A stretch of DNA of 64,000 nt, from assembly GCA_051530055.1 (NCBI GenBank), contig JBMGUZ010000004.1, forward strand, positions 1-64,000, written 5' to 3'. Made by a program: the position numbers and the translations under genes. A model generated the notes under the pieces. That model saw nothing but the letters and a program-made list of their open reading frames with translations. It was not told where the DNA came from and did no database searches. Origin of the DNA: Neoechinorhynchus agilis (lineage: Eukaryota; Animalia; Acanthocephala). Positions 1 through 64,000 of this stretch are shown in pieces; positions within the stretch are counted from its first letter, which is position 1, and every line of letters starts with the position of its first letter.

Positions 1-199
1 TTTTCCTATCGTTACCTTTTATTCAATCCACAATATCATACTCCACAGCGATTTTAGGATCAAGTACTACATGCTGAGTATTCTCTAAGGTTGGTTGGTA
101 CCAAATCCCAAGTAATTGTCGAAATATTCGCAGTGACCGCTTCACTATCCGATTTCAGTAAACCTTTAATATGTTTCCTAGAATTCACCTTTGAATAGA

Positions 200-1885
200 T
201 GTACTATTCGCATCGGAAATCGCATTATCATATTAGGTCAATATTCACAAGAGTGAAAGATCAATAAATTTGCAAGATTCACTAAAATTAAATAACATCA
301 TTAAAATTAGCGCGTCAAATATGCTCACACTAATATATCATTTTGATACCACTTTTAAGCACCATGGATGTAATTCAGGTGTCTTATATGAGCAAGAATC
401 TTAAAACAAAGTGTCACAATTTAACAAGCAACAAGAAGCTGTTATTGCAGGTGTATTCAGCATAAAAAGTAGATCTAGAATAGCTACTTTGATCAGAAAT
501 TTATTGACGTTTAAATATCGATTAACAAGGTTACAAGTCTACGAATTGAACAACGAATAACTCAAGAATAATGAAAGCTATCGCAGATCTCAATACAGAG
601 TTGGAATCAGCGCGTGAAGAAGTACTAAAGGAACTGATTTAGGAAACTATAGCTTTATTATTCACGTCGGTAATCGCATGATCAAATTTGGTCAAAAGTC
701 ACAAGAGTGAACGACCACTAAATTTGCAAGATTACCTAAAATTGGATAACACCATTGAAATCAGCGCGTAGATATGCTCAAACTGATATATCATTTTGTT
801 ACCACTTTTAAGCACCATGAATAAAATTCAGGTGTCTTATATGAACAAGAATCTGAACACTTAGTGTCAAAATTTAATAAGAACAAAAAGCCGTTATTGC
901 AGGTGTATTCAGCATCAAAAGTACATTTAGAAAAGTTAATTTCATCTGAAATTTATTGATGTTGTAATATCAATAATCAAGGTTTTAAGTCTCAGAATTG
1001 AACAACGAATAACTCAAGAACCATTATAGCTATGGCAGATCTGAATGCAGATTTAGAATCAGCGCGTAAGGATGAACTAAATTAACAGATTTAGGAAACT
1101 ACAGCTTCATTATTCACGTCGATAATCGCATGGCCATAGTTGGTGAAAAGTCACAAGAGTTAAAGATCACTAAATTTGCAAGATTTATTAAAATTGGACA
1201 ACGCCATTGAAATCGGCGCGTCAGATATGCTTAAACTGATATATCATTTTGTTACCACTTTTAAGCACCATGGATGTAATTCAGGTGTCTTATATGAACA
1301 AGAATCTGAAAATTTAGTGTCAAAATTTAACAAGAACAAGAAGCCGTTACTGCGGGTGTATTCAGCATCCAAAGTAGATCTAGAAAAGTTAATTTGATCT
1401 TAAATTTATTGATGTTTTAATATCAATATTCAAGGTTATAAGTCACAAAATTGAACAACGAATAACTCAAGAACCATGACAGCCATCGCAGATCTGAATA
1501 CAGATTTGGAATCAGCGCGTAAAGATGTACTAAATGAACTGATCTAGGAAACTACAGCTTTATTATTAACGTCGGTAATCGCATGATCATATTTGGTCAA
1601 AAGTCACAAGAGTGAAAGATCACTAAATTTGTAAGATTCATTAAAATTGGATAACACCATTGAAATCAGCGCGTCAGATATGCTCAAATTGACATATCAT
1701 TTTGTTACAACTTATAAGCACCATAGATATAATTCAGGTGTCTTATATGAACTAGAATCTTAAAACTTAGTGTAAAAATTTAAAAAGCAACAAGATGCCG
1801 TTATTGCAGCTGTATTCAGCATCAAAAGTAGATCAATAAAAGTTAATGGGATCTGAAATTTGTTGATGTTTTAATATCAATAATC
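200..1885 (+). repeat. ~453-bp tandem satellite, ~3.7 units
   Basis: CACAAGAGT..AAGATCACTAAATTTG recurs at 246, 700, 1152 and 1605 (spacing 452-454). Confidence 0.92.
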
Positions 1886-1889
1886 AAGA

Positions 1890-4800
1890 AACAAAATGAT
1901 CTTTACTATAATTAAGACGCGCTTTTGGAAAACATTATCAGTCAAATATAAACTCGAGATTTAAAAACGCATTCGTGTATTCACTATTAGTGCTTCGCTT
2001 TAATTTAGACGCGCATTTGGAAAACGTTATCAATCAAATAAAAACAAGAGATTGCAAAATGCATACGTGAACTGCGTCTTTGAACTTCAGTTTAATTTTG
2101 AAACGCCTTTGGAAAACATTATCAACCAAATAAAAACAAGTGATTTGAAAACGCATTCGCGCACTCAATCTTAGTACTTCGTTTTAATTTACAAGCGCTT
2201 TTGGAAAACATCATCAATTAAATAAAAACTCGAGATTTGAAAACGCATTCGTGTAGTCACTCTTAGATCCTTACGTTAATTTAGACGCGATTTTGGAAAA
2301 CATTATCAATCAAATAAAAAAAGACGTAAAAAACGCTTTAGTTTACTCACTTGTTGTGTTTCACTTTAATTTAGACGCGCTTTTGGAAAACATTATCAAT
2401 CAAATAAAAACAAGAGACTACAAAATGCATACGTGTACTCACTCTTAGATCCTAACTTTAATTTAGACGCGCTTTTTGAAAACATTATCAATCAAATAAA
2501 AAGAAGAGATTACAAAATGGATAACTCAGACGCGCTATTGAAAAACATTATCAACCATATAAAAACAAGAGATTACAAAATGCATTCGTGTTCTCACCCA
2601 AAGATCCTGACTTCAATTTCGACGCGCTCATGGAAAACCTCATCAATACAACAAAAACAAGAGATATGAAAACGCATTCGTGTACTCACTCTTACTGCCT
2701 CGCTTTAATTTAGACGCACTTTTAGAAAACATTATCCATCAAATAAAAATTCGAGATTTTAAAACGCATTAATGTACTAACTCTTAGTGATTCGCTTTAA
2801 TTTAGACGCGCTTTATGAAAACATTATCAATACAATTAAAACAAGAGATTTGAAAACGCATTCTTGTATTCACTCTTAGTGCCTTGCTTTAATTTAGACG
2901 CGCTTTTGGAAAACCTTATCAATTAAAAAAATCTCGAAATTTGAAAACGCATTCGTGTGCTCACTCTTAGTGCTTCACTTTAATTTAGACGCGCTTTTGG
3001 AAAACATTATCAATTAAATATTATCTCGATATTTGAAAACGCATTCGTGTGCTCGCTCTTAGTGCTTCACTTAAATTAGACTCGCTTTTGGAAAAAATTA
3101 TCAATCAAATAAAAACACGAGATTACAAAATGCATGACGCACTTCTTGAAAACACTATCAATCAAATGAAAAGTCGAAATTTTAAAACGCATTCGTGTAC
3201 TCACTCTAAGTGCTTAATTAAATTAGACGCGTTTTGAAAAACATTATCAATCAAATAAACACAAGAGATTACAAAATTCATACGTGTACTCACCCTTAGA
3301 TCTTTACTTTAATTTAGTCGCGCTTTTGCAAAACATTATCAATTGAATAAAATCTCGAATTTTGAAAATGCATTCGTGCACCCGCTCTTAGTGCTTAATT
3401 AAATTAGAAGCGTTTTGGAAAACACTATCAATGAAATAAAAACAAGAGATAACAAAACTCATACGTGTACTCACTCTTAGATCTTTACTTAAAATTGGAC
3501 GCGCTTTTGGAAAACCTTATCAATCAAAAAAAATTCGAAATTTGAAAACGCATTCGTGTGCTCACTATTAGATCTTTACTTTAATTTAGGCGCGCTTTTG
3601 GAAAACATTATCAATCAAATAAAAACAAGAGATTACAATATTTATACGTGTACTCACTCCTAGATCTTTACTTCAACTCAGACGCGCTTTTGGAAAACAT
3701 TATCAATATAATAAGATCTCGAAATTTTAAAACGCATTCGTGTACTCAATCTAAGTGCTTCACCTAAATTAGACGCGCTTTTGGAAAACATTATCGACCA
3801 AATAAGAACAAGAGATAACAAAATGCATACGTGTACTCTCTCTTAGATCTTTACTTTAATTCAGACGCGCTTTTGGAAAACATTATCAAATAAATAGTAT
3901 CTCGAAATTTGAAAACGCATTTGTGTGCTCGCTCTTCGTGCTACAGTTAAATGTGACGCGCTCTTCGAAAACATTATCAATCAAATAAAAACAAGAGATT
4001 AGAAAATTCATACGTGTACCCACTCTTAGATCTTTACTTTAATTTAGACACGCATTTGGAAAACATTTTCAATCAAATAAAAATTCGAAATTTAAAAACG
4101 TATTCGTGTGCTCAGTCTTGGTGCGTCACTAAAATTAGACGAACTTTTGGAAAACCTTATCAATCAAATAAAGATAAGAGTATACAAAATACATACGTGT
4201 ACTCAATCTCAGATTTTTGCTTTAATTTAGACGGGCTTTTGGAAAACATTGTCAATCATATAAAAACTATAAATTTGAAAACGCAATCGTGTGCTCACTC
4301 CTAGTGCTTCACTTTAATTAGACGAACTTTTGGAAAACATTATCAATCAAATCAAAAACAGGAGATTACAAAATTCATACGTGTACTCACTTTTAGATCT
4401 TTAATTTGACGCGCCTTTGGAAAACATTATCAATCAAATAAAATCTCGAAATTTGAAAACGCATTCGCGTGCTCACTCTCAGTGCTTCACTTTAATTTAG
4501 GCGCACTTTTGGAAAACATTATCCATCAAATAAGAACAAGAGATTAAAAAATTCATGCGTGTACTCACTCTTAGATCTCTACTTTAATTTAGACGCGCTT
4601 TGGGAAAACATTATCAATAAAATAATATCTCGAAATTTCAAAACGCATTCGTTTGCTCGCTCTAAGTTCTTCACTTAAGTTAGACGCGCTTTTCGAAAAC
4701 ACTATCAATCAAATATAAACAAGCGATTACAAAATGCATACTTGTACTCACTGTTAGATCTTTACTTTAATTTAGACGCGCTTTTGGAAACATTATCAAT

Positions 4801-6290
4801 CAAATAAAAACTCGAAATTTTAAAACGCATTCGTGTGCTCGCCCTTAGTGCTTCACTTAAATTAGACGCGCTTTTGGAAAACATTATCAATAAAATAAAA
4901 ACAAGAGATTACAAAATGCATACTTGTACTCACTGTTAGATCTTTACAATAAATTAGACGCGCTTTTGGAAAACATTATCAATCAAATAAAAATTCGAAA
5001 TTTGAAAACGCATTCGTGTGCTCACTCTTAGTGCTTCACTTGAATTAGACGCGCTTTTTAAAAACATTGTCAATTAAATATTATCTCGAAATTATAAAAC
5101 GCATTCGTGTGCTCGATCTTAGTGCTTCACATAAATTAGACGCGCTCTAAGAAAACCTTGTCAATCAAATAAAAACAAGAGATTACAAAATGCATACGTG
5201 TACCCACTCTTAGATCTTTACTTTAATTTAGAAACGCTTTTGGAAAACATTATCAATTAAATAAAAATTCGAAATTTGAAAGCGCATTCGTGTGCTCACT
5301 TTTAGTGCTTCAGTTAAATTTGACGAACTTTTGGAAAACATTACCAATCAAATAAAAAAAAGCGATTTGAAAACGCATTCGTGTACTCACTGTTAGATCT
5401 TCACTTAAATTTAGACGCTCTTTTGGAAAAGATTATCAATCAAGTAAAAAAATAGATTGTAAAACGAATTAATGTACTAACTCTCAGTGCTTAACTTTAA
5501 TTTGGACGCGCATTTGAATAACATAGTCAATCAAATAAGAGCTCTTGATTAAAAAACGCATCCGTGCACACACTCATTGAACTTTACCTTAATTTAGACG
5601 CGTTTTTCGAAAACATTATTAATCAAATAAAAACTCGAGATTTGAAAACGCATTTGCGTGCATATTCTTGGCGGTTAACTTTAATTAAGACGCGCTTTTA
5701 TAAAATATTATCAATACAATAAAGACGAGATTTGAAGACGCATTCGTGTACTCACTCTCAGATCTTCACTTTAATTTAGGCGTGCTTTTAGAAAACATTA
5801 TCTATTCAATTAAAACTCGAGATTTGAAAACGCCTTCGTGTGGTAATTAGTTGTGATTCGCTTGAATTTGGACGCGCTTTTGGAAAACATTATCTATTCA
5901 ATTAAAACTAGAGATTTGAGAACGCATGCGTGGGCTAATTAGTTGTGCTTCGCTTGAGTTTGAATGCGCTTTTGGAAAACATTATCAATACAATAAAAAC
6001 AAGAGATTAAAAAACGCACTCGTACACTTACTCCAGCGCTTCACATTAATTTAGATGCGCTTTTTAAAACATCATCAATACAATAAAAACAAGAAACTTT
6101 AATACGCCTTCGTGTACTCACACCTAGTGCTTCGCTTTGACTTATACGCGCTTTTGAAAAACACTATCAATATAATAAAAACTGGAGATTTCAAAACGCA
6201 TTCGTGTACCCACTTTTAGTGCATCGGTGTAATTTAGAGGCGCTTGTGGAAAACTTAATAAATCAAATAAAAAAATCGAAATTTGAGCAG
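1890..6290 (+). repeat. 80-bp tandem satellite (~55 units) with a 160-bp A/B dimeric core at ~3240-5340
   Basis: TTTAATTTAGACGCGCTTTTGGAAAACATTATCAATCAAATAAAA repeats every ~80 bp; variants ACAAGAGATTAC..AGATCTTTAC and CTCGAAATTTG..GTGCTTCAC alternate. Confidence 0.95.
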
Positions 6291-7330
6291 TTATACCGAA
6301 CACAATCGGCACATTTAATAAACGACTACGCAGGCCCCTTATTTATTAAGAAAATAGCCGCCGCTTGGGACTTTTTGCCCACTGATTTCACTAAGATCGA
6401 TAGTAAGTGGAGAACGCGGCTTAAGAGCATATTGCAGCCGCCCCGACACGTTTCGGACGGTGCGTTCCACCTACCACTGTCTAGGTTATCGATCAATCTA
6501 CAACGAAATCATGACGATGCGCTTTAATTCCGTTCAAAAAGTGCTGGCCCGGTTTAATGGCCTTGTCAATGTCTCAAAGGAGGTAACGCAAATTAATAAG
6601 TTCCTCGAAGATCTAGGAATCAACGAACAATGCGGGAGCTTGAATGTCAATATAAACATTAATTCTTCTATTCACAGATCATTGATAAGTCTCTGGAAAG
6701 AGGCAATGACTCAAAGTCAAGGGCTCGACTGTTTCACGAATGGCATGTTCGAACGGAATTTAATCTCCTTCCGGTATCGGCAAGACCGGTACAGTTCATA
6801 TGTCGAACAAGTAAAGCTACGGCTTCAAATATTGGACGTAGGTTCGGTGTTGGCACGAATGGATCCCAAGCGGAATAAGTCATGTCGACACTGCACGGCT
6901 TCAGATGAGACACAAGTTCATGTGTTGAACATGTGCGACCACTCCTCAACATCGATATCCAAAAGACATGATCATGTGCAGAGTCGACTTACTTGGACAG
7001 TGAAGAAGAAACAAGGCGTAGACTTCGAGGTCGTCGAAAGAAATAGATTCCACGATTCGGCCGGCAATCTTTACAAGCCAGATCTTATCCTGCATGACAA
7101 GCGCAATGGTACAGTATATATTGCCGATATTGTGGTATATTATGAGACTAATGGTCACCGTGCCGAGGAAATAATGTATGAAAATGAAGCAAAGTATCGC
7201 CCAATTGTACCGGTAGTCGCGCAAATATACAATTTTAAAGAACATCAAGTGCGCACAATCGGTCTTGCAGTTGGGTCAAGAGGCACCTATAGCCATTGTC
7301 TTCTTAAGCGGCCACGGATCCTACACATAA
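6290..7330 (+). mobile_element. R2-clade non-LTR 3' fragment (RT thumb, CCHC finger, restriction-like endonuclease)
   Basis: TQSAHLINDYA, DGAFHLPLS, CRHC..HVLNMC, KRHD, KPDL..IADIVVYYE; colinear with ORF 12689-16030. Confidence 0.9.
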
Positions 7331-7334
7331 GCAT

Positions 7335-8380
7335 ACGTACTGCACGTAACGCTCCCATGACTATTCGAAATAGACATCTTCAAATACACTCAGATCTTGG
7401 CCACCCAGAGTCACCAGATTCTCACACTTTATCAAGGAAAACAACCTACCGTATACGATCGATGAAATACGACAAGTATGTTCCGAATGTCAAACGTGTT
7501 GCCGTATAAAACCAAGATTGCTAAAATCTAACAATCTTCACCTTGTTAAGGCAACAAAACCTTTCGAACGTTTATCCGTCGATTTTAAAGGCCCTTTGCC
7601 CTCAACTACAAATGGAATGGCTTATCTTTTCGTTTCTGTGGACGAATTCTAACGGTTCCCGATTGCTTTCGCTGCCAGAGACTGTTCTGCCGAAACTGTT
7701 AAATTATGTATACGGCAAATATTCGCCATTTTCGGTTGCCCTGCTTATGTTCACTCGGACAAAGGAGCTTCATTCGTATCTCTAAGCGTACGTTCATGGC
7801 TAAACAGCTTAAGAATCTGTATCAACAATACGACAGCATTTCATCCACAGGGAAACGGGCAGTGTGAGAGAACTAACGGGACAATCTGGAGGACAATTTA
7901 ACTCATGTTCGCCGACAAGAATCTACCGTCAAATCGATGGTCTGACGTCCTCCCCGAAGCCGTTTCCAGAATACGTTCCTTGCTGTGCACGAGTACGAAT
8001 GCGTCCCCTCATCAACGAACCCATTACCTTCCTGGATCACTGAAAATAGAAACGCGTATCTGAAAACCATGCCACAGCGATCGAAATACGACGATAAAGT
8101 ATCCGAAGTCGAGATTATTGAGGGAAATGAAAAATACGCCACAATCGAACATCCGAGCGGTCGCCAAGAGATTGTCTCCAGCCAACGACTAGCGCCTTTT
8201 GGAACGTACAACTTGGCCGAGGACACGAGGACAAGGAGGATCCAGGCAACTCTCAGTCTCCGATTGGTAACAATTCTAACAATTCCTCGCGTCCGACGAG
8301 TGAATTGGGATCCTGTTGGGTTCAAGAAGACGGACGAGATGTAAAAGGATCCTGCCGACTTCCGTTTTCAAACAAGGGGT
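7335..8380 (+). pseudogene. Ty3/Gypsy integrase remnant with polypurine tract
   Basis: Hand translation gives GHP-VTRFSHF..CSECQTC (Zn-binding), VDFKGP, HSDKG, GNGQCERTNG (DDE) with stops and a frameshift; AAACAAGGGG precedes TG at ~8385. Confidence 0.85.
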
Positions 8381-8384
8381 AAAT

Positions 8385-8529
8385 TGTGGTATATATTATC
8401 ATAATAAAAACACAATATCAATATGCACCCCAGTTGCATAATACGCTAACAGTGTGAATGCGTGACTGCGCGAACCGCTGGCATCGTTTAGTTTTTATTT
8501 GAAAATAAAGCCTGAAGTTTGGTATCAGA
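8385..8529 (+). repeat. Putative short LTR followed by PBS-like TGGTATCAGA
   Basis: Starts TGTGG right after the PPT, contains AATAAA; no terminal CA seen. Confidence 0.4.
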
Positions 8530-9110
8530 ATCAGCATTCGACCGTCTGAACCACAAATCCATTTTAAAAGCATTAAAGGACTACAAGTACCTAAAGCTAC
8601 CGTACGGCAAGACCACAAAGAAGATAAAGATAACGAGAGGTGTCTTTCAAGGTGATCCACTATCTCCGTTGCTATTTTGTTTAACGATCGACGCGGCACT
8701 TTCAAAAAACCCGAAAAGCCAATTTCGGCAAGAAGGCATTCTAAACCATCTGGCTTGCGCCAATGATGAAGTCCTCATTGCGAAAGACGCCAGTGACCTT
8801 CAAGCACAGTAGGACGCTCTTACAAGTGCACTGAAGCAAAGTGGACAACATCTAAGTGCAGAAAAATCATGTGCTTAAGCACAGGACTTTAAGGACGGTC
8901 GACTGCGCGAATTAACAGAAACGTGAATCCTGTTAGGATAGGGCTGTCTACAAAATATAACCAGCGATGCAATTTCAAGACCAACTAAATAAGTGACTTC
9001 TGAAGATTAACAGCGCGAGACTCAGACCCACTCAAAAAGTTAACTTGTTCAACGATTATGCGGTTCTAAAAATCATCCATCAACTGGGAAGTGAACCTCG
9101 CGTATACTTG
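8529..9110 (+). mobile_element. R2-clade RT fragment
   Basis: SAFDRLNH, GVFQGDPLSPLLF, degenerate YADD (CAND), PTQKVNLFNDYAV. Confidence 0.8.
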
Positions 9111-10600
9111 CCTCGCTCGCGTACAGACGCCTCGCTCACTTAATGACAAGATGCCTCCCCGCTTCCGAAATTACTTGGAACGCGAGCGTAAAATAATGCG
9201 CAATCACTCAGGGCAATCAATTCCCAGTTTTTGAAAGAATTCGAGGTCGATGCAGCTATTACTTACGATGTGGGAAGCCGATCAATTTCGAGTCAAATAC
9301 GTGTTCAAAGGCAAAGGAGTTAGGACTTCGAATTGTGGAACTTAGAAAGTCACGAACGATCGCGTTGTCCGCCGTTGCGTTTCATATTTTTGACAATCCG
9401 GCCTTCTTTCGAAAAGTTCATGCGCAACTGCTTGAAGAAATCGGAGCAAATCTATCATACTTCGAAAGTCTCTGTCAAGCACTGCCGGACGCAAACATTA
9501 CAATAGAAGATGTGATTGAAGCGATACAGAAATGCCAAGTGCTATCACAACAGTTTATATTATGGGCAGCTGCGTCCGCTTATGAATGCGACTTCGTTGT
9601 AAATGGGTCAAATACAAGTGCTCCTCTAAGGATTCGATCCAGAAAAATAGCCAAGGCAACAGAACAGGTCTTTATCCACGCGTTCGAGTCTGCGCTGTTA
9701 ATAACACGCAATCGAAGGACATGAGCAGACAGTGTAATAGAGCCTTATATTTCAACAATACTGCGCGGTCAGAAAACATTAATCCATTGACTGTGAACAA
9801 GCTTTACTGTGATCTCTTCCAAGGAACCTGCCAACAAAATTTTACCCAACACAGATTACATGACGATACCTCATCACATAAAAATTGACCGATTATTACA
9901 AATGAGGAAATCAAAAGTGCTATTTGAGGAATAAAACCAGGAAGTGCACTAGGGCCCGACAAAATATCGCTGCGAATTATAAAAGCATTTAATCGCGATC
10001 TTGTTGGTTTGACCGTTCTTTTTAACTCAATATTGCGACTAGAACATCCTAAAAAAGCATGGCTGGAGAAAAAACAATTCTCCTCCCAAAGAGCAAATGG
10101 AACTCACCGTCATATACATATCCAAAAATCTCTGAGATCGATCACTATATCTTCGATTTTGCTATGAACCTTCAATCGGATAATACTTGCAAGATTTCGA
10201 TCATAATGTCCAGTATTTGGACATCAAACCAGAATAGACAAAGAGCGACCCGGTGCTTTCCGCCCCTGTTCGTGTCCAAACGAGACCTCCATCCTATCAA
10301 CGAGTGTCCAAAAGTAATTGCTGCCATGATATACCGACAAGACGGAGTACTTCGCAGACTCAGATGGACCCTCTTGACAAAGTTCTTCGATGCCGTGGAA
10401 TTGGTCGAAAACTATAGGCTCCAAACCGTCGACGGAAAACCCCTCAAACGTGATCTTACCCTTCTTGACCGTCGGACAAATGAAGTCAAGGTCATTGATA
10501 TAGCAGTGTTATTGTGAAACTCACAAAGACCGGGGCGAAGAAGTGATGGCACATAAAGAGGATAAGTATAGAGCAATAATTCCTGCAGTGGCAAAGTATT
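9110..10600 (+). mobile_element. Internally deleted R2 copy (OTU-like region, RT N-terminus, endonuclease end)
   Basis: ELRKSRTIALSAVAFHIFDNP, SALGPDKIS, KTILLPK, DLTLLDRRTNEVKVIDIAV. Confidence 0.8.
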
Positions 10601-10619
10601 TTAAAGCAAATACCCACCT

Positions 10620-11110
10620 GCACTGGTCATTCTAAACTTTTAAACGAAAAGATTGCGGACGCGCAAGAGAAGAAAGCAATAATCGATGTAAATCATTGAA
10701 TTTGCAACAACCGGTGTCACGCAGGAGTGATGAATTCGATGAACGTGTTGCTTGCGATATATGCAATCCAATGATCTATGGCTTGGGTTTCTGCAGTGCA
10801 ATTGTCGACCGGTTAAAGAGGGACCACCAATCGTCGATTATCGCGGTTAAATACGGCTCGTGTCATAAAAATATAACGACGTGGTATCTGCACGCAGCCA
10901 TGTTAACCAATGTCGGGAAAAAGATGAATTAAAGAAAACGCAACCAATGGCAGAGCCGCAGTGTATCACTGCATCCTCAAATGCTATATCAATAATCCCC
11001 CGTCTGCCGTATGATTGAAGACCTCACGTTTTGTACAATACAAACTCAACGCAGGCGATCGACCTATTGAATGACTACGGAATTCCTCTCATGTAATCGC
11101 GAAGCTACAA
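10620..11110 (+). mobile_element. Degraded R2 pieces (N-terminal zinc finger; RT-thumb scrap)
   Basis: ACDICNPMIYGLG..DRLKRDHQ resembles ECSECYATFHG..DHLMHEHG; TQAIDLLNDYGIP at ~11045-11090. Confidence 0.5.
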
Positions 11111-11120
11111 AGTGCCCATG

Positions 11121-11261
11121 TGTAGTGATTTGCGTAGTGACGCAGATGCCATGATCTGCATAGTGACGCAAATACACATGATATATACAGTGGTAGTGAT
11201 AGCGTGCGATGGGAATATAAAAGTTATTGTAACTCTGCTCATGACATCTATTGGTGACAGC
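11121..11261 (+). repeat. Putative LTR (TGTAGT...GACA) plus PBS-like TGGTGACAGC
   Basis: TG...CA ends, TATA-like AATATAAAA, TGG-starting PBS-like motif 5 nt downstream. Confidence 0.4.
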
Positions 11262-11267
11262 CCATGG

Positions 11268-11920
11268 GAACAACATTTGGACATAGATCAGCCGATCTTA
11301 AGAAAACGTGCAAATTCGTGATTAAGCGTGTTGCATATCGCAATATAATCGAAAGGGAATCGGATTAATATTCGTGAGCCAGGATGCGGCTTATGCTTGA
11401 TCTATTCAGCAGGACGGTGGCCGCAGAAGTAGGAATCCGCTAAGGAGTGTGTAAAAACTCACCTGCCGAATCGACTGGCCCTGAAAATGGATGGCGCTGG
11501 GGACGTATATCCATGCTTGACCGTCAATTCCAGACACAAATGTACAAATGGCTTGACGTGTAGAAGGGCGTTTGCGGTGTTGAAACTTGCACCGTGAGGT
11601 GGAGTGGAGCCGCCGCTAGCGCAGATCTTGGTGGTAGTAGCAAGTATTCAAATGAGAGCATTGAAGACTGAAGTGGAGAAAGGTTCCTTGTGAACAACAT
11701 TTGGACATGGATCAGCCGATCCTAAGAAAACGTGCAAATTCGTGATTAAGCGCGTTGCATTGCGCAATACAATCGAAAGGGAATCGGGTTAATATTCAAG
11801 AGCCAGGATGCGGTTCATGCTTGATCTATTCAGATGCAATGTGATTTCTGCCCAATGCTCCGAATGTTAAAGTGAAGAAATTAATTTAAGTGCGGGTAAA
11901 CGGTGGACGTAACTATGACT
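11268..11920 (+). rRNA. 28S rRNA: Rearranged 28S rRNA fragments ending at the R2 upstream target
   Basis: CAGGACGGTGGCC..GGAATCCGCTAAGGAGTGTGT, GCAGATCTTGGTGGTAGTAGCAA, CGAAAGGGAATCGG, AATGTGATTTCTGCCC..GGGTAAACGGTGGACGTAACTATGACT; 11268-11408 is duplicated at ~11690-11833. Confidence 0.93.
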
Positions 11921-11978
11921 AATGACAACTCAACCAAATTTCACAAGTCCATAGTTATCTTCCCATTCTACCGAGAAC

Positions 11979-12675
11979 TTGGCGCTCCTCATTGTAGATG
12001 GCGCCAATCAACAACCAACGCGTGATCAACGGCTGACAACTGCAATTACTCGTCAGCAAATGTCAGATGATCATCCAGGAAAAACACCAACTGAACCAAG
12101 GCCAAACGATCAATTACGAGAAGAACGATGTGGTTATTTTAATGTCAAGATAATATACTAAATAACGGAAGACGACTCAATGAAGTGCCACCTCTGCTCG
12201 GTAACATTTGTTGGTGGAACTCAGAAGCGGCTTCATCTGCAACATCTTCATGCACAGCATCAGGTCAAGGTTACAGTTTGGATGCGCCCGTTGTGTAATG
12301 AGTACGAACATAAAGAATCGCGCAGTGTCGGAATCCACCTACGCCGATGTAAAGCAAAGTTTCCGGATGAATTCCGAGCAGCTATAAGCCGACCGACAAA
12401 TAATCCAGTGAATACAATGGTAAGCGTCGACGCCAATATTAGCTATAATGGTTCAGATGAAATTCCTGCGAAATGTCCAGTTTGCGACTTCTCTCTCCTA
12501 GGAATCGGTCGGTACAACAGCATTGTGTCTCACGTTGAAAGTGTCCCGAAGCATCGATGATAAACTTCAGATGCTCTCTATGTGGGACATTTTTCGCAAG
12601 CCTTGCCTCTATACGGTCCCACACTAACCATTGTACGGCGCGACCTTCTTTTGACAAAGTCAATTCCTCCAACTA
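11979..12675 (+). pseudogene. Frameshifted R2 N-terminus with four zinc fingers
   Basis: CHLC..HLHAQH; (C>R)PLC..HLRRC; CPVC..SHVESV; after a frameshift CSLC..SHTNHC. Confidence 0.8.
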
Positions 12676-12688
12676 ATCTCAAGCGTTT

Positions 12689-15600
12689 ATGCCTTTGATC
12701 CAAACCAGCCAAGATCGTCAACATGGACACCTCAATACATCGCGCGAGCCGCTACAAGTAAACTCGTCATCTATAATTGGAACTCCATCGTCTCAAGTGA
12801 GCGATGTGATAGATAAAGAGGACTACCCACCCTCTGCCCGTTCACTCGCCTTGGCGGGTGGCATGGACACGGACAGTAGCTGTGAGTTAATGTCAAGCCA
12901 TAAGCAGTCAAATAGTCGGTGTGAAGGGGACACCAATAAGGCTGACTGCCCTACAGTGCCGACTGTGTTCACAGCGGCAGAAGCATATGAATGCGTAACG
13001 GAGGAGCTGAGCGGGAATAACCTCCACCCAAGATACCGAAAGTTTCTTGAGTGTGAGGGCAGTACCCTTCGTTGTTGGAACGGTCCTCTTGATGGGCAAT
13101 TCGTTGATGCGGCAGCTACCAGGTATGCCCAATACCTGCGTTGCGGATGGAGCGCAGAGTTACCCACTGTCTCCAGGGCACGAGCAATCGGTCTAAAGAT
13201 AGTAAAGCTTAGACAGGGCCCTCGCCAAGCCCTTTGCGCCGTTGCTTACCATGTGCTAGGCAACCCTTCACTGTGGAATAGAGTACTTACGAAGCTCACA
13301 GTGGAGGTCCAAAACAACTTGGAGTACTATGCGCAGGTTGCGCGAAGCGTCTTCGACGCTAATCTTCTTGTAGACTACCATCTAAGTAGTCTTCGTCAAG
13401 GCAGCGTAGTATCTCCAATGTTCGTTTTGTTCGCTGCTGCTTACTCTGTTGATTTTACGGCGCATAACCCCTGGGAGAGACAAGAGCGTCGTGTGTTCTG
13501 TCCGGGTCTTGGAACGCGGGTGTTTAACATCTGGATTCATGATTCAGGCACTTATCCTTGCGTTAGGTGTCGGGGTCCGAACCGGTTTCAAGATCGTGAG
13601 CTGAAAAGGAGGCGCAACCGTGCTTTGTATTTCGCAAATACCTCCAAACTAGCTGCGGAGGTGTTCAAGGATGCAGGGCGTAGAGAGTGTACACTGCAAG
13701 CGCAAGACACAGTGGAACACTACCGGAAACTCTTCGAAGGGGATGCTTTGTCTGACAATGCGCCTGAAAGTACTGTTGCACAAGATCAGCAAGTGTCGGA
13801 CGAGCAATGGCCGTCGATCACAACGGCTGAAGTCCAAGAGACCCTTAAAGGCATGAAGACTTCAAGCGCATCGGGACCCGACAAGATAACGATCAGAGAC
13901 GCCCGCGCATTTGATCCGCATCTTCTGGGGATGACGTTGTTATTTAACTACGTCATTCAGTACGGTAGCCCACCACAGGCATGGTTAGAGGCTAAGACAA
14001 TCCTACTGCCCAAAACAAGTACGTCGCCGCAGAAGCTGAAGATTCAGAGCGGATGGAGACCGATTACGATTTCCTCTATTCTGATGCGGGTCTCGCACCG
14101 TATTGTTCTTCGAAGACTTCAAAAAGTATGCTGTCTTGATGATGTCCAAACGGCGTTCGATCCTTCGGCCTGTCTGGCTAATCTCCTCACTCTTAGAAGT
14201 GTGTTGAGAGAAAAGAGGGCGAACAGGCAACCTCTTGCAGTTGCTGTGTTAGACATAAAAAGTGCGTTTGACACTGTCTCACACGCAGCTGTGGAGGAAG
14301 CACTTCGTAACAGCGGGAGTCCAAACTACCTGAGAAGGTACGTTATGAATTCATATCGCGGAAGCTTTACGAAGATCCGGATGGCAAGCGCAAGACCCTC
14401 GAATCCCATCGAGTTCCGCAGAGGAGTAAAGCAAGGGGACCCCTTATCCCCTCTGCTGTTCGCGCTGACAGTAGACGAGGCACTGCGGGAGGTTCGTAAC
14501 TTAGAACTTGGAGCACAGCTTAAGGGAGGTATTCGTTTGTCGCACCTTGTGTACGCAGATGATGTCCTCTTGATGGCTGATGATTGTGCGAATCTTCAAC
14601 AACAGATTGACATTTTGCAACAGAAGCTTAAGGAAAAAAGGCTCTTCTTAAGCCCAGAAAAGTGTCAAACATACACGCACAGCTATAAATATAATATGCT
14701 GACGATAGACCGAGAGTCGTGCATTCATGTCAACGGTACACGGCTTAAGGCCATCGTAGAAGGTGACCCGGTTAAGTACCTAGGTGGCACTCCTTTTAAG
14801 GAAACCACCTTAGATGAAGGCTTAAACGTCCTCGAGTCCCTTTTTGCTGCGACAAGACGCGCTCTTGTTTCACCCACACAAGCTGCGCACTTGCTTAATG
14901 ACTACGCGGTGCCGGTCCTACTGGCAAAGCTCGCTGCCAGTTGGGATATATCGTCTACCAATCTAAGGTGTCTATGCGAGCAGTGGAGATCCAAGCTTAA
15001 GTGTCTCCTCAAGCTTGCGAAGAACATCAGCGACGGCGCATTTTACCTGCCACTTTCCAGTAGTGGTCTAGGCTTCCGAAACCTAGAACACGAGGTACAA
15101 TGTACAAGGCAAAAAGCCCTAGATACAGTGGTAGATAAATTCGGAGGCGCAATAGATCTTCACAAAGAACTCAGTTCAGTTAACGACTACTTCCGCAGGC
15201 TAAGTGGCGGGCTTGGCAGCCGGAGCGAGCTTAGTGAGTCCTCTCCACATCGGCTTTTCCTAAATACACAAATAAAAAAGTGGAGAGAGGCAACGACGCA
15301 AGCGGTTGGTCTTGACTGCTTTACGGAAGGACATGTTGACCGGAGTCTCGCAACGTTCCGTTACAGACAAGGGCATCATCGCTCTTACGTGGAGCATGTT
15401 AAGTTACGGCTCCAATTGTTGGAAGTAGGTACAGTTCTGAACCGAATGGATCATCAGCGCGGTAAATCATGCAGGCATTGCAGTTTCCCGGTTGAGTCCT
15501 GTGCTCATGCCCTCAACGGATGTGAGTATGCCTCTGCAATAATGACCCGGCGTCACGACAAGGTGCAATCGCGCCTTGTTTGGACACTGACGAATAAGCC

Positions 15601-16030
15601 TGGAGCGCGATTTGAGGTTGAGCTGCAGAACCGATTTCATGATGAAAAAGGTAACCTGCATAAGCCTGACCTCATTTTGCGCGACAGAACTTCGGGCAAG
15701 GTGTACATTGCTGATGTTGCAGTGTACTATGAGACAGGACGAGACAGGGCTGAAGCCGTCATGAGTGGCAAAGCAGATAAATACCAACCCTTAGTCCCCG
15801 TAGTTGCGAAACACTATGAAATCCCGACATATAAGGTTTCCACTATCGGATTAGCTGTGGGTTCGCATGGCACCTTCAGCCCTTCTTTGTTACGCCGCCT
15901 GAAGCTCCTCTCCGTGGGTCAACGCACTGCGCTGAATATGGCAAAGACTGCGGCCGAGCAGTCGCTGGCTGTGTTCCATGTTTTCATGGGCAGACGTTGG
16001 GCCTTAAGAGATACAACGGACAACGTCTAA
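12689..16030 (+). CDS. R2 polyprotein body (OTU-like domain, reverse transcriptase, CCHC, restriction-like endonuclease), 1113 aa
   Basis: SGPDKIT, WRPITISS, LDIKSAFD, GVKQGDPLSPLLF, YADD, KYLG, CRHC..HALNGC, RRHD, KPDL..ADVAV; uninterrupted. Confidence 0.95.
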   Translation: MPLIQTSQDRQHGHLNTSREPLQVNSSSIIGTPSSQVSDVIDKEDYPPSARSLALAGGMDTDSSCELMSSHKQSNSRCEGDTNKADCPTVPTVFTAAEAYECVTEELSGNNLHPRYRKFLECEGSTLRCWNGPLDGQFVDAAATRYAQYLRCGWSAELPTVSRARAIGLKIVKLRQGPRQALCAVAYHVLGNPSLWNRVLTKLTVEVQNNLEYYAQVARSVFDANLLVDYHLSSLRQGSVVSPMFVLFAAAYSVDFTAHNPWERQERRVFCPGLGTRVFNIWIHDSGTYPCVRCRGPNRFQDRELKRRRNRALYFANTSKLAAEVFKDAGRRECTLQAQDTVEHYRKLFEGDALSDNAPESTVAQDQQVSDEQWPSITTAEVQETLKGMKTSSASGPDKITIRDARAFDPHLLGMTLLFNYVIQYGSPPQAWLEAKTILLPKTSTSPQKLKIQSGWRPITISSILMRVSHRIVLRRLQKVCCLDDVQTAFDPSACLANLLTLRSVLREKRANRQPLAVAVLDIKSAFDTVSHAAVEEALRNSGSPNYLRRYVMNSYRGSFTKIRMASARPSNPIEFRRGVKQGDPLSPLLFALTVDEALREVRNLELGAQLKGGIRLSHLVYADDVLLMADDCANLQQQIDILQQKLKEKRLFLSPEKCQTYTHSYKYNMLTIDRESCIHVNGTRLKAIVEGDPVKYLGGTPFKETTLDEGLNVLESLFAATRRALVSPTQAAHLLNDYAVPVLLAKLAASWDISSTNLRCLCEQWRSKLKCLLKLAKNISDGAFYLPLSSSGLGFRNLEHEVQCTRQKALDTVVDKFGGAIDLHKELSSVNDYFRRLSGGLGSRSELSESSPHRLFLNTQIKKWREATTQAVGLDCFTEGHVDRSLATFRYRQGHHRSYVEHVKLRLQLLEVGTVLNRMDHQRGKSCRHCSFPVESCAHALNGCEYASAIMTRRHDKVQSRLVWTLTNKPGARFEVELQNRFHDEKGNLHKPDLILRDRTSGKVYIADVAVYYETGRDRAEAVMSGKADKYQPLVPVVAKHYEIPTYKVSTIGLAVGSHGTFSPSLLRRLKLLSVGQRTALNMAKTAAEQSLAVFHVFMGRRWALRDTTDNV

Positions 16031-16131
16031 TTAACAGCCAAAGGACAAAGAGAAAAGGAAACAAACATAAGATTTTCAGTAAAAAATAATTGTCAACAAG
16101 CATGAGAGAGAATTACTAAATAAATGAAGCT

Positions 16132-16132
<1 letters not shown>

Positions 16133-16164
<32 letters not shown>

Positions 16165-16217
16165 TGCATGAATGGATTATTGAGATTCCTACTGTCCCTG
16201 TCTGCAGCCTAGCGAAA
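16133..16217 (+). rRNA. 28S rRNA: 28S fragment downstream of the R2 site
   Basis: TAGCCAAATGCCTCGTCATCTAATTAGTGACGTGCATGAATGGATT..GAGATTCCTACTGTCCC..CTAGCGAAA. Confidence 0.95.
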
Positions 16218-16350
16218 TCATCTGCCCAAGAACATCTGAATAGATCAAGCATAAACCGCATTCTGGCTCGGAAATATTAACTTGATTCACGAATTTGCAC
16301 GTTTTCTTAGGATCGGCTGATCCATGTCCAAATGTTGTTCACATGGAACC
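16218..16350 (-). rRNA. 28S rRNA: Inverted 28S fragment
   Basis: Reverse complement GGTTCCATGTGAACAACATTTGGACATGGATCAGCCGATCCTAAG matches 11685-11725. Confidence 0.88.
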
Positions 16351-19100
16351 AATTGGAGAGATTACATATTGCAAATGTAGCAGCACTTCGAATGGTGCAA
16401 AATAACCGATCCAAAGACAAAAAAAGCATGTTTGTTGTCATGGATGGGACCGAAAACTTTTCGTCAATTGACCAAGGTTGTCACTCGCGAGAAAATATCG
16501 GAGGTGGCATATGATAAGATAATAGAGATAATCGGAAAATTAGCTGGAGGATATGAGCACGAGGTAACAAGCAAGTATCGATTCGCGCAGATGAAAATAA
16601 AGTCGAACCAAAGCTACGAAGAGTGGTTGCAGGGCTGAAGGGAGCTGGCGAAGGATGTTCCTTTTTCAAAGAAGATATTCAAACCGAGGAAGACGCATTG
16701 GCAGACAGAATTCGAGATCACGTGGTGCTGAATACACCACACGAAGCGGTAGGAATATCTGCCCTACAAGAAAACCTCACCTTTGAAATTTTGCGACAAA
16801 TCACTCAGAGGTACGAGACGACTAGAAGAGCGATGGCCATCATTCCAAAGCAGGAATCAGAGCCAGAAGATAAAAATTTTAAAGTGGAGAAAGATCGAAA
16901 AAAGCGACGAAGATATAGAGTGGAAAATAATAGGGGCTGCCCGCGTTGCGGTTACGACCATGATAGAAATCAAGAATGCCGTTCAAAGGGACGCAAATGC
17001 TTTAAGTGCGGGAAAATTGGACACTTCGCTAGGAAATGTCGAATGCAGCAGGTAAAACTGATTCAAGACGAAAATTTGGAATCTAGCGATGACGAAGTAG
17101 AGATCTTCAAAGTCAGTGGAGCTGATAACAGAAAGAACGAACAGTCATGGGTGACCGTACGTTTGAATAATGTGCGAACAAAGATGCAATTCTATACGGG
17201 CGCCGATGTGAGCATTATTTCTCGATCCGTTTGGGAGGCGATTGGACAGCCGACTTTAAGACGGAGTAAAATATTGATAAGTTTCGGTGGATCGAGAATT
17301 CATAGCCTTGGAGAGTGCAGAATTAGTGTACAACTAAGATATATGAAGAGGCAGGTAAAAGCAACAGTCGCGGAAAGCGCCGATAAATATCTGTTCGGAT
17401 TACCATGGTGTCAAAAATTCGGATTGAACATGCTCCGAGGAGTATATGTGAATGCGATAAGTAACGCGACAGATGAAGAAAAGGTTCGTTGTTATTTGAG
17501 GGTACATGAAGAGGTGTTTATCAAAAAGAGAGAACCCATCAAAGATATGATTGTGAAATTACAATTAAGACGAAACGCAGGGCCGATAGTTGCACTTAGT
17601 CGCAGAATATCATATGCATTCAAAACCCAGCAAAGAGAGAAGTAGATAGACTGATCAACGAAGGAATATTAGAGCCGGTGAATGAATCTATAGGAAATGT
17701 GGAATGGGCCACTCCAATAGTGGTCATACGAAAACCAAATAACAAAGTGCGCATTTGTGGTGATTTTAAGGTAACGATAAATAGATTTTTATCCGCGGAT
17801 AGCTATCATATACCTTGTCTGGATGAGGTGGCGCGAAAATTATGTGGAGGAGAGAAGTACTCGACCTTGGACTTAACGGATGCCTATTTGCAATTAAAAG
17901 TGGACGATGAAACGAAAAAGTTGCTCACTGTCGCAACGCTATAAGGGCTGATGAGATATACGAGACTGCCTTTTGGAATTTCGGCAGCTCCCAAAATATT
18001 TCAGAGATTCATGGATGAACTCTTGAAAGACGTTCCGTTCACATGCGCCTATCTTGACGATATCATTATTACGGGAAAAAACGACGATGAGCATTTAAAA
18101 AATTTAAGTAAGGTACTGGGAAAACTGTCGGATGCAGGGGTCGGTATTAGAAAGGAGAAATGTCAATTCTTGCAACAATCAGTCAAGTACCTTGGTCATG
18201 TGTTAAAGAAGGGTCACATGTACGCTAGCGAAGAGAGAGTGGAAGATTTAAGAAGAGCATCCGAGCCGAAAAACAAGAAACAGTTGCAGACATTCTTAGG
18301 AGCTGCGAATTTTTTGGACCGATTCATTCCTGATTTTCACACCATTTGTTCTCCGCTATACGATCTCATTAAGAATCACATTCCGTGGAAATGGGAGAGG
18401 TCCAACAGAAAGGCTTTCAACAAGGTCAAGGAAGCGATATTAAATAATATTAGCTTGAAGTTATACGATCAGAGTAAACCGATAACGCTAGCATGTGATG
18501 CAAGTGATGAAGGAATTGGCGCCGCGTTGTTCCAGCAGGACAAGGCAAGTGGAAAGCAATTACCGATAATGCTAACTTTGAGAAAACTTACACCCACCGA
18601 AAAGAGATATTCAACAATCGATAAGGAGGCGTTGGCGATCGTACATGCGATAAAGCGATTTCATAATTATTTGTATGGAAGAACATTTACGCTGGAAACA
18701 GATCACCAACCCCTCAAACACATTTTCGGGGAAAAGCGTGATCTTAGTAAAATGACTAACGGCAGGTTAGTTCGTTGGGCATTACTGCTTAACGAGTACG
18801 ATTATCAAATACGCCATGTCAAAGGAAAAAGCAACTTGTATGCGGATTGTTTGTCAAGAATGCCAAATGGAACAGCGAAGATATGTGATAACACCGTGGA
18901 CATAAAGAAACTTAAAGCGGCGCAGCAACGGCACACAGAACAGTTGAATCTTTCTTGTCATGTGATTCGACAAGCAACTCGGGAAGATGGAACTCTGAGG
19001 GAGATAAAAGGATTCTTGAGGTATGGCTGGACCATGAACATCAAGGGTCAAAAGTACGAGTTCGACCGAACGATGGATAAAACTGAAGAAGGCATGGGAG
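16345..19100 (+). mobile_element. Mag-like Ty3/Gypsy gag-pol pseudogene, LTRs and integrase missing
   Basis: MLSWMGPK, zinc knuckles CPRC..C and CFKCGKIGHFARKC, protease F(D>Y)TGAD, RT YLDD, RNase H CDASD; stops and frameshifts between ORFs. Confidence 0.93.
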
Positions 19101-19912
19101 AGTGCTGCAACCCCCTACCTTCTATATCGTTACCTACTTTCGTAGGTGCCAGGGAAGTGCAGAGCCAGTTCTTGTCTATGAATCGTGCGGCACAGTCAAA
19201 AAGCAGGTGTGAAGGGGCATCTATTTTATCCGGTCGACTGTGCTTGCGGTAATCGAGGCGTATGAGAGCGTGGTGGATGAGCTAAGCAACAATAATCTGC
19301 ACCCAAGGTACAGAAGTTTTTTTGAGATTTAGAGAGATATTCTCCGCCGATCGGAAGGCTCCATTGATAAAGCAACATACGATTCCAATAATCTTCAAAG
19401 AATTACTCACGTTCATTGAGGCTCCAAGATGCCTTCACTATACCTCGCAACAAAGGTTGAAAGAAACCTTCAGCGCCAAAATCGCTCAATTCATCAGCGA
19501 ACACAACAGAACGATGCGCGGAATGTACGAGCAGCGATAAGAAACAGACGGCGATTTGCAATGTGCAAAAAGCGGAAGAAATATAGTCCGTGAAATTATT
19601 TGGCGCACGTTTAAATTTTTATCATCATTTTTTAATCGAAATAATTTGTGACAATTAGTAATGTAGTCTGCTTGCTCGAAGTCTTTAAATTAGCATGGAT
19701 TTTATTCTTTTTTAAAGGCATTCCATGAAAAATATTCATTATTGATTTAAAGTGCAGTTTTAAGTTTCTCAGAATGAAAATTTATAATCGATTTGTAAAG
19801 CTGGCAGCATATAAAATCGGTTTTCAGCCAGATGGAACGATTGGTGAAAAAGGACTTAGTTTCAAAAAAATTGCAAGCTAAACTTTGCAGCGGAGGATGG
19901 CAAATGGCTTAA
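19100..19912 (+). repeat. R2-fragment-headed dispersed repeat X
   Basis: R2-derived head (AYESVVDELSNNNLHPRYR) fused to a block shared with 21240, 29560, 43600 and 58330. Confidence 0.75.
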
Positions 19913-21230
19913 CCTGCAATAACGGCTTGATGTGGCTTGTTAAATTTTGACACTTAGTTTAAGGATTGAAGTTGATAAAAGACACCTGAATTAAATCTGT
20001 GGTGCTCGAAAGTTGTTGCAAAATGATATAACATTTTGAGCATATCTAATGCGCTGATTTCAATGGTGTTATCTAATTTTAATGAATCTTGCAAATTTAG
20101 TGATCTTTCGCTCTTGTGAATATTGACCAAATATGATAATGCAATTTCCAATGCGAATATTAAAGCTGTAGTGCACGGAATCAGTTAATTTAGTACATCT
20201 TAACGCGCTGATTCCAAATCTGTATGCGGATTTGCGATAGCCATCATGGTTTTTGAGTTATTCGTTGTTACATTTCGCGACCAACAACCTTGATTATTGA
20301 TATTAAAACATCAATAAATTTAAGATAAAATTAGCTTTTCTAGATCTACTTTTGACGCTGAATTCACCTGCAACAACGGCTTGATGTTGCTTGTAAAATT
20401 TTGACACTTAGTTTTGGGATTGAAGTTTATAAAAGACACCTGAATTAAATCTGTGGTGCTCAAAAGTTGTTACGAAATGATAAAACATTTTGAGCATATC
20501 TAATGCGCTGATTTCAATGGTGTTATCTAATTTTAATGCATCTTGCAAATTTGGTGATCTTTCACTCTTGTGAATATTGACCAAATATGATAATGCGATT
20601 CCCGATGCGAATATTACAGCTGTAGTGTACGGAATCAGTTAGTTTAGTACATCTTAACGCCCTAATTCCAAATCTGTATTCGGATTTGCGATAGCCATCA
20701 TGGTTTTTGAGTTATTCGTTGTTACATTTCGCGACCAACTACCTTGATTATTGATATTAAAACATCAATAAATTTAAGATAAAATTAACTTTTCTAGATC
20801 TACTTTTGACGCTGAATTCACCTGCAACAACGGCTTGATGTTGCTTGTAAAATTTTGACACTTAGTTTTGGGACTGAAGTTTATAAAAGACACCTGAATT
20901 AAATCTGTGGTGCTCAAAAGTTGTTACGAAATGATAAAACATTTTGAGCATATCTAATGCCCTGATTTCAAGGGTGTTATCTAATTTTAATGAATCTTGC
21001 AAATTTAGTGATCTTTCGCTCTTGTGAATATTGACCAAATATGACAATGCAATTTTCAATGCGAATATTAAAGCTGTAGTGCACGGAATCAGTTAATTTA
21101 GTACATCTTAACGCGCTGATTCCAAATCTGTATGCGGATTTGCGATAGCCGTCATGGTTTTTGAGTTATTCGTTGTTACATTTCGCGACCAACTACCTTG
21201 ATTATTGATATTAAAACATCAATAATCCAA
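19912..21230 (-). repeat. ~454-bp satellite array, ~3 units, reverse orientation
   Basis: ACCTGCAA recurs at 19912, 20366 and 20820; reverse complement of the 200-1885 family. Confidence 0.9.
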
Positions 21231-21239
21231 GATTCTAGT

Positions 21240-22400
21240 TTTCTTGAGATTTAGAGAGATATTCTCCGCCGATCGGAAGGCTCCACTAATAGGGGAAAAT
21301 ACGTTTCAAATTTTTCCAAAAAATTACTCACGATCATTAAGGCACCAAGATGCCATTACAGGCTCGCAGTTCAAAGGTTAAAACAAACCATCCGCGCCAA
21401 AATCGCTCAATTCATCAGCGAACAAAACAGAACGATGCGCGGAATGTACGAGCAGCGATAAGAAACAGACGGCGATATGCAATGTACAAAAAACGGAAGA
21501 AATGTAGTCCGTTAAATTATTTGCCGCACGTTTGAACTTTTATCATCATTTTTTAATCGAAAAATAAAAAACAACATTTCTTTGAACTTTTCTCTCAGTT
21601 GGGAGGTCGTTCTTTTCAGCAATGTTGGCTTTCGTCTTTGTTCTTCCTTCCGAGCGTCCTCAGAAAAATAGTTTGTAAAAAGAAACCATGTAGTCTGCTT
21701 TCTCGAAGTGTTTTCAAATTAAGAACGATTTTATTCGTTTTCTAGTGTTTTTAATGTTCATTATTGAATTGACGGACAGTTTTAAGTCTCTTAAAATGAA
21801 AATTTACAATCGATTTTTAAAGTTGTAGCATAAAAAATTCAATCAGATGGATTAGTTGGTTCTGTTATTAGAAACGTTAAAAACCACTGCGCTTAAAAAA
21901 AAAACATCAAAAAATTTACAACCTAACTTATCTGCGGAGAATGACAAACGGCCACCTTATCTTATAAAGGTTCACTTAATCTCGGAAAAAAGATCATAGT
22001 TAGGGCTAGACATAGCACAAAAGCAATGACGCGAGTGAGTGCTTGTAAAGTTTGTCAGTCAAGGATCTCGGAACAGGAAGAGAAGCTAACGACAGTGGTT
22101 GTTGATTAAAACTTTCAATGTTTAAATGCATTGAACATGCAGTAGTGCTAGGTATAAACTTGACGATTGCGTAATTGAACGATACAAAAGTATCCGCTAA
22201 AAAATGATGAGTATCTTTGAACGTTGTCCCATCTTGCTTGGTCGATCCATGACATGAAAAACTTGCAATAAAATTACAAAAGTTTACATAACAAAAGATT
22301 AGTTAACGAACTAACCGGCACACTTCTTAGGATCATTAAGAGTATCGGTTCCAATCCAATTGCCCGCACACCGTAACGCGGCGAAGACAAAGAAATTAAA
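21240..22400 (+). repeat. Repeat X plus extension Y, duplicate of ~58430-59640
   Basis: Colinear near-identity with 58430-59640. Confidence 0.85.
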
Positions 22401-22825
22401 TAACGGAAACAATGACGAGGTTAAATCTCATACACTTGAACAAATTACTAGTTTCCCAATGCCCGACATATTATGGCTTAGTCTGCTCGTGTCGCAAATC
22501 GAATTTATTTTATTCGTGGCAAACTCAACAACATGAGATTAGCCCTTGAAATGGAGAAGATGATATCTAAGGCCAAATTTACCGGAATCACAATTCCATT
22601 ATGGAAAGTAGAAGCATTGCTACATAAAGGAAACAGAATTAAACGCACTAACTTGCCCCAGCGACTGATCTTAGCGATGAATAATCTTAATCGAATTAAG
22701 GAGATACGTATCATGAAGTTGGACAAAGGCAGAGGTTTCTGTATTGTAGATGAAGAACATTGTGTAGATATTCATTTAGGAATTAATTATGATGGTGAAC
22801 TGAAGGAAAAAATTATGAATATATT

Positions 22826-22867
22826 AATCAGAATTTTCGACCAATGCATTTGTCTTCTTCAGTGATT
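22826..22867 (-). ncRNA. Minimal hammerhead ribozyme
   Basis: Reverse complement AATCA-CTGAAGA-A-GAC..GTC-GAAA-AT-TC/TGATT: perfect 5-bp stem I, conserved core, palindromic AATT stem III. Confidence 0.7.
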
Positions 22868-22888
22868 GTTAGTAAGTTTTACACTAAC

Positions 22889-22929
22889 TGTACTGAAGAA
22901 GACCAACGCATTGGTCGAAAATTCTGATT
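22889..22929 (+). ncRNA. Minimal hammerhead ribozyme (inverted twin)
   Basis: CTGAAGA-A-GACCAA-CGCA-TTGGTC-GAAA-ATTC; perfect stem II, weak stem I. Confidence 0.6.
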
Positions 22930-23669
22930 AATATATTCATAATTTTTTTCTTCAGTTCACCATCATAATTATGATGAAGAACACTACCATAGAATGGCTG
23001 TGGATATCTTATCGGTTCCAGAGTTCCGATCTAATAATGTATGACCCACTAAAAAGCGAGGAAATATCTTCAACCAATATCTACTAACACTAAAGAAGCA
23101 TGGAAGGATTGATGAGCAAATATACCAAAAACATCGTTCCAACAACGGACTTACACCTAACATGTACTTATTGGCAAAAGTACAGAAGTCCCCACTAAAG
23201 GCTCGGCCAATTATTGCATCGCATTCTGCATATAATACGTAAACAGCTTGATATTGGCTACCATGTTAAGAAACTCAGTGCCTCCGGACGAGCACACAGC
23301 GTCATCAAGTGTGGAGTTACAAGGGAGATTGAATTCGCACGCATGTGCAGAATATAGAATGATTTTTGCTGATGTCAAACTTCGAAGGCAAGAGCTATGA
23401 TCAAGTAGATGGTTTGTGCTTGGGGAAGGGGGAGTCCACTTGCCCCAGTTCTAACCGAATTGTTCATGCGCGAATGGGAGGCTAGGAACGTTTCAAGCCT
23501 ACCTGGGGTGAAGTTCCGGTAGAGAAACGTATATGGCACTTTTATCTTAGTCGATGAAATCACAGAACCGGAAAATTTTTCTCACGTGCTGAATTAGAAG
23601 CACAGCAACATTCAATGGGCAGTGGACGGAGAATCATAATGCGATCTTTTTTGGACGTTTCGATAACGC

Positions 23670-24700
23670 GACGTAGCAAATCGCATTTGTTTGATTCGTA
23701 AAAAGTCGTCAACAAAATTTGAGAACATCGGTGCAATCACCGCATAGGATATACCTTAAAAAGCATACAAGGTCTAACATGCTTAATCGCTTAAATTATT
23801 TATTTCTGATGTTTTTATGAACGTCAATAGGTAAACTAAAACAAAGATGACGATAGCGACAAAACCCTTTATATGAGGGTTAAATCAGCATAAAAAGTTG
23901 ATCAAGGAAAGGTTTATTAACTACAAATTAATTGCTGTTTTTGATATTGATAATAACGGTTGCTTTTAAAAGAAATTAAAGACGAAAACCAAAAGAACTT
24001 TTAAAGCTGTCGCAAATCTGAAAACGGATTTGCAATCAGATCGTCGAGAAGTACTAAATTGACAATACTGTATATGGTGAGTTTTCGTTCTAACGTCGCA
24101 AATCGCATTTGTAAAATTCGTGATATAAATACGTTAATTAATTTATAATTAAATAACTTTTTTCCTATCAACGTTTAAGGCTTATTTAACATGCATTAAC
24201 TGTTTTTTTGTTGCTATGCTCATCTATGTCTTTAGTTTACCTATCGAAGTTAATGAAAGACACCAGAAATAAGTAATGACACCGATTAAGCTGGTAAGAC
24301 CTAATAAGCTTTTTTGGGTATTTCTGATGCGGTGCTTTCAATGATGTTATCGAATTTTGTTGGCATTTGCAGATTTAGCGACCTTTCACGTTTGTGACTT
24401 TTGATGAATTGAACAAATGCGATTTGCGACGTTAATACGAAAGCCAACAATATGCAGTAGTATCTATTTAGTACTTCTCGACGCGCTAACTCGAAATCCG
24501 TTTTCAGATTTGCGATAGCTTCAGTAGTTCTTTAGTTATTCATCTTTAAGTTTTCTAGCAAACAACCGTGATTATTGATATCAAAACATCAAATAATTTA
24601 CATTTAAATAACTTTTTCTCTATCAACTTTCAACGCTGATTGCACCTGCATATGCTGTTTTTAGTTTCTATGCTCGTCTATCTCTTTAGTTTACCTATTG
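23670..24700. repeat. Diverged 453-bp-family units in inverted arrangement (centre ~24130)
   Basis: 23690-24120 (+) and 24150-24690 (-) share CGCAAATCTGAAAACGGATTT, GTACTAAAT, CGTCGCAAATCGCATTTG. Confidence 0.7.
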
Positions 24701-24880
24701 AAGTTGGCCGCGAACGGGAAAACCTGAACCGCCGGGACGAATTGGCAGGGAGCATGGACCTCTTGTGAACTCCCTTTGTGTGTTTTAGATTATCAAGGAA
24801 CCTGAAGAAGGCGTGAGGCGCCGAAATATCGGATTCAATAAAAGATTGTGTGTGTCCCTCAACGTCTAAAAAATCAAAAA
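24700..24880 (+). mobile_element. Penelope-like 3' terminus with hammerhead core
   Basis: CTGAAGA(24802)-GGCG/CGCC-GAAA-TATC then AATAAA at 24837. Confidence 0.55.
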
Positions 24881-24884
24881 CCAT

Positions 24885-25295
24885 TAATCAATAATGTTTT
24901 CCAAAAGCGCGTCTAAATAAAGGTGAAACACTAAGAGTGAATACACGAATGCGTTTTCAATTCTCTTGTTTTTATTGATAATGTCTTCCAAAAGCGCGTC
25001 TAAATTAGAGTGAAACACTACAAGTGAGTACACTAATGCGTTTTTATATCTCAAGTTTTTATTTGATTGATAATGTTTTCCAAAAGCGCGTCTAAGTTAG
25101 AGTGAAACACTACAAGTGAGTACACTAATGCGTTTTTATATCTCAAGATTTTATTTGATTGATAATGTTTTCCAAAAGCGCGTCTAAATTAAAGCGAAGC
25201 ACTAAGAGTGAGTACACGATTGCGTTTTCAAATCTCTTGTTTTTATTTGATTGATAATGTTTTCCAAAAGCGCGTCTAAATTAAAGTGAAGCACC
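24885..25295 (-). repeat. 80-bp satellite, ~5 units, reverse orientation
   Basis: TGATAATGTTTTCCAAAAGCGCGTCTAAATT repeated. Confidence 0.92.
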
Positions 25296-25299
25296 TTTT

Positions 25300-28200
25300 A
25301 CGATGATCGGACTCGATGTTACTGATTCTTGTCGGTCACGTAAAAGAAGCAGCTCTGGCGATGCGGCAGCGAACGGGAGCAACAAAATCATCCAGTGCAA
25401 CGGAAAAAGCGAGGGCGTCGTAGCTCTCGCCGACGACTTGAGTGTTGAAATGAGCGAAACTGTCGCCAGAGGCAACGAAAGCGTCAGTTGAAGCTCATCA
25501 CCGTGTTGGGTACGGACTGTTCAGGTGGTGCTGACAGCCGTAAGCCCTCTGACCCAGCTATTTTAGATAGGAGAGAATTACGAATCGGATCCTTGAATTG
25601 TAGGAGTCTGCGAGCGCAATGGTGTAAGGGAACCCTGGCCAAATTGGCAAGGGACGCCAGAATGGATCTTGTGTTTTTACAAGAATTGCGCATAAGAGGC
25701 CAGTCAGACACAGACGTAAACCAGGAGGATTTAGGAGGAGGCTGGTCATTATGTTACCTATCGGCGGGCAGTCGAGGAAATGGAGGTGTAGACGTTTGTT
25801 TATCACCCCGCCTCCGAAACTGAGCACTATGCAGTACTATAACTAACCGAATCCTTCGTGTCAGCAAAAAGCTTCGGTCGAGAAATCTCTATGCTTTTGG
25901 CGTATATTCACCGACCACCTCGTCGGATGAAGAGGCGGTTGAAGGATTTTATGGGAATCTAGCCGAAGCATTAGATGATGTACCGAACAGAGACGCCCTC
26001 CTAATAGCCGGTGACTTCAACGCAATTTTACCGCATTCCGAAAGATCGCTATATGTGTTGAAAGGCGAGAATCGGAACAGCCGGTACTTGGTTGAGGCAC
26101 TGGAGCGGCATGATCTCGTGTCTGCTAACACTTTATTCCGGAAGCGTCCGTGGCGTTTTGCGACGTTTATGGGTTAAAAGAATCGGTCCAAACATGTCAT
26201 GGGAAAAAATCCCAAGAGACGCTTAGCTCAGCTTGACCATGGATCAAAAATGCTAACACGTTCACAGTTGATGGGCTGCCAACCGTCCACAAGTTGGTGA
26301 TGTGTCAATTGAGCATGAGTGACTCGTTGTTCCGTGCGCCTCAGCATCCTCCACGTCCGTTCTATGGCGCCCTCGCTAATGAGGAGAAGAGGAGAGTTCG
26401 ATATCGAACTAGAAAATGAACTAAGTTTGATGCCAGCTGCTGAAACGGATATTGATTTTTATTACAAGTCAATCTGCGACGCAGTGACCGAAGCGGCCGA
26501 GAAAACCCCCCAAAAATGGGCGTTTAAAAGCTGCAAAGGTTATATGGCAGGAGGACTGTGAATTTATGGCAATGGCTGAGTAGATCAAAACTCTAAGAAA
26601 AAGAGGAAAACGATCTGAGGCTCCCATTGCAAGTCTTGAACTTGCCAACCTCTGTAATGAAAAGCAAAAGGCTTCGATAGAGGATGCAGTTCGTTGGATC
26701 GCATATAAGGAAGGTTTTGTTCGTACCTCCTTAGCATGGAGAGCGATAAACATTATCACAGGAAGACCCCAAAGACAGCCAAATTTGATTCAACGTCCCT
26801 CCCCGGAAATCAGAAAAAAAGAGAATCGCAAATTATTTTGCGGAAATTCTCAATTCGCCATTATCGTCTTTCGAAGTGAATCCTGCACTTCCAAAAGGCA
26901 CAATCGTCCCAAGCACAGAGGCATACTTCACTGGACCGTTTTCCGTGAAGGAAGCGATCGCTGCGGCGAAAATGATGCGTGCGGGACGTGTATTAGGCCC
27001 AGATGGAATAATGGTAGAGGTACTGAGGTTTGAATCTATTGCCAGAAAAATCATACTGATAATGATTGGCATAATGAATGGTGGCTCAGTACCTCAAATC
27101 TGGCAAACGGCGCATTTAACAATGATCCCCAACAAATGCTGCTCGACAAAGGTGGAGGACTACAGAGATATATCCTTGATGTCCAACACGGCAAAACTTT
27201 TCAGCAGCATTTTGAGACGCCGAATTCAGCCAATCCTCGAGCCGTTTCAAAGAATTGAACAGAACGGCTTCAGGAAAGGTAGAGGCACCACAGAGCACAT
27301 ATTGGCTTTGAGGAAGATCCTCGAGGAGGTACGAATTCATCAAACGGATGTGTCGCTGTTATTTGTTGATTTCCGTCGAGCTTTCGATTCGGTAAATCGA
27401 ACGATGATTGGCGGTAACCTAAAGGAGTCACATCCTTTATGGCATTATATAAAAACACAAGGTCCGCCATCAAGACAGCTGACGGTTTGACAGAATACTT
27501 TTCCACCACTTCAGGTGTTTTGCAGGGCGACACATTGGCTAGTTTCCTCTTCATCTTAGTGCTTGATTGGGTAATGAGATGGACACTACCGAATGATGAG
27601 ATGAATTTCTTCTGATGAGGATAAAAGTTCGCAGGTACCCTGGGATACGCGCCTCCTACATGGCATATGCCGGCGACATCGTATTGATGTCCTCAACAGT
27701 CGAAGGGGCCCAACGCATGCTAAATCGACTGTGCGATAGGGCGAGTATGATTGGTCATACCATCAACTAGAAAAAGACGGAATTCTTGACGATTCCGCAT
27801 GTCGCGCATGCAGTCTCTGGCGAAGGGCCGAATGGCGTTGGGCAATTAAAACAGATAGAGCGGTATTTCTATCTGGGAGCTGTCGTTCCTGAAGTGAGTG
27901 CGGATGTCAGCCGACGGAGAGCTATTGCATGGAGAACAATAGGGCAACTTAAGCCACTGTTTGGCAGTGAGTCTTTGCCAGATGAACTCCGTTCGCAGCT
28001 GTTCAGGGCTCTAACTGAGAGCATTCTCTGCTACAATGCAGAGACGTGGACACTGTCGCCAACGGCGACGAGTCAGTATGACCAAAATCATTCATCTCTC
28101 TTACGTACGGCGTTTAAGGTCAGATGGTCAGATAAAGTGACCAACAAAGCACTGTATATGAGAGCCGGAGTCCAACCGCGCAGTGAATATTTGCGCCGCA

Positions 28201-28420
28201 GACGACTGCAGTTATCGGGCAATATAATTCGGTCTGAGGCATCTTGCCCACAGGTCGTGCAACAGTTCCTTTTCTGGAAGCCAACGACATTGTATCGTAA
28301 AGGCAAAGGAAACTGTCGTACATACGATCACCTGAATTTAAGAGACGCGAATTGCCCGCATAACAGGACTGCTGTCCTGTATTTTAGATCCCTTGCGGAG
28401 TCTAATTCTATCTGACGGGC
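25300..28420 (+). mobile_element. RTE-clade LINE pseudogene (APE + RT)
   Basis: GSLNCRSL..LQE, IAGDFNA, GPDGI, QNGFRKGRGT, VDFRRAFDSV, GVLQGDTL, RRRLQLSG..WKP; multiple stops. Confidence 0.88.
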
Positions 28421-28815
28421 TTATACCTACGGTGCAACATATGAAAGTACCGTTGCACACAATACAATACAATTTAGAGGGGCAAAATGCTTGAACGTGA
28501 GAAATCTCGCTAGAAGTGATTGAGAGTGAGAGGGGACCCGGTGCATACGTAATGATTGTAAGATCATCAGCATACAAGAAGTATTTAGAATAAGAAAAGG
28601 GTGGAATAAGATCGTTCAAGAAAACGTTGAAAAGAATGGGGGAGAAAACAGCTCTTCGAGAACTCTCTTGTTGATTGCTAAGGTGTTCGGGTGATGCTCC
28701 CTATTTCGATAACTTGTAATCTATTGTTTAGCAAAGAATTTCAAGCATTTGATTTGCCAGGCGCCACGACCAAATTTAAAGCATGTGTCAAGGAGAAGAT
28801 TGATCGGCGGAATCA
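28420..28815 (-). mobile_element. CR1/L2-like LINE RT fragment
   Basis: FLNDLIP..FLYADDLTII; same family as 39680-40165 and 62275-62640. Confidence 0.8.
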
Positions 28816-29668
28816 GAAAAAATAGGCCTTCCGATTTACGTTCGAAAATGTCTATTGGGTAGGAGGTCCTTCGAGTTGGGCATCTTTTTCAAGGAGCTGA
28901 TTTCTGTATTCGAATTAAGGAGAGCGAGCAATTGCATTCTTACTCCGGGATTAAGTGAACCTTTTTAAGATAAGGCGTAAGTTTGTCATCCTCCGCCGCA
29001 AAGTAAGCTTGCAAGTTTTTGAAACTAAGTCCTTTTTCACCAATCGTTCCATCTGGTTGAAAACAGATTTTATATGCTGCCAGCTTTACAAATCGATTAT
29101 AAATTTTCATTCTGAGAAACTTAAAACTGACCCTTTAAATCAATAATGAATATTTTTCGTGGAATGCCTTTAAAAAAGAATAAAATCCATGAAAATTTAA
29201 AGACTTCGAGCAAGCAGACTACATTACTAATTGTCACAAATTATTTCGATTAAAAAATGAAGATTAAAATTTAAACGTGCGCCAAATAATTTCACGGACT
29301 ATATTTCTTCCGTTTTTTGTACATTGCAAATCGCCGTCTGTTTCTTATCGCTGCTTGTACATTCCGCGCATCGTTCTGTTGTGTTCGCTGATGAATTGAG
29401 CGATTTTGGAGCTGATGGTTTTTTGACCTTTGTAATGAGGACCCGCGATAGCGCCTCTGAGTATCAATGAACGTGAGTAATTTTTTGAAAATAAATAGAA
29501 ACTTATTTTCCACTATTAATGGAGGCTTCCGATCGGCGGAGAATATCTCTCTAAATCTCAAGAAACCTTGTATCTTGGATGGAGATTATTGTTGATTAGC
29601 TCATCCACCACGATCTCATACGCAGATGCCCTTCACACCTGCGTTTTGACTGTGGCGTACTATTCAAC
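28815..29668 (-). repeat. Repeat X with R2-derived head
   Basis: Reverse complement matches 58328-58740 and 19360-19910; 28815-29310 also matches 42325-42810. Confidence 0.82.
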
Positions 29669-29669
29669 A

Positions 29670-29701
<32 letters not shown>
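29669..29701 (-). rRNA. 28S rRNA: 33-nt 28S remnant (R2 downstream target)
   Basis: Reverse complement TAGCCAAATGCCTCGTCATCTAATTAGTGACGT. Confidence 0.85.
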
Positions 29702-30207
29702 AGGTCGAATTTATTTGTTTATAACAAATAGGTGCTGTTACAATCTTTTTAATCTTTGGCTTGATTTCGTTCTTCGGTTGCTTTCGTGATTTTTCTTTTA
29801 TTATTATTTTTTGAGCTGCTTAACAATTGTAAATTGTTTTCATGTCCCATATAATTGTTGTATGCTTGAATGGACTGCTCCGCTGCTGTTTGTGTCATGT
29901 TTAACGCGGTCTTTTTGGCTAAGTTGAACTCGCGTAATCTTTTCAATAGTGCCGGCGAGTACGTTTCTCTTCTTCCAACTGCTAACACAATAGTCTTAAC
30001 GTCGTGTTTTTTAAATTGTATTGGGCCGCCACGTTCTCAACGATTACTTTGTACTTATTTTCCTTCTCGGCAATTATATTTTCCTCTCGCTCGCTTGTCG
30101 TTTCGTAATATACCGCGAAATCGATTATGTTTGCTTGCCATCAGCAGAACGTCATCGGCGTATACAAGATGCGACAGACGTACGTGTCCTTTAAGCTGAA
30201 CACCTAT

Positions 30208-30324
30208 CGTTGACATGGTGGATGAACCAAACAGCATACCAGTTTTTCAACAAAACTGTTTTTGTACAACACACACTATTTTATGCCCATTTACGCTAGC
30301 CCAATCAATAGCGTACTTACCACA
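30208..30324 (-). repeat. 3' LTR (117 bp)
   Basis: TGTGGTAAG...TCAACG; 4 differences from the 5' LTR counted by eye. Confidence 0.92.
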
Positions 30325-30443
30325 TTTCCTCCCCCGCAAATTCCTAACCTATTTTGCGGTATTCGTCGTACGGCCGTATAGGAGGCCTCCGGCCCTGATT
30401 TCGTGACTTCACCTCCATCTTCTGCATTGAACTCTACCTTCCT

Positions 30444-31217
30444 TTAAAGTTCTTCCTCTTCAACCTTTATGCTTACATTATCCTTTTCTTGTTCACATTC
30501 TTCGTAGTCTTCTTCCCTTTTCCTCACGAAATCCCCGTGCGCCCTATTTTGCGTTCCGTTTTTATCCACGATTCGATAGGACACCGGTCTTGATCGTTGA
30601 TCCACGACTTCCTTTTGCGATTTCCCAGCTCTTCCTTTTTTCCACCACACTTCATTGCCTTCCCCAAACTCGCGATAACGCCCCTCCGGTCTCTGCCTCT
30701 GTCTTCGCGCTGTCCTGTCTCGCACTGTTTCCTCTGTATTTGGTCTGATATTGTCGAACACTGTATTCATCCTCCTCCCTAACATCATTTCTGCTGGAGT
30801 TTTTCCTGTGATTGCATGAGGCGTGTTTCGGTATGTTTGTAGAAATTCCGTAAGTGCCCTTCGAGTATCCATTCCTTCCCCTACCATTCCGCGTCGTTTA
30901 GGGGTTCCTATGAATCGTTCTACCAACCCATTCGTTTGTGGGTGGTAAGGACTCGCCTTTATGATCTCGATCCCATTTTCTTCGCAAAACGCCTTGAACT
31001 GTTGCGACATAAATTGAGGCCCGTTATCGCTCACAATTTTCTTTGGAGTCCCGAATCGAGCAAATGTTTCCCTCATCCGATCGATCACCACTTCGGATGT
31101 TATTTTGCATGTATTGTAGAACCAAACCTCGGGCCACTTACTCCTTGCATCTACGATCTCCAAATACATCTTGGAGTTTGTCGGTCCTGCCAAATCGTTG
31201 TGCACGCGCTCCCACAC
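30444..31217 (-). CDS. pol: Gypsy integrase catalytic core
   Basis: RVHNDLAGP, VSDNGPQF, NGLVERF. Confidence 0.9.
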   Translation of the reverse strand: MWERVHNDLAGPTNSKMYLEIVDARSKWPEVWFYNTCKITSEVVIDRMRETFARFGTPKKIVSDNGPQFMSQQFKAFCEENGIEIIKASPYHPQTNGLVERFIGTPKRRGMVGEGMDTRRALTEFLQTYRNTPHAITGKTPAEMMLGRRMNTVFDNIRPNTEETVRDRTARRQRQRPEGRYREFGEGNEVWWKKGRAGKSQKEVVDQRSRPVSYRIVDKNGTQNRAHGDFVRKREEDYEECEQEKDNVSIKVEEEEL

Positions 31218-31468
31218 TTCCGCCGGACAGTCCCAAGGTATAAGCGGCAGTTGTTGAATATTTGGTCGGGCTATTTGGCACCTTTCGCAACCTTCTACCT
31301 TCCGCCGTATGTCATCTTCTATACCGGGCCACCATGCGTAATATCAGATAGAGCTTTTGTGCCTTCAATTCCTGGATGACCACGATGTAACATATCTAAC
31401 ACTTCCTTTCTCAGAGAAAATGGGATGACAATTCTTTGTAAGTGCATGACAATGCCGTTTTCGCAGGA

Positions 31469-33532
31469 TTACTCATCTGCTCGGGCCGCGAACTGCCTGT
31501 CCGTATCGAGCATCGTTTTCGGCAATCCGAGCTGCAAATATCGTCCAATCCTTACCAGTTGACGATCTTTAATCGATTCCGCTTTCAATCTTGACTTCGT
31601 TAAACCGCAAGCCACCACCTTCTCCTCTTGCACCATTCGTAGCGTTATTGTCTCCTCCTCTGAGTATTTCTGCTTTGGAGGGTCTACCGGAAATCTCGAC
31701 AAAAAATCAGCACATTTATTCTCGACCCCTTGAACATATTCGATCTCAAAGTCGTATTGATTCAAGAACAGGCCCCAGCGTACCAGTCGATTATTCGTCA
31801 TCTTGGACAAATCTCTCCGCATTCCAAAAATATGCTTCAGGGGTTTGTGATCGGTCTCTAAGATGAATCGATGTCCATATAAGAATTGGTGGTACCTCTT
31901 AATCGAGCTGACGATTGCTAAAGCTTCCTTTTCTATAGTCGCGTATTTCTTTTCCGCTGAGGTAAGTGTCCGGGATACAAACATGATCGGTTCTTTGCTC
32001 CCATCTTCCTTCTTATGGAACAATCCCGCACCAATTCCTTCTTCGCTTGCGTCGCATGTCAGCACAGTCATTCTTTTGATATCGAAAGGTACTAGGACCT
32101 TGTGATTTTGGACCGCTCGCTTTACTCCATCGAAGATGTCCTTCTCATACTTTCCCCATTTCCACGGAACTCCTTGTTTCAGTAACGCATACAATCCCCT
32201 GCAGTGAGATTGCAATTCGGGAATGAAGCGTTCTAGATAGTTGACCATACCGATGAACGACTTAAGTTCTTTTTTATTTCGTGGGTATCGCGCCGACGTT
32301 ATCGCAGTCACCTTTTCTCCTTGCGGTTTTATTTTCCCGTCTTCTAAGCTGTGCCCCAAATATCTCACCTGTGCTTCCATAAATCTACATTTATCTCTTT
32401 TGATGCCTATCCCTGCCTCCTCAAGTCGCTCGAGCACTGTCTTTAAATTTTGGAGATGTTCTGCGTCATTCTTTCCGGAGATGATTATATCGTCGAGATA
32501 AGCTCCGGTACTTGGGATATCTATCAACAAATTGTCTATAAATTTCTGGAATATCTGCGGAGCGCAACTTAGTCCGAACGGCATCCTCCGGTACCGGAAC
32601 AATCCCCATGGAGTCGATATATTTAGGAGTTTCCTATGGTCGTCTGCCACCTCTAACTGCAAGTAAGCATCCGATAAATCAATAGTAGAGTACTTCTTGC
32701 CATTCCCCAATCTCTGTAGCATGTCGTCGAAAGTTGGCATATGATAGCTGTCCTGCCTTAAAGCTTTATTGATGGTGATTCTGAAATCCGCACAGATTCG
32801 TATTTGTCCATTACTTTTCTTCGTGATGACCATAGGGGTTCCCCATTCTAAATTTGTGTCGCCTGTCTCCACTCGTTCCAATACCCCCTTGTTCGTCAAT
32901 CGTTCCATTTCTTTAACTACCGCATCCTGTAATGCCCACGGCACTCTCCTCGCTGGTATCCACGTGGGCTGAGCACCGTCTGCAATCGGCAGTGTTACTC
33001 TGAAATTCCTGATGGGGGTACACTTCTCCTCGAAAAGTACTTTAAACTGTTTTAGCATCTCATCCACTCTCTCCTGTACGGGTTTTATTCCCCTGACGAT
33101 CACTGAAGGGGGTAACTCCATATCAAACAGCTTTATCCAGTCAATCCCCCATAAACATCCCTTCGTTCCTTTTACCACGTGCACCACTGTATTCTTCTTT
33201 ATCCCTCTTGTTTCGATTATCACTTTGCACTTGCCCAGACAGTCGATTTCGGATCCTCCAAACGCCTTCAATCGCTTCGTCGCTTTCAAACTCGGCTTTC
33301 CGATCTTATTCCACATATCCTCGTCGATGATACTAACTTCCGCGCCAGTATCAAAATTCATTGTCACTTGACATCCATCGACCCTCGCCGTTATTTCTGC
33401 TCGATTACCCTCGTAATTTGCAGTGCAGATTAGCCCATAACAACCATAACCTTTCTTAAGTTCCCACTCATCCTCTCTAGGCTGCACTCCTTTTACAGCT
33501 TCTACTTGTCTCACCCCCGCTTTTCTACACAT
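31469..33532 (-). CDS. pol: Gypsy Pol: protease, RT, RNase H
   Basis: FDTGAE, YLDDII, TCDASEEGIG, ETDHKPL. Confidence 0.92.
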   Translation of the reverse strand: MCRKAGVRQVEAVKGVQPREDEWELKKGYGCYGLICTANYEGNRAEITARVDGCQVTMNFDTGAEVSIIDEDMWNKIGKPSLKATKRLKAFGGSEIDCLGKCKVIIETRGIKKNTVVHVVKGTKGCLWGIDWIKLFDMELPPSVIVRGIKPVQERVDEMLKQFKVLFEEKCTPIRNFRVTLPIADGAQPTWIPARRVPWALQDAVVKEMERLTNKGVLERVETGDTNLEWGTPMVITKKSNGQIRICADFRITINKALRQDSYHMPTFDDMLQRLGNGKKYSTIDLSDAYLQLEVADDHRKLLNISTPWGLFRYRRMPFGLSCAPQIFQKFIDNLLIDIPSTGAYLDDIIISGKNDAEHLQNLKTVLERLEEAGIGIKRDKCRFMEAQVRYLGHSLEDGKIKPQGEKVTAITSARYPRNKKELKSFIGMVNYLERFIPELQSHCRGLYALLKQGVPWKWGKYEKDIFDGVKRAVQNHKVLVPFDIKRMTVLTCDASEEGIGAGLFHKKEDGSKEPIMFVSRTLTSAEKKYATIEKEALAIVSSIKRYHQFLYGHRFILETDHKPLKHIFGMRRDLSKMTNNRLVRWGLFLNQYDFEIEYVQGVENKCADFLSRFPVDPPKQKYSEEETITLRMVQEEKVVACGLTKSRLKAESIKDRQLVRIGRYLQLGLPKTMLDTDRQFAARADE

Positions 33533-33646
33533 TCGGGCAAAATGTCCGCTAATACCACACTTGTAACATTTTCCTCTACTTGCCGGACATTGAACTTTAT
33601 CTCGATGAACGAATCCGCACTTTCCACATCGATTACCAAACTTCTC

Positions 33647-34321
33647 TTACAGTTCTTGTACTCGCTTATCCTCTGGTTTCCTTGTGAACCTTTGACTTCT
33701 TATTATTCGATCAACCTCGACCTCTCCTCTTTGATCCGAACGCTCGTTACTTTTTGAATCACATAACATCTCACTCGCCTTTTCTGCTACCTCGATCGCT
33801 TCGGCAATCTTTAAGACTTCCTCCAATGATGCTGAATCCTTGCCTTGCATCGCAGCTTTTCTTAAAGCTTTCAAAGGTGTCACCACGATTATATGATCTT
33901 TAATCCTTTCGTCGATCGCTGATCGTTCATCCTTAACTTCCTTGTTGTAGAAACCGCATCCTCGTGCAGCTCCTCGTAGTGCTGTAGCCCACTCGGCGTG
34001 AGTTTGTCCTTCTGCTTTACGGCATGTACCAAAGAGGTAGCGCGCCGTTATCTGGTGCATTGGCTGTGCTACGTGAGCGTCAATCAGCGACTTGACATCT
34101 ACATAGCTGACTTCGTCGAACGGTCGGCCGGCTACCATCTTCTTTAGCTCTGTGTAAATCTTTGGACCCATCCAGGCCAATAGACAGGATCTACGCTTTT
34201 CTTCGTCGCTTTCTTTGATTCCATTGATTTCCATGTGGGCTTCGACTTGTTCTACGTACTCGGCCCAGTTCTCGACTCCATCGAAAGTGTGGAATGGGGT
34301 TATCTGTGCTCCCCGTATCAC
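33647..34321 (-). CDS. gag: Gypsy Gag (frameshifted before the zinc knuckle)
   Basis: ENWAEYVEQ..LLAWMGPKIY..ARYLF; knuckle CYKCGISGHFARMC lies in the next frame. Confidence 0.85.
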   Translation of the reverse strand: MIRGAQITPFHTFDGVENWAEYVEQVEAHMEINGIKESDEEKRRSCLLAWMGPKIYTELKKMVAGRPFDEVSYVDVKSLIDAHVAQPMHQITARYLFGTCRKAEGQTHAEWATALRGAARGCGFYNKEVKDERSAIDERIKDHIIVVTPLKALRKAAMQGKDSASLEEVLKIAEAIEVAEKASEMLCDSKSNERSDQRGEVEVDRIIRSQRFTRKPEDKRVQEL

Positions 34322-34434
34322 ATTTTCTGTTCAATCTGGGCCTTGGGCACCCTTTTGACCATCTCTTCCATCCACACCTTTTGCTGTCCCATGATACCCT
34401 CCATCCACGTCTTCCATTTGTCCTCGTCGCCAGA

Positions 34435-34551
34435 TGTTGACATGGTGGATGAACCAAACAGCGGACCAGTTTTTCAACAAAACTGTTTTTGTACAACACA
34501 CACTATTTTATGCCCATTTACGCTAGCGCAATCAATAGCGTACTTACCACA
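34435..34551 (-). repeat. 5' LTR (117 bp)
   Basis: TGTGGTAAG...TCAACA followed by the PBS at 34421-34432. Confidence 0.93.
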
Positions 34552-36958
34552 ATATCAAGCCTTCGAACTTCTTGCAATTCCTCGTCTAGACAACGCGAAT
34601 AGCAAGGGGGAGAGGGGATCCACTTGCTTTACTCCTCTTCGGAAATTAATAGGGTCTGGCGTTGGGCATACGGATCTTCGTACTGCTTCCGCAGTAAGAG
34701 CTCATCACTTATCTTTGCAGATAGTGAGGACACCCTATTTTACGAAGCGATTCCTCTATGGCAGCCTGTGAAACAGTGTCAAAGGCACTCTTTATGTCGA
34801 GCACACCCACCGCAAAAGGTTTCCTGTTTGCCCGCTTTTCTTTAACAACACTACGAAGAGTTAGTGGATTAGCCATACATGCCGACGGGTCAAACGCCGT
34901 TTGTCCAGCGTCCAGACAGCATACTCTTCGAAGCCGCTTTAGAATGATGCGATGCAAGACACGCATTAAAATGGAGGAGGTCGTAATCGGTCTCCAACCG
35001 GCCTGAGTTTGCAGCTTCTTCGGTGACGCACTTGATTTGGGCAACAGGATAGTTTTGGACTCATTCCACGATTGTGGCGGGCCTCCGTGTTGCATGACGA
35101 AGTTAAAGAGCAACGTCATACCCAGAAGTAACGGATCGAAGGCTCGGACATGTCGAACCGTTATCTTATCCGGACCCGATGCGCTTGAAGACTTAATGCT
35201 TTTGAGGGCATCTTCGACTTCCACCGATGTGAGGACTGGCCAACGTTCCTCTGGAGACTGCTGTTGATCTGCAACAGTACTCTTTAGCAGATTCGCAGGT
35301 TGGACGTTCCCTTCAAATAGACGACGATAATGGTCAATTGTTTCTTGCGGATTCAGTTCATATTCCCTTCTCTCTGCATTTTTAAACACCTCAGCTGCAA
35401 GCTTCGGGGTGTTGTCAAAATCCAGGGCGCGATTTCGTCTCCTCTTGAGCCCACCGTCTTGGTATCTCGTAATACCGCGACATCTAACACATGGATAAAT
35501 GCCGTATACGTCGATCCACACATTGTAAGCGTGTGTTCCAATCCCGGCACAAAAGATTCGACGCACTTGTCTTTCTAAAGGCGAATTTACCGACAAATCA
35601 CTTGAGTATACTGGAGTGGCAGCGAACAAGGGGATACTACGCTATTCTTTAAAAGACCTCCAAGTTGGACTTCCAGAGACACGTTAGCGTCAGAGACGTT
35701 CTGTGCAACTTGGGCATATTATTCCTTGTTGTTTTGAACCTCCATTGTGACTTTCGTTACTACCTTCTTCCACAATGAAGGATTACCCAGTACGTGGTAA
35801 GCCTGAGTCAGACCTTTCCTGAGCTTAATGATCTTAAGGCCTAATGCTCGCGCTACAGAGACTTGAGGCGCCTCGTTACTCCGATCACATCGCAAGTACT
35901 GAGCATATCGCATAGTCGCCGCATTGACAAATTCACCATTAATGGAACCTTCCGATTGACGGAGGATATCTCGCTCCGTCTCAAGAAAACCTCTGTACCT
36001 TGGATGGAGGTTATTCTTGTTCAGCACGTCAACAACACTTTCATACGCCTCGACCACTGTAAAGACAGTCGACTCGATTGAACAATCTGCCATTGTGGTG
36101 CCCCCTTCACACTGGCGTCTTGACTGTGGCGTATGATTTTCATGCAAGAACTGGCGTTGCGTTTCCATGCCACTTACAAGGGTAGGTGAGCGGACAGAAG
36201 GGCTTTCTTCGTTTAATACCTCTGGAGGTTCGCGTTCCTCCTCGCTGACCAGCTCGTTGACCGATTGCTCTGTAGGCGGATCCATTCTGTCGTTTCTTTC
36301 ACTTTCCTGATTATTGGCCACGAATGAAGCCGCATCCCGTCTACATTTGCAGACATTCATGTGGCTCCGGACAGACACATAATTGTCCGACCTGTATGCC
36401 GAACACGCCGGGCATTGATACAACACTGATGTTGATCCGTGTTCGTGCATAAGGTGGTCCTTCAAGACTTTGGTCCGGTTACTCCCGTGGAATGTGGCGT
36501 AGCATTCTGAGCATTCCACGGGTCCCTCTGGCTCTTTGTTAGCGATGATAAGGCCACCTTTCCCTGCTAAATGGGCCACTTTTACGACTGTCTCTTCATC
36601 AAATAGGGCTGCTGCCTTTGGCGGGTTCTTTTTGGAGCACGTCTTAAAGTGTAGGCCAATTGAACAGATGGACTCCTTCGTCAGTCCACATATACCACAC
36701 ATCCATTCCACAGCCTGCTTGTGGAATGATGTCATGTGCTCGCTAATCAATCTCACTTTCGTCTTTCCGGTAAATATCACTTTCGGCTTGCAATCTGGGC
36801 ATTCAATACATTCCTGGTGGACCCGATGGTACTGCAGGTATACTTTTGCATGCCGTTGTTCATTGGTTAGCGCCATCTAGAATGAGGAGCGCCAAGTCCT
36901 CGGTGGAAGGGGGTGTATCCGATGACTCGTCGTCAATTATTTGGTTTCTTTCAGAAGA

Positions 36959-37011
36959 AGTCATAGTTACGTCCACCGTTTACCCGCGCTTAAATTAGTT
37001 TCTTCACTTTA

Positions 37012-37042
<31 letters not shown>

Positions 37043-37175
37043 CGTCAACACCGATTACAGCTATCGCAATGCTTTGTTTTAATTAAACAGTTGGATTCCC
37101 CTTGTCCATACCAGTTCTAGGCCAGCTGTTTAACGCTGATCGGATCCCCGCGCAAGAAGCGAGCGTCTCCCTCCT
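36959..37175 (-). rRNA. 28S rRNA: 28S fragment upstream of the R2 site
   Basis: Reverse complement AGAACTGGTATGGACAAGGGGAATCCAACTGTTTAATTAAAACAAAGCATTGCGAT..GTAAACGGTGGACGTAACTATGACT. Confidence 0.95.
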
Positions 37176-37179
37176 CCGC

Positions 37180-39680
37180 AAATAGACATCATTCGGTAGG
37201 GTGGGGCGTTTTCTCGTCCCTACACTTCTGCGCAGAATCGGCACTTTGGATTCTTGAGATGCTTCAACTTCTTGATCATCAATTTACTATTCTACTTTTA
37301 CGGCGATTGTTTCTTTGCTTTCTTCATTCTCGTCTGGCCCTGCTTCTTGCCCCGAATGCTTCTCTTCAGCAGTTCTTTCTACTTGGTTTCTCGGCTCGGT
37401 CTTTACGATTGCCTCTTCCCGCTTTCTTATCTTGTTTGCATGTGTTCGACGCGTTCCCATATCGGTGTCCACTTCATAGGATAGTGGACCATTTCGTTCT
37501 GCGATTGTCGCCTCCTGATATTTTCCAGTTTGCATATTTCTCCACCATACGGGAACTCCTATGCCAAAACTTGTTTCCTTCGCGGAAGCTTGATCGTGGT
37601 GCGCCTTGGATTTGTCCGACCTATCTTCGTGCCAACTTTTTTAGACCATGCCTCCAATTATCGAAAATTGTCGGTATTCGTCGACGAATTATAGCTTCTG
37701 AGGGACTTTTACCGGTGGTCGAATGCGGTGTATTGCGGTTGACTTCCAGGAATCACCAGAGATTGGTATTCCTATGGTCCGGTCCTCTTTTCAGTACTCG
37801 GTCCTTTAATGTTTGGACGAATCTTTTTGCCAAACCGTTTGTCTGCCGGTGGTACGGACTTGCCTTGATGTGTGTTATGCATTCGTCCATGCAGAACTTC
37901 CGAAAGGCAGCAGCTATCAATTATGGACCGTTGTCGCTAACAATTTGCTTCGGTGAGCCCCATATAGCGAACATTCCTCTCAATTTCTTAACTAGCGATT
38001 CTGACGTCCATTGCTTTGCTGGAATCACCTCCGGCCACTTGCTGTGAGCGTCCACCAACACCATATATAGCAATCCGTGGACCGGACCGGCGAAGTCGAC
38101 ATGAATTCGTTCCCACGGTTGCTTGGGATAGTCCCACATTAGCAGCGGATGTTCCTCCGTTCTTGGACGAATCATTTGGCAGCTGCCATCCAACTGAGGC
38201 CACCACACATAATACCGGGCATAGCTTTTCATTGCCGCCTCCCCTGGATGCCCGCTGTGCAGGATCGACAAGACTCGCGTTCTAAGGGACTCCGGGATCA
38301 CAATGCGCTGTAGTCACATTAACATTCCATTTTCGCATGAGATTTCATTTCGTCTATTGTAGAACGCCTTATCGTTTGCAGCAACAGTTTCGGGCCAACC
38401 AAACTTCATGTATCGACAAATTCTTTGCAATTGATGATCCCTTCTCGATTCGTTTCTGATCAGGAACGCCGACAATCCAATCTGATCACTTTTCTCTTGC
38501 TGCAAGCAATATAGATTATCGAAAGTTTCTATCGCCCGCTCTCAATGGGTGACCGTGATAGCGCATCGGCGTAGACGTTTTGTTTGTAGGACACGTTTTG
38601 AATTGCATAGTTATAGTTCGTCAACAACAAGGCTCATCTCACCATACGATCGTTCGACATTTTGGAAAGATCCCATTCAGGTCCAAATATATATGTTAAG
38701 GCCTTATGGTAGGTCCATATCTGAAATTCGCGACCATAAAGATTCATGTGAAAACGTTTGACTCCAAACATGATCGACAAAGCTTCCTTATCTGTTGTAC
38801 AATACCGAGATTCCGTCTCGGAGAATACCCTCGACACGAATGAGATGGGTAAGAGTTCGTTTTTCTTATTCAGATTGCATAGAACTGCTCCGAGTCCACT
38901 ATTACTTGCGTCGCAAGCGAGAAAGAGGGCTTTGGCTTGTGAATATGGAACTAGCGTATGTGGTATTGATAGGATCTCTTTGGCTTTACGGATCGCATCT
39001 TCCTCTTTTTCTGTCCACACAAATCGCTTCTATTTCCGTGTTAGATCATATAAAGGCTTACAGATGTCTGATGCCAACCCCTGCCATGATTTAAGATTCT
39101 GTTTTGTAGTTGGTCGTGGAGCATCTCTTATAGCTCGTGTCCGCTCTTCGTATGGTCGGATAGAATTCTCCTTTATAACGAAGCCCAGGTACTCTATCTT
39201 ATCTGTATAAAACGAACATTTTTGTTTAGAAACTGTAAGTCCAACTTCACGAAATCTCTCCAACAATCGCCTCAAGCTTTTTATATGGTCTTCTTCGGTA
39301 TCCGAAACGATTATCAGGTCTATGTATGCATGGATTCCGCCAATGTCCTTGATTGTTGAATCGATGTAACTCTGAAAAATCGCTGGAGCGTTGGAGATGC
39401 CAGATGGTAACCTGATGTATCGGAAATATCCCCACGGCGTCGATATTGTTAATAAGTGTTGATAGGATTGACTTACTGGGATTTGCAGGTAAGCGTTTGT
39501 TAGGTCTAGCTTAGAAAATATCTTACCGTTCGAAATATTATTCAGCATATCTTCGATACTGGGCATCTGATACGATTCTGTGCTCAAGTATCGATTGATA
39601 GTAACCTTAAAATCTGCGCAAATTCGCAGTTTCCCGGCAGGCTTCCTTACGATCACCATCGAGGTAGAAAATAAATACCA
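37180..39680 (-). mobile_element. Third Mag-like Gypsy pol remnant (RT, RNase H, integrase, PPT)
   Basis: RICADFKVTIN, ACDASNSGLG, HSGHPG, HVDFAGP, VSDNGP; GGAGGAGGGAGA PPT abuts the 28S fragment. Confidence 0.9.
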
Positions 39681-40165
39681 AGTATACGAACAGAGGAGAG
39701 ACGATTGATAGGAAAAAAAGAAGCGGCTGATCGGAAGAGCTATTTGAGATTGAGGGGCGATTTCAAAACACTTTGTTAAGTTAAGGGTAAGACATTTAGA
39801 GGGGCAAAATGCTTGAACGTGAGAAATCTCGTTAGAAGTAATTGAGAGTGAGAGGGGAGCCGGTGCATGCGTAATAATTGTAAGATCATCAGCATACAAG
39901 AAGTGTTTAGGATAAGAAGAGGGTGGAATAAGATAGTTCAGGAAAACATTGAAAAGAATGGGGGGGGGAAACAGCTCTTCGGGAACTCCCTTGCTGATTG
40001 CTAGGGTGTTCGAGGTGATGCTCCCTACTTCGATAAATTGTAATCTATTGTTTAGAAAAGAATTTCAAGCATTTGATTTGCCAGGCGCCACGACCAAATT
40101 TAAAGCATGTGTCAAGGAGAAGATTGATCGCCGGAATCAGAAGTTTTATGAATGTCGATTTGCGT
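39680..40165 (-). mobile_element. CR1/L2-like LINE RT fragment
   Basis: YADDLTIITHAP; near duplicate of 28450-28815. Confidence 0.8.
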
Positions 40166-40199
40166 CGAGGTTATGAAGAAGATAATCGTAGACGCAAAG

Positions 40200-42320
40200 A
40201 GGGGTGAAAGGTTAACATTTAAAATGTGCCTAATTGTGGACATAAAATCATCAAAGAAAAGCTTAAGATCTTTATAAAGCCGATTGGAAAGTGCAATAAA
40301 ATAAACTGTGTCTTGGATAGACTTAGGGATAAGCTGATTTTATGTAAAGATAAAATCAGATAATCAACACATTGTTTTATTAGGAGGTTCATCTTAGCCA
40401 CCCTGTGGGTTTTAATTACAAAAGTTATGTGGAATTATTGTTCACTTCTACATCCGGAAAATGATTATTTATTAACGACCTTTCGAACCTCGTCGGCTTC
40501 ATCATCCGTTTGTTTGTTAGTTAACATGTAAAGTTTTGTGTTAGGTATTTGGAAAGCAGTAGAAATAAAATAGGCGAAAGCGGCGAACACTGCGGTACTC
40601 CAGTCAGAGGATATAATAACGTTTTTGAGGTGGCATGGTCGTAATAGAAAGATTTCGTGAATAATATATTATAGATTCTAGAGATAACATTGCAAGGAAT
40701 GCAAAAAATTCTAGAATTTCCCTAATAAAATGAAGAGATATTTTGCCAAATTCTAGAGACTCCCACGGTTAAAATAGCCCGGATGGGTATGCTTGAGTTA
40801 CTAAAACTGGAACAAAAATAGGTTAGTACTAAGTAACGAAGGTTATTGGAATAATTAACAGATTTTTTACCGTTTTTACCCCGAAAAAATCCGTGTCGAT
40901 ATATTGTATCCCCTCCAAGCATAGGGAGAGCAATTGAGCACCAGTTTTGCAAAAAGTAAATAGAATCCTGCGACAGAAGATTAAAAATTTGGTGCCAGTG
41001 ATGCTATTAGAAGAGGATAATTTTTGATTCATCGGTTATACTTTTAGCATGTCATTAAGAATCAGGTCAGAACGGATTGCTATTAAGCTGCGAAAAACTA
41101 TAGATGGCATATTGCAATTAGCACAACTTAGTGAGTGAAATTCAAATACTGTACCAAGAATATTATCTAACGTGACGGATTTTTGACAGTTTGAAAGTTT
41201 CGGCTTCCAGTTGGTGAAATTTATCTTAGATAAAACGTTTCACCACCCAGGGGAAAAGTTCACGGTTTCTAAAAAAGCACTTTCATGTCGTTGTTGCTAC
41301 CTGCATCTAGCAGTCCAGTGGCGTTTCTAAGGAACTTTATGGAGAAGAACGTCGTTACCCTGTTTAGCTAAGTATAGTTATCACCTCAGAATACAAAAGG
41401 ATCTGCTTTCACACGATCTAAAGAAGGCCTGTTCTGGTTTATAGAGATAGATGCTAGCAGTCAACATACCTAAGATTAACCTGATAAAATTGATGAGATA
41501 AAAGGTTATTGATTACAAAACGAAGGAGCGCGTTCCGTGTGAGCTTATAAGCAATGAGTCATTGGGTAGGCAGGACCATAGTGCAACGTCGTGTCTAGCA
41601 AAGTAAAACAAAAATACTTGACCTTTCACTCGAAGTAAGAAATTAATATTCCTCTAATATACGAAGAGATCTAAGAATGAATGAGTGTTGTTTCTGACCA
41701 AATAAAAAGAGGGATTCAGTGGTATCGTAAAGTCGAGATTTCTTACTGCGTTAACTATTGGTTTAATCGATTTAATTAAGGGATCATTAAAATCTCCAAC
41801 TATAACATCGATGTTAGATTTGAGAAGCCACTTAAGCCTATTTTTAGTGGAGGGACGAAGCGTAAAATCGGGTCTTATGTATAAGTTCACAATGGTAAAT
41901 TGCTGCTTATTGAATAAAAAAAATTAAAGAGGGAGTTGGGCAATTCATTCGAAAGGAATGAAGAGATAACATTTGCATTGAGCGATAACTCAAAAATTGA
42001 AATGAGACCTGCCTGCCTTCTAGTCTATTACTCGGCTAAAGTCCGTTGGTGAGGAATTGAGCTCTTTGTTAAGTTGTGGAGACTGAAGATCTAATTGGGC
42101 AGCTTGGAATTTAGGAAGTCGCGAGAAAGGAACAGCCATTTTTGGATTGTTAAGTAGAACTTCATTGTTCCACCTAAATGATTCGACGATTTGATGCTTT
42201 TTACGCGGTGGTTTTTGAATGAACGAACCCACGGGGTAACGCTTTAATATAACATTGATTGTTTAGGCATGACCGGATTGAACTGGATAATTAATATGTG
42301 TGATAATCTTTTAATGAAAT
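40200..42320 (-). mobile_element. Highly degenerate APE-type LINE
   Basis: IVGDFND..SFLDL in ORF 41654-41890; the rest is only weakly recognisable. Confidence 0.45.
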
Positions 42321-42324
42321 AGGA

Positions 42325-43640
42325 AAAAATAGGCCTTTTGATTTACGTTTGAAAATGTCTATTGGATAGAAGGTCCTTCGAGTTGTACATCCTTTTCAAG
42401 GAGCTGATTTCTGTATTCGAATTAAGGAGAGCGAGCAATTGCATTCTTACTCCGTGATTAAGTGAACCCTTTTAAGATAGGATGTCCGTTTGTCATTCTC
42501 CGCTGCATAGTTAGCTTGCTATTTTTTAAAACTAAGTCCTTCACCAAATCGTTCCATCTGGTTGAAAACATATTTTATATGCTGCCAGCTTTACAAATCG
42601 GTTATAAATTTTCATTCGGGGAAACTTAAAACTGCACTTTAATTCAGCAATGAACATCTTTCATGGAATACCTAAAAAAAGAATAAAATCCATGATAATT
42701 TAAAGACTTCGAGCAAGCAGACTACATTACTAATTGTCACAAATTATTTCGATTAAAAAATGAAGATTAAAATTTAAACGTGCGCCAAATAATTTCACGG
42801 ACTATATTTCTTTCAATCAGCTAATGTTCAGAACTTTTTAACTTTCAGTGATGTAGTTAATTTCACGAAACGTCGACAACAAATCTAGTCATCAATTCTT
42901 AGCGGGTTCCGAGAGCTTCGACTGACGTCATTTATAAGCACTCATTCACGTCGTAGCTCATATGCTATGCCTAGCCCTTACTGGGATCTCTTCTCCGAGA
43001 TTAAGTGAACCTTTTTAAGATAAGGTGGCCGCTTGTCATTCTCCACGGCAAAGATAGGTTGCAAATTTTTGGATGCTGCATCCTTTTTTAAAACGTAGTG
43101 GTTTTTAACGTATCTAATTACGGCACCAACCGATTCATCTGATTGAATTTTTTTATTCTACCAGCTTTAAAAATCGATTGTAAATTTTCATTTGAAAAAA
43201 CATTAAAAAGCACTTAAGAAGACGATTAAAGTAGCAGTTGATTTAAAAAGACTTTCGAAAAGCACATTACATGGTTACTCTTCATAAATTATTTTTCGAT
43301 TAAAGAACAGTGATAAAAATTTAAACGCGCGCCAAATGATTACGCAAACAATAATTCTTTCGTTTTTTTTCACATTATAAATTGCTGCCTGTTTCCTATA
43401 GCTGCCTCCATGTTCCTGTGTCGTTCTTTTTTGTTCGCCTATGAAATGAGCGATTTTGGAGCTATGGGCTTATGAAGGCATCTTTGAGCGTCTGTGAACG
43501 TAAGTAATTTGTTGGAAACGTATTTTTCCCTATCAATGGAGCCTTCTGATCGATGGAGGATATCGCTCTCCGTCTCCAGAAAGCATCTGTACCTTGAATG
43601 GAAGTTATTTTCGCTTTATTCATCTACCACACTAAAGCAT
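42325..43640 (-). repeat. Two repeat X/Y variants, one with an R2-derived head at ~43540-43640
   Basis: Matches 28815-29310, 21880-22060 and 58430-59250. Confidence 0.78.
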
Positions 43641-43718
43641 TACTTGGCGAGATTAGACTCAGCTCACACTCATCGAAAGCTCCTTCCCCTAAGTTCCTTG
43701 TAAGTTTAAGAATCTTCT

Positions 43719-45074
43719 TTAGTCTGCACCTCCATTGCTCGTCTTTACGTCTGAGATTAGCGGGGCGATGTCGCATGAGGCTTCGAGCTTAACCATTAAG
43801 GATGGAATTGCATAGTCGTTTAGAAGGTTAACGTCTTTTAATAGGGTCGTGTCACTGCTTTGATTTGAGGTCTCGAGAACTTTCGCAGGGATAAGTACCT
43901 GACTCATTAATCCAAATGATGAATTTGTGGCTGTGCGAGATCGAATTCGAAGAGGAACACCGTCGCTTGGAGTTTGCCCGACAAAATCGCATTGATAGGC
44001 AGTCGCTGCGGCCCTCAAGATGAAGTGAACTGATAGTTCGTTGTAATTTTTAGTAGCATCCAGTGTCTCATTTACTGTTAGATTAGCATCAAGAATCATT
44101 TTTACTATATGAAGTGAAACAGGGTCCAAGCTGCGGTCTTTTACTCTCCTCCTTTGTCTAGGTTTCTCGAGGACGAGAAAGGCGGCGGTCACCAGTACCA
44201 TTGTTGAATTTTTCTTTAGCTTTATAATTTTGAGGCCGAGACTTGGAGCCTTGACAAAATCTGTGGCTGTGCGAAACGCATTTTGCTGGATTGAAGGACA
44301 ATCCGATGCTTCGCAATTCTGTAACCGCAACATCGAGCTTATTCTGAAGTCCGGCCTTATCCTTACTGACCAACGAAATATCATCTTCGCCATAACTGCT
44401 GCCTTTTCCAATGAGGTCTCATAGTAGACCGCCACATCTACTATATAAACTCGATCATTTATGTTTGTCCTCACAATAAGGTCGGACTTGTGTAAGTTGC
44501 CGCCGTCGTCCATAATGTGATTTTTTCTATCGACGGTGTAACTGATGCCTCGGATTGAATCTCTTTTGGCGGATTTCGCTTCTTCTGCATTTAGTGCGCC
44601 TATAAAGACTTTCTCGACGTCGTCGTGTCTTTTAATCATTTCTTCCGTCGAGAAGTCACACTGATTAATTACGTGCAAGCACGTTTCTGTTTGATGGGCG
44701 TAATGGCGACAGGCTTTTGTCCTATTGTTTGAGATCCTTGCCATAACGGCACCAACCTCTAGAAGTTCAGCTCGCATTTTTATCAATTCCGTGTATTGCC
44801 TGTGATGGCCCTGTCTGTATCTGAATGATAACATTTTTGGGTCTGCGAATCCGTTGGTAAAAGCCTGATATCCGTTTGCCTGTGTTTTTGCCTCCGCCCA
44901 TTTTTTTTCGTACTCTGCGTTAACGCCGCTTTTGCCTAGATCTCTCATAAACGATGCAAGCCATTTACTTTCTCCTTCGAGAATGCCAATAAAACTGAAG
45001 CTATTGAAATCGTTAAAATTGACTGAATTTACATTACTATTTATAAAGAAACAATGATGGTAGTGGTATTTCAC
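43719..45074 (-). pseudogene. Scrambled R2 chimera ORF (RLE > OTU-like > RT thumb)
   Basis: KRHDD..KSDL..VDVAVYYE, then LGLKIIKLKKNST..AYQCDF, then NLLNDYAIP. Confidence 0.8.
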
Positions 45075-45123
45075 CGGAGCGGCCTCCCACCTATTCTACG
45101 CCCATCATGTTTCTTCACAGACT

Positions 45124-45161
<38 letters not shown>

Positions 45162-45246
45162 GTTACTCTCCAAGCCCGAACCCTTGGCTGTAGTTTCGCT
45201 AGGCTACAGACAGGGACAGTAGGAATCTCATTAATTCATTCATGCA

Positions 45247-45278
<32 letters not shown>
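45045..45278 (-). rRNA. 28S rRNA: 28S fragment downstream of the R2 site
   Basis: Reverse complement TAGCCAAATGCC..CAGCGGGGAAAGAAGACCCTGTTGAGCTTGACTCTAG..GGTGAAATACCACTAC. Confidence 0.95.
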
Positions 45279-46795
45279 AAGACGCACTTTATTTGGATTT
45301 ATCTCTCTCTCTCTCGCGAGTTTAGTACTCTTGATCCTTTTCTTAAGATTTTTTTGAAGTTGCTTCTTCCTCTTTTTTTAAGTTGTATTTAATACTTGTG
45401 ATTTTAAAGATGATTCGTCCTTGGGCTTCTGCTCATGAAAACGTGGAACGTCTTAAGGCTTTTTTCCCCTGCCGTGGAAGCCATGTTTAGTGCGGTCCCT
45501 GTAGATAGACCAATGGTGTTGAGCCGTTTTGTTATTCCTTTTGAATATGTGCCTCTTGAGCCGACGGCGTGGCCCATTGTCGATACGCGGTGAGGAGCAA
45601 ATCCCAGCTTTATGGCTACCTCTTCTTTAATAGCCTTATATTTGTCCTCTTTCGCATTCATTATTTCCTCTGCCCGTTCATTTGTAGTTTCATAGTAGAC
45701 GGCAAAGTCCGTTATGATTGCTTTTTGCGCGTTTCTATCGACCAATATGGCATCCGGTTTGTACAGCTGCCCTCCAGGATCGTGGATACGATTCTCGGTT
45801 AGTACTTCATACCGAGAACCCCATCTCTTGTTTAGAGCCCATATGAATCGATTTTGTATGTTATCACGGCGCTCTATCATCATGCCCGTACTGTATGGGC
45901 AGCTGTTTAGCACATGCATTTGTGTTTCAGCTTCGGCTGAACAATGTCGACATTTCCTCGTCCTGTCGTGGTCGATTGTTGCCAAATTCGCGCCTACTTC
46001 GAGCAATTGGAATCGCATCTTTACCAATTCCGTGTAATGTTTGTGGATGTCTTGTCTATATCGGAATGATAAAGATTTTCGTTCGAAGTTTCCATTTGTG
46101 AACGATTCAATTCCTTGCGATTGCGTCTTCGCTTTCGTGCACTTACTGATGGTGCTCGAAATGTGCAGTGCCTTAGCGCGCGCGGTATCAGTAATTTCTT
46201 CAGTCGAGCCAAGTCCTTCGAAATATTTTTGGACAGTTTTTTTTATATTCAGATAAAATTTTGAGTTCGGAGCAACGTTTCTTTGCATTTATGTATATTT
46301 TTAGTCGCATATCCATGACTGATTGTTTAATAGATTTGTATCCTAGACCACCTTTGTTCAGGGGCAGGAATATTGCACCATCGTTTAGAAAGTGAGGTAA
46401 AAATAAAAGTTTCTTCAGCTTGGTCCGCCAGAATTGTTCGACTGTATCAATGTTTGATACGGAAATGTCATGAGCTGCCTGAAGTTTTGCTATAATTTGG
46501 GGCAGTCCGTAGTCGCTAATTAGATGCGCTGCTTGTGTTGGTCTTAGGCCTGCTTCCTTAGTTTATAAGAATAAATGAGTAATATCATTCTTGATGGAGT
46601 CAATTGTTGTAGGCATCCAAGGAGTGCCTCCGAGATACTGCACTGGATCGCCGTTTAATATTGTGTTTAGCTTCATTCCATCGAATTCGAATTGAGGGTC
46701 GTGTGCAATTATTTTGTTGCCGTTAATGTACGATTGGGAATAAGTCCTACATTTGTGTGGCGAAAAATGTAAATCCTTTTCCTTTAGAAGAGATG
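45279..46795 (-). mobile_element. 5'-truncated R2 (RT end, CCHC, RLE, 3' UTR)
   Basis: QYLGG, RPTQAAHLISDYG, ORF 45404-46288 with CRHC, KPDA, TDFAVYYE; 3' junction at TAGCC. Confidence 0.92.
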
Positions 46796-46796
46796 A

Positions 46797-46829
46797 GCCC
46801 AACAGGGTCTTCTTTCCCCGCTGTTACTC

Positions 46830-46863
<34 letters not shown>

Positions 46864-46922
46864 GCTGCAGACAGGGACAGTAGGAATCTCAATAATCCAT
46901 TCATGCACGTCACTATCGGCTA
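46797..46922 (-). rRNA. 28S rRNA: 28S fragment with a small deletion after TAGCC
   Basis: Reverse complement TAGCC-gat-AGTGACGTGCATGAATGG..GAAACCACAGCCAAGGGAACGGGCTTGG. Confidence 0.92.
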
Positions 46923-47815
46923 GGGACTCATTTATTATGTAAATATGTGTATACAAGGTTTACTATTAAATAGGTGTTTGTCAGATGGATTGATTGAATT
47001 AGATTTCTTTGATTGCAGAAATGTTCTGATTGAATAAACTTGAATATTATTGGCTGTGTTGAATAGTTTGGCCGTTAATATGTGATTGGTATCTGCTTCT
47101 TGGCTTAGCTACATTATTCTCTCGAGTTGCAACGATCCCAGGGCAGCCACTTTCTACCCATGAACGAGCGATACACCGTGAGGCTTTTTGAGGCTGATGT
47201 TTGGGCCACATTCTTCGCTGTGTTTTTCCCAAGACAAAACGAGCCTAGCCTGTCAATTAGCCTTCGGCTGTAGGTTCCGCGTGCACCGACCGCGATTCCG
47301 ACAGTTGCTACTCTGTGATTCCGGATTTGAAATTGTGCAGCAACCTCCGGGATTATTGTCTGGTACTTTTCTTCTTTGGCCTTCATTACCTGCTCTGCGC
47401 GATCGCTTGAGGTTTCGTAGTAAGTCGCAAAGTCGATAATTTTTGCTTCTGCTTTTCTTTCATCGTAGATCACCAGGTCCGGCTTCATTAGTTTGTTGTC
47501 GTTACTGCGATATCGGTTTGTATCGAAAATTTTAATGCGCTCGCCGTGCTTCTTTCTTAGGGCCCATACGAAACGCCTTTGAATCGCGTCGTGTCTTTTA
47601 ATCATTGGCCCGTTATTCTGTCGCACTCGCAGATAGCGTGCAAGAGCGTTTCCCGAGGACAGCTGCAATGTCGGCAGGCCGCGGTTCTTTTATTGTCCAT
47701 TCGGTTTAGTACGGTTGCCACCTCGAGTAATTGAAAGCGAAGTTTGACGTTCTCGACGTACGATTGATGGCGGTCTTGCCGATATCGAAAACTTATTAGT
47801 TCTTGATCGAAATTT
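46923..47815 (-). mobile_element. 5'-truncated R2 3' end (CCHC, RLE, 3' UTR)
   Basis: KRHDAIQRR, KPDLVIYD, IDFATYYE, VGARGTYS. Confidence 0.9.
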
Positions 47816-47841
47816 CCGTCGTGAAAACATGTACTCCCCGT

Positions 47842-48740
47842 TATTAAAGCGAAGCACTAAGAGTGAGTACTCGAATATGTTTTCAAATCTCGAGTTTTTA
47901 TTTAATTGATAATGTTTTTCAAAGGCGCGTCTAAATTAAAGCGAAGCACTAAGAGTGAGTACACGAATGCGTTTTCAAATCTTTTGTTTTTATTTGATTG
48001 ATAATGTTTCCACAAATCGCGTCCAAATTAAAGCGAAGCACTAAGAGTTAGTACACGAATGCGTTTTAAAATCTCGAGTTTTTATTTAATTGATAATGTT
48101 TTTCAAAAGCGCGTCTAAATTAAAGTGAAGAAATAAGAGTGAGTACCGGAATGCGTTTTCAAATCTCTTGTTTTTATTTGATTGATTATGTTTTCCAAAA
48201 GCGCGTCTAAATTAAAGCGAACAACTAAGAGTGAGAACACGAATGGATTTTCAAATCTCGGGTTTCTATTATATTGATAATGTTTTTCAAAGGCGCGTCT
48301 AAATTAAAGCGAAGCACTAAGAGTGAGTACACGAATGCGTTTTCAAATCTCTTGTTTTTATTTGATTGATTATGTTTTCCAAAAGCGCGCTAAATTAAAG
48401 CGAAGCGCGAAGAGTGAGTATTCGAACGCGTTTTAAAATCTCTTATTTTTATTTGATTGATAATGTTTTCCAAGTGCGCGTCTAAATTAAGGTGAAGATC
48501 TAAAATTGAGTACACGAACGCGTTTTGAATTCTCATATTTTTATTTGATTGGTAATGTTTTCCAAATGCTCGTCTAAATTAAAGTGAAGATCTGAGAGTT
48601 AGCACAATAATGCATTTTGTAATCTCTTATTTTTATTGTATTGATATTGTTTTCCAAAAACGCGTCCAAATTAAAGTCAAGCACTAGGAGGTTGTACACA
48701 AATGCGTTTTCAAATCTCGGTTTTTATTTGGTTGATATGG
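47842..48740 (-). repeat. 80-bp satellite, ~11 units, reverse orientation
   Basis: GCGCGTCTAAATTAAAGCGAAGCACTAAGAGTGAGTACACGAATGCG repeated. Confidence 0.93.
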
Positions 48741-49479
48741 CTCACAATCAGAAGATATTGCATGAGCATGTGTTTAAATTTTTAAATTTTATGACTTTTT
48801 GCAACCAATAAATGGCGGACGAAAGTTTTACTAGCTTAATGGTAAACGCGTTATGGATTGAATGTGTTTTCGATATAAACGGCGGAAAAAATAGAGCAGC
48901 AATAAAACACCGGTGTCGATTTCTGTCTTTCTGTAGGTTATTTGCTCATAATCTGAAGATGTTGCTTAAGCACATGTTCTAATTTTGAAGTAGATAACGT
49001 CATATTTTCGATATAAACCACGAAAAAAATAAAGCAGCAATAATGCACCTAAGCCTATTTCGGTTTGCCACTATGTTATGTTGTCAAAATCAGAATATAT
49101 TGCATGAGAACGTATTCTAATTTTTAAACCGATGACGTCTTGTTTGCGATGTAAAAACCCAAGCACCAATAAAACACTGCAGTAGATTTCTGTTTTCCTG
49201 TATGTTATTTGTAAAGAAACGGAGAGGATCCCAAATGGATTATAGACCGTGGAATCAAAAGCAGGAAGTACCACCCACACAACAACCACAACCAAAAATC
49301 GCCCGCAGAGCCTATATGTTTTGAAAGAGTGGACTTCATCGATGATGAAACAAATCAAATGATATATTCCATTAGAGCACCAGTTTTTTGGCCTGCCCAA
49401 AAAGGAACGGCAATAAAAGAATCATACTCGGTGGAGTTGAAATGAGGTAGTCAATTATAAAATTGAGATATATTATGAA

Positions 49480-50620
49480 CACTTTCCCTTTCTTGAAATA
49501 AAAAATGGAAGTTCTAAGGATGCGAACATATATCATCTCGAAAGTGTCTGCGAACAATAGTGTTCATGGAGGCTTTCGGGCGATTTGCTTAGAACCCAAC
49601 ACATCCATGATCGTGACGAATAGGAACGTACTGAGAGCTGATCCCTGATGCAATCCAACTGTAATCTCAAAACAGTTTGTCTCTCCCAGACTGCATCTGA
49701 CACATGTGCGGGAGCCTTCAAACATGATCATGATTGCTCTTATGTATTCCTCGAACAGTTCTTTTTTCTGAGGCACGTCCATATTAGGTCTCTCGGCACT
49801 GTATCATAGGCTTTCTCAAGGTCCACTAATACATTGTATAGGGGCTTTTGGTTTTTCATTGTATCTCTCGTACAATTGTCTGATTAGAAAGATCAATTCT
49901 GTTGTTCTCCACCCTGGCATAAAACTTCTCTGATGTTTTCCATGCGGATATCTTCTCCCAGTCTACTCTTTAGAAGCCTTTCATATAGTTTCATTGTGTG
50001 ACTCATAAGCTTTATGCCCCTATAGTTACTGCATTGTTCAATATCTTCTTTTCGTAGATCGGAAAGCTTCGGGCATTTTCACGATTTGTGATTACTTCGA
50101 TATAGATTTGTCAACACTTGGATACGAAAATGACAGAACGCTTTCCATATTTCGATCGGGATACCATCCGGTTCAACGCTTTTCCCCATTTTCATGCGTC
50201 CAAGCTCTCTCGCAACTTCATTGTAGGAGAACGGTCGCACTGCATTCGTGCTCAGGAGTTTATCGAAATACTCTCGCCATCTTAGAAGAACCTCGTTTTC
50301 GTTTCACAACGTACTTCCCGACGAATCCTTGATCCTTTTGATACTGGAAATATCCGTTGACTTTTGTCGCGAATTTGTGCGATCTTGAAGATCTTTCCAC
50401 TCCCATTGCCTTTTTCTAGTGCCTCATAGATCTCTCTGTCCGCCTCTCGCTTTGCCATCGCGCATTCCCTTCTCGCTTTTTCTTTTCCTGTTTTAAATCC
50501 TAATGAGATGCAACTGTTCGAGCCTGGTCCCATATCTTCTTAGTTTCTTTTAACCCTTGGGTTCCACCACCACTTCTCTTTACCTGATGGAAGCGGTTTG
50601 CCTGATGCACATTACCAGAC
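49480..50620 (-). mobile_element. RTE-clade (BovB/Expander-like) LINE RT fragment
   Basis: REIYEALEKG..IFKIAQIRD, YRGIKLMSHTMKL, VDLEKAYD, VGLHQGSALS. Confidence 0.85.
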
Positions 50621-51570
50621 GAGAGGAGCTCAACACCCGAAATGGCAAAACCAGAGTCTGCAATCGAGGCTGAACTGATTCTCGAGGAACGCGAGCTTTA
50701 TAATCAAGAAGTAATTGCATACGGAAATCAATACCCTGCCTCTGTCCGATCATCTTCACTGGTAAGTGGTACAAAAGTGCAAAGCCAGGTTTGCTATGTT
50801 CATCATACGCCACAGTCATTATGCCAGTGTGAAGGGACACAATAAAGGCAGACTGTAAAGTCGTGTCATTTTTTTACAGTGGTCGAGGCGTATTTGAGCG
50901 TACTGGTTGTTCTGTACAAGAAAAGCCTCCATCCAAGGTTCACGGGTTTTCTTGAGACGGAGATGCAAATCATCCGTTGACCGGAAGGATCAAGTAATGG
51001 GGATGTGTTAACGCTGCTTCTACGCGATATGCGCAGTATTGTCGGTGCGGCCGTAGTGTTGAAGTATCGGAAATTATCCGGGCGCGACAGCTTGGTTTTA
51101 AAATCATCAAGTTTAGGGAGGGTCCGGTGGAAAAAGATAGCTACGAAAATAAGAGGGGAGGTTCAAGACAAGGAGGATTACTATGCGCAAGTAGCGAAAA
51201 AGCATCTCTGATGCTAACTCACTAAAAGATGCTTTGTCTGGAATAATTAGTGATGTAACGACAAATGAGTACATATCAAACGCATTTACAAGCAGCTACA
51301 CTAAAATTCATACTTCAACTGGTCCTCCCTCGGAGCCCATACACTTCAACCGAGACGTGAAGCAAGGAGATCCACTTGCGCCATTTCTCTTCGCCCTTTG
51401 CATTGACGACGTCCTGATGAACGTTAAAGCAAGTAGAGTAGATTACATTGAGGGCGTCACATATATTCCTGCCATTGTAAACGCTGACGACATACTGTTG
51501 ATTGGAAACGATCAAGAATAGCTCCAGTCTATTATTAACGTCGTCTCAAAGGAACTGAAACACAAAGGCC
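50620..51570 (+). mobile_element. R2 fragments (linker/OTU-like start; RT core)
   Basis: HHTPQSLCQCEG, HPRFTGFLETE, LGFKIIKFREG; KQGDPLAPFLF, NADD. Confidence 0.8.
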
Positions 51571-51574
51571 TAAA

Positions 51575-51722
51575 AGGGATCTTTTTTGATAAGGGAAAAT
51601 TACTGGGGGCAAGCGTGTCCACACAAGTCGCATCCCATAAAAGCGGTTTTCCCCCCCGCCGTGGAAAAACCGTGACACCGTCAGGTCGCTTGCTGTCGAG
51701 TTCCGATTGTCGGGGACCATCG
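51575..51722 (-). mobile_element. Endonuclease fragment of a different RLE clade (CRE/HERO-like)
   Basis: [29 protein letters not shown]. Confidence 0.7.
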
Positions 51723-52270
51723 GCGCCAAAATCACTCAATTTATTAGCGAACAAAACAAAACGACCCTAGAACATGAAATCAGCGATTAGAAACCGACGG
51801 CAATTTACAATGTACAAAAAAACGGCATAATTCTAGTCAGCGTAATTATTTGGCACGCGCGTTTAAATTTGTATCATTATTTTTTAATCGAAAAATTATC
51901 TGTGAAAATTAGCGATATAGTCTGCGTCCCCGAAGTCTGTTTAAATTAATAGCGGTTTAATTCGTTTTTAAATTGTTCTTAATGTTCATTGTGGAATTGA
52001 CGGACAGTTTTGAGTTTCTTCGAATTAAAATTTACAAGCGATTTTTAAAGCTGGTAGCATACAAAAATTCAATCATAGCAAATACAAAAACATTTAAAAT
52101 CAGCGCGTCGGGGATTACTAAATGGACAATACTGTATGTTGCTAGATATCGTATTGACAAAAATTTAGTAGCATTTGTTCAACTAGTAAAAAGTCATAAA
52201 AGTTAAGGATCATTTAATTAATAAACGTCAACAAAATTTGACAACACCAATTAAATCACCGCATCAGAAA
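51722..52270 (+). repeat. Repeat X variant grading into 453-bp-family sequence
   Basis: GCCAAAATCACTCAATT..AGCGAACAAAAC, then AAAATCAGCGCGTC and ATCACCGCATCAGAAATACC. Confidence 0.65.
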
Positions 52271-52289
52271 TACCCCATAGCTATGCTCC

Positions 52290-55137
52290 GCGTTTGTTCG
52301 GCGTCTGGAAGGCAATAACAGTAGAAGAGGTTCGTCAGTCATTAAGGGGAATGAAAGGATCCAGTTCGGCGGGTCCCGATGGAATAAGTTTGCGTAAACT
52401 TGCGTCCTTTGACAAAAATTTAACTCTTACCACTCTTCTCTTCAACCTAGCGCTACAAAATGGAGGTCCTCCTACCCAATGGAGAGAGAGCAAAACTCTC
52501 CTAATACCTAAGACCGGAAAATCCGCCAAGCAACTAAGGATGCTAGAAAATTGAAGGCCCATAACTATTGCATATGGCTTACTAAAGCTTCTCCATCGAA
52601 TAATATTACAGAGACTAACTGCTAGTTGCACCCTGGATGCGGGGCAGACTGCAGGTAGCGAGTCGGCCTGTCTGGTCAACAATATCGACAATGCCGGGCA
52701 AAGCGGGTTGGAGTAGCGATCGCAGTATTAGATGTGTCTAGCGCATTCGATAAGGTAAATCATAGCGCGGTAATGCGCGAGTTGGTCCGTCAGGATGTCC
52801 CCGAGCACCTCAAGAGATACATTAGGAATTCATTTAGAGAAGCGTTCACACGACTGCAGTTCCCTAACGCAAAACAGTCCGAAAGGATTTTCTTTAAGAG
52901 AGGAGTTAAACAAGGAGACCCTTTGTCTCCGTTTTATTTGCAGATGATATTTTAATGTTTAGTAGGTCACCCGCGAGGCTGCATTGCGGAATGTGGGGTT
53001 GGTTTTTAATCCTACCAAATGCTTTTCCTATAGTCACCATTTTAATTGCGGTTCGTTAATTGTCGACGCAAATCCAGTGGTAAGCATTTTGGGAGTCCAA
53101 TTACGCACGGTAGTTGATGGAGACAATATCAATTATTTAGGCGGAAAGCCTTGGACGGCATTCAATCAACAGGAGGTGAGAGATATAGAAAGGGCTTTTA
53201 GCTTGACCAAAGAGGCCGGTTTGTCCCCCACGCAGGCTAATGGCCACCAAGCATTTATAAATGGGTATGTGGATTCTAATCAGCTCTCAATTAGGTATAG
53301 ACAGGATCGGCACAGGCACTTTACGGAGCTGGTCAAGATGCGAGCTGAACTTCTATAGGTTGGTGCCGTTATGGCAAGGATGCCGAGTGAGAGGCGGAAA
53401 ACTTGCCGCCATGCACGTATTGAATGGGTGCGAGTTCTCAACGGACGCAATGGTGAAGCGGCACGACGAAGTGCAGCGATGCTTCATAACATCAATAAAC
53501 TGATCCAACGAGGAAAGAGACACAAGTGCTTCAGGCAAATGTGTTGGTTTCACCGTCGAAAACAATAACCACATATTCGACGACGGTGGAAACCTTCACA
53601 AGCCAGATCTGCTTGTAAAAGATCATAGTAGCGGCCGAATTTACATTATTGATATAGCCGTCTACTATGAGACCTCTTTGGAACGAGCGGCGATTATCGG
53701 GAAGAAGAAGGAAAAAAGTACGAAATAATAAGATCAGCGGTTGCAAAAAAATATAACTGCACAATTAGCAGCGTAAAAACGGTAGGTTTACCCGTTGGAT
53801 CCAGAGGTACTTATTCCCCTTTCCTTTTAAATCGATTATCAATTTTCAAATTAACAAGAGATGCCGCAATCAAGATGGCTAATGCAGCGGCAAGAGAAAA
53901 GATACCAAACAAGCGGGCTTGAGTCCTACACAAGCAGCGCATATGATTAATGACTATGGACTCCCGCGCCTTGTATTTCGGCTACAAGCTGCTCACGGCA
54001 TTTTGTCAACTTCCCTAGACAAGTGTGAACAGCACTGGAGTACAAAACAGAAGTTGTTATTTCTCCCCCACTTTTTAAATGATGGGGTAATGTTATTGCC
54101 ATTAAACAAAGGAGGACTTGGGTTCTCGTCAATTAAGCATTCCGTGATGAGTTCAAGAATGAAGAGTTACACTGCAGCAAATTCACACTATCGTGATTTG
54201 GACGAAGACCAGCGTGTTTACAAAAATCTCGAGGAATATGTTATCAGCATCGCTGGATAACCGTCCGACTTCTCAGTCGAGAACATGAGGAATATTTATA
54301 CAATATACCTCGAGAAAAAGTGGAAGACGCAACTACTTAATCGCTGGGAGTAAGCGCAATCACGGGGGACATTTCAATCATTCGGCGCGAACTTTCCGAT
54401 ACCGTCAAGAAAACTACTACAATTATACAATGTGAGTAAAAATGCGGTATCAACTGCTGGAGGTTGCATCAAATCTCTCCAGGATGGGCCAAGCCCGAAG
54501 CACTGAAGACACTGGATGGCACCAGCACAGACGCAACTTCATGTACTAAATCTCTGCCCGAAAAACACAACTAAAATGGTAAAGCACCACGATGAGGTCC
54601 AAGGACGCTTTACATGGGATCTACAGAAGCGATGGGGCTCTCGGTGGGAGATTGATACCGAGAACCGTATTATCGGTTTGAAGTTCCAATTGAGAATTGT
54701 ACCCACAATCCAGGAGGGCAGGTGTAAAAACCGGATGCAATATTAGTCGATTAAAACGGCAAGCGATCATAGTTGACTTTGCCGTCTATTACGAAAATAC
54801 AAATGAGCGCACAGAGGAAATTATGACTGCGATGAGGTAGCCATATAGCTGGATTTTCCTAATGAAAGCGTTTCGACAATGGGGCTCGCTATTGGCTCAT
54901 TGATCAAGCGGCTAAAAAAAATTCAATTTGTCAATTAAAACCGAAGTTCGGCAGAGAGGAGCTTAAAGACGTTCCACCTATTAATGACACGAAGCAGAAG
55001 AATCAATAATCTTTAAATAACAATGCATGGAACACAATTCAAATAAATGAAGAATCGGCTATGAAGAAATATGGAAAAAATTGATCAAAAGTATTAAACC
55101 CGTGTGAAAGAAAATATCTCCAAAATAAATGCATGCC
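52290..55137 (+). mobile_element. Mosaic of at least three deleted R2 copies ending at a 28S junction
   Basis: SAGPDGIS, SSAFDKVNH, GVKQGDPLSP, KRHDEV, PTQAAHMINDYG, HVLNLC; TAGCC at 55138. Confidence 0.88.
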
Positions 55138-55168
<31 letters not shown>

Positions 55169-55225
55169 ATTTTGAATCGAAAAAACTTACAAACACGCGG
55201 GTAAATGGTGGACGTAACTATGACT
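55138..55225 (+). rRNA. 28S rRNA: Permuted 28S micro-linker: 31 nt downstream target, 25-nt spacer, 32 nt upstream target
   Basis: TAGCC..AGTGAC(55168) ... CACGCGGGTAAATGGTGGACGTAACTATGACT(55225). Confidence 0.85.
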
Positions 55226-55486
55226 TTCCTAATTTCCGACAAAGATTCCCTAGGACCCAAAGAAACTATCGAAACTAAAGAAAGCTCATCAGTTTACCCC
55301 CATCCGCCGGGTACGAAGCGCTTCCGCGCTTAAGATGGCGATCTTCCAAACAATCAACCAACTGTTTCAACTGCATCAACTGCTGATTCGACTTATTTTT
55401 TCACCCAAGAGACAAAAAAGTCGAGAGTTAACTCCACATCGACCGGAAGCGAAGCGCATTTTTCAGATGGCGCTTTTCCCGATGAT

Positions 55487-56842
55487 ATGGAAGCCGAAAA
55501 GCGTTTGAGTGCGACAATAGCAACAACATCATCACATATTTCAACTTCTGATCGCCCAAACAAATCCAATGAACTCACAGACGAACTCGCAACGGTTCAG
55601 CGTACCGAATCTCACAACACCAATGTTAATGCCGTTCCGAAAGTAGATATGGCAGTATTCGAAAAGGTGTTTTCTCAAATCAAGCAAAAGTTCAAATTGA
55701 CTAGAAGATTAGCCAGACCACTTCACTTCAACGATATCTATAAAGTGGAATCTATAAGGTCAAATTTGCCGTGGTCCCATAGTCCAGGACTACCATTCAC
55801 ACAACGAGGATGTAAAACTAAGGAAGAGGCCTACCTAAAGTATGGGGCTCAATTGAGATCCAAATTACATACTTTTAAAAAGTGGGCTCACTCAAGAATC
55901 AATCTATCGCCAACAGCTGTTACGATTAGAAACCATCTGATCCCAGCTCTTGCCACTGATAAGACACGTGGTGTCTATGCCTATGCATACGATATGTGGC
56001 ACATCGAGACAATTCTATACTATGACCTCATCCAGCAGTATAAGAAGAAATTCAAACTTCCGAAGGGCGACTGTTTCTATGGTATAGATATCCCACCTCC
56101 TGCAGGAGGAATGAATCAGTTACTTGACAGCCTTAAAAACTTCCATTTTGATAAACGATGGATGTGCGATTTCTCGGAATTTGATAAGTCTCTGGCGAAT
56201 TTCTGGATTGACGCAGCTTTCAGAATTATAAATTCTAACATTGATCCTAGTCATTACTTGACACACGGAACGCCGAATGTACAATCCATCACAAAGATGA
56301 TGAGACTGGTGAAGGATTACTTCATCAACACTCCGCTAGTCCTATCTAACGGACGAATCTATCACAAAGCGAATGGCGTGCCTTCCGGATCGTTACTCAC
56401 TAATTTAGTTGACACGATCGCCAATGCTTTAATTATTAATTACGTGATAGTTAAGAACTTTCCAGAATATGAAGCCCCATTATATGGTCAATCATTTATG
56501 GGTGATGACAGTGTAGTTAGTTTCTATCATGCTGACCCGGTAACTAATCGCAAAGTTACTGTTGAAGAACTAGCTGACATGTTCTGGGAATGTGGACTCA
56601 TCCTCAATACATCAAAATTCGTAATATCGGACGTCGAAATTGAATACTTGGGTTACAAGTTGAAGGCACATTTCCGACGATGCAAAGCAATCAAACTTGA
56701 AAAATTCAGAAACTTCGTTTTGAGTTCTTCGAATCCTCATGCCAATGTCAATCCGGCACCATCCGCAATCATTCTATATAAAGCAGGAGAAGACGATCCG
56801 GCTGCTTGTCCGGCATGCGAACTTTCACTCGTTGGAAAATGA
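55487..56842 (+). CDS. Chimeric ORF: R2 N-terminus + partitivirus-like RdRp + R2 zinc finger, 451 aa
   Basis: SPGLPF, KTRGVYAY, motif A CDFSEFD, motif B GVPSGSLLTNLVDTIAN, motif C GDD, EYLGY, then LKAHFRRC..CPAC homologous to R2 copy 1. Confidence 0.9.
   Translation: MEAEKRLSATIATTSSHISTSDRPNKSNELTDELATVQRTESHNTNVNAVPKVDMAVFEKVFSQIKQKFKLTRRLARPLHFNDIYKVESIRSNLPWSHSPGLPFTQRGCKTKEEAYLKYGAQLRSKLHTFKKWAHSRINLSPTAVTIRNHLIPALATDKTRGVYAYAYDMWHIETILYYDLIQQYKKKFKLPKGDCFYGIDIPPPAGGMNQLLDSLKNFHFDKRWMCDFSEFDKSLANFWIDAAFRIINSNIDPSHYLTHGTPNVQSITKMMRLVKDYFINTPLVLSNGRIYHKANGVPSGSLLTNLVDTIANALIINYVIVKNFPEYEAPLYGQSFMGDDSVVSFYHADPVTNRKVTVEELADMFWECGLILNTSKFVISDVEIEYLGYKLKAHFRRCKAIKLEKFRNFVLSSSNPHANVNPAPSAIILYKAGEDDPAACPACELSLVGK
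55640..56659 (+). other. Endogenous viral element: dsRNA partiti-like RdRp, thumb truncated
   Basis: Motif order and wording typical of Partitiviridae/Durnavirales RdRps; ~340 codons without a stop. Confidence 0.85.
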
Positions 56843-58296
56843 CGTTATAACTCTCTTGTTAGCCATTTGGAGAACGTCCACAAATCAAATTCGATCACCT
56901 TTCAATGCCCAGCGTGCGATGTTCAATATGATACACTTCCATCTATTCGTTCTCATGTTACACACTGCCAGTCCGTTTCCAAAGACAAGGACTTAAAATC
57001 TTCATGCAAACCAGAGCAGTCAGAAAACTGCATCAATTCAAACCGCTATAGCTCAGGAGCGTTTAACATAATTTCTCTGAAACGATTGTCAGGGCTACCG
57101 GATGAAGGAAATAACCTATTACAACACTCACCTAAGAAGACACGCCGAACGGACGACGATTCGAATGATTGTGTTCTGCGGGAAGTGACTGTTACTATAG
57201 AAAGCAGTGGCGATTCGTGTACTATATTCCCTTATCTTTCTCATAATCCTGTTTACATTGACGCTCAATGCAATAACGGTCAATCAAACTTTCAAATCAC
57301 AAAGAACTGCCTCGAACTCCATTACTACCTAAACAATGATACCTACCTCAACTCAATCATCTAGCTCAAGAATTTGTAAATCGAGCGATCGTGTAAACCT
57401 GCATCAGGTGCCTACACCCCATATTGGGTCATGTGCGTTTACAGCACAGGAGGGACATGAATTTATTCTCAATTATCTTCAACGACCGAATATTCATCCA
57501 GACTACCGTCTTTTTCTAAGCAATGAATGTGCCGTTCTAGGCAATCAAGCCGGTCTAATTAATCAGGAATTTATAGATTCAATGAGTGAGCGATATCAAC
57601 TGTACTTAAAATGCGGGCGACAAGGGTCTCGCGAATGCCCAGCAATGTCCCGCGCGCGCAGTCTTGGCCTCAAAATTGTTAAGTTGAAGAAAAATTCAAC
57701 AATGGCACTGGCGATCGCCGCCTCCAAAAGCGATTCACATGGGCTCCATACAAGAGGTGGGGTTCTCGGTTTGAAGTTCCAATTGAGAATTGTACCCACG
57801 ATCCAGGAGGGCAGGTGTAAAAACCGGATGCAATATTAGTCGATTAAAACGACAAGAAGCGATCATAGTTGACTTTGTCGTCTACTACGAAAATACAAAT
57901 GAACGCACAGAGGAAATTATGACTGCGAAAGAGGATAAATATAACGCAAATAAAGATGAGGTAGCCATACAGCTGGATTTTCCTAATGAAAGCGTTTCGA
58001 CAATGGGACTCGCTGTTGGCTCAAGAGGTAGTTATTCAAATGGATTGATCAAGCGGCTAAAAAAATCCAATTTGTCAATTAAAACCGCTTTGAATTTGGA
58101 TACAATTCGGCAGAGAAAAACTTAAAGACGTTCCACCTTTTCATGACACGAAGCAGAAGAATCAATGATCTTTAAATAACAATGCATGGAACACAATTCA
58201 AATAAATGAAGAATCAGCTATGAAGAAATATGGAAAAAATTGATCAAAAGCATTAAACCCGTGTGAAAGAACATATCGCCAAAATAAATGCATGCC

Positions 58297-58327
58297 TAGC
58301 CAAATGCCTCGTCATGCAATTAGTGAC
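58297..58327 (+). rRNA. 28S rRNA: 31-nt 28S remnant (R2 downstream target)
   Basis: TAGCCAAATGCCTCGTCATGCAATTAGTGAC. Confidence 0.85.
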
Positions 58328-59650
58328 GTTTTGAATAATACGCCACAGTCAAAACGCAGGTGTGAAGGGCATCTGCGTATGAGATCGTGGTGGATGAGCT
58401 AATCAACAATAATCTCCATCCAAGATACAAGGTTTCTTGAGATTTAGAGAGATATTCTCCGCCGATCGGAAGCCTCCATTAATAGTGGAAAATACGTTTC
58501 CAATTATTTTCAAAAAATTACTCACGTTCATTGAGGGTCCAAGATGCCATTACGGGCTCGCATTGCAAAGGTTAAAACAAACCATCAGCGCCAAAACCGC
58601 TCAATTCATCAGCGAACAAAACAGAACGATGCGCGGAATGTACAAGCAGCGATAGGAAACAGACGGCGATTTGCAATGTACAAAAAACGGAAGAAATATA
58701 GTCCGTTAAATTATTTGGCGCACGTTTAAACTTTTATAATCATTTTTAATCGAAAAATAAAAAACAACATTTCTTTGAACTTTTCTCTCACTTGGGAGGC
58801 CGTTCGTTTCAGCAATGTTGGTTTTCGTCTTTGTTCTTCTTTCCGAGCGTCCTGAGAAAAATAAATTGTAAAAAGAAACCATGTAGTCTGCTTTCTCGAA
58901 GTGTTTTCAAATTAAGAACGGTTTTATTCGTCTCTTAAAGTGTTTTTTAATGTTCATTATTGAATTGACGGACAGTTTTAAGTTTCTTCAAATGAAAATT
59001 TACAATCGATTTTTAAAGCTGGTAGCATAAAAAATTCAATCAGATGGATTAGTTGGTTCTGTAATTAGAAACGGTAAAAACCACTGCGCTTTAAAAAAGA
59101 ATGCAGCATCAAAAAATTTGCAACCTAACTTATCTGCGGAGAATGACAAACGGCCACCTTATCTTTTAAAAGTTCACTTAATCTCATAGAAAAGATCCTA
59201 GTAAGGGCTAGGCATAGCATAAAAGCAATGACGCGAGTGAGTGTTTGTAAAGTTTATCAGTCAAACTCTCTCGGAACAGGAAGGGAAGCTAACGACAGTG
59301 GTTGTTGATTAAAACGTTCAATGTTTAAATGCATTGAACATTCAGTAGCGCTGGGTATAAACTTGACGATCGCGTAATTGAACGATAGAAAAGTATCCGC
59401 TAAAAAATTATGAGTAGATTTGTTGGTGATGTAGCGTAAAATGAGCGGCATCATTGAACGTTGTCCCGTCTTGCTTGGTGGATCCATGGCATGAAAAACT
59501 TGCAATAAAATTACAAAAGTTTACATAACAAAAGATTAGTTAACGAACTAACCGGCACACTTCTTAGGATCATTAAGAGTATTGGTTCCCATCCAATTGC
59601 CTGCACACCGTAACGCGGAGAAGACAAAAAAATTAAATAACGGAAACAAT
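58328..59650 (+). repeat. R2-headed repeat X plus extension Y
   Basis: Near-identical to the reverse complement of 29290-29668 and to 21240-22400. Confidence 0.85.
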
Positions 59651-59759
59651 GACCAAGTTCAATGAAAACCTTGCGAAATATTTTAAATAAACCATGAGTA
59701 ACGACAACACCGGGGACGGGATCCGCCAACGTACAATTTCTTGAATTATTCGTCTTTCC

Positions 59760-60150
59760 TATTGTGGACAAAAAAGCGTGATTTTTGATATCAAAATATA
59801 AATTAATTTATAATTAAATAACTTTTTCTTGATAAACTTTTAACGCGGATTTCACCTGCATATACCGGTTTTCGTTGCTATGCCCATCTTTGTCAGGTCT
59901 ATAAAAGACACGACAAATTAATAATAGGAGCGATTGAGCGAGTAAGGATTTGTAACCTTTTTTGGGTATTTCTGTTGCGGTAATTTCATTGATGTTATTC
60001 AATTTTTTTGACGTTATCAAATTTGATAATCTTTCACGTTTATGACTATTTCGGTTGTTTTTTGGCGTAGAAATAAAGATGATTTTGTTTCTTAATTTTT
60101 TTAAATCCGATATTTTGACACAATCTAGTGCCATTGTCAAGGTCTAAAAA
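59760..60150 (-). repeat. Diverged 453-bp-family unit
   Basis: Matches 24130-24420 (TTTTTGGGTATTTCTG..GCGGT). Confidence 0.65.
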
Positions 60151-60159
60151 TTACGTCGG

Positions 60160-60375
60160 AAATTGATCAATATTCACTGTCCTAAGATTGAGCCTAAAGT
60201 CCGCCTTATTCGCTTCGACCGTTTTCACTAGGCGGATGAATAGAGCCTCCAAATTAGACGATCCCATTTTGTTTCACTGCGTGCCCAAATGGTGGCGTTG
60301 TCAATGTTCATGACGTGGCCTTGTTGTGCGAAATGATTGAGCATTGCGGAACTGGCATCGGTACCTACTTCCGAT
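60160..60375 (-). pseudogene. Penelope-like GIY-YIG endonuclease C-terminal fragment
   Basis: Hand translation SSAMLNHFAQQGHVMNIDNATIWARSETKWDRL-(fs)-EALFI. Confidence 0.6.
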
Positions 60376-60389
60376 TATACTTATGTTCT

Positions 60390-60516
60390 TTACACATCTG
60401 AAGAGGAATAAGCACGCGACCCCGGCGGAAGGGGAATAACTATGGACTTGGAAAGTTCAAGGAAGTTCGTAGATTTTGGGAAAGTCATAGTTAAGTCTGC
60501 CATTTACCCGCGCTTA
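60390..60516 (-). mobile_element. R2 5' end (copy 4) with a 34-nt upstream 28S remnant
   Basis: Reverse complement TAAGCGCGGGTAAATGGCAGACTTAACTATGACT, then a UTR sharing AAGTCCATAGTTAT..TCCTC..AGATG with copy 1. Confidence 0.8.
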
Positions 60517-60529
60517 GCTTTGATTCCCT

Positions 60530-60900
60530 TCTTTCAGAATTCCCGATACCTCGAGAATATTTCGTTTTTCTTCACGTGCCAGCTCCGCGTTAAGTTGTCC
60601 CGACAAACCATTCGAATAATTTGCGATAGTTATCCACTGTTGTCTTAATGTTCAAGGGATACTCTTTGTTCTCCATCGTTCGCGTAGTACAGGGTTCTGT
60701 TGCGTCGTCTCTGGTTCCCGATCTTGAAATATATTCAGGCCTCGAAGCCTAACACAAGGGTAGGTGCCTGATTCATCAGAACGGATATTATATACGTATC
60801 TTCCGAAAACCAAGGCAAAGGATTTGGCTTTCTTACTTATCAAAAGGTAGTGGACCGTAAAATCACACCAATATGCTCCGGCAGCTGCGAATATCACAAA
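60530..60900 (-). mobile_element. R2 fragment (end of the OTU-like region)
   Basis: VYNIRSDESGTYPCVRLRG, TVDNYRKLFE. Confidence 0.75.
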
Positions 60901-60984
60901 CATTGGAGATACTACGGTACCTTCTTGGAGTCCACCGAGGTGAATTTACAGTGCTACATTCGCGCCGGCGAAGCTTATTACAAC

Positions 60985-62640
60985 CTTTTGGTAGTTCTCC
61001 AAGTTGCTATGTACCTCTATTGCGGTTTTCGTAGTTAACTTTTTCCACAATGAAGGGCTTCCTGCTCAAACTAATCCGGCGTCTCGGCGTATGCCCCAAA
61101 CACCTTGCCCACTTTTATCTTTCTGCCATCCTTCCTATCCTTACATACGCTTTCCCCACTTTCATTGCCCTTTCCGTCAATGCTCTCCATTCCCTCGAAA
61201 CCTTCCACAGGAGAGCGGCGAGAATCTACGGGACTTCATTCCCTCACCTCGACGCCCACCTCCACTCCATTTTCTCCAAAAACGCCCTCCGTCTTCTTCA
61301 ACCCCTACACAATTTTCTTCTTTCATCTCTAAATACTCTTCTTTCGTAAACACCCGTAACCCCAACCTTTTTCATCCCCCCCACTCGCTCGTTCCACTCT
61401 CTACCAAAAATCTTTCCTCCCTCAAGCCCAATCTTTCCTTAATAACCGGAGAACAAGGAAAGACTCCTAATCTGCCATCTCCTGTAAACTCCAAAGACAA
61501 ACCCCACCTCCCTGCCTCAACATCCGACATACAGACAACTTCAGCAAAGATTGATGCAGGCAAGTGTATGGATCGTTTTTCTTATTCAATAAAACGTATT
61601 TATATCCATCATTCGCCTATGCATAACGGGTTTTTTCTCCCCATTCACTAACTTATTACAATCCAAAACATACTCTCAAAACTATCATGTAAATTTTTGG
61701 ACATCTCCGAAAATCACCACTGTACGTTGGCAGAATCAAACATTGCCACTCGCTCAAAGTCCGCTCAGAAACATATCCACCCAACTCTCCGAACAGCCAA
61801 CTCTCGCAAACTACATCCCCCTTCAAGCTCTTTCGAGCAGCCATTTCCCTCTATTTCTTTCATTAACATAAGAATTTTGTTAGCAAAAATAGATCATCTT
61901 TCACTTTCAGCCACTACCATCAACGCAGCCATTCTAGTCATTGTGGAAACATGGCTGCACTCCTGCAATTCCGTCACCGCCTTTATCCTTGGCTACAGGT
62001 CTTTCCACGTCACCATTTTCATTGGGTCCGACCCCCCTTACTCCCTCTCTCCCTCAACTCCTTACCAATCACCATACTCAGAATACATCAACATAACGCT
62101 CTCTCTAAAACTTCGCTTAGGCAGTCGAAATTTAACCATTATCGGCATCTACCGTCCTCCCTCAGCCAATCTTCAAATGGCATCACAGGAGATTGATGCA
62201 ATGATAGCAAATCTTCACTCTCTTGGTCTTGAACATCTAAGCATCCTAACAATAGATTACAATTTATCGAAATAGTGAGCATCGCCTCGAACACCTTAGC
62301 AACCAACAAGGGAGTTTTCCAAGGGGCTGTTCTCTCCTCCATTCTTTTCAACATTTTTCTGAACGATCTTATTCCATCCTCTTCTTATTCTAATAACTTC
62401 ATGCATGCTGATGATCCTAGAATAATTGCACATTCATCGAGTCTCACTCTCAATCACTGCTAACGAAATTTCTCACATTCGAGCGTTTTGCACCTCTAAA
62501 TGTCTTACCTTTAACTAAACAAGACCTTTGAAATCGTCCCCTTAATCTCAAATAGCCCTTCCGATCAGCCGCTTCTACGTTTTTCTATTAATCGTGTCTC
62601 CTCTGTTCGTATACTTGGTCGTTATTTTCAGAAAAATCTG
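60985..62640 (+). mobile_element. CR1/L2-like LINE pieces (3' end, then APE and RT)
   Basis: LLKLIRRLG..FYLSAILPILTY; INIRILLAK..VETWL; IGIYRPP; GVFQGAVLSSILFNIF. Confidence 0.82.
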
Positions 62641-64000
62641 AAGTGGCCTAGTTTACCGTCAAAAGACATTAAGTACTTGTTTATGGCCGCCATCCTACCA
62701 ACGTTCTGCAATTTTTCTTCTAAACTATTCAGCGGTTGGAGAAGAAAGAGGAAATCCAAGCGAGTTGTTAAATTGGGAGGCCAAAGGGAGCACATGCTTG
62801 AAGGAGAAGGGAGTGATCTACCGACTCAAACGACCTGGAAATATCCAGCTGCACGAGACGGGCGGAATTGGGAAGAGAAGATGTTTTTGAGGAAGATGGG
62901 AAGTAGGCGGGTTTTAAAACATTTTTCTGGTCGATAAGTTCCGGGATGATGAAACGAATGGCCCAATTTGGGATAGTCGAATAAGGGGAAGAATGGCGGG
63001 CAGGCGTTTAAGGATCTCTAGGATTTCGAGAGGGGAAACCAAGGAAGGGCATGTATGAATGGGCGGGTCAAAAAGTGAGGAGGGAGGTTGGGACAGTGGA
63101 TGAGAGGTTTGGGGAGGACAAAGGTTTTTATTCAAGGGGTTAAAGATTGAGAGGAGATAACATTTTGAGAGAGATGCGAAGGGATCGATCTACCAAGACC
63201 AGTGACATTTTTTTATTTCCCGCCACCAGTTTCGACTGGGAACGGACGAGAGACGAGATGAGAGGAATACTTTGCGGGCTATTCGGATGCGTTTGGTCAG
63301 TGTGGAGTGGAGGGAGGGGTAAGCGGGATTGTCTGACCGGAAAGCTTTGGTGACCTGTATTTGAAGGGTTTTTAGAAAAGGCGAAGATGAAAAGGTAGGG
63401 TGAAGATCAATGGTAAGGGAGAGAGGCGCGGATCAAGATCGATATGCCTCCCCCGCTTCGGAAGTCCCTTGTGAGGTGAAAAGCTTGAAAGTTTGGAAGG
63501 AAGGCAGAAAATTTGCTATTGGGTTAGAGCCATGTTTCCGTAATTACAAGGACGTCGGCGTTGCAAGAAGAGGCCACTATCTAGAGCTCATCCAGTTTGG
63601 GGATGAGGCTGCGGATGTTAAAATAAAAGATTATTGGAAGGGATGTTTAGAAGGCACATGGGGGTGGACACTGACGGAGAGGGTTGAAGCTGCGTAGAGA
63701 GAGAAGGGATGGGAGATGACCGATGGGGTAGTTCGGGGGTAATGGATTCGTGGGTGGACACTGTAGTTAGGGGTGATTTGAATGTAGGGACCATAAGGGT
63801 GGGAACTGCGTATGCGGGATGAAGTCGGGGGGCAAGAAGATATTGGGAGTTGATAAAGTGGTGGTAAGAGGTGAGGTAGTGTGAGCGTCCAAGGTATTTT
63901 TCGCTTCTGAGGGGCGAAGCAAAAATTTCCAGATTTGGTAGGGTGCGGATTAGTAATTTTAGGCAGATGAGCGATGAGTGGAGGCAGGGATGAGGGGGGT
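62640..64000 (-). mobile_element. CR1/L2-like LINE (APE and deleted RT), opposite orientation
   Basis: Hand translation NIRSLIPKLDEL..VITETWL, RSGGGISILI, QLDISRSFESVDHSLLL. Confidence 0.8.

What the first reader, a model, noticed from the sequence alone, without database searches (positions are those of the whole stretch)
11901..11973. Four divergent R2 5' UTRs carry a built-in antisense copy of the upstream 28S target
Seen: the antisense of the last 20 nt of upstream 28S is AGTCATAGTTACGTCCACCG. Copy 1 has AGTCCATAGTTATcttcccaTTCTACCG (11946-11973). Copy 2 (minus strand, 36901-36927) has AGTCATcggatacacccccTTCCACCG. Copy 3 (55283-55309) has AGCTCATCAGTTTACccccATCCGCCG. Copy 4 (minus strand, 60423-60448) has AGTCCATAGTTATtccccTTCCGCCG. 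Spacers are unrelated (25-57 nt). The strand opposite 28S GGTGGA varies (TCTACC/TCCACC/TCCGCC) but keeps pairing through G-U in copies 1-3, always after a C-rich bulge and before GAG/GGG. Inference: either a P1-like helix of an atypical self-cleaving ribozyme that frees the element from the rRNA co-transcript, or an RNA segment that pairs with target DNA as a guide during 5' integration. I could not fit a canonical HDV fold.
Basis: partly seen in the sequence, partly recalled or inferred. Interest (0 to 1): 0.78.

Follow-up and report, generated by a model that had tools for sequence, protein, structure and literature searches.

The report
R2 leader pairs with upstream 28S
Four dead R2 retrotransposon 5' ends in an acanthocephalan worm's degenerate rDNA each carry an antisense copy of about 30 nt of the 28S rRNA just upstream. 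The core of this copy sits exactly where R2 self-cleaving ribozymes are known to pair with 28S, but the rest of the usual ribozyme fold cannot be found.

Summary
The complementarity is larger than reported. It runs collinearly over 28S -42..-10 in all four copies, as three helices separated by two internal loops.

The central helix pairs 28S -29/-28..-23 with TCYRCCG. That is the position of the P1 stem of the commonest (-28) class of R2 HDV-like ribozymes (Eickbush 2013). A C-rich stretch before it, G-rich bases after it, a covarying hairpin and then CAA match the order L3 / P1.1 / P4 / J4/2.

Three things are not standard:
- There is no P3 3' strand, no L3 guanine and no P2.
- The 28S strand also pairs with the bases where P2/P3 5' strands would lie.

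Copies 3 and 4 fit canonical 28S far better than their decayed flanks (0/1000 shuffles). Copies 1 and 2 carry a compensatory C-G to U-A change.

The host is Neoechinorhynchus agilis. All four copies are dead, and catalysis is untestable here.

Verdict: a new variant of a known kind, of moderate interest.

The parts
11888..11920 (+). c1: 28S arm (28S -42..-10), AAGTGCGGGTAAACGGTGGACGTAACTATGACT. This is the 5' strand of helices I, II and III.
11921..11945 (+). c1: apical loop ('spacer', 25 nt). It contains AACCAAAT (11932-11939), which resembles 28S +2..+9.
   Evidence: by analogy with c2
11946..11958 (+). c1: helix III 3' strand, AGTCCATAGTTAT. It is antisense of 28S -21..-10 with one bulged C.
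11959..11966 (+). c1: C-rich asymmetric loop CTTCCCAT(T). It sits in the L3 position and can alternatively pair with canonical 28S GGGAG.
11967..11973 (+). c1: helix II 3' strand, TCTACCG. It pairs with 28S -29..-23 and corresponds to P1' of the -28 class of R2 ribozyme.
   Evidence: PMC3774820
11974..11985 (+). c1: purine loop AGA followed by ACTTGGCGC. ACTTGGCGC is the helix I 3' strand (pairs 28S -41..-33), or alternatively the 5' strand of the start-codon hairpin.
11979..12007 (+). c1: hairpin TTGGCGC / GCGCCAA. Its loop holds TCCTC and the ATG (11998-12000). It occupies the P4 position and is followed by TCAA.
11921..16132 (+). c1: whole R2 element. Zinc-finger ORF pieces lie at 12180-12676 in two frames, and the RT/endonuclease ORF at 12689-16030. 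The 3' junction falls at the canonical R2 site, with TAGCCAAATGCC starting at 16133.
36959..36991 (-). c2: 28S arm (-42..-10).
36928..36958 (-). c2: apical loop (31 nt). Infernal aligns its first 20 nt to 28S -9..+9, so this is a degenerate stretch of 28S running across the insertion site.
36889..36927 (-). c2: antisense block. Helix III' is AGTCATCGGATAC (36915-36927), the C-rich loop is 36908-36914, P1' TCCACCG is 36901-36907, AGG is 36898-36900 and ACTTGGCGC is 36889-36897.
36867..36895 (-). c2: hairpin TTGGCGC / GCGCTAA around the ATG at 36876-36874. This ATG is the start of the 385-aa N-terminal R2 ORF. The hairpin is followed by CCAA.
55193..55225 (+). c3: 28S arm (-42..-10).
55226..55282 (+). 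c3: apical loop (57 nt), made of degenerate direct 28S-like pieces: TTCCTAATTTCC, CCCTAGGACCCAAAG and GAAACTATCGA.
   Evidence: direct reading
55283..55346 (+). c3: antisense block and hairpin. Helix III' is AGCTCATCAGTTTAC (55283-55297), C-rich CCCCA is 55298-55302, and P1' TCCGCCG is 55303-55309. GGGTAC follows, then the hairpin GAAGCGC...GCGATCTTC with the ATG at 55335-55337, then CAAA.
60483..60515 (-). c4: 28S arm (-42..-10), decayed to GGCAGACTT.
60449..60482 (-). c4: apical loop (34 nt). It starts with TTCCCAAAAT, which resembles 28S +1..+10.
   Evidence: direct reading
60409..60448 (-). c4: antisense block. Helix III' is AGTCCATAGTTAT (60436-60448), C-rich TCCCCT is 60430-60435, P1' TCCGCCG is 60423-60429, GGG is 60420-60422 and TCGCGTGCTTA is 60409-60419. 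No R2 ORF follows.

Best explanation
These are the 5' processing modules of R2 (A-clade-like) retrotransposons of Neoechinorhynchus agilis.

Shown: R2 lies in the 28S gene. Each element encodes a segment that can pair with about 30 nt of the 28S RNA just upstream, forming a long three-helix hairpin.

Inferred: the middle helix (28S -28..-23 with TCYRCC) is the P1 stem of the known -28 class of R2 HDV-like self-cleaving ribozyme. The C-rich loop before it and the G-rich bases after it act as L3 and P1.1. The covarying hairpin that holds the start codon acts as P4. Cleavage next to -28 frees R2 RNA from the rRNA precursor and leaves a 28S-derived leader on its 5' end. After reverse transcription, the copy of that leader anneals to the target. 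This gives the same 5' junction every time and lets the leader co-evolve with its antisense partner.

The module is atypical. It has no separate P3 3' strand or P2. Instead, the 28S strand pairs with the bases where the P2/P3 5' strands would be.
For: 1. Element identity. The 3' junctions lie at the R2 site. There is an RT domain. The best solved-structure matches are R2 proteins, with A-clade R2Tg-type scoring higher than R2Bm.
2. Helix II is the only helix that RNAalifold keeps in all four copies (7 pairs). One position shows UA:2, UG:1, CG:1.
3. Target-element covariation. c1 and c2 have TCYACC next to flank GGTGGA. c3 and c4 have TCCGCC, which fits GGCGG.
4. Position. -28 is the commonest R2 cleavage site, with P1 made from 28S -28..-22 (PMC3774820; PMC11331408).
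5. The order C-rich / P1' / G[AG]G / hairpin / CAA is kept in the copies. The hairpin stem covaries: TTGG...CCAA in c1 and c2 against GAAG...CTTC in c3.
6. c1 and c2 are 36/39 identical from P1' to the ATG, although their proteins are only 50-66% identical.
7. In c2 the flank upstream of -28 is nearly canonical 28S. Positions -26..-22 carry three changes, and -9..+9 is strongly diverged. This fits an element-borne leader that starts near -28.
8. A leader containing downstream 28S has a precedent in earwig R2, which cleaves at -28.
9. Duplex statistics are given.
Against: - There is no P3 3' strand between the C-rich loop and P1'. No guanine occurs in the L3-like loop, although that G is described as highly conserved, and R2 copies lacking it (sow bug; a G-to-A copy of Nasonia vitripennis) did not self-cleave. 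No P2 of 5 bp or more is conserved.
- The strict descriptor search found no more hits than shuffles.
- Rfam finds no ribozyme. This is uninformative, because a canonical R2 control (L056) is also negative.
- Only four copies exist and all are dead. c1 has a frameshift and a stop, c2 is fragmented, c3 is internally deleted and c4 is an orphan.
- CpG decay alone can create G-U pairs and even the C-G to U-A pair.
- Folding z-scores with present flanks are weak.
- The register of helix I differs in c3.
- c3's 28S leader runs upstream of -28 at a junction that is not genuine 28S. That template RNA was therefore probably not cut at -28.
Confidence: 0.5

Rival explanations
1. It is a non-catalytic structural leader. 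The roughly 33-bp 28S:antisense hairpin buries the 5' end of the uncapped Pol I transcript. It either blocks 5'-3' exonucleases that trim the co-transcript down to its base, or serves as a protein-binding site. One such site could be a double-stranded RNA copy of the upstream target motif that R2 zinc fingers read on DNA. No ribozyme is involved.
For: - The complementarity (31-33 nt) is far longer than any P1 needs.
- The HDV core cannot be found.
- 5'-end protection is already proposed as a main role of R2 5' structures (PMC11331408; PMC12222951).
- R2 proteins recognise 28S positions roughly -34..-19 on DNA, which the hairpin spans.
- c3's leader extends beyond -28.
Against: - This does not explain why the conserved single-stranded features mimic the L3 / P1.1 / P4 / J4/2 order.
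- It does not explain why helix II is the best-kept helix, while helix III has degenerated in c2 and helix I shifts in c3.
- No nuclease or binding partner can be named from sequence.
Confidence: 0.2
2. It is a neutral fold-back relic. One aberrant integration, for example a template jump of the reverse transcriptase onto the displaced antisense strand of the upstream target, added an inverted 28S copy to an ancestral R2 5' end. What we see is its slow decay, with no function.
For: - The antisense covers one continuous 28S block (-42..-10).
- c1 and c4 share the same 15-nt piece, including the same bulged C, which points to a single origin.
- c2's helix III is degenerate.
- R2 reverse transcriptase is known to template-jump (cited in PMC11331408).
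- Tandem +33 junctions in the window suggest such jumps happen here.
Against: - The lineages are old: 27-66% protein identity, and loops that cannot be aligned apart from 28S-like pieces. Even so, complementarity persists in all four.
- c4 still pairs with canonical 28S at -40 kcal/mol.
- The P1'-to-ATG block is more conserved than the coding sequence.
- There is a compensatory change at one helix II pair.
Confidence: 0.15
3. It is an RNA guide. The antisense block pairs with the sense strand of the target DNA upstream of the nick and opens it, so that the cDNA 3' end, which has the same sequence, can take over and prime second-strand synthesis.
For: - The antisense RNA has the same sequence as the cDNA 3' end, which the published model anneals to the target.
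- c3 and c4 match canonical 28S, the real target, better than their own flanks.
Against: - The RNA carries its own sense copy only 25-57 nt away, so the intramolecular hairpin would out-compete invasion of duplex DNA.
- c1 and c2 match the variant leader rather than canonical 28S.
- Pairs kept as G-U are poor in RNA:DNA hybrids.
Confidence: 0.08

Closest known systems
R2 HDV-like ribozyme, -28 cleavage class (Eickbush, Burke & Eickbush 2013, PMC3774820)
   Same: - P1 is formed between 28S -28..-22 and an element-encoded complement.
- The 28S leader is retained on the RNA.
- The 5' junction is uniform and propagated through the RNA.
- A pyrimidine loop precedes P1' and G-rich bases follow it.
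- A variable P4 hairpin follows.
   Different: - There is no P3 3' strand, no conserved L3 guanine and no P2.
- The element is also antisense to 28S -21..-10 and -42..-33, which is not described for any R2.
- The start codon lies inside the P4-like hairpin.
- No activity data exist.
Earwig (Forficula auricularia) R2 5' end
   Same: [quoted passage not shown] The ribozyme nevertheless cleaves at -28. Here c2's leader aligns to 28S -9..+9.
   Different: The earwig element folds into a complete HDV-like ribozyme and cleaves up to 96% in vitro. No inverted 28S copy is reported for it.
HDV-like ribozymes with long structured J1/2 inserts (Ruminski/Luptak; cited in PMC11331408)
   Same: Helix III plus its loop could be read as a structured J1/2 hairpin closed by 28S sequence.
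   Different: In known cases P2 5', P3 and L3 still follow the insert. Here only 5-9 nt separate helix III from P1'.
Twister-sister-like 'lantern' ribozymes of human LINE-1 / OR4K15 (PMC11620745)
   Same: Both are rod-like stems with internal loops at the 5' region of a non-LTR element.
   Different: Those have one conserved 5+6-nt catalytic loop with a C-A cleavage step. The loops here (AAA(C)/GAG and CG/C-rich) do not resemble it.

Membership tests
R2 (28S-specific non-LTR retrotransposon) | The 3' junction lies at the R2 site of 28S (...|TAGCCAAATGCC). | tested here: met
   Five such junctions occur in the window, including c1 at 16133.
R2 (28S-specific non-LTR retrotransposon) | A single ORF with an RT domain and a C-terminal CCHC plus restriction-like endonuclease; the nearest relatives are R2 proteins. 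| tested here: met
   RVT_1 scores 9e-33. The top PDB hits are R2 proteins 9nl3 and 9dou (R2Tg) at 1e-72, above R2Bm 8gh6 at 8e-38. CRHC...H...C and KPD motifs can be read in the translation.
R2 (28S-specific non-LTR retrotransposon) | N-terminal zinc fingers (three in the A clade). | tested here: inconclusive
   Three CxxC...H motifs can be read in ORF pieces 12180-12676. Pfam C2H2 matches are only weak, at 0.006. The pieces lie in two frames, so this copy is broken.
R2 HDV-like ribozyme | P1 of 6-7 bp between the cleavage-site strand (here 28S -28..-22) and P1'. | tested here: met
   There are 6-7 pairs in all four copies with their own or canonical 28S.
R2 HDV-like ribozyme | A 3-bp P3 enclosing L3, immediately 5' of P1', with conserved C and G in L3. 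| tested here: not met
   Only 5-9 pyrimidine-rich nt lie between helix III and P1'. There is no complementary triplet and no G. The descriptor search found 0, 0, 1 and 3 hits against 1.7-4.1 in shuffles.
R2 HDV-like ribozyme | P1.1: two L3 cytosines pair with the bases just 3' of P1'. | tested here: inconclusive
   CC(C) lies before P1' and G[AG]G / GGG(G) after it in all four copies, so pairing is possible. The same bases also form a simple local hairpin that competes with P1.
R2 HDV-like ribozyme | P4 hairpin, then J4/2 with a catalytic C, then a P2 3' strand pairing upstream of P3. | tested here: not met
   A hairpin is present and covaries, and CAA follows it in c1-c3. No conserved P2 of 5 bp or more was found (manual search).
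R2 HDV-like ribozyme | Self-cleavage of the 28S/R2 co-transcript. | not testable with these tools
   This needs in vitro transcription and 5'-end mapping.
R2 HDV-like ribozyme | A uniform 5' junction that retains upstream 28S (the correlate of upstream cleavage). | tested here: met
   All four copies keep 28S intact through -10, followed by diverged 28S-like sequence.
Any Rfam ribozyme family (HDV-like, hammerhead, twister, hairpin, pistol, hatchet and others) | A covariance-model match. | tested here: not met
   There was no ribozyme hit at E<=10 around any copy. The control is weak, because a canonical full-length R2 (L056) also gives none.

The most novel reading that the evidence does not exclude
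A naturally rearranged HDV-like ribozyme in which the host 28S rRNA supplies much more than P1.
- The 28S bases just after P1 (C/A-G at -22/-21) would act as the missing 3' half of L3, including its guanine.
- 28S -20..-10 would act as the 3' strands of P3 and P2, pairing with the element's AGTC(C)ATAGTTAT as one continuous helix capped by the 'spacer'.
- The element's C-rich stretch would be the 5' half of L3, joined directly to P1'.

That would be a strand-swapped topology of the double pseudoknot, held together by target RNA.
Probability: 0.15. Interest if true: 0.75.

Novelty: new variant of a known kind. Interest (0 to 1): 0.45.

Why it matters
R2 is now being engineered for RNA-templated gene insertion. 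Its 5' module (ribozyme fold plus 28S leader) strongly affects both efficiency and junction precision.

If a lineage processes or protects its 5' end with a long 28S:antisense hairpin instead of the full HDV-like fold, two outcomes are possible. Either it reveals a new topology of the HDV-like ribozyme, or it shows that R2 can do without one.

It also extends R2 5'-end biology to Acanthocephala. And it gives a concrete case of a transposon leader and its internal partner co-evolving away from the host target sequence.

If it is only the ordinary -28 P1 plus decay, it is a routine annotation.

Tried and rejected
1. Canonical HDV fold. A strict descriptor (P1 from 28S, P3, L3, P1.1, J4/2 C, P2) gave 0, 0, 1 and 3 hits against 1.7-4.1 in shuffles, and none was shared between copies. 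A loose descriptor gave thousands of meaningless hits. The descriptor has no positive control. L056, a canonical R2, gave only low-complexity hits.
2. Alternative registers. I tried P1 at -36/-40 with L3 = TCCRCCG, and P1 at -21/-19 with helix III. Each fails on P1.1, or on P3, or in at least two copies.
3. Rfam at E<=10 on all four regions found no ribozyme. The control was also negative.
4. Hairpin-ribozyme and twister-sister-like loops do not match in loop sequence (direct reading).
5. A pri-miRNA-like or RNase III substrate was rejected. Cutting both arms would remove the antisense block from the template, so the block could not be inherited.
6. A metagenome scan for 28S-hairpin relatives returned 51 loci, none in a 28S context.
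7. Protein routes to more 5' ends failed. RT homologues are at most 32% identical and lack 28S flanks. An N-terminal profile finds only the window's own ORF.
8. An apparent fifth P1' (TTCTCCGCCG, four copies) turned out to be R2 coding sequence.
9. Other TCCRCCGRG matches, at 49427 and 60931, are chance.

Full report
**What is there.** The window is a graveyard of R2 elements and decayed 28S pieces, mixed with Ty3/gypsy elements. Rfam finds four 28S fragments. tblastn with the longest R2 ORF finds more than 20 R2 pieces at 27-66% identity. Five R2 3' junctions lie at the canonical site...|TAGCCAAATGCC. Window 6287-18560 is 100% identical to Neoechinorhynchus agilis (Acanthocephala) chromosome CM121342.1, near its start.

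Four R2 5' ends follow 28S that ends in ...GTAACTATGACT:
- c1 (junction 11920, + strand) is a near-complete element, 11921-16132. It has RT. Its best structural relatives are R2 proteins, especially A-clade ones. Its N-terminal zinc-finger region is split over two frames and carries a stop.
- c2 (36959, - strand) has a fragmented ORF.
- c3 (55225, + strand) is internally deleted.
- c4 (60483, - strand) is an orphan 5' end with no R2 ORF behind it.

**Checking the observation.** The complementarity is more extensive than reported. RNAduplex pairs the whole 33-nt 28S flank (-42..-10) collinearly with the element in all four copies. The layout is:
- helix I: 28S GCGCGGGT with ACTTGGCGC or an equivalent;
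- an internal loop: AAA opposite G[AG]G;
- helix II: CGGTGGA with TCYRCCG;
- an asymmetric C-rich loop;
- helix III: (G)TAACTATGACT with AGTC(C)ATAGTTAT or variants;
- an apical loop of 25-57 nt.

With each copy's own flank, 6, 3, 20 and 3 of 500 dinucleotide shuffles reach the observed energy. With canonical 28S, c3 and c4 reach -33.2 and -40.1 kcal/mol and beat all 1000 shuffles. The hairpin is the MFE fold in all four, but z-scores with the present decayed flanks are modest, from -0.85 to -1.94.

A canonical R2 from a Logan assembly (L056), which has both 28S junctions, shows no such complementarity. Its best duplex is -19.8 kcal/mol, which is at the null level.

**The 'spacers' are partly 28S.** Infernal aligns the first 20 nt after GACT in c2 to 28S -9..+9. 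c1 and c2 share AACCAAAT (28S +2..+9). c3 and c4 begin with TTCC[T/C]AA, and c3 holds further 28S-like pieces. So the leader is a diverged copy of uninterrupted 28S running across the insertion site. Earwig R2 is the precedent: all its copies carry downstream 28S at the 5' end.

In c2 the flank upstream of -28 is almost canonical. Positions -26..-22 carry three changes and -9..+9 is heavily diverged. This is what one expects if sequence from about -28 onward travels with the element RNA. The published model says exactly that for R2s that cleave upstream.

**Relation to known biology.** R2 is co-transcribed with 28S. It frees itself with an HDV-like ribozyme. In most lineages cleavage is inside 28S, most often at -28, and P1 is formed by 28S -28..-22 and an element-encoded P1' (PMC3774820; PMC11331408). 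Helix II is that pairing. It is the helix RNAalifold keeps in all four copies.

Helix II also covaries with its target. c1 and c2 have TCYACC beside GGTGGA. c3 and c4 have TCCGCC, which fits GGCGG(G/A).

The neighbouring features come in the order expected for L3, P1', P1.1, P4 and J4/2:
- a C-rich loop;
- P1';
- G[AG]G or GGG(G);
- a hairpin whose stem covaries (TTGGCGC/GCGCCAA in c1 and c2; GAAG-CGC/GCG-CTTC in c3);
- then CAA.

From P1' to the ATG, c1 and c2 are 36/39 identical, although their proteins are only 50-66% identical. The conserved AGATGGCG holds the start codon of c2's ORF.

**What does not fit.** Only 5-9 nt lie between helix III and P1'. That leaves no room for P2 5', P3, a full L3 and P3 3'. 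No copy has a guanine in the C-rich loop. That guanine is described as highly conserved, and R2 copies lacking it (sow bug; a G-to-A copy of Nasonia vitripennis) did not self-cleave. No P2 is conserved.

A strict descriptor search gave no more hits than shuffles. Rfam finds nothing, but it also finds nothing in the canonical R2 control, so that negative carries little weight. My descriptor has no validated positive control.

**Caveats on the 'G-U conservation'.** The 28S flanks show heavy CpG-to-TpG decay, for example GCGC to GTGC and AACGAG to AATGAG. Transitions turn G-C pairs into G-U automatically. Two mirrored CpG decays can even produce the U-A pair seen in c1 and c2. However, c1 and c2 are separate lineages that share the A, so inheritance from an adapted ancestor is more likely than two coincidences.

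c3's 28S leader continues upstream of -28 at a junction that is not genuine 28S. There, 28S +31 of the preceding unit is joined to 28S-like sequence from about -69. That argues against -28 cleavage for that particular template RNA.

**Most likely mechanism.** This is the 28S-pairing half of the R2 5' processing module, homologous in position to P1 of the -28 ribozyme class. It defines the RNA 5' end and keeps a 28S leader that templates the 5' junction (confidence 0.5).

ACTTGGCGC can pair either with 28S (helix I) or with GCGCCAA (the start-codon hairpin). One inference is that helix I exists only in the precursor, and that the start-codon hairpin forms after the upstream 28S is released.

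The pairing is shown. Its coincidence in position with the known P1 is shown. Cleavage, the site of cleavage and the switch are all inferred.

**Rivals.**
- A non-catalytic protective or protein-binding hairpin (0.2).
- A neutral relic of an inverted target copy (0.15).
- An RNA guide for target DNA (0.08).

**Most novel reading not excluded (0.15).** A strand-swapped HDV-like fold in which 28S supplies P1, the 3' half of L3 (the CG/AG at -22/-21) and the 3' strands of P3 and P2 (helix III).

**Attempts to enlarge the sample failed.** RT homologues are at most 32% identical. An N-terminal profile finds only the window's own ORF.

**Verdict.** The feature is real. In its core it is already explained by published R2 biology. 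It has an unusual extended form that deserves a wet-lab cleavage assay.

Noticed in passing
window 55487-56974: An open 451-aa ORF with a picorna/partiti-like RdRp domain (Pfam RdRP_1, 8.5e-30). Its best viral relative, at 40% identity, is a 'partiti-like virus'. The ORF runs in the same frame into R2 zinc-finger homology (56669-56974). So c3 is an internally deleted R2 whose N-terminus was replaced by a captured viral polymerase fragment.
   Followed up: partly
L057 10343-11218 (N. agilis CM121343.1, about 2.33 Mb): A 94%-identical copy of the RdRp fragment alone lies on another chromosome, with no R2 or 28S around it. It is annotated as a hypothetical protein. A relative also exists in Pomphorhynchus laevis. 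This looks like an endogenous viral element that R2 either picked up or spread.
   Followed up: partly
window 6287-18560 = L058 108-12381: The window is from Neoechinorhynchus agilis (Acanthocephala), GCA_051530055.1, chromosome CM121342.1, within about 20 kb of the start of the record. The R2/rDNA graveyard is therefore terminal on the assembled chromosome.
   Followed up: yes
window 55138-55195, 58297-58345, 29653-29701: In three places, 28S +1..+31/33 after an R2 3' end is joined abruptly to another R2 piece. One joins c3's leader. Two join a 5'-truncated R2 coding region from about aa 85. The shared breakpoint suggests end-to-end template jumps between R2 RNAs that end about 33 nt into downstream 28S.
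   Followed up: partly
window 55446-55480: A second copy of the start-codon hairpin motif (GAAGCGC...AGATGGCGCTT) lies 130 nt after the first, just before the RdRp ORF. Its ATG is in a different frame.
   Followed up: no
window 16133-16250, 45150-45278, 11500-11920: The 28S flanks carry many CpG-to-TpG/CpA changes. They also share non-canonical variants in normally invariant stretches, such as CCCTGTCTG[C/T]AGCCTAGCG and GGTGGACG. Either a diverged pseudo-rDNA family evolved in concert, or the N. agilis 28S is unusual.
   Followed up: partly
window 11262-11409 and 11686-11833: A 148-bp direct repeat (91% identity) lies inside the 28S flank upstream of c1.
   Followed up: no
window 16623-19252 and 30444-33532: Ty3/gypsy-type LTR retrotransposon ORFs (zinc knuckle, protease, RT, RNase H) interrupt the R2 array.
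   Followed up: no
window 19258-19641, 21225-21804, 29244-29716, 58282-59000: A repeat of at least 400 bp, 89-93% identical, occurs at four or more sites. It starts in R2 N-terminal coding sequence. It is probably one 5'-truncated R2 family, or a segment duplicated with its surroundings.
   Followed up: partly

Follow-up and report, generated by a model that had tools for sequence, protein, structure and literature searches.

The element at positions 55226-58296 of the 64,000-nucleotide stretch of Neoechinorhynchus agilis DNA analysed here (the window) is best read, with a probability of about 0.9, as a single, non-autonomous and degraded copy of the R2 retrotransposon, lying in a decayed acanthocephalan rDNA/transposon graveyard, in which ~1.0-1.2 kb of sense-strand RNA from the RdRp segment of a partiti-like virus replaces zinc finger 1 and half of finger 2. 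That this chimera arose once, by template switching during the reverse transcription of a defective R2 transcript, we would put at about even odds. Its parts and flanks are the following:

55196..55225, + strand: 28S rRNA gene fragment, 5' flank of the R2 site, matching at 97% identity the 28S flanks of two further R2 copies of the window
55226-55236, + strand: degenerate TTCCTAA, possibly also 28S
55226..55486, + strand: R2 5' end, 5' UTR-like region, aligned with three other R2 5' ends
55487..55642, + strand: S/T-rich, in-frame, stop-free stretch of 52 codons from an ATG (open-frame translation)
55643..56667, + strand: endogenous viral element, RdRp fragment of a partiti-like virus (Pfam, tblastn, HMMER, alignment, NJ tree)
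56668..58125, + strand: R2 ORF remnant with half of finger 2, fingers 3-4, a Myb-like region and a C-terminal endonuclease part (tblastn with R2A and with pieces of the element itself, zinc-finger motifs)
58126..58296, + strand: R2 3' UTR, 96% identical to the 3' UTR of the neighbour ending at 55137
58297..58336, + strand: 28S rRNA gene fragment, 3' flank, ~33-40 bp with two mismatches to the canonical sequence (pattern search and alignment)

The viral part (55643-56667) consists of 341 stop-free codons without any frameshift, and its translation is that of a picorna/partiti-type RdRp with polymerase motifs A, B and C. The first-pass annotation, made from the letters alone, had read an RdRp in this R2 copy and had proposed a profile search and a tree as checks, and both bear it out. 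The ORF from 55487 matched Pfam RdRP_1 over residues 51-379 with 104 bits (E=8.5e-30; cut-off 23.9 bits). In a single tblastn HSP, residues 102-427 of the 537-residue RdRp of Freshwater macrophyte associated partiti-like virus 1 (P0002) aligned with 55643-56665 at 40% identity, and a HMMER scan of 1.84 billion representatives returned 550 relatives, all of which align from about query residue 95 on. The closest named match is a 'partiti-like virus', which forms a clade with the fragment at 100% NJ bootstrap, and the nearest relatives lie on contigs of 1.4-2.0 kb. Taking as partiti-like an RdRp that groups with those of partitiviruses and stands alone on a segment of ~1.5-2 kb, the fragment fits the Partitiviridae / partiti-like viruses (Durnavirales). 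Matches in the PDB were weak and solely to picornavirus 3D polymerases.

As an RNA virus gene with R2 and 28S on both sides in one contiguous stretch, the fragment would count as a non-retroviral endogenous viral element (EVE). Its predicted product cannot be a complete polymerase, because the C-terminal (thumb) part, ~110 residues present in all full-length relatives, is missing and replaced by R2 sequence; a functional RdRp comprises fingers, palm and thumb. No stop interrupts the frame for 445 codons, from the upstream stretch across the RdRp and on into the R2 fingers. Such a run would have a probability below 0.05 once neutral divergence reaches 5%; the acquisition appears recent, and the openness of the frame is compatible with mere youth.

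The passage from virus to R2 at 56667/56668 is sharp, shares 2 nt of microhomology and leads in frame into the second half of zinc finger 2. To describe the R2 part, two other copies of the window are needed:

11921..16132, + strand: reference R2 copy R2A (copy 1 of the first-pass annotation), a 1113-codon ORF with RT and endonuclease (Pfam RVT_1, E=9e-33)
53904..55137, + strand: sister R2 copy, 5'-truncated, ORF from about residue 722 to the 3' end (shared lesions, identity)

R2A, whose best PDB matches are R2 retrotransposon proteins (E=1.4e-72) and which has its 28S junctions, served as the reference defining the losses of the chimera. The same frame, read from 56669, matches the zinc-finger region of R2A from the first residue on, at 43% identity (E=1.9e-15), and fingers 3 and 4 follow. 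By comparison with both R2A and the copy at 36957, the chimera has neither finger 1 nor the first half of finger 2. Two to three premature stops and at least two frameshifts break up the remaining ORF, and a single large internal deletion has taken out the entire RT, ~770 codons by the measure of R2A; in tblastn, N-terminal and C-terminal pieces of the R2A protein aligned alone, with no RT. On all of these points, namely the in-frame return to finger 2 and its successors, the exchange of finger 1 and half of finger 2 for viral sequence, and the stop, frameshift and RT deletion downstream, the first-pass annotation had been right. The chimera is R2-derived and not an autonomous R2, which encodes fingers, Myb, RT and endonuclease in a single ORF. 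A protein search with its zinc-finger piece for closer R2 relatives gave no match.

Located 88 bp upstream, the sister copy has 95-96% identity to the chimera across the ungapped columns of the final 575 bp. The two copies have a stop and a frameshift of the endonuclease part in common and, because these lesions are shared, the R2 backbone must have been dead before the copies split. At its 5' end, the sister abuts the end of a different R2 ORF without intervening 28S. We ruled out that the chimera is an older EVE with an independent R2 fragment on either side, since its R2 parts follow one another collinearly within a single matching pair of 28S junctions.

Pattern searches and alignments confirmed both of these outer junctions, which had been placed at 55225 and 58297. 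On the 3' side, the boundary at 58296/58297 is the canonical R2 site, with TAGCCAAATGCCTCGTCAT beginning at 58297; the window holds five 28S 3' junction sites of this type against 0.02 expected by chance. On the 5' side, the 28S flank GCGGGTAAATGGTGGACGTAACTATGACT stops at 55225, or reaches 55236 with the degenerate TTCCTAA taken as 28S, and its pattern has four matches against 0.14-0.22 expected by chance. The insertion site reads ...TTAAGG / TAGCCAAATGCC..., exact at the 3' junction, in an arrangement also seen in four other R2 copies of the window; the 5' junction of the chimera is unlike those of the other copies. The flanking 28S amounts to shreds of ~30-40 bp on either side, with no gene, and because the flanks are so short the chimera is not within a transcribed rDNA unit. 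Co-transcription with rRNA, which the first-pass annotation had envisaged, is inapplicable to a copy surrounded by a graveyard of R2, LTR and Penelope-like fragments and short 28S shreds. Rfam found neither a ribozyme nor any other RNA family in the element, whether the whole window, the 48-64 kb part or the 5' 500 nt were scanned.

A motif of the R2 5' UTR, conserved across the R2 copies of the window, occurs twice in the chimera, at 55291-55347 and 55426-55479, in the same frame. The local alignment score of this internal duplicate is 26, compared to 17.5 +/- 2.4 in shuffles, and 3 of 500 shuffles reached it, so that its significance is moderate. Although the motif is common to other R2 copies, no HDV-like ribozyme family was matched by Rfam at the R2 5' end. 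The S/T-rich stretch that follows is indeed an open frame, as had been noted, but its proposed R2 origin (55487-55640) was not confirmed, as it matches neither R2 nor virus. In tblastn and blastp, 55334-55642 had no match among R2 copies, loci and virus; the six closest viruses, taken as a profile, did not pick up the upstream stretch (445 of 500 shuffles score as high), and the likeness of that stretch to the R2A N-terminus did not exceed that of shuffles (205/1000) and was discarded. This stretch is either a poorly conserved viral RdRp N-terminus or sequence of the R2 lineage. Since relatives of the RdRp carry 14-104 residues ahead of the conserved core, a viral start codon within 55487..55642 would be compatible with its position.

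A second copy of the viral RdRp fragment was found at another locus (L001), on another N. agilis chromosome, with no R2 or 28S around it and with different end points. Of 870 sites compared, 53 differ between the two copies, 41 of them third codon positions, which gives a dN/dS of 0.07 (p=6e-18 against neutrality). Each copy reaches past the other at one end, and the L001 copy is without the first 50 codons of the window copy. From these third-position-biased differences and different truncation points, the two copies must represent separate captures from diverged viruses, and the low dN/dS would more readily reflect evolution within the virus prior to capture. Polarised against relatives, the 11 amino-acid differences showed no clear direction (2 versus 5, with four ties). 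An independent second capture of the same virus lineage in one genome offers an internal comparison.

The L001 copy is stop-free and annotated as a gene (the annotators' model, on RNA-seq evidence), and its setting is unrelated transposon debris. We discarded its attachment to the upstream Penelope-like fragment, since 1.1 kb of unrelated sequence lies between them, as well as the candidacy of the adjacent orphan ORFs as a viral capsid gene, these matching only hypothetical N. agilis paralogues. A locus paralogous to the L001 surroundings (L003) has no RdRp. The window as such matches one N. agilis chromosome at 94-97% nucleotide identity, while exact look-ups of two of its ORFs gave no record. 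No further R2-RdRp copies were found in the window, at three N. agilis loci or in protein databases.

The R2 enzyme is a textbook template-jumper. Its RT jumps serially between templates in vitro (PMC8594491), and in vivo jumps are documented by U12 snRNA and tRNA at R2 5' ends and by R2/R1 hybrids, with the foreign RNA at the extreme 5' end and not in the interior (PMC3414825); the interior position of the viral piece here speaks against such a jump. Given this R2 precedent, the double template switch suggested by the first-pass annotation is plausible, and we infer the enzyme responsible, the order of events and their timing. An R2 protein supplied in trans would start target-primed reverse transcription at a 28S-type target, on the 3' UTR of the defective R2 transcript. 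Copying toward the 5' end, the RT would quit the R2 RNA within finger 2 and go on along the viral plus-strand RNA. It would then return to R2 RNA, to one or two fragments from the 5' end, and the 5' termini of these would give the normal 28S/R2 5' junction; this second switch we likewise infer, the 5' boundary of the viral part being undefined.

A continuous cDNA made from successive RNA templates is suggested by the viral part having the same sense as R2 and lying collinear between its 5' end and 3' part, with canonical 28S outside. Two 5' fragments copied one after the other would be expected to leave the 5'-UTR motif doubled, the mosaic neighbour copy argues that such joins recur in the region, and the distinct 5' junction of the chimera fits independent events of target-primed reverse transcription. 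Furthermore, the stop and frameshift common to the 5'-truncated sister fit the copying of defective R2 RNAs in trans, for which there is precedent (PMC4370867). The in-frame junctions are best seen as luck, at 1 in 3 to 1 in 9.

The main alternative, rather less likely, is that the viral piece was added later, by end joining of viral cDNA into a double-strand break in the zinc-finger region of an old, dead R2, with ~150-250 bp of R2 lost. The cDNA could come from any cellular RT or conceivably from the partitivirus polymerase itself, partitivirus RdRps having been reported with RT activity (PMC8557412). Disabling lesions are dense in the R2 part (at least 4 in 1.46 kb) and absent from the viral part (0 in 1.3 kb), so the R2 copy could predate the viral insert; however, the lesions common to the sister predate the copy, and the contrast does not require an older backbone. 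The 2-nt microhomology suits end joining as well as template switching, and with roughly 40% of the window R2-derived, a random strike would often land in R2. The L001 copy, for its part, shows that the virus lineage also enters DNA by routes without R2 context. Such an insertion nevertheless needs three coincidences, namely the sense orientation (1/2), the in-frame return (1/3) and the landing in an element whose enzyme makes such chimeras, and it leaves the duplicated 5'-UTR motif unexplained. Sequence alone cannot separate it from template switching.

We consider it improbable that the copied template was the transcript of an older EVE elsewhere in the genome. At least one other EVE of the lineage exists and is modelled as a gene on RNA-seq evidence, and EVE transcripts are nuclear, closer to the R2 machinery than the capsid-enclosed RNA of a dsRNA virus. 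L001, the only known EVE, cannot be the donor, since it is without the first 50 codons and 6% of sites differ under a strong purifying-selection pattern, so that a third, unseen EVE would be required. This dN/dS pattern, together with each copy being longer at one end, argues for a direct viral origin.

Of the two possibilities named by the first-pass annotation, a one-off capture and an R2 lineage carrying an RdRp module, we favour the former; no other R2-RdRp fusion appeared in protein searches, and the latter now seems very improbable. It would have an R2 (or SIDE-like) lineage keep and propagate the RdRp fragment, or the host keep it for antiviral small RNA or a fusion protein. The long open frame with both junctions in frame, the kept R2 5' end and 3' UTR, which are all that a non-autonomous R2 needs (PMC3414825), and the stop-free, gene-annotated independent copy at L001 would agree with such a role. 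Against this, no search found a second copy with the junctions of the chimera, the RdRp is without its C-terminal part, the low dN/dS is measured between two separately truncated copies in unrelated contexts, the chimera lies outside an rDNA unit, and youth can explain its openness. There is equally little chance that the chimera is expressed and kept for virus-matching small RNA or a polymerase-derived protein, or mobilised in trans as a SIDE-like R2 family; if it were, R2 would be a vehicle filing samples of RNA viruses at rDNA-type sites. Its present role is likely none; at most, transcription of the region, if it occurs, would make it a source of RNA matching the virus.

Least credible is an artefact in which the R2-virus join is absent from any worm chromosome: our evidence is the assembled sequence, and the published hybrid assembly of Illumina and low-coverage long reads from pooled worms (PMC12690905) may contain a structural error in this repeat-rich region, but DNA libraries do not contain RNA viruses, k-mer collapse cannot produce two independent junctions, both collinear and in frame, with just 2 nt shared, and the second genomic copy puts the virus sequence in the DNA of N. 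agilis.

R2 SIDEs, R2/R1 hybrid SIDEs and R2 copies bearing U12 snRNA or tRNA at the 5' end (Eickbush and Eickbush 2012, PMC3414825) resemble the chimera in their kept R2 ends and deleted interior, in foreign RNA that the R2 RT presumably acquired by a template jump, and in insertion at the canonical 28S site. The foreign RNA of the chimera differs from theirs in being viral, ~1 kb long, interior and in frame with the R2 ORF. The degenerate but replicating R2 of Bacillus rossius (PMC4370867) is alike in its lesions common to copies, which imply that dead templates were copied; no viral cargo is described there. An R2 SIDE is recognised as a family of copies that have the 5' ribozyme of R2 together with its 3' end and whose 5' junctions vary as a sign of propagation. 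The chimera has the internal deletion and kept ends, but no copy family or propagation was found in the window, at the three N. agilis loci or in protein databases, and it would probably not qualify as a SIDE family.

The germline entry of RNA viruses without a DNA stage is mostly deduced from debris at old insertions. In LINE-mediated EVEs (bornavirus-like N via L1) and in insect retrotransposon-virus chimeric DNA, a cellular RT copies viral RNA and forms retroelement chimeras. L1-type events copy polyadenylated viral mRNA alone and are marked by a poly(A) tail with target-site duplications, and the insect chimeras involve mostly LTR elements. Here, in contrast, the carrier is a site-specific non-LTR element, and the viral piece is internal, with no poly(A) and no target-site duplication. 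Viral capture mediated by LINEs and other retroelements has been stated in general terms (PMC12922265). The chimera keeps its carrier, both outer target junctions and one inner junction to the base and, if read data confirm it, would be a concrete case of a site-specific non-LTR element taking up viral RNA internally. It looks like a rare fossil of an RNA virus written into animal DNA, a single accident and not a working new element.

Partitivirus-like RdRp and CP EVEs are known from plants, fungi and arthropods (PMC3136472, PMC12027680, PMC13517406); as here, they are truncated RdRp ORFs amid transposon debris and their nearest relatives are metatranscriptome viruses. The chimera is unusual among them in keeping the carrier element and both junctions. 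None of the papers that we found names Acanthocephala as a host phylum for this group of viruses. In another acanthocephalan, Pomphorhynchus laevis, we found an older, decayed capture of the same partiti-like lineage which, together with the two recent N. agilis captures, points to an undiscovered lineage of acanthocephalan-associated partiti-like viruses.

The longest open reading frame of the region, which starts at 55487 within the chimera (the R2 copy at 55226-58296 that encloses a partiti-like RdRp fragment at 55643-56667), matched Pfam RdRP_1 over residues 51-379 (E=8.5e-30; 104 bits against a cut-off of 23.9). Used as query in a word-indexed search, this frame found four relatives among 5.8 billion proteins:

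Hypothetical protein of Neoechinorhynchus agilis, 96% identity
RdRp of Freshwater macrophyte associated partiti-like virus 1, 40% identity
Unnamed metagenome protein
Hypothetical protein of Pomphorhynchus laevis

Both the Pfam match and the identity to the named virus bear out the RdRp call of the first-pass annotation. By tblastn, window positions 55643-56665 corresponded to residues 102-427 of the 537 of the viral protein in a single HSP, without stop or frameshift, and the contigs of the closest relatives were 1.4-2.0 kb long, the size of a partiti-like RdRp segment. In a neighbour-joining tree, the window RdRp paired with the N. agilis protein (100% support) and was joined weakly by the P. 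laevis protein (62%), while the clade holding it together with the named virus received 100%. Motifs A-C were kept in an alignment with seven relatives, in which the fragment stopped about 110 residues short of their C-termini. The sole matches among solved structures, picornavirus 3D polymerases, were weak.

We could also confirm both 28S junctions proposed for the element. Sequence lying just 5' of the R2 site in 28S occurs four times in the window, once ending at 55225, and TAGCCAAATGCCTCGTCAT, which lies just 3' of the site, occurs five times against 0.02 expected, once at 58297. Alignments of the window's R2 copies showed identical 3' and variable 5' junctions, the usual R2 picture, as well as a common 5'-UTR motif. 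The reference copy, R2A (11921-16132), carries a 1113-codon ORF with RVT_1, and among solved structures R2 retrotransposon proteins come closest to it (E=1.4e-72). From 56669 the RdRp frame aligns, from the first residue, to the second half of R2A zinc finger 2 (43%, E=1.9e-15), the in-frame return that had been described, and two more fingers follow. Farther 3', R2 is represented by no more than its Myb-like region and its C-terminal endonuclease part, and comparison with R2 downstream of the fingers found no RT. The stop, frameshift and RT deletion reported earlier for this part were likewise recovered, since the R2-homologous path contains 2-3 premature stops, at least two frameshifts and one large deletion, whereas the 445 codons of the upstream stretch and RdRp contain no stop, frameshift or deletion.

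Separately, the R2 lineages of the window appear to have four finger-like motifs before the Myb region, alternating between C2H2 and CCHC (11921-12700). The first three fingers of R2A lie in another frame than its long RT-endonuclease ORF, and R2A, the best copy, may thus itself fall short of being intact.

The 3' breakpoint of the viral part is readable to the base because L001, an N. agilis locus on CM121343.1, stays viral where the window turns R2: identity with the L001 copy ends at 56667 and identity with R2 starts at 56669, with two bases (CA) fitting both. On the 5' side, resemblance to the R2 5' UTR extends from 55226 to ~55385, and the conserved 5'-UTR motif is doubled (55291-55347 and 55426-55479, in one frame with a spacing of 132-136 nt), which was not seen in the window's other three R2 5' ends. 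The second motif copy reached a local score of 26 against 17.5 +/- 2.4 in shuffles (3 of 500 reached it). Confident viral homology begins at ~55640, and of the 550 relatives that HMMER recovered in an exhaustive scan over 1.84 billion representative sequences, none aligned before about query residue 95 (window ~55616). The 52 codons from the ATG at 55487 to ~55640 matched neither R2 nor virus, and we therefore do not retain the earlier view of this S/T-rich stretch as the R2 N-terminus. Since the RdRp core of relatives is preceded by 14-104 residues of poor conservation, this stretch may be the true viral N-terminus.

Considering these results, we favour, with a probability of roughly one half, a model in which the chimera is a single cDNA made from successive RNA templates and integrated by R2 protein in trans. 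The templates would have been, in order, a defective R2 RNA, a viral plus-strand RNA and R2 5' fragments, and integration would have followed at a 28S-type target. Such template switching fits the sense orientation of the viral part, the collinear R2 parts and the abrupt junction with minimal overlap, as well as the loss of R2 sequence between the switch points, the doubled 5'-UTR motif and the private 5' junction. Prior studies have shown that the R2 RT jumps between RNA templates, as seen in fly R2 5' ends with U12 snRNA or tRNA, R2/R1 hybrids and short internally deleted R2 elements (SIDEs),(PMC3414825) and that it performs serial end-to-end jumps in vitro.(PMC8594491)

The main alternative, repair of a break in an older, dead R2 copy with viral cDNA, seems to us possible and distinctly less probable. 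The contrast in lesion density between R2 and viral parts would suit it, as would the L001 copy, an endogenisation of the same virus outside any R2 context; moreover, the RT activity reported for partitivirus polymerases could have made the cDNA.(PMC8557412) That the template was a transcript of an unseen third endogenous viral element (EVE) is improbable, and that the RdRp part is a maintained or propagating module rather more so. Misassembly is the least probable; the published N. agilis genome was assembled from pooled worms by a low-coverage hybrid approach.

Over its last 575 bp, 3' UTR included, the chimera is 95-96% identical (ungapped columns) to a sister copy (53904-55137) whose end lies 88 bp upstream. 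In the endonuclease part, both carry the same stop and the same frameshift, so this R2 lineage was already defective when they separated, as has been described for stick-insect R2.(PMC4370867) If the viral part is neutral, a frame still open over 1335 nt would be improbable at 5% divergence (P<0.05), and the capture is thus young, of an age comparable to the 4-5% divergence between the two copies. The sister copy is 5'-truncated, and at ~53895-53905 its ORF, entered at ~residue 722, abuts the end of a different R2 ORF, with neither 3' UTR nor 28S between the two ORFs. Therefore, the chimera is not the sole mosaic R2 join, and template switching or rearrangement would be expected to produce joins like this second one.

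Rfam identified only four short 28S pieces in the 64 kb and none near the chimera, whose 28S flanks measure ~30-40 bp on each side; the window as a whole mixes fragments of R2 with Ty3-type LTR elements and further repeats. The chimera is outside any functional rDNA unit, and the suggested co-transcription with rDNA consequently does not apply to it.

The 88 bp between the tandem R2 copies (55138-55225) consist of ~33-40 bp of 3'-side 28S, ~25 bp of uncertain origin and ~30-40 bp of 5'-side 28S, an arrangement suggestive of the deletion of an entire rDNA unit that separated two sites occupied by R2, possibly through TGAAT microhomology. The same repeat follows the 28S fragments 3' of the chimera and of the copy ending at 29702; its occurrences lie at 58336-58860, 29662-29199 (minus strand), 19237-19686 and 21386-21646, and at 11049-11371 of L003, another N. 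agilis locus. It starts ~33-40 bp into 28S, its opening stretch resembles R2 protein residues 89-117, and it may represent a second family of rDNA-associated elements that has a separate insertion point. A minus-strand R2 copy (29702-36957) is split by a Ty3-type LTR retrotransposon (30444-33532) with protease, RT, RNase H and integrase ORFs, and a second Ty3-type element (16623-19252) directly follows R2A.

Partitivirus-derived EVEs are common,(PMC3136472, PMC12027680, PMC13517406) and R2 chimeras have already been described with cellular RNAs,(PMC3414825) whereas the RNA here is viral; our literature search found no report of viral RNA within an R2 element. The carrier and junctions of this EVE point to a site-specific non-LTR element as its likely vehicle. 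In a survey of RdRp-like database proteins, acanthocephalans figured only as mononegavirus-like P. laevis sequences.(PMC12548735)

L001 contains a further EVE:

10344-11267, N. agilis GCA_051530055.1, CM121343.1: stop-free partiti-like RdRp, annotated gene ACOME3_009028

It covers viral residues 152-445 uninterrupted; relative to the window copy, it begins farther downstream and also reaches farther 3'. L001 matches the window only over 55795-56667 (94%) and in a 181-bp Penelope-like repeat (97%). Neither R2 nor 28S was found near this EVE, which is flanked by a GIY-YIG (Penelope-like) ORF fragment upstream and an apparent piggyBac-type remnant downstream. The two copies differ at 53 of 870 shared in-frame bases (6, 6 and 41 by codon position; dN=0.019, dS=0.256, dN/dS=0.07, p=6e-18 against neutrality). 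Copies separating after one integration would diverge neutrally; these two therefore come from two captures, of viral genomes that had diverged under selection. The P. laevis EVE (WNNJ02002109.1, 9950-11085) is more distant (~36% identity), frameshifted and read in three frames, and it groups weakly with the N. agilis copies, a hint that this virus lineage has long been associated with acanthocephalans.

At the 5' limit of the L001 EVE, TTCACACAAC occurs twice, 130 bp apart. An adjoining run of orphan ORFs (L001 6087-8321) gave no Pfam match and matched only N. agilis paralogues, one of them on another chromosome (L003 9989-10429, 78%); these ORFs were not found near the window EVE. A 658-bp Penelope-like stretch containing the GIY-YIG ORF end is present twice in L001, 11 kb apart and 100% identical (8548-9205 and 19704-20361), and its 181-bp part lies at window 24706-24884, which together suggests that this Penelope-like family was recently active.
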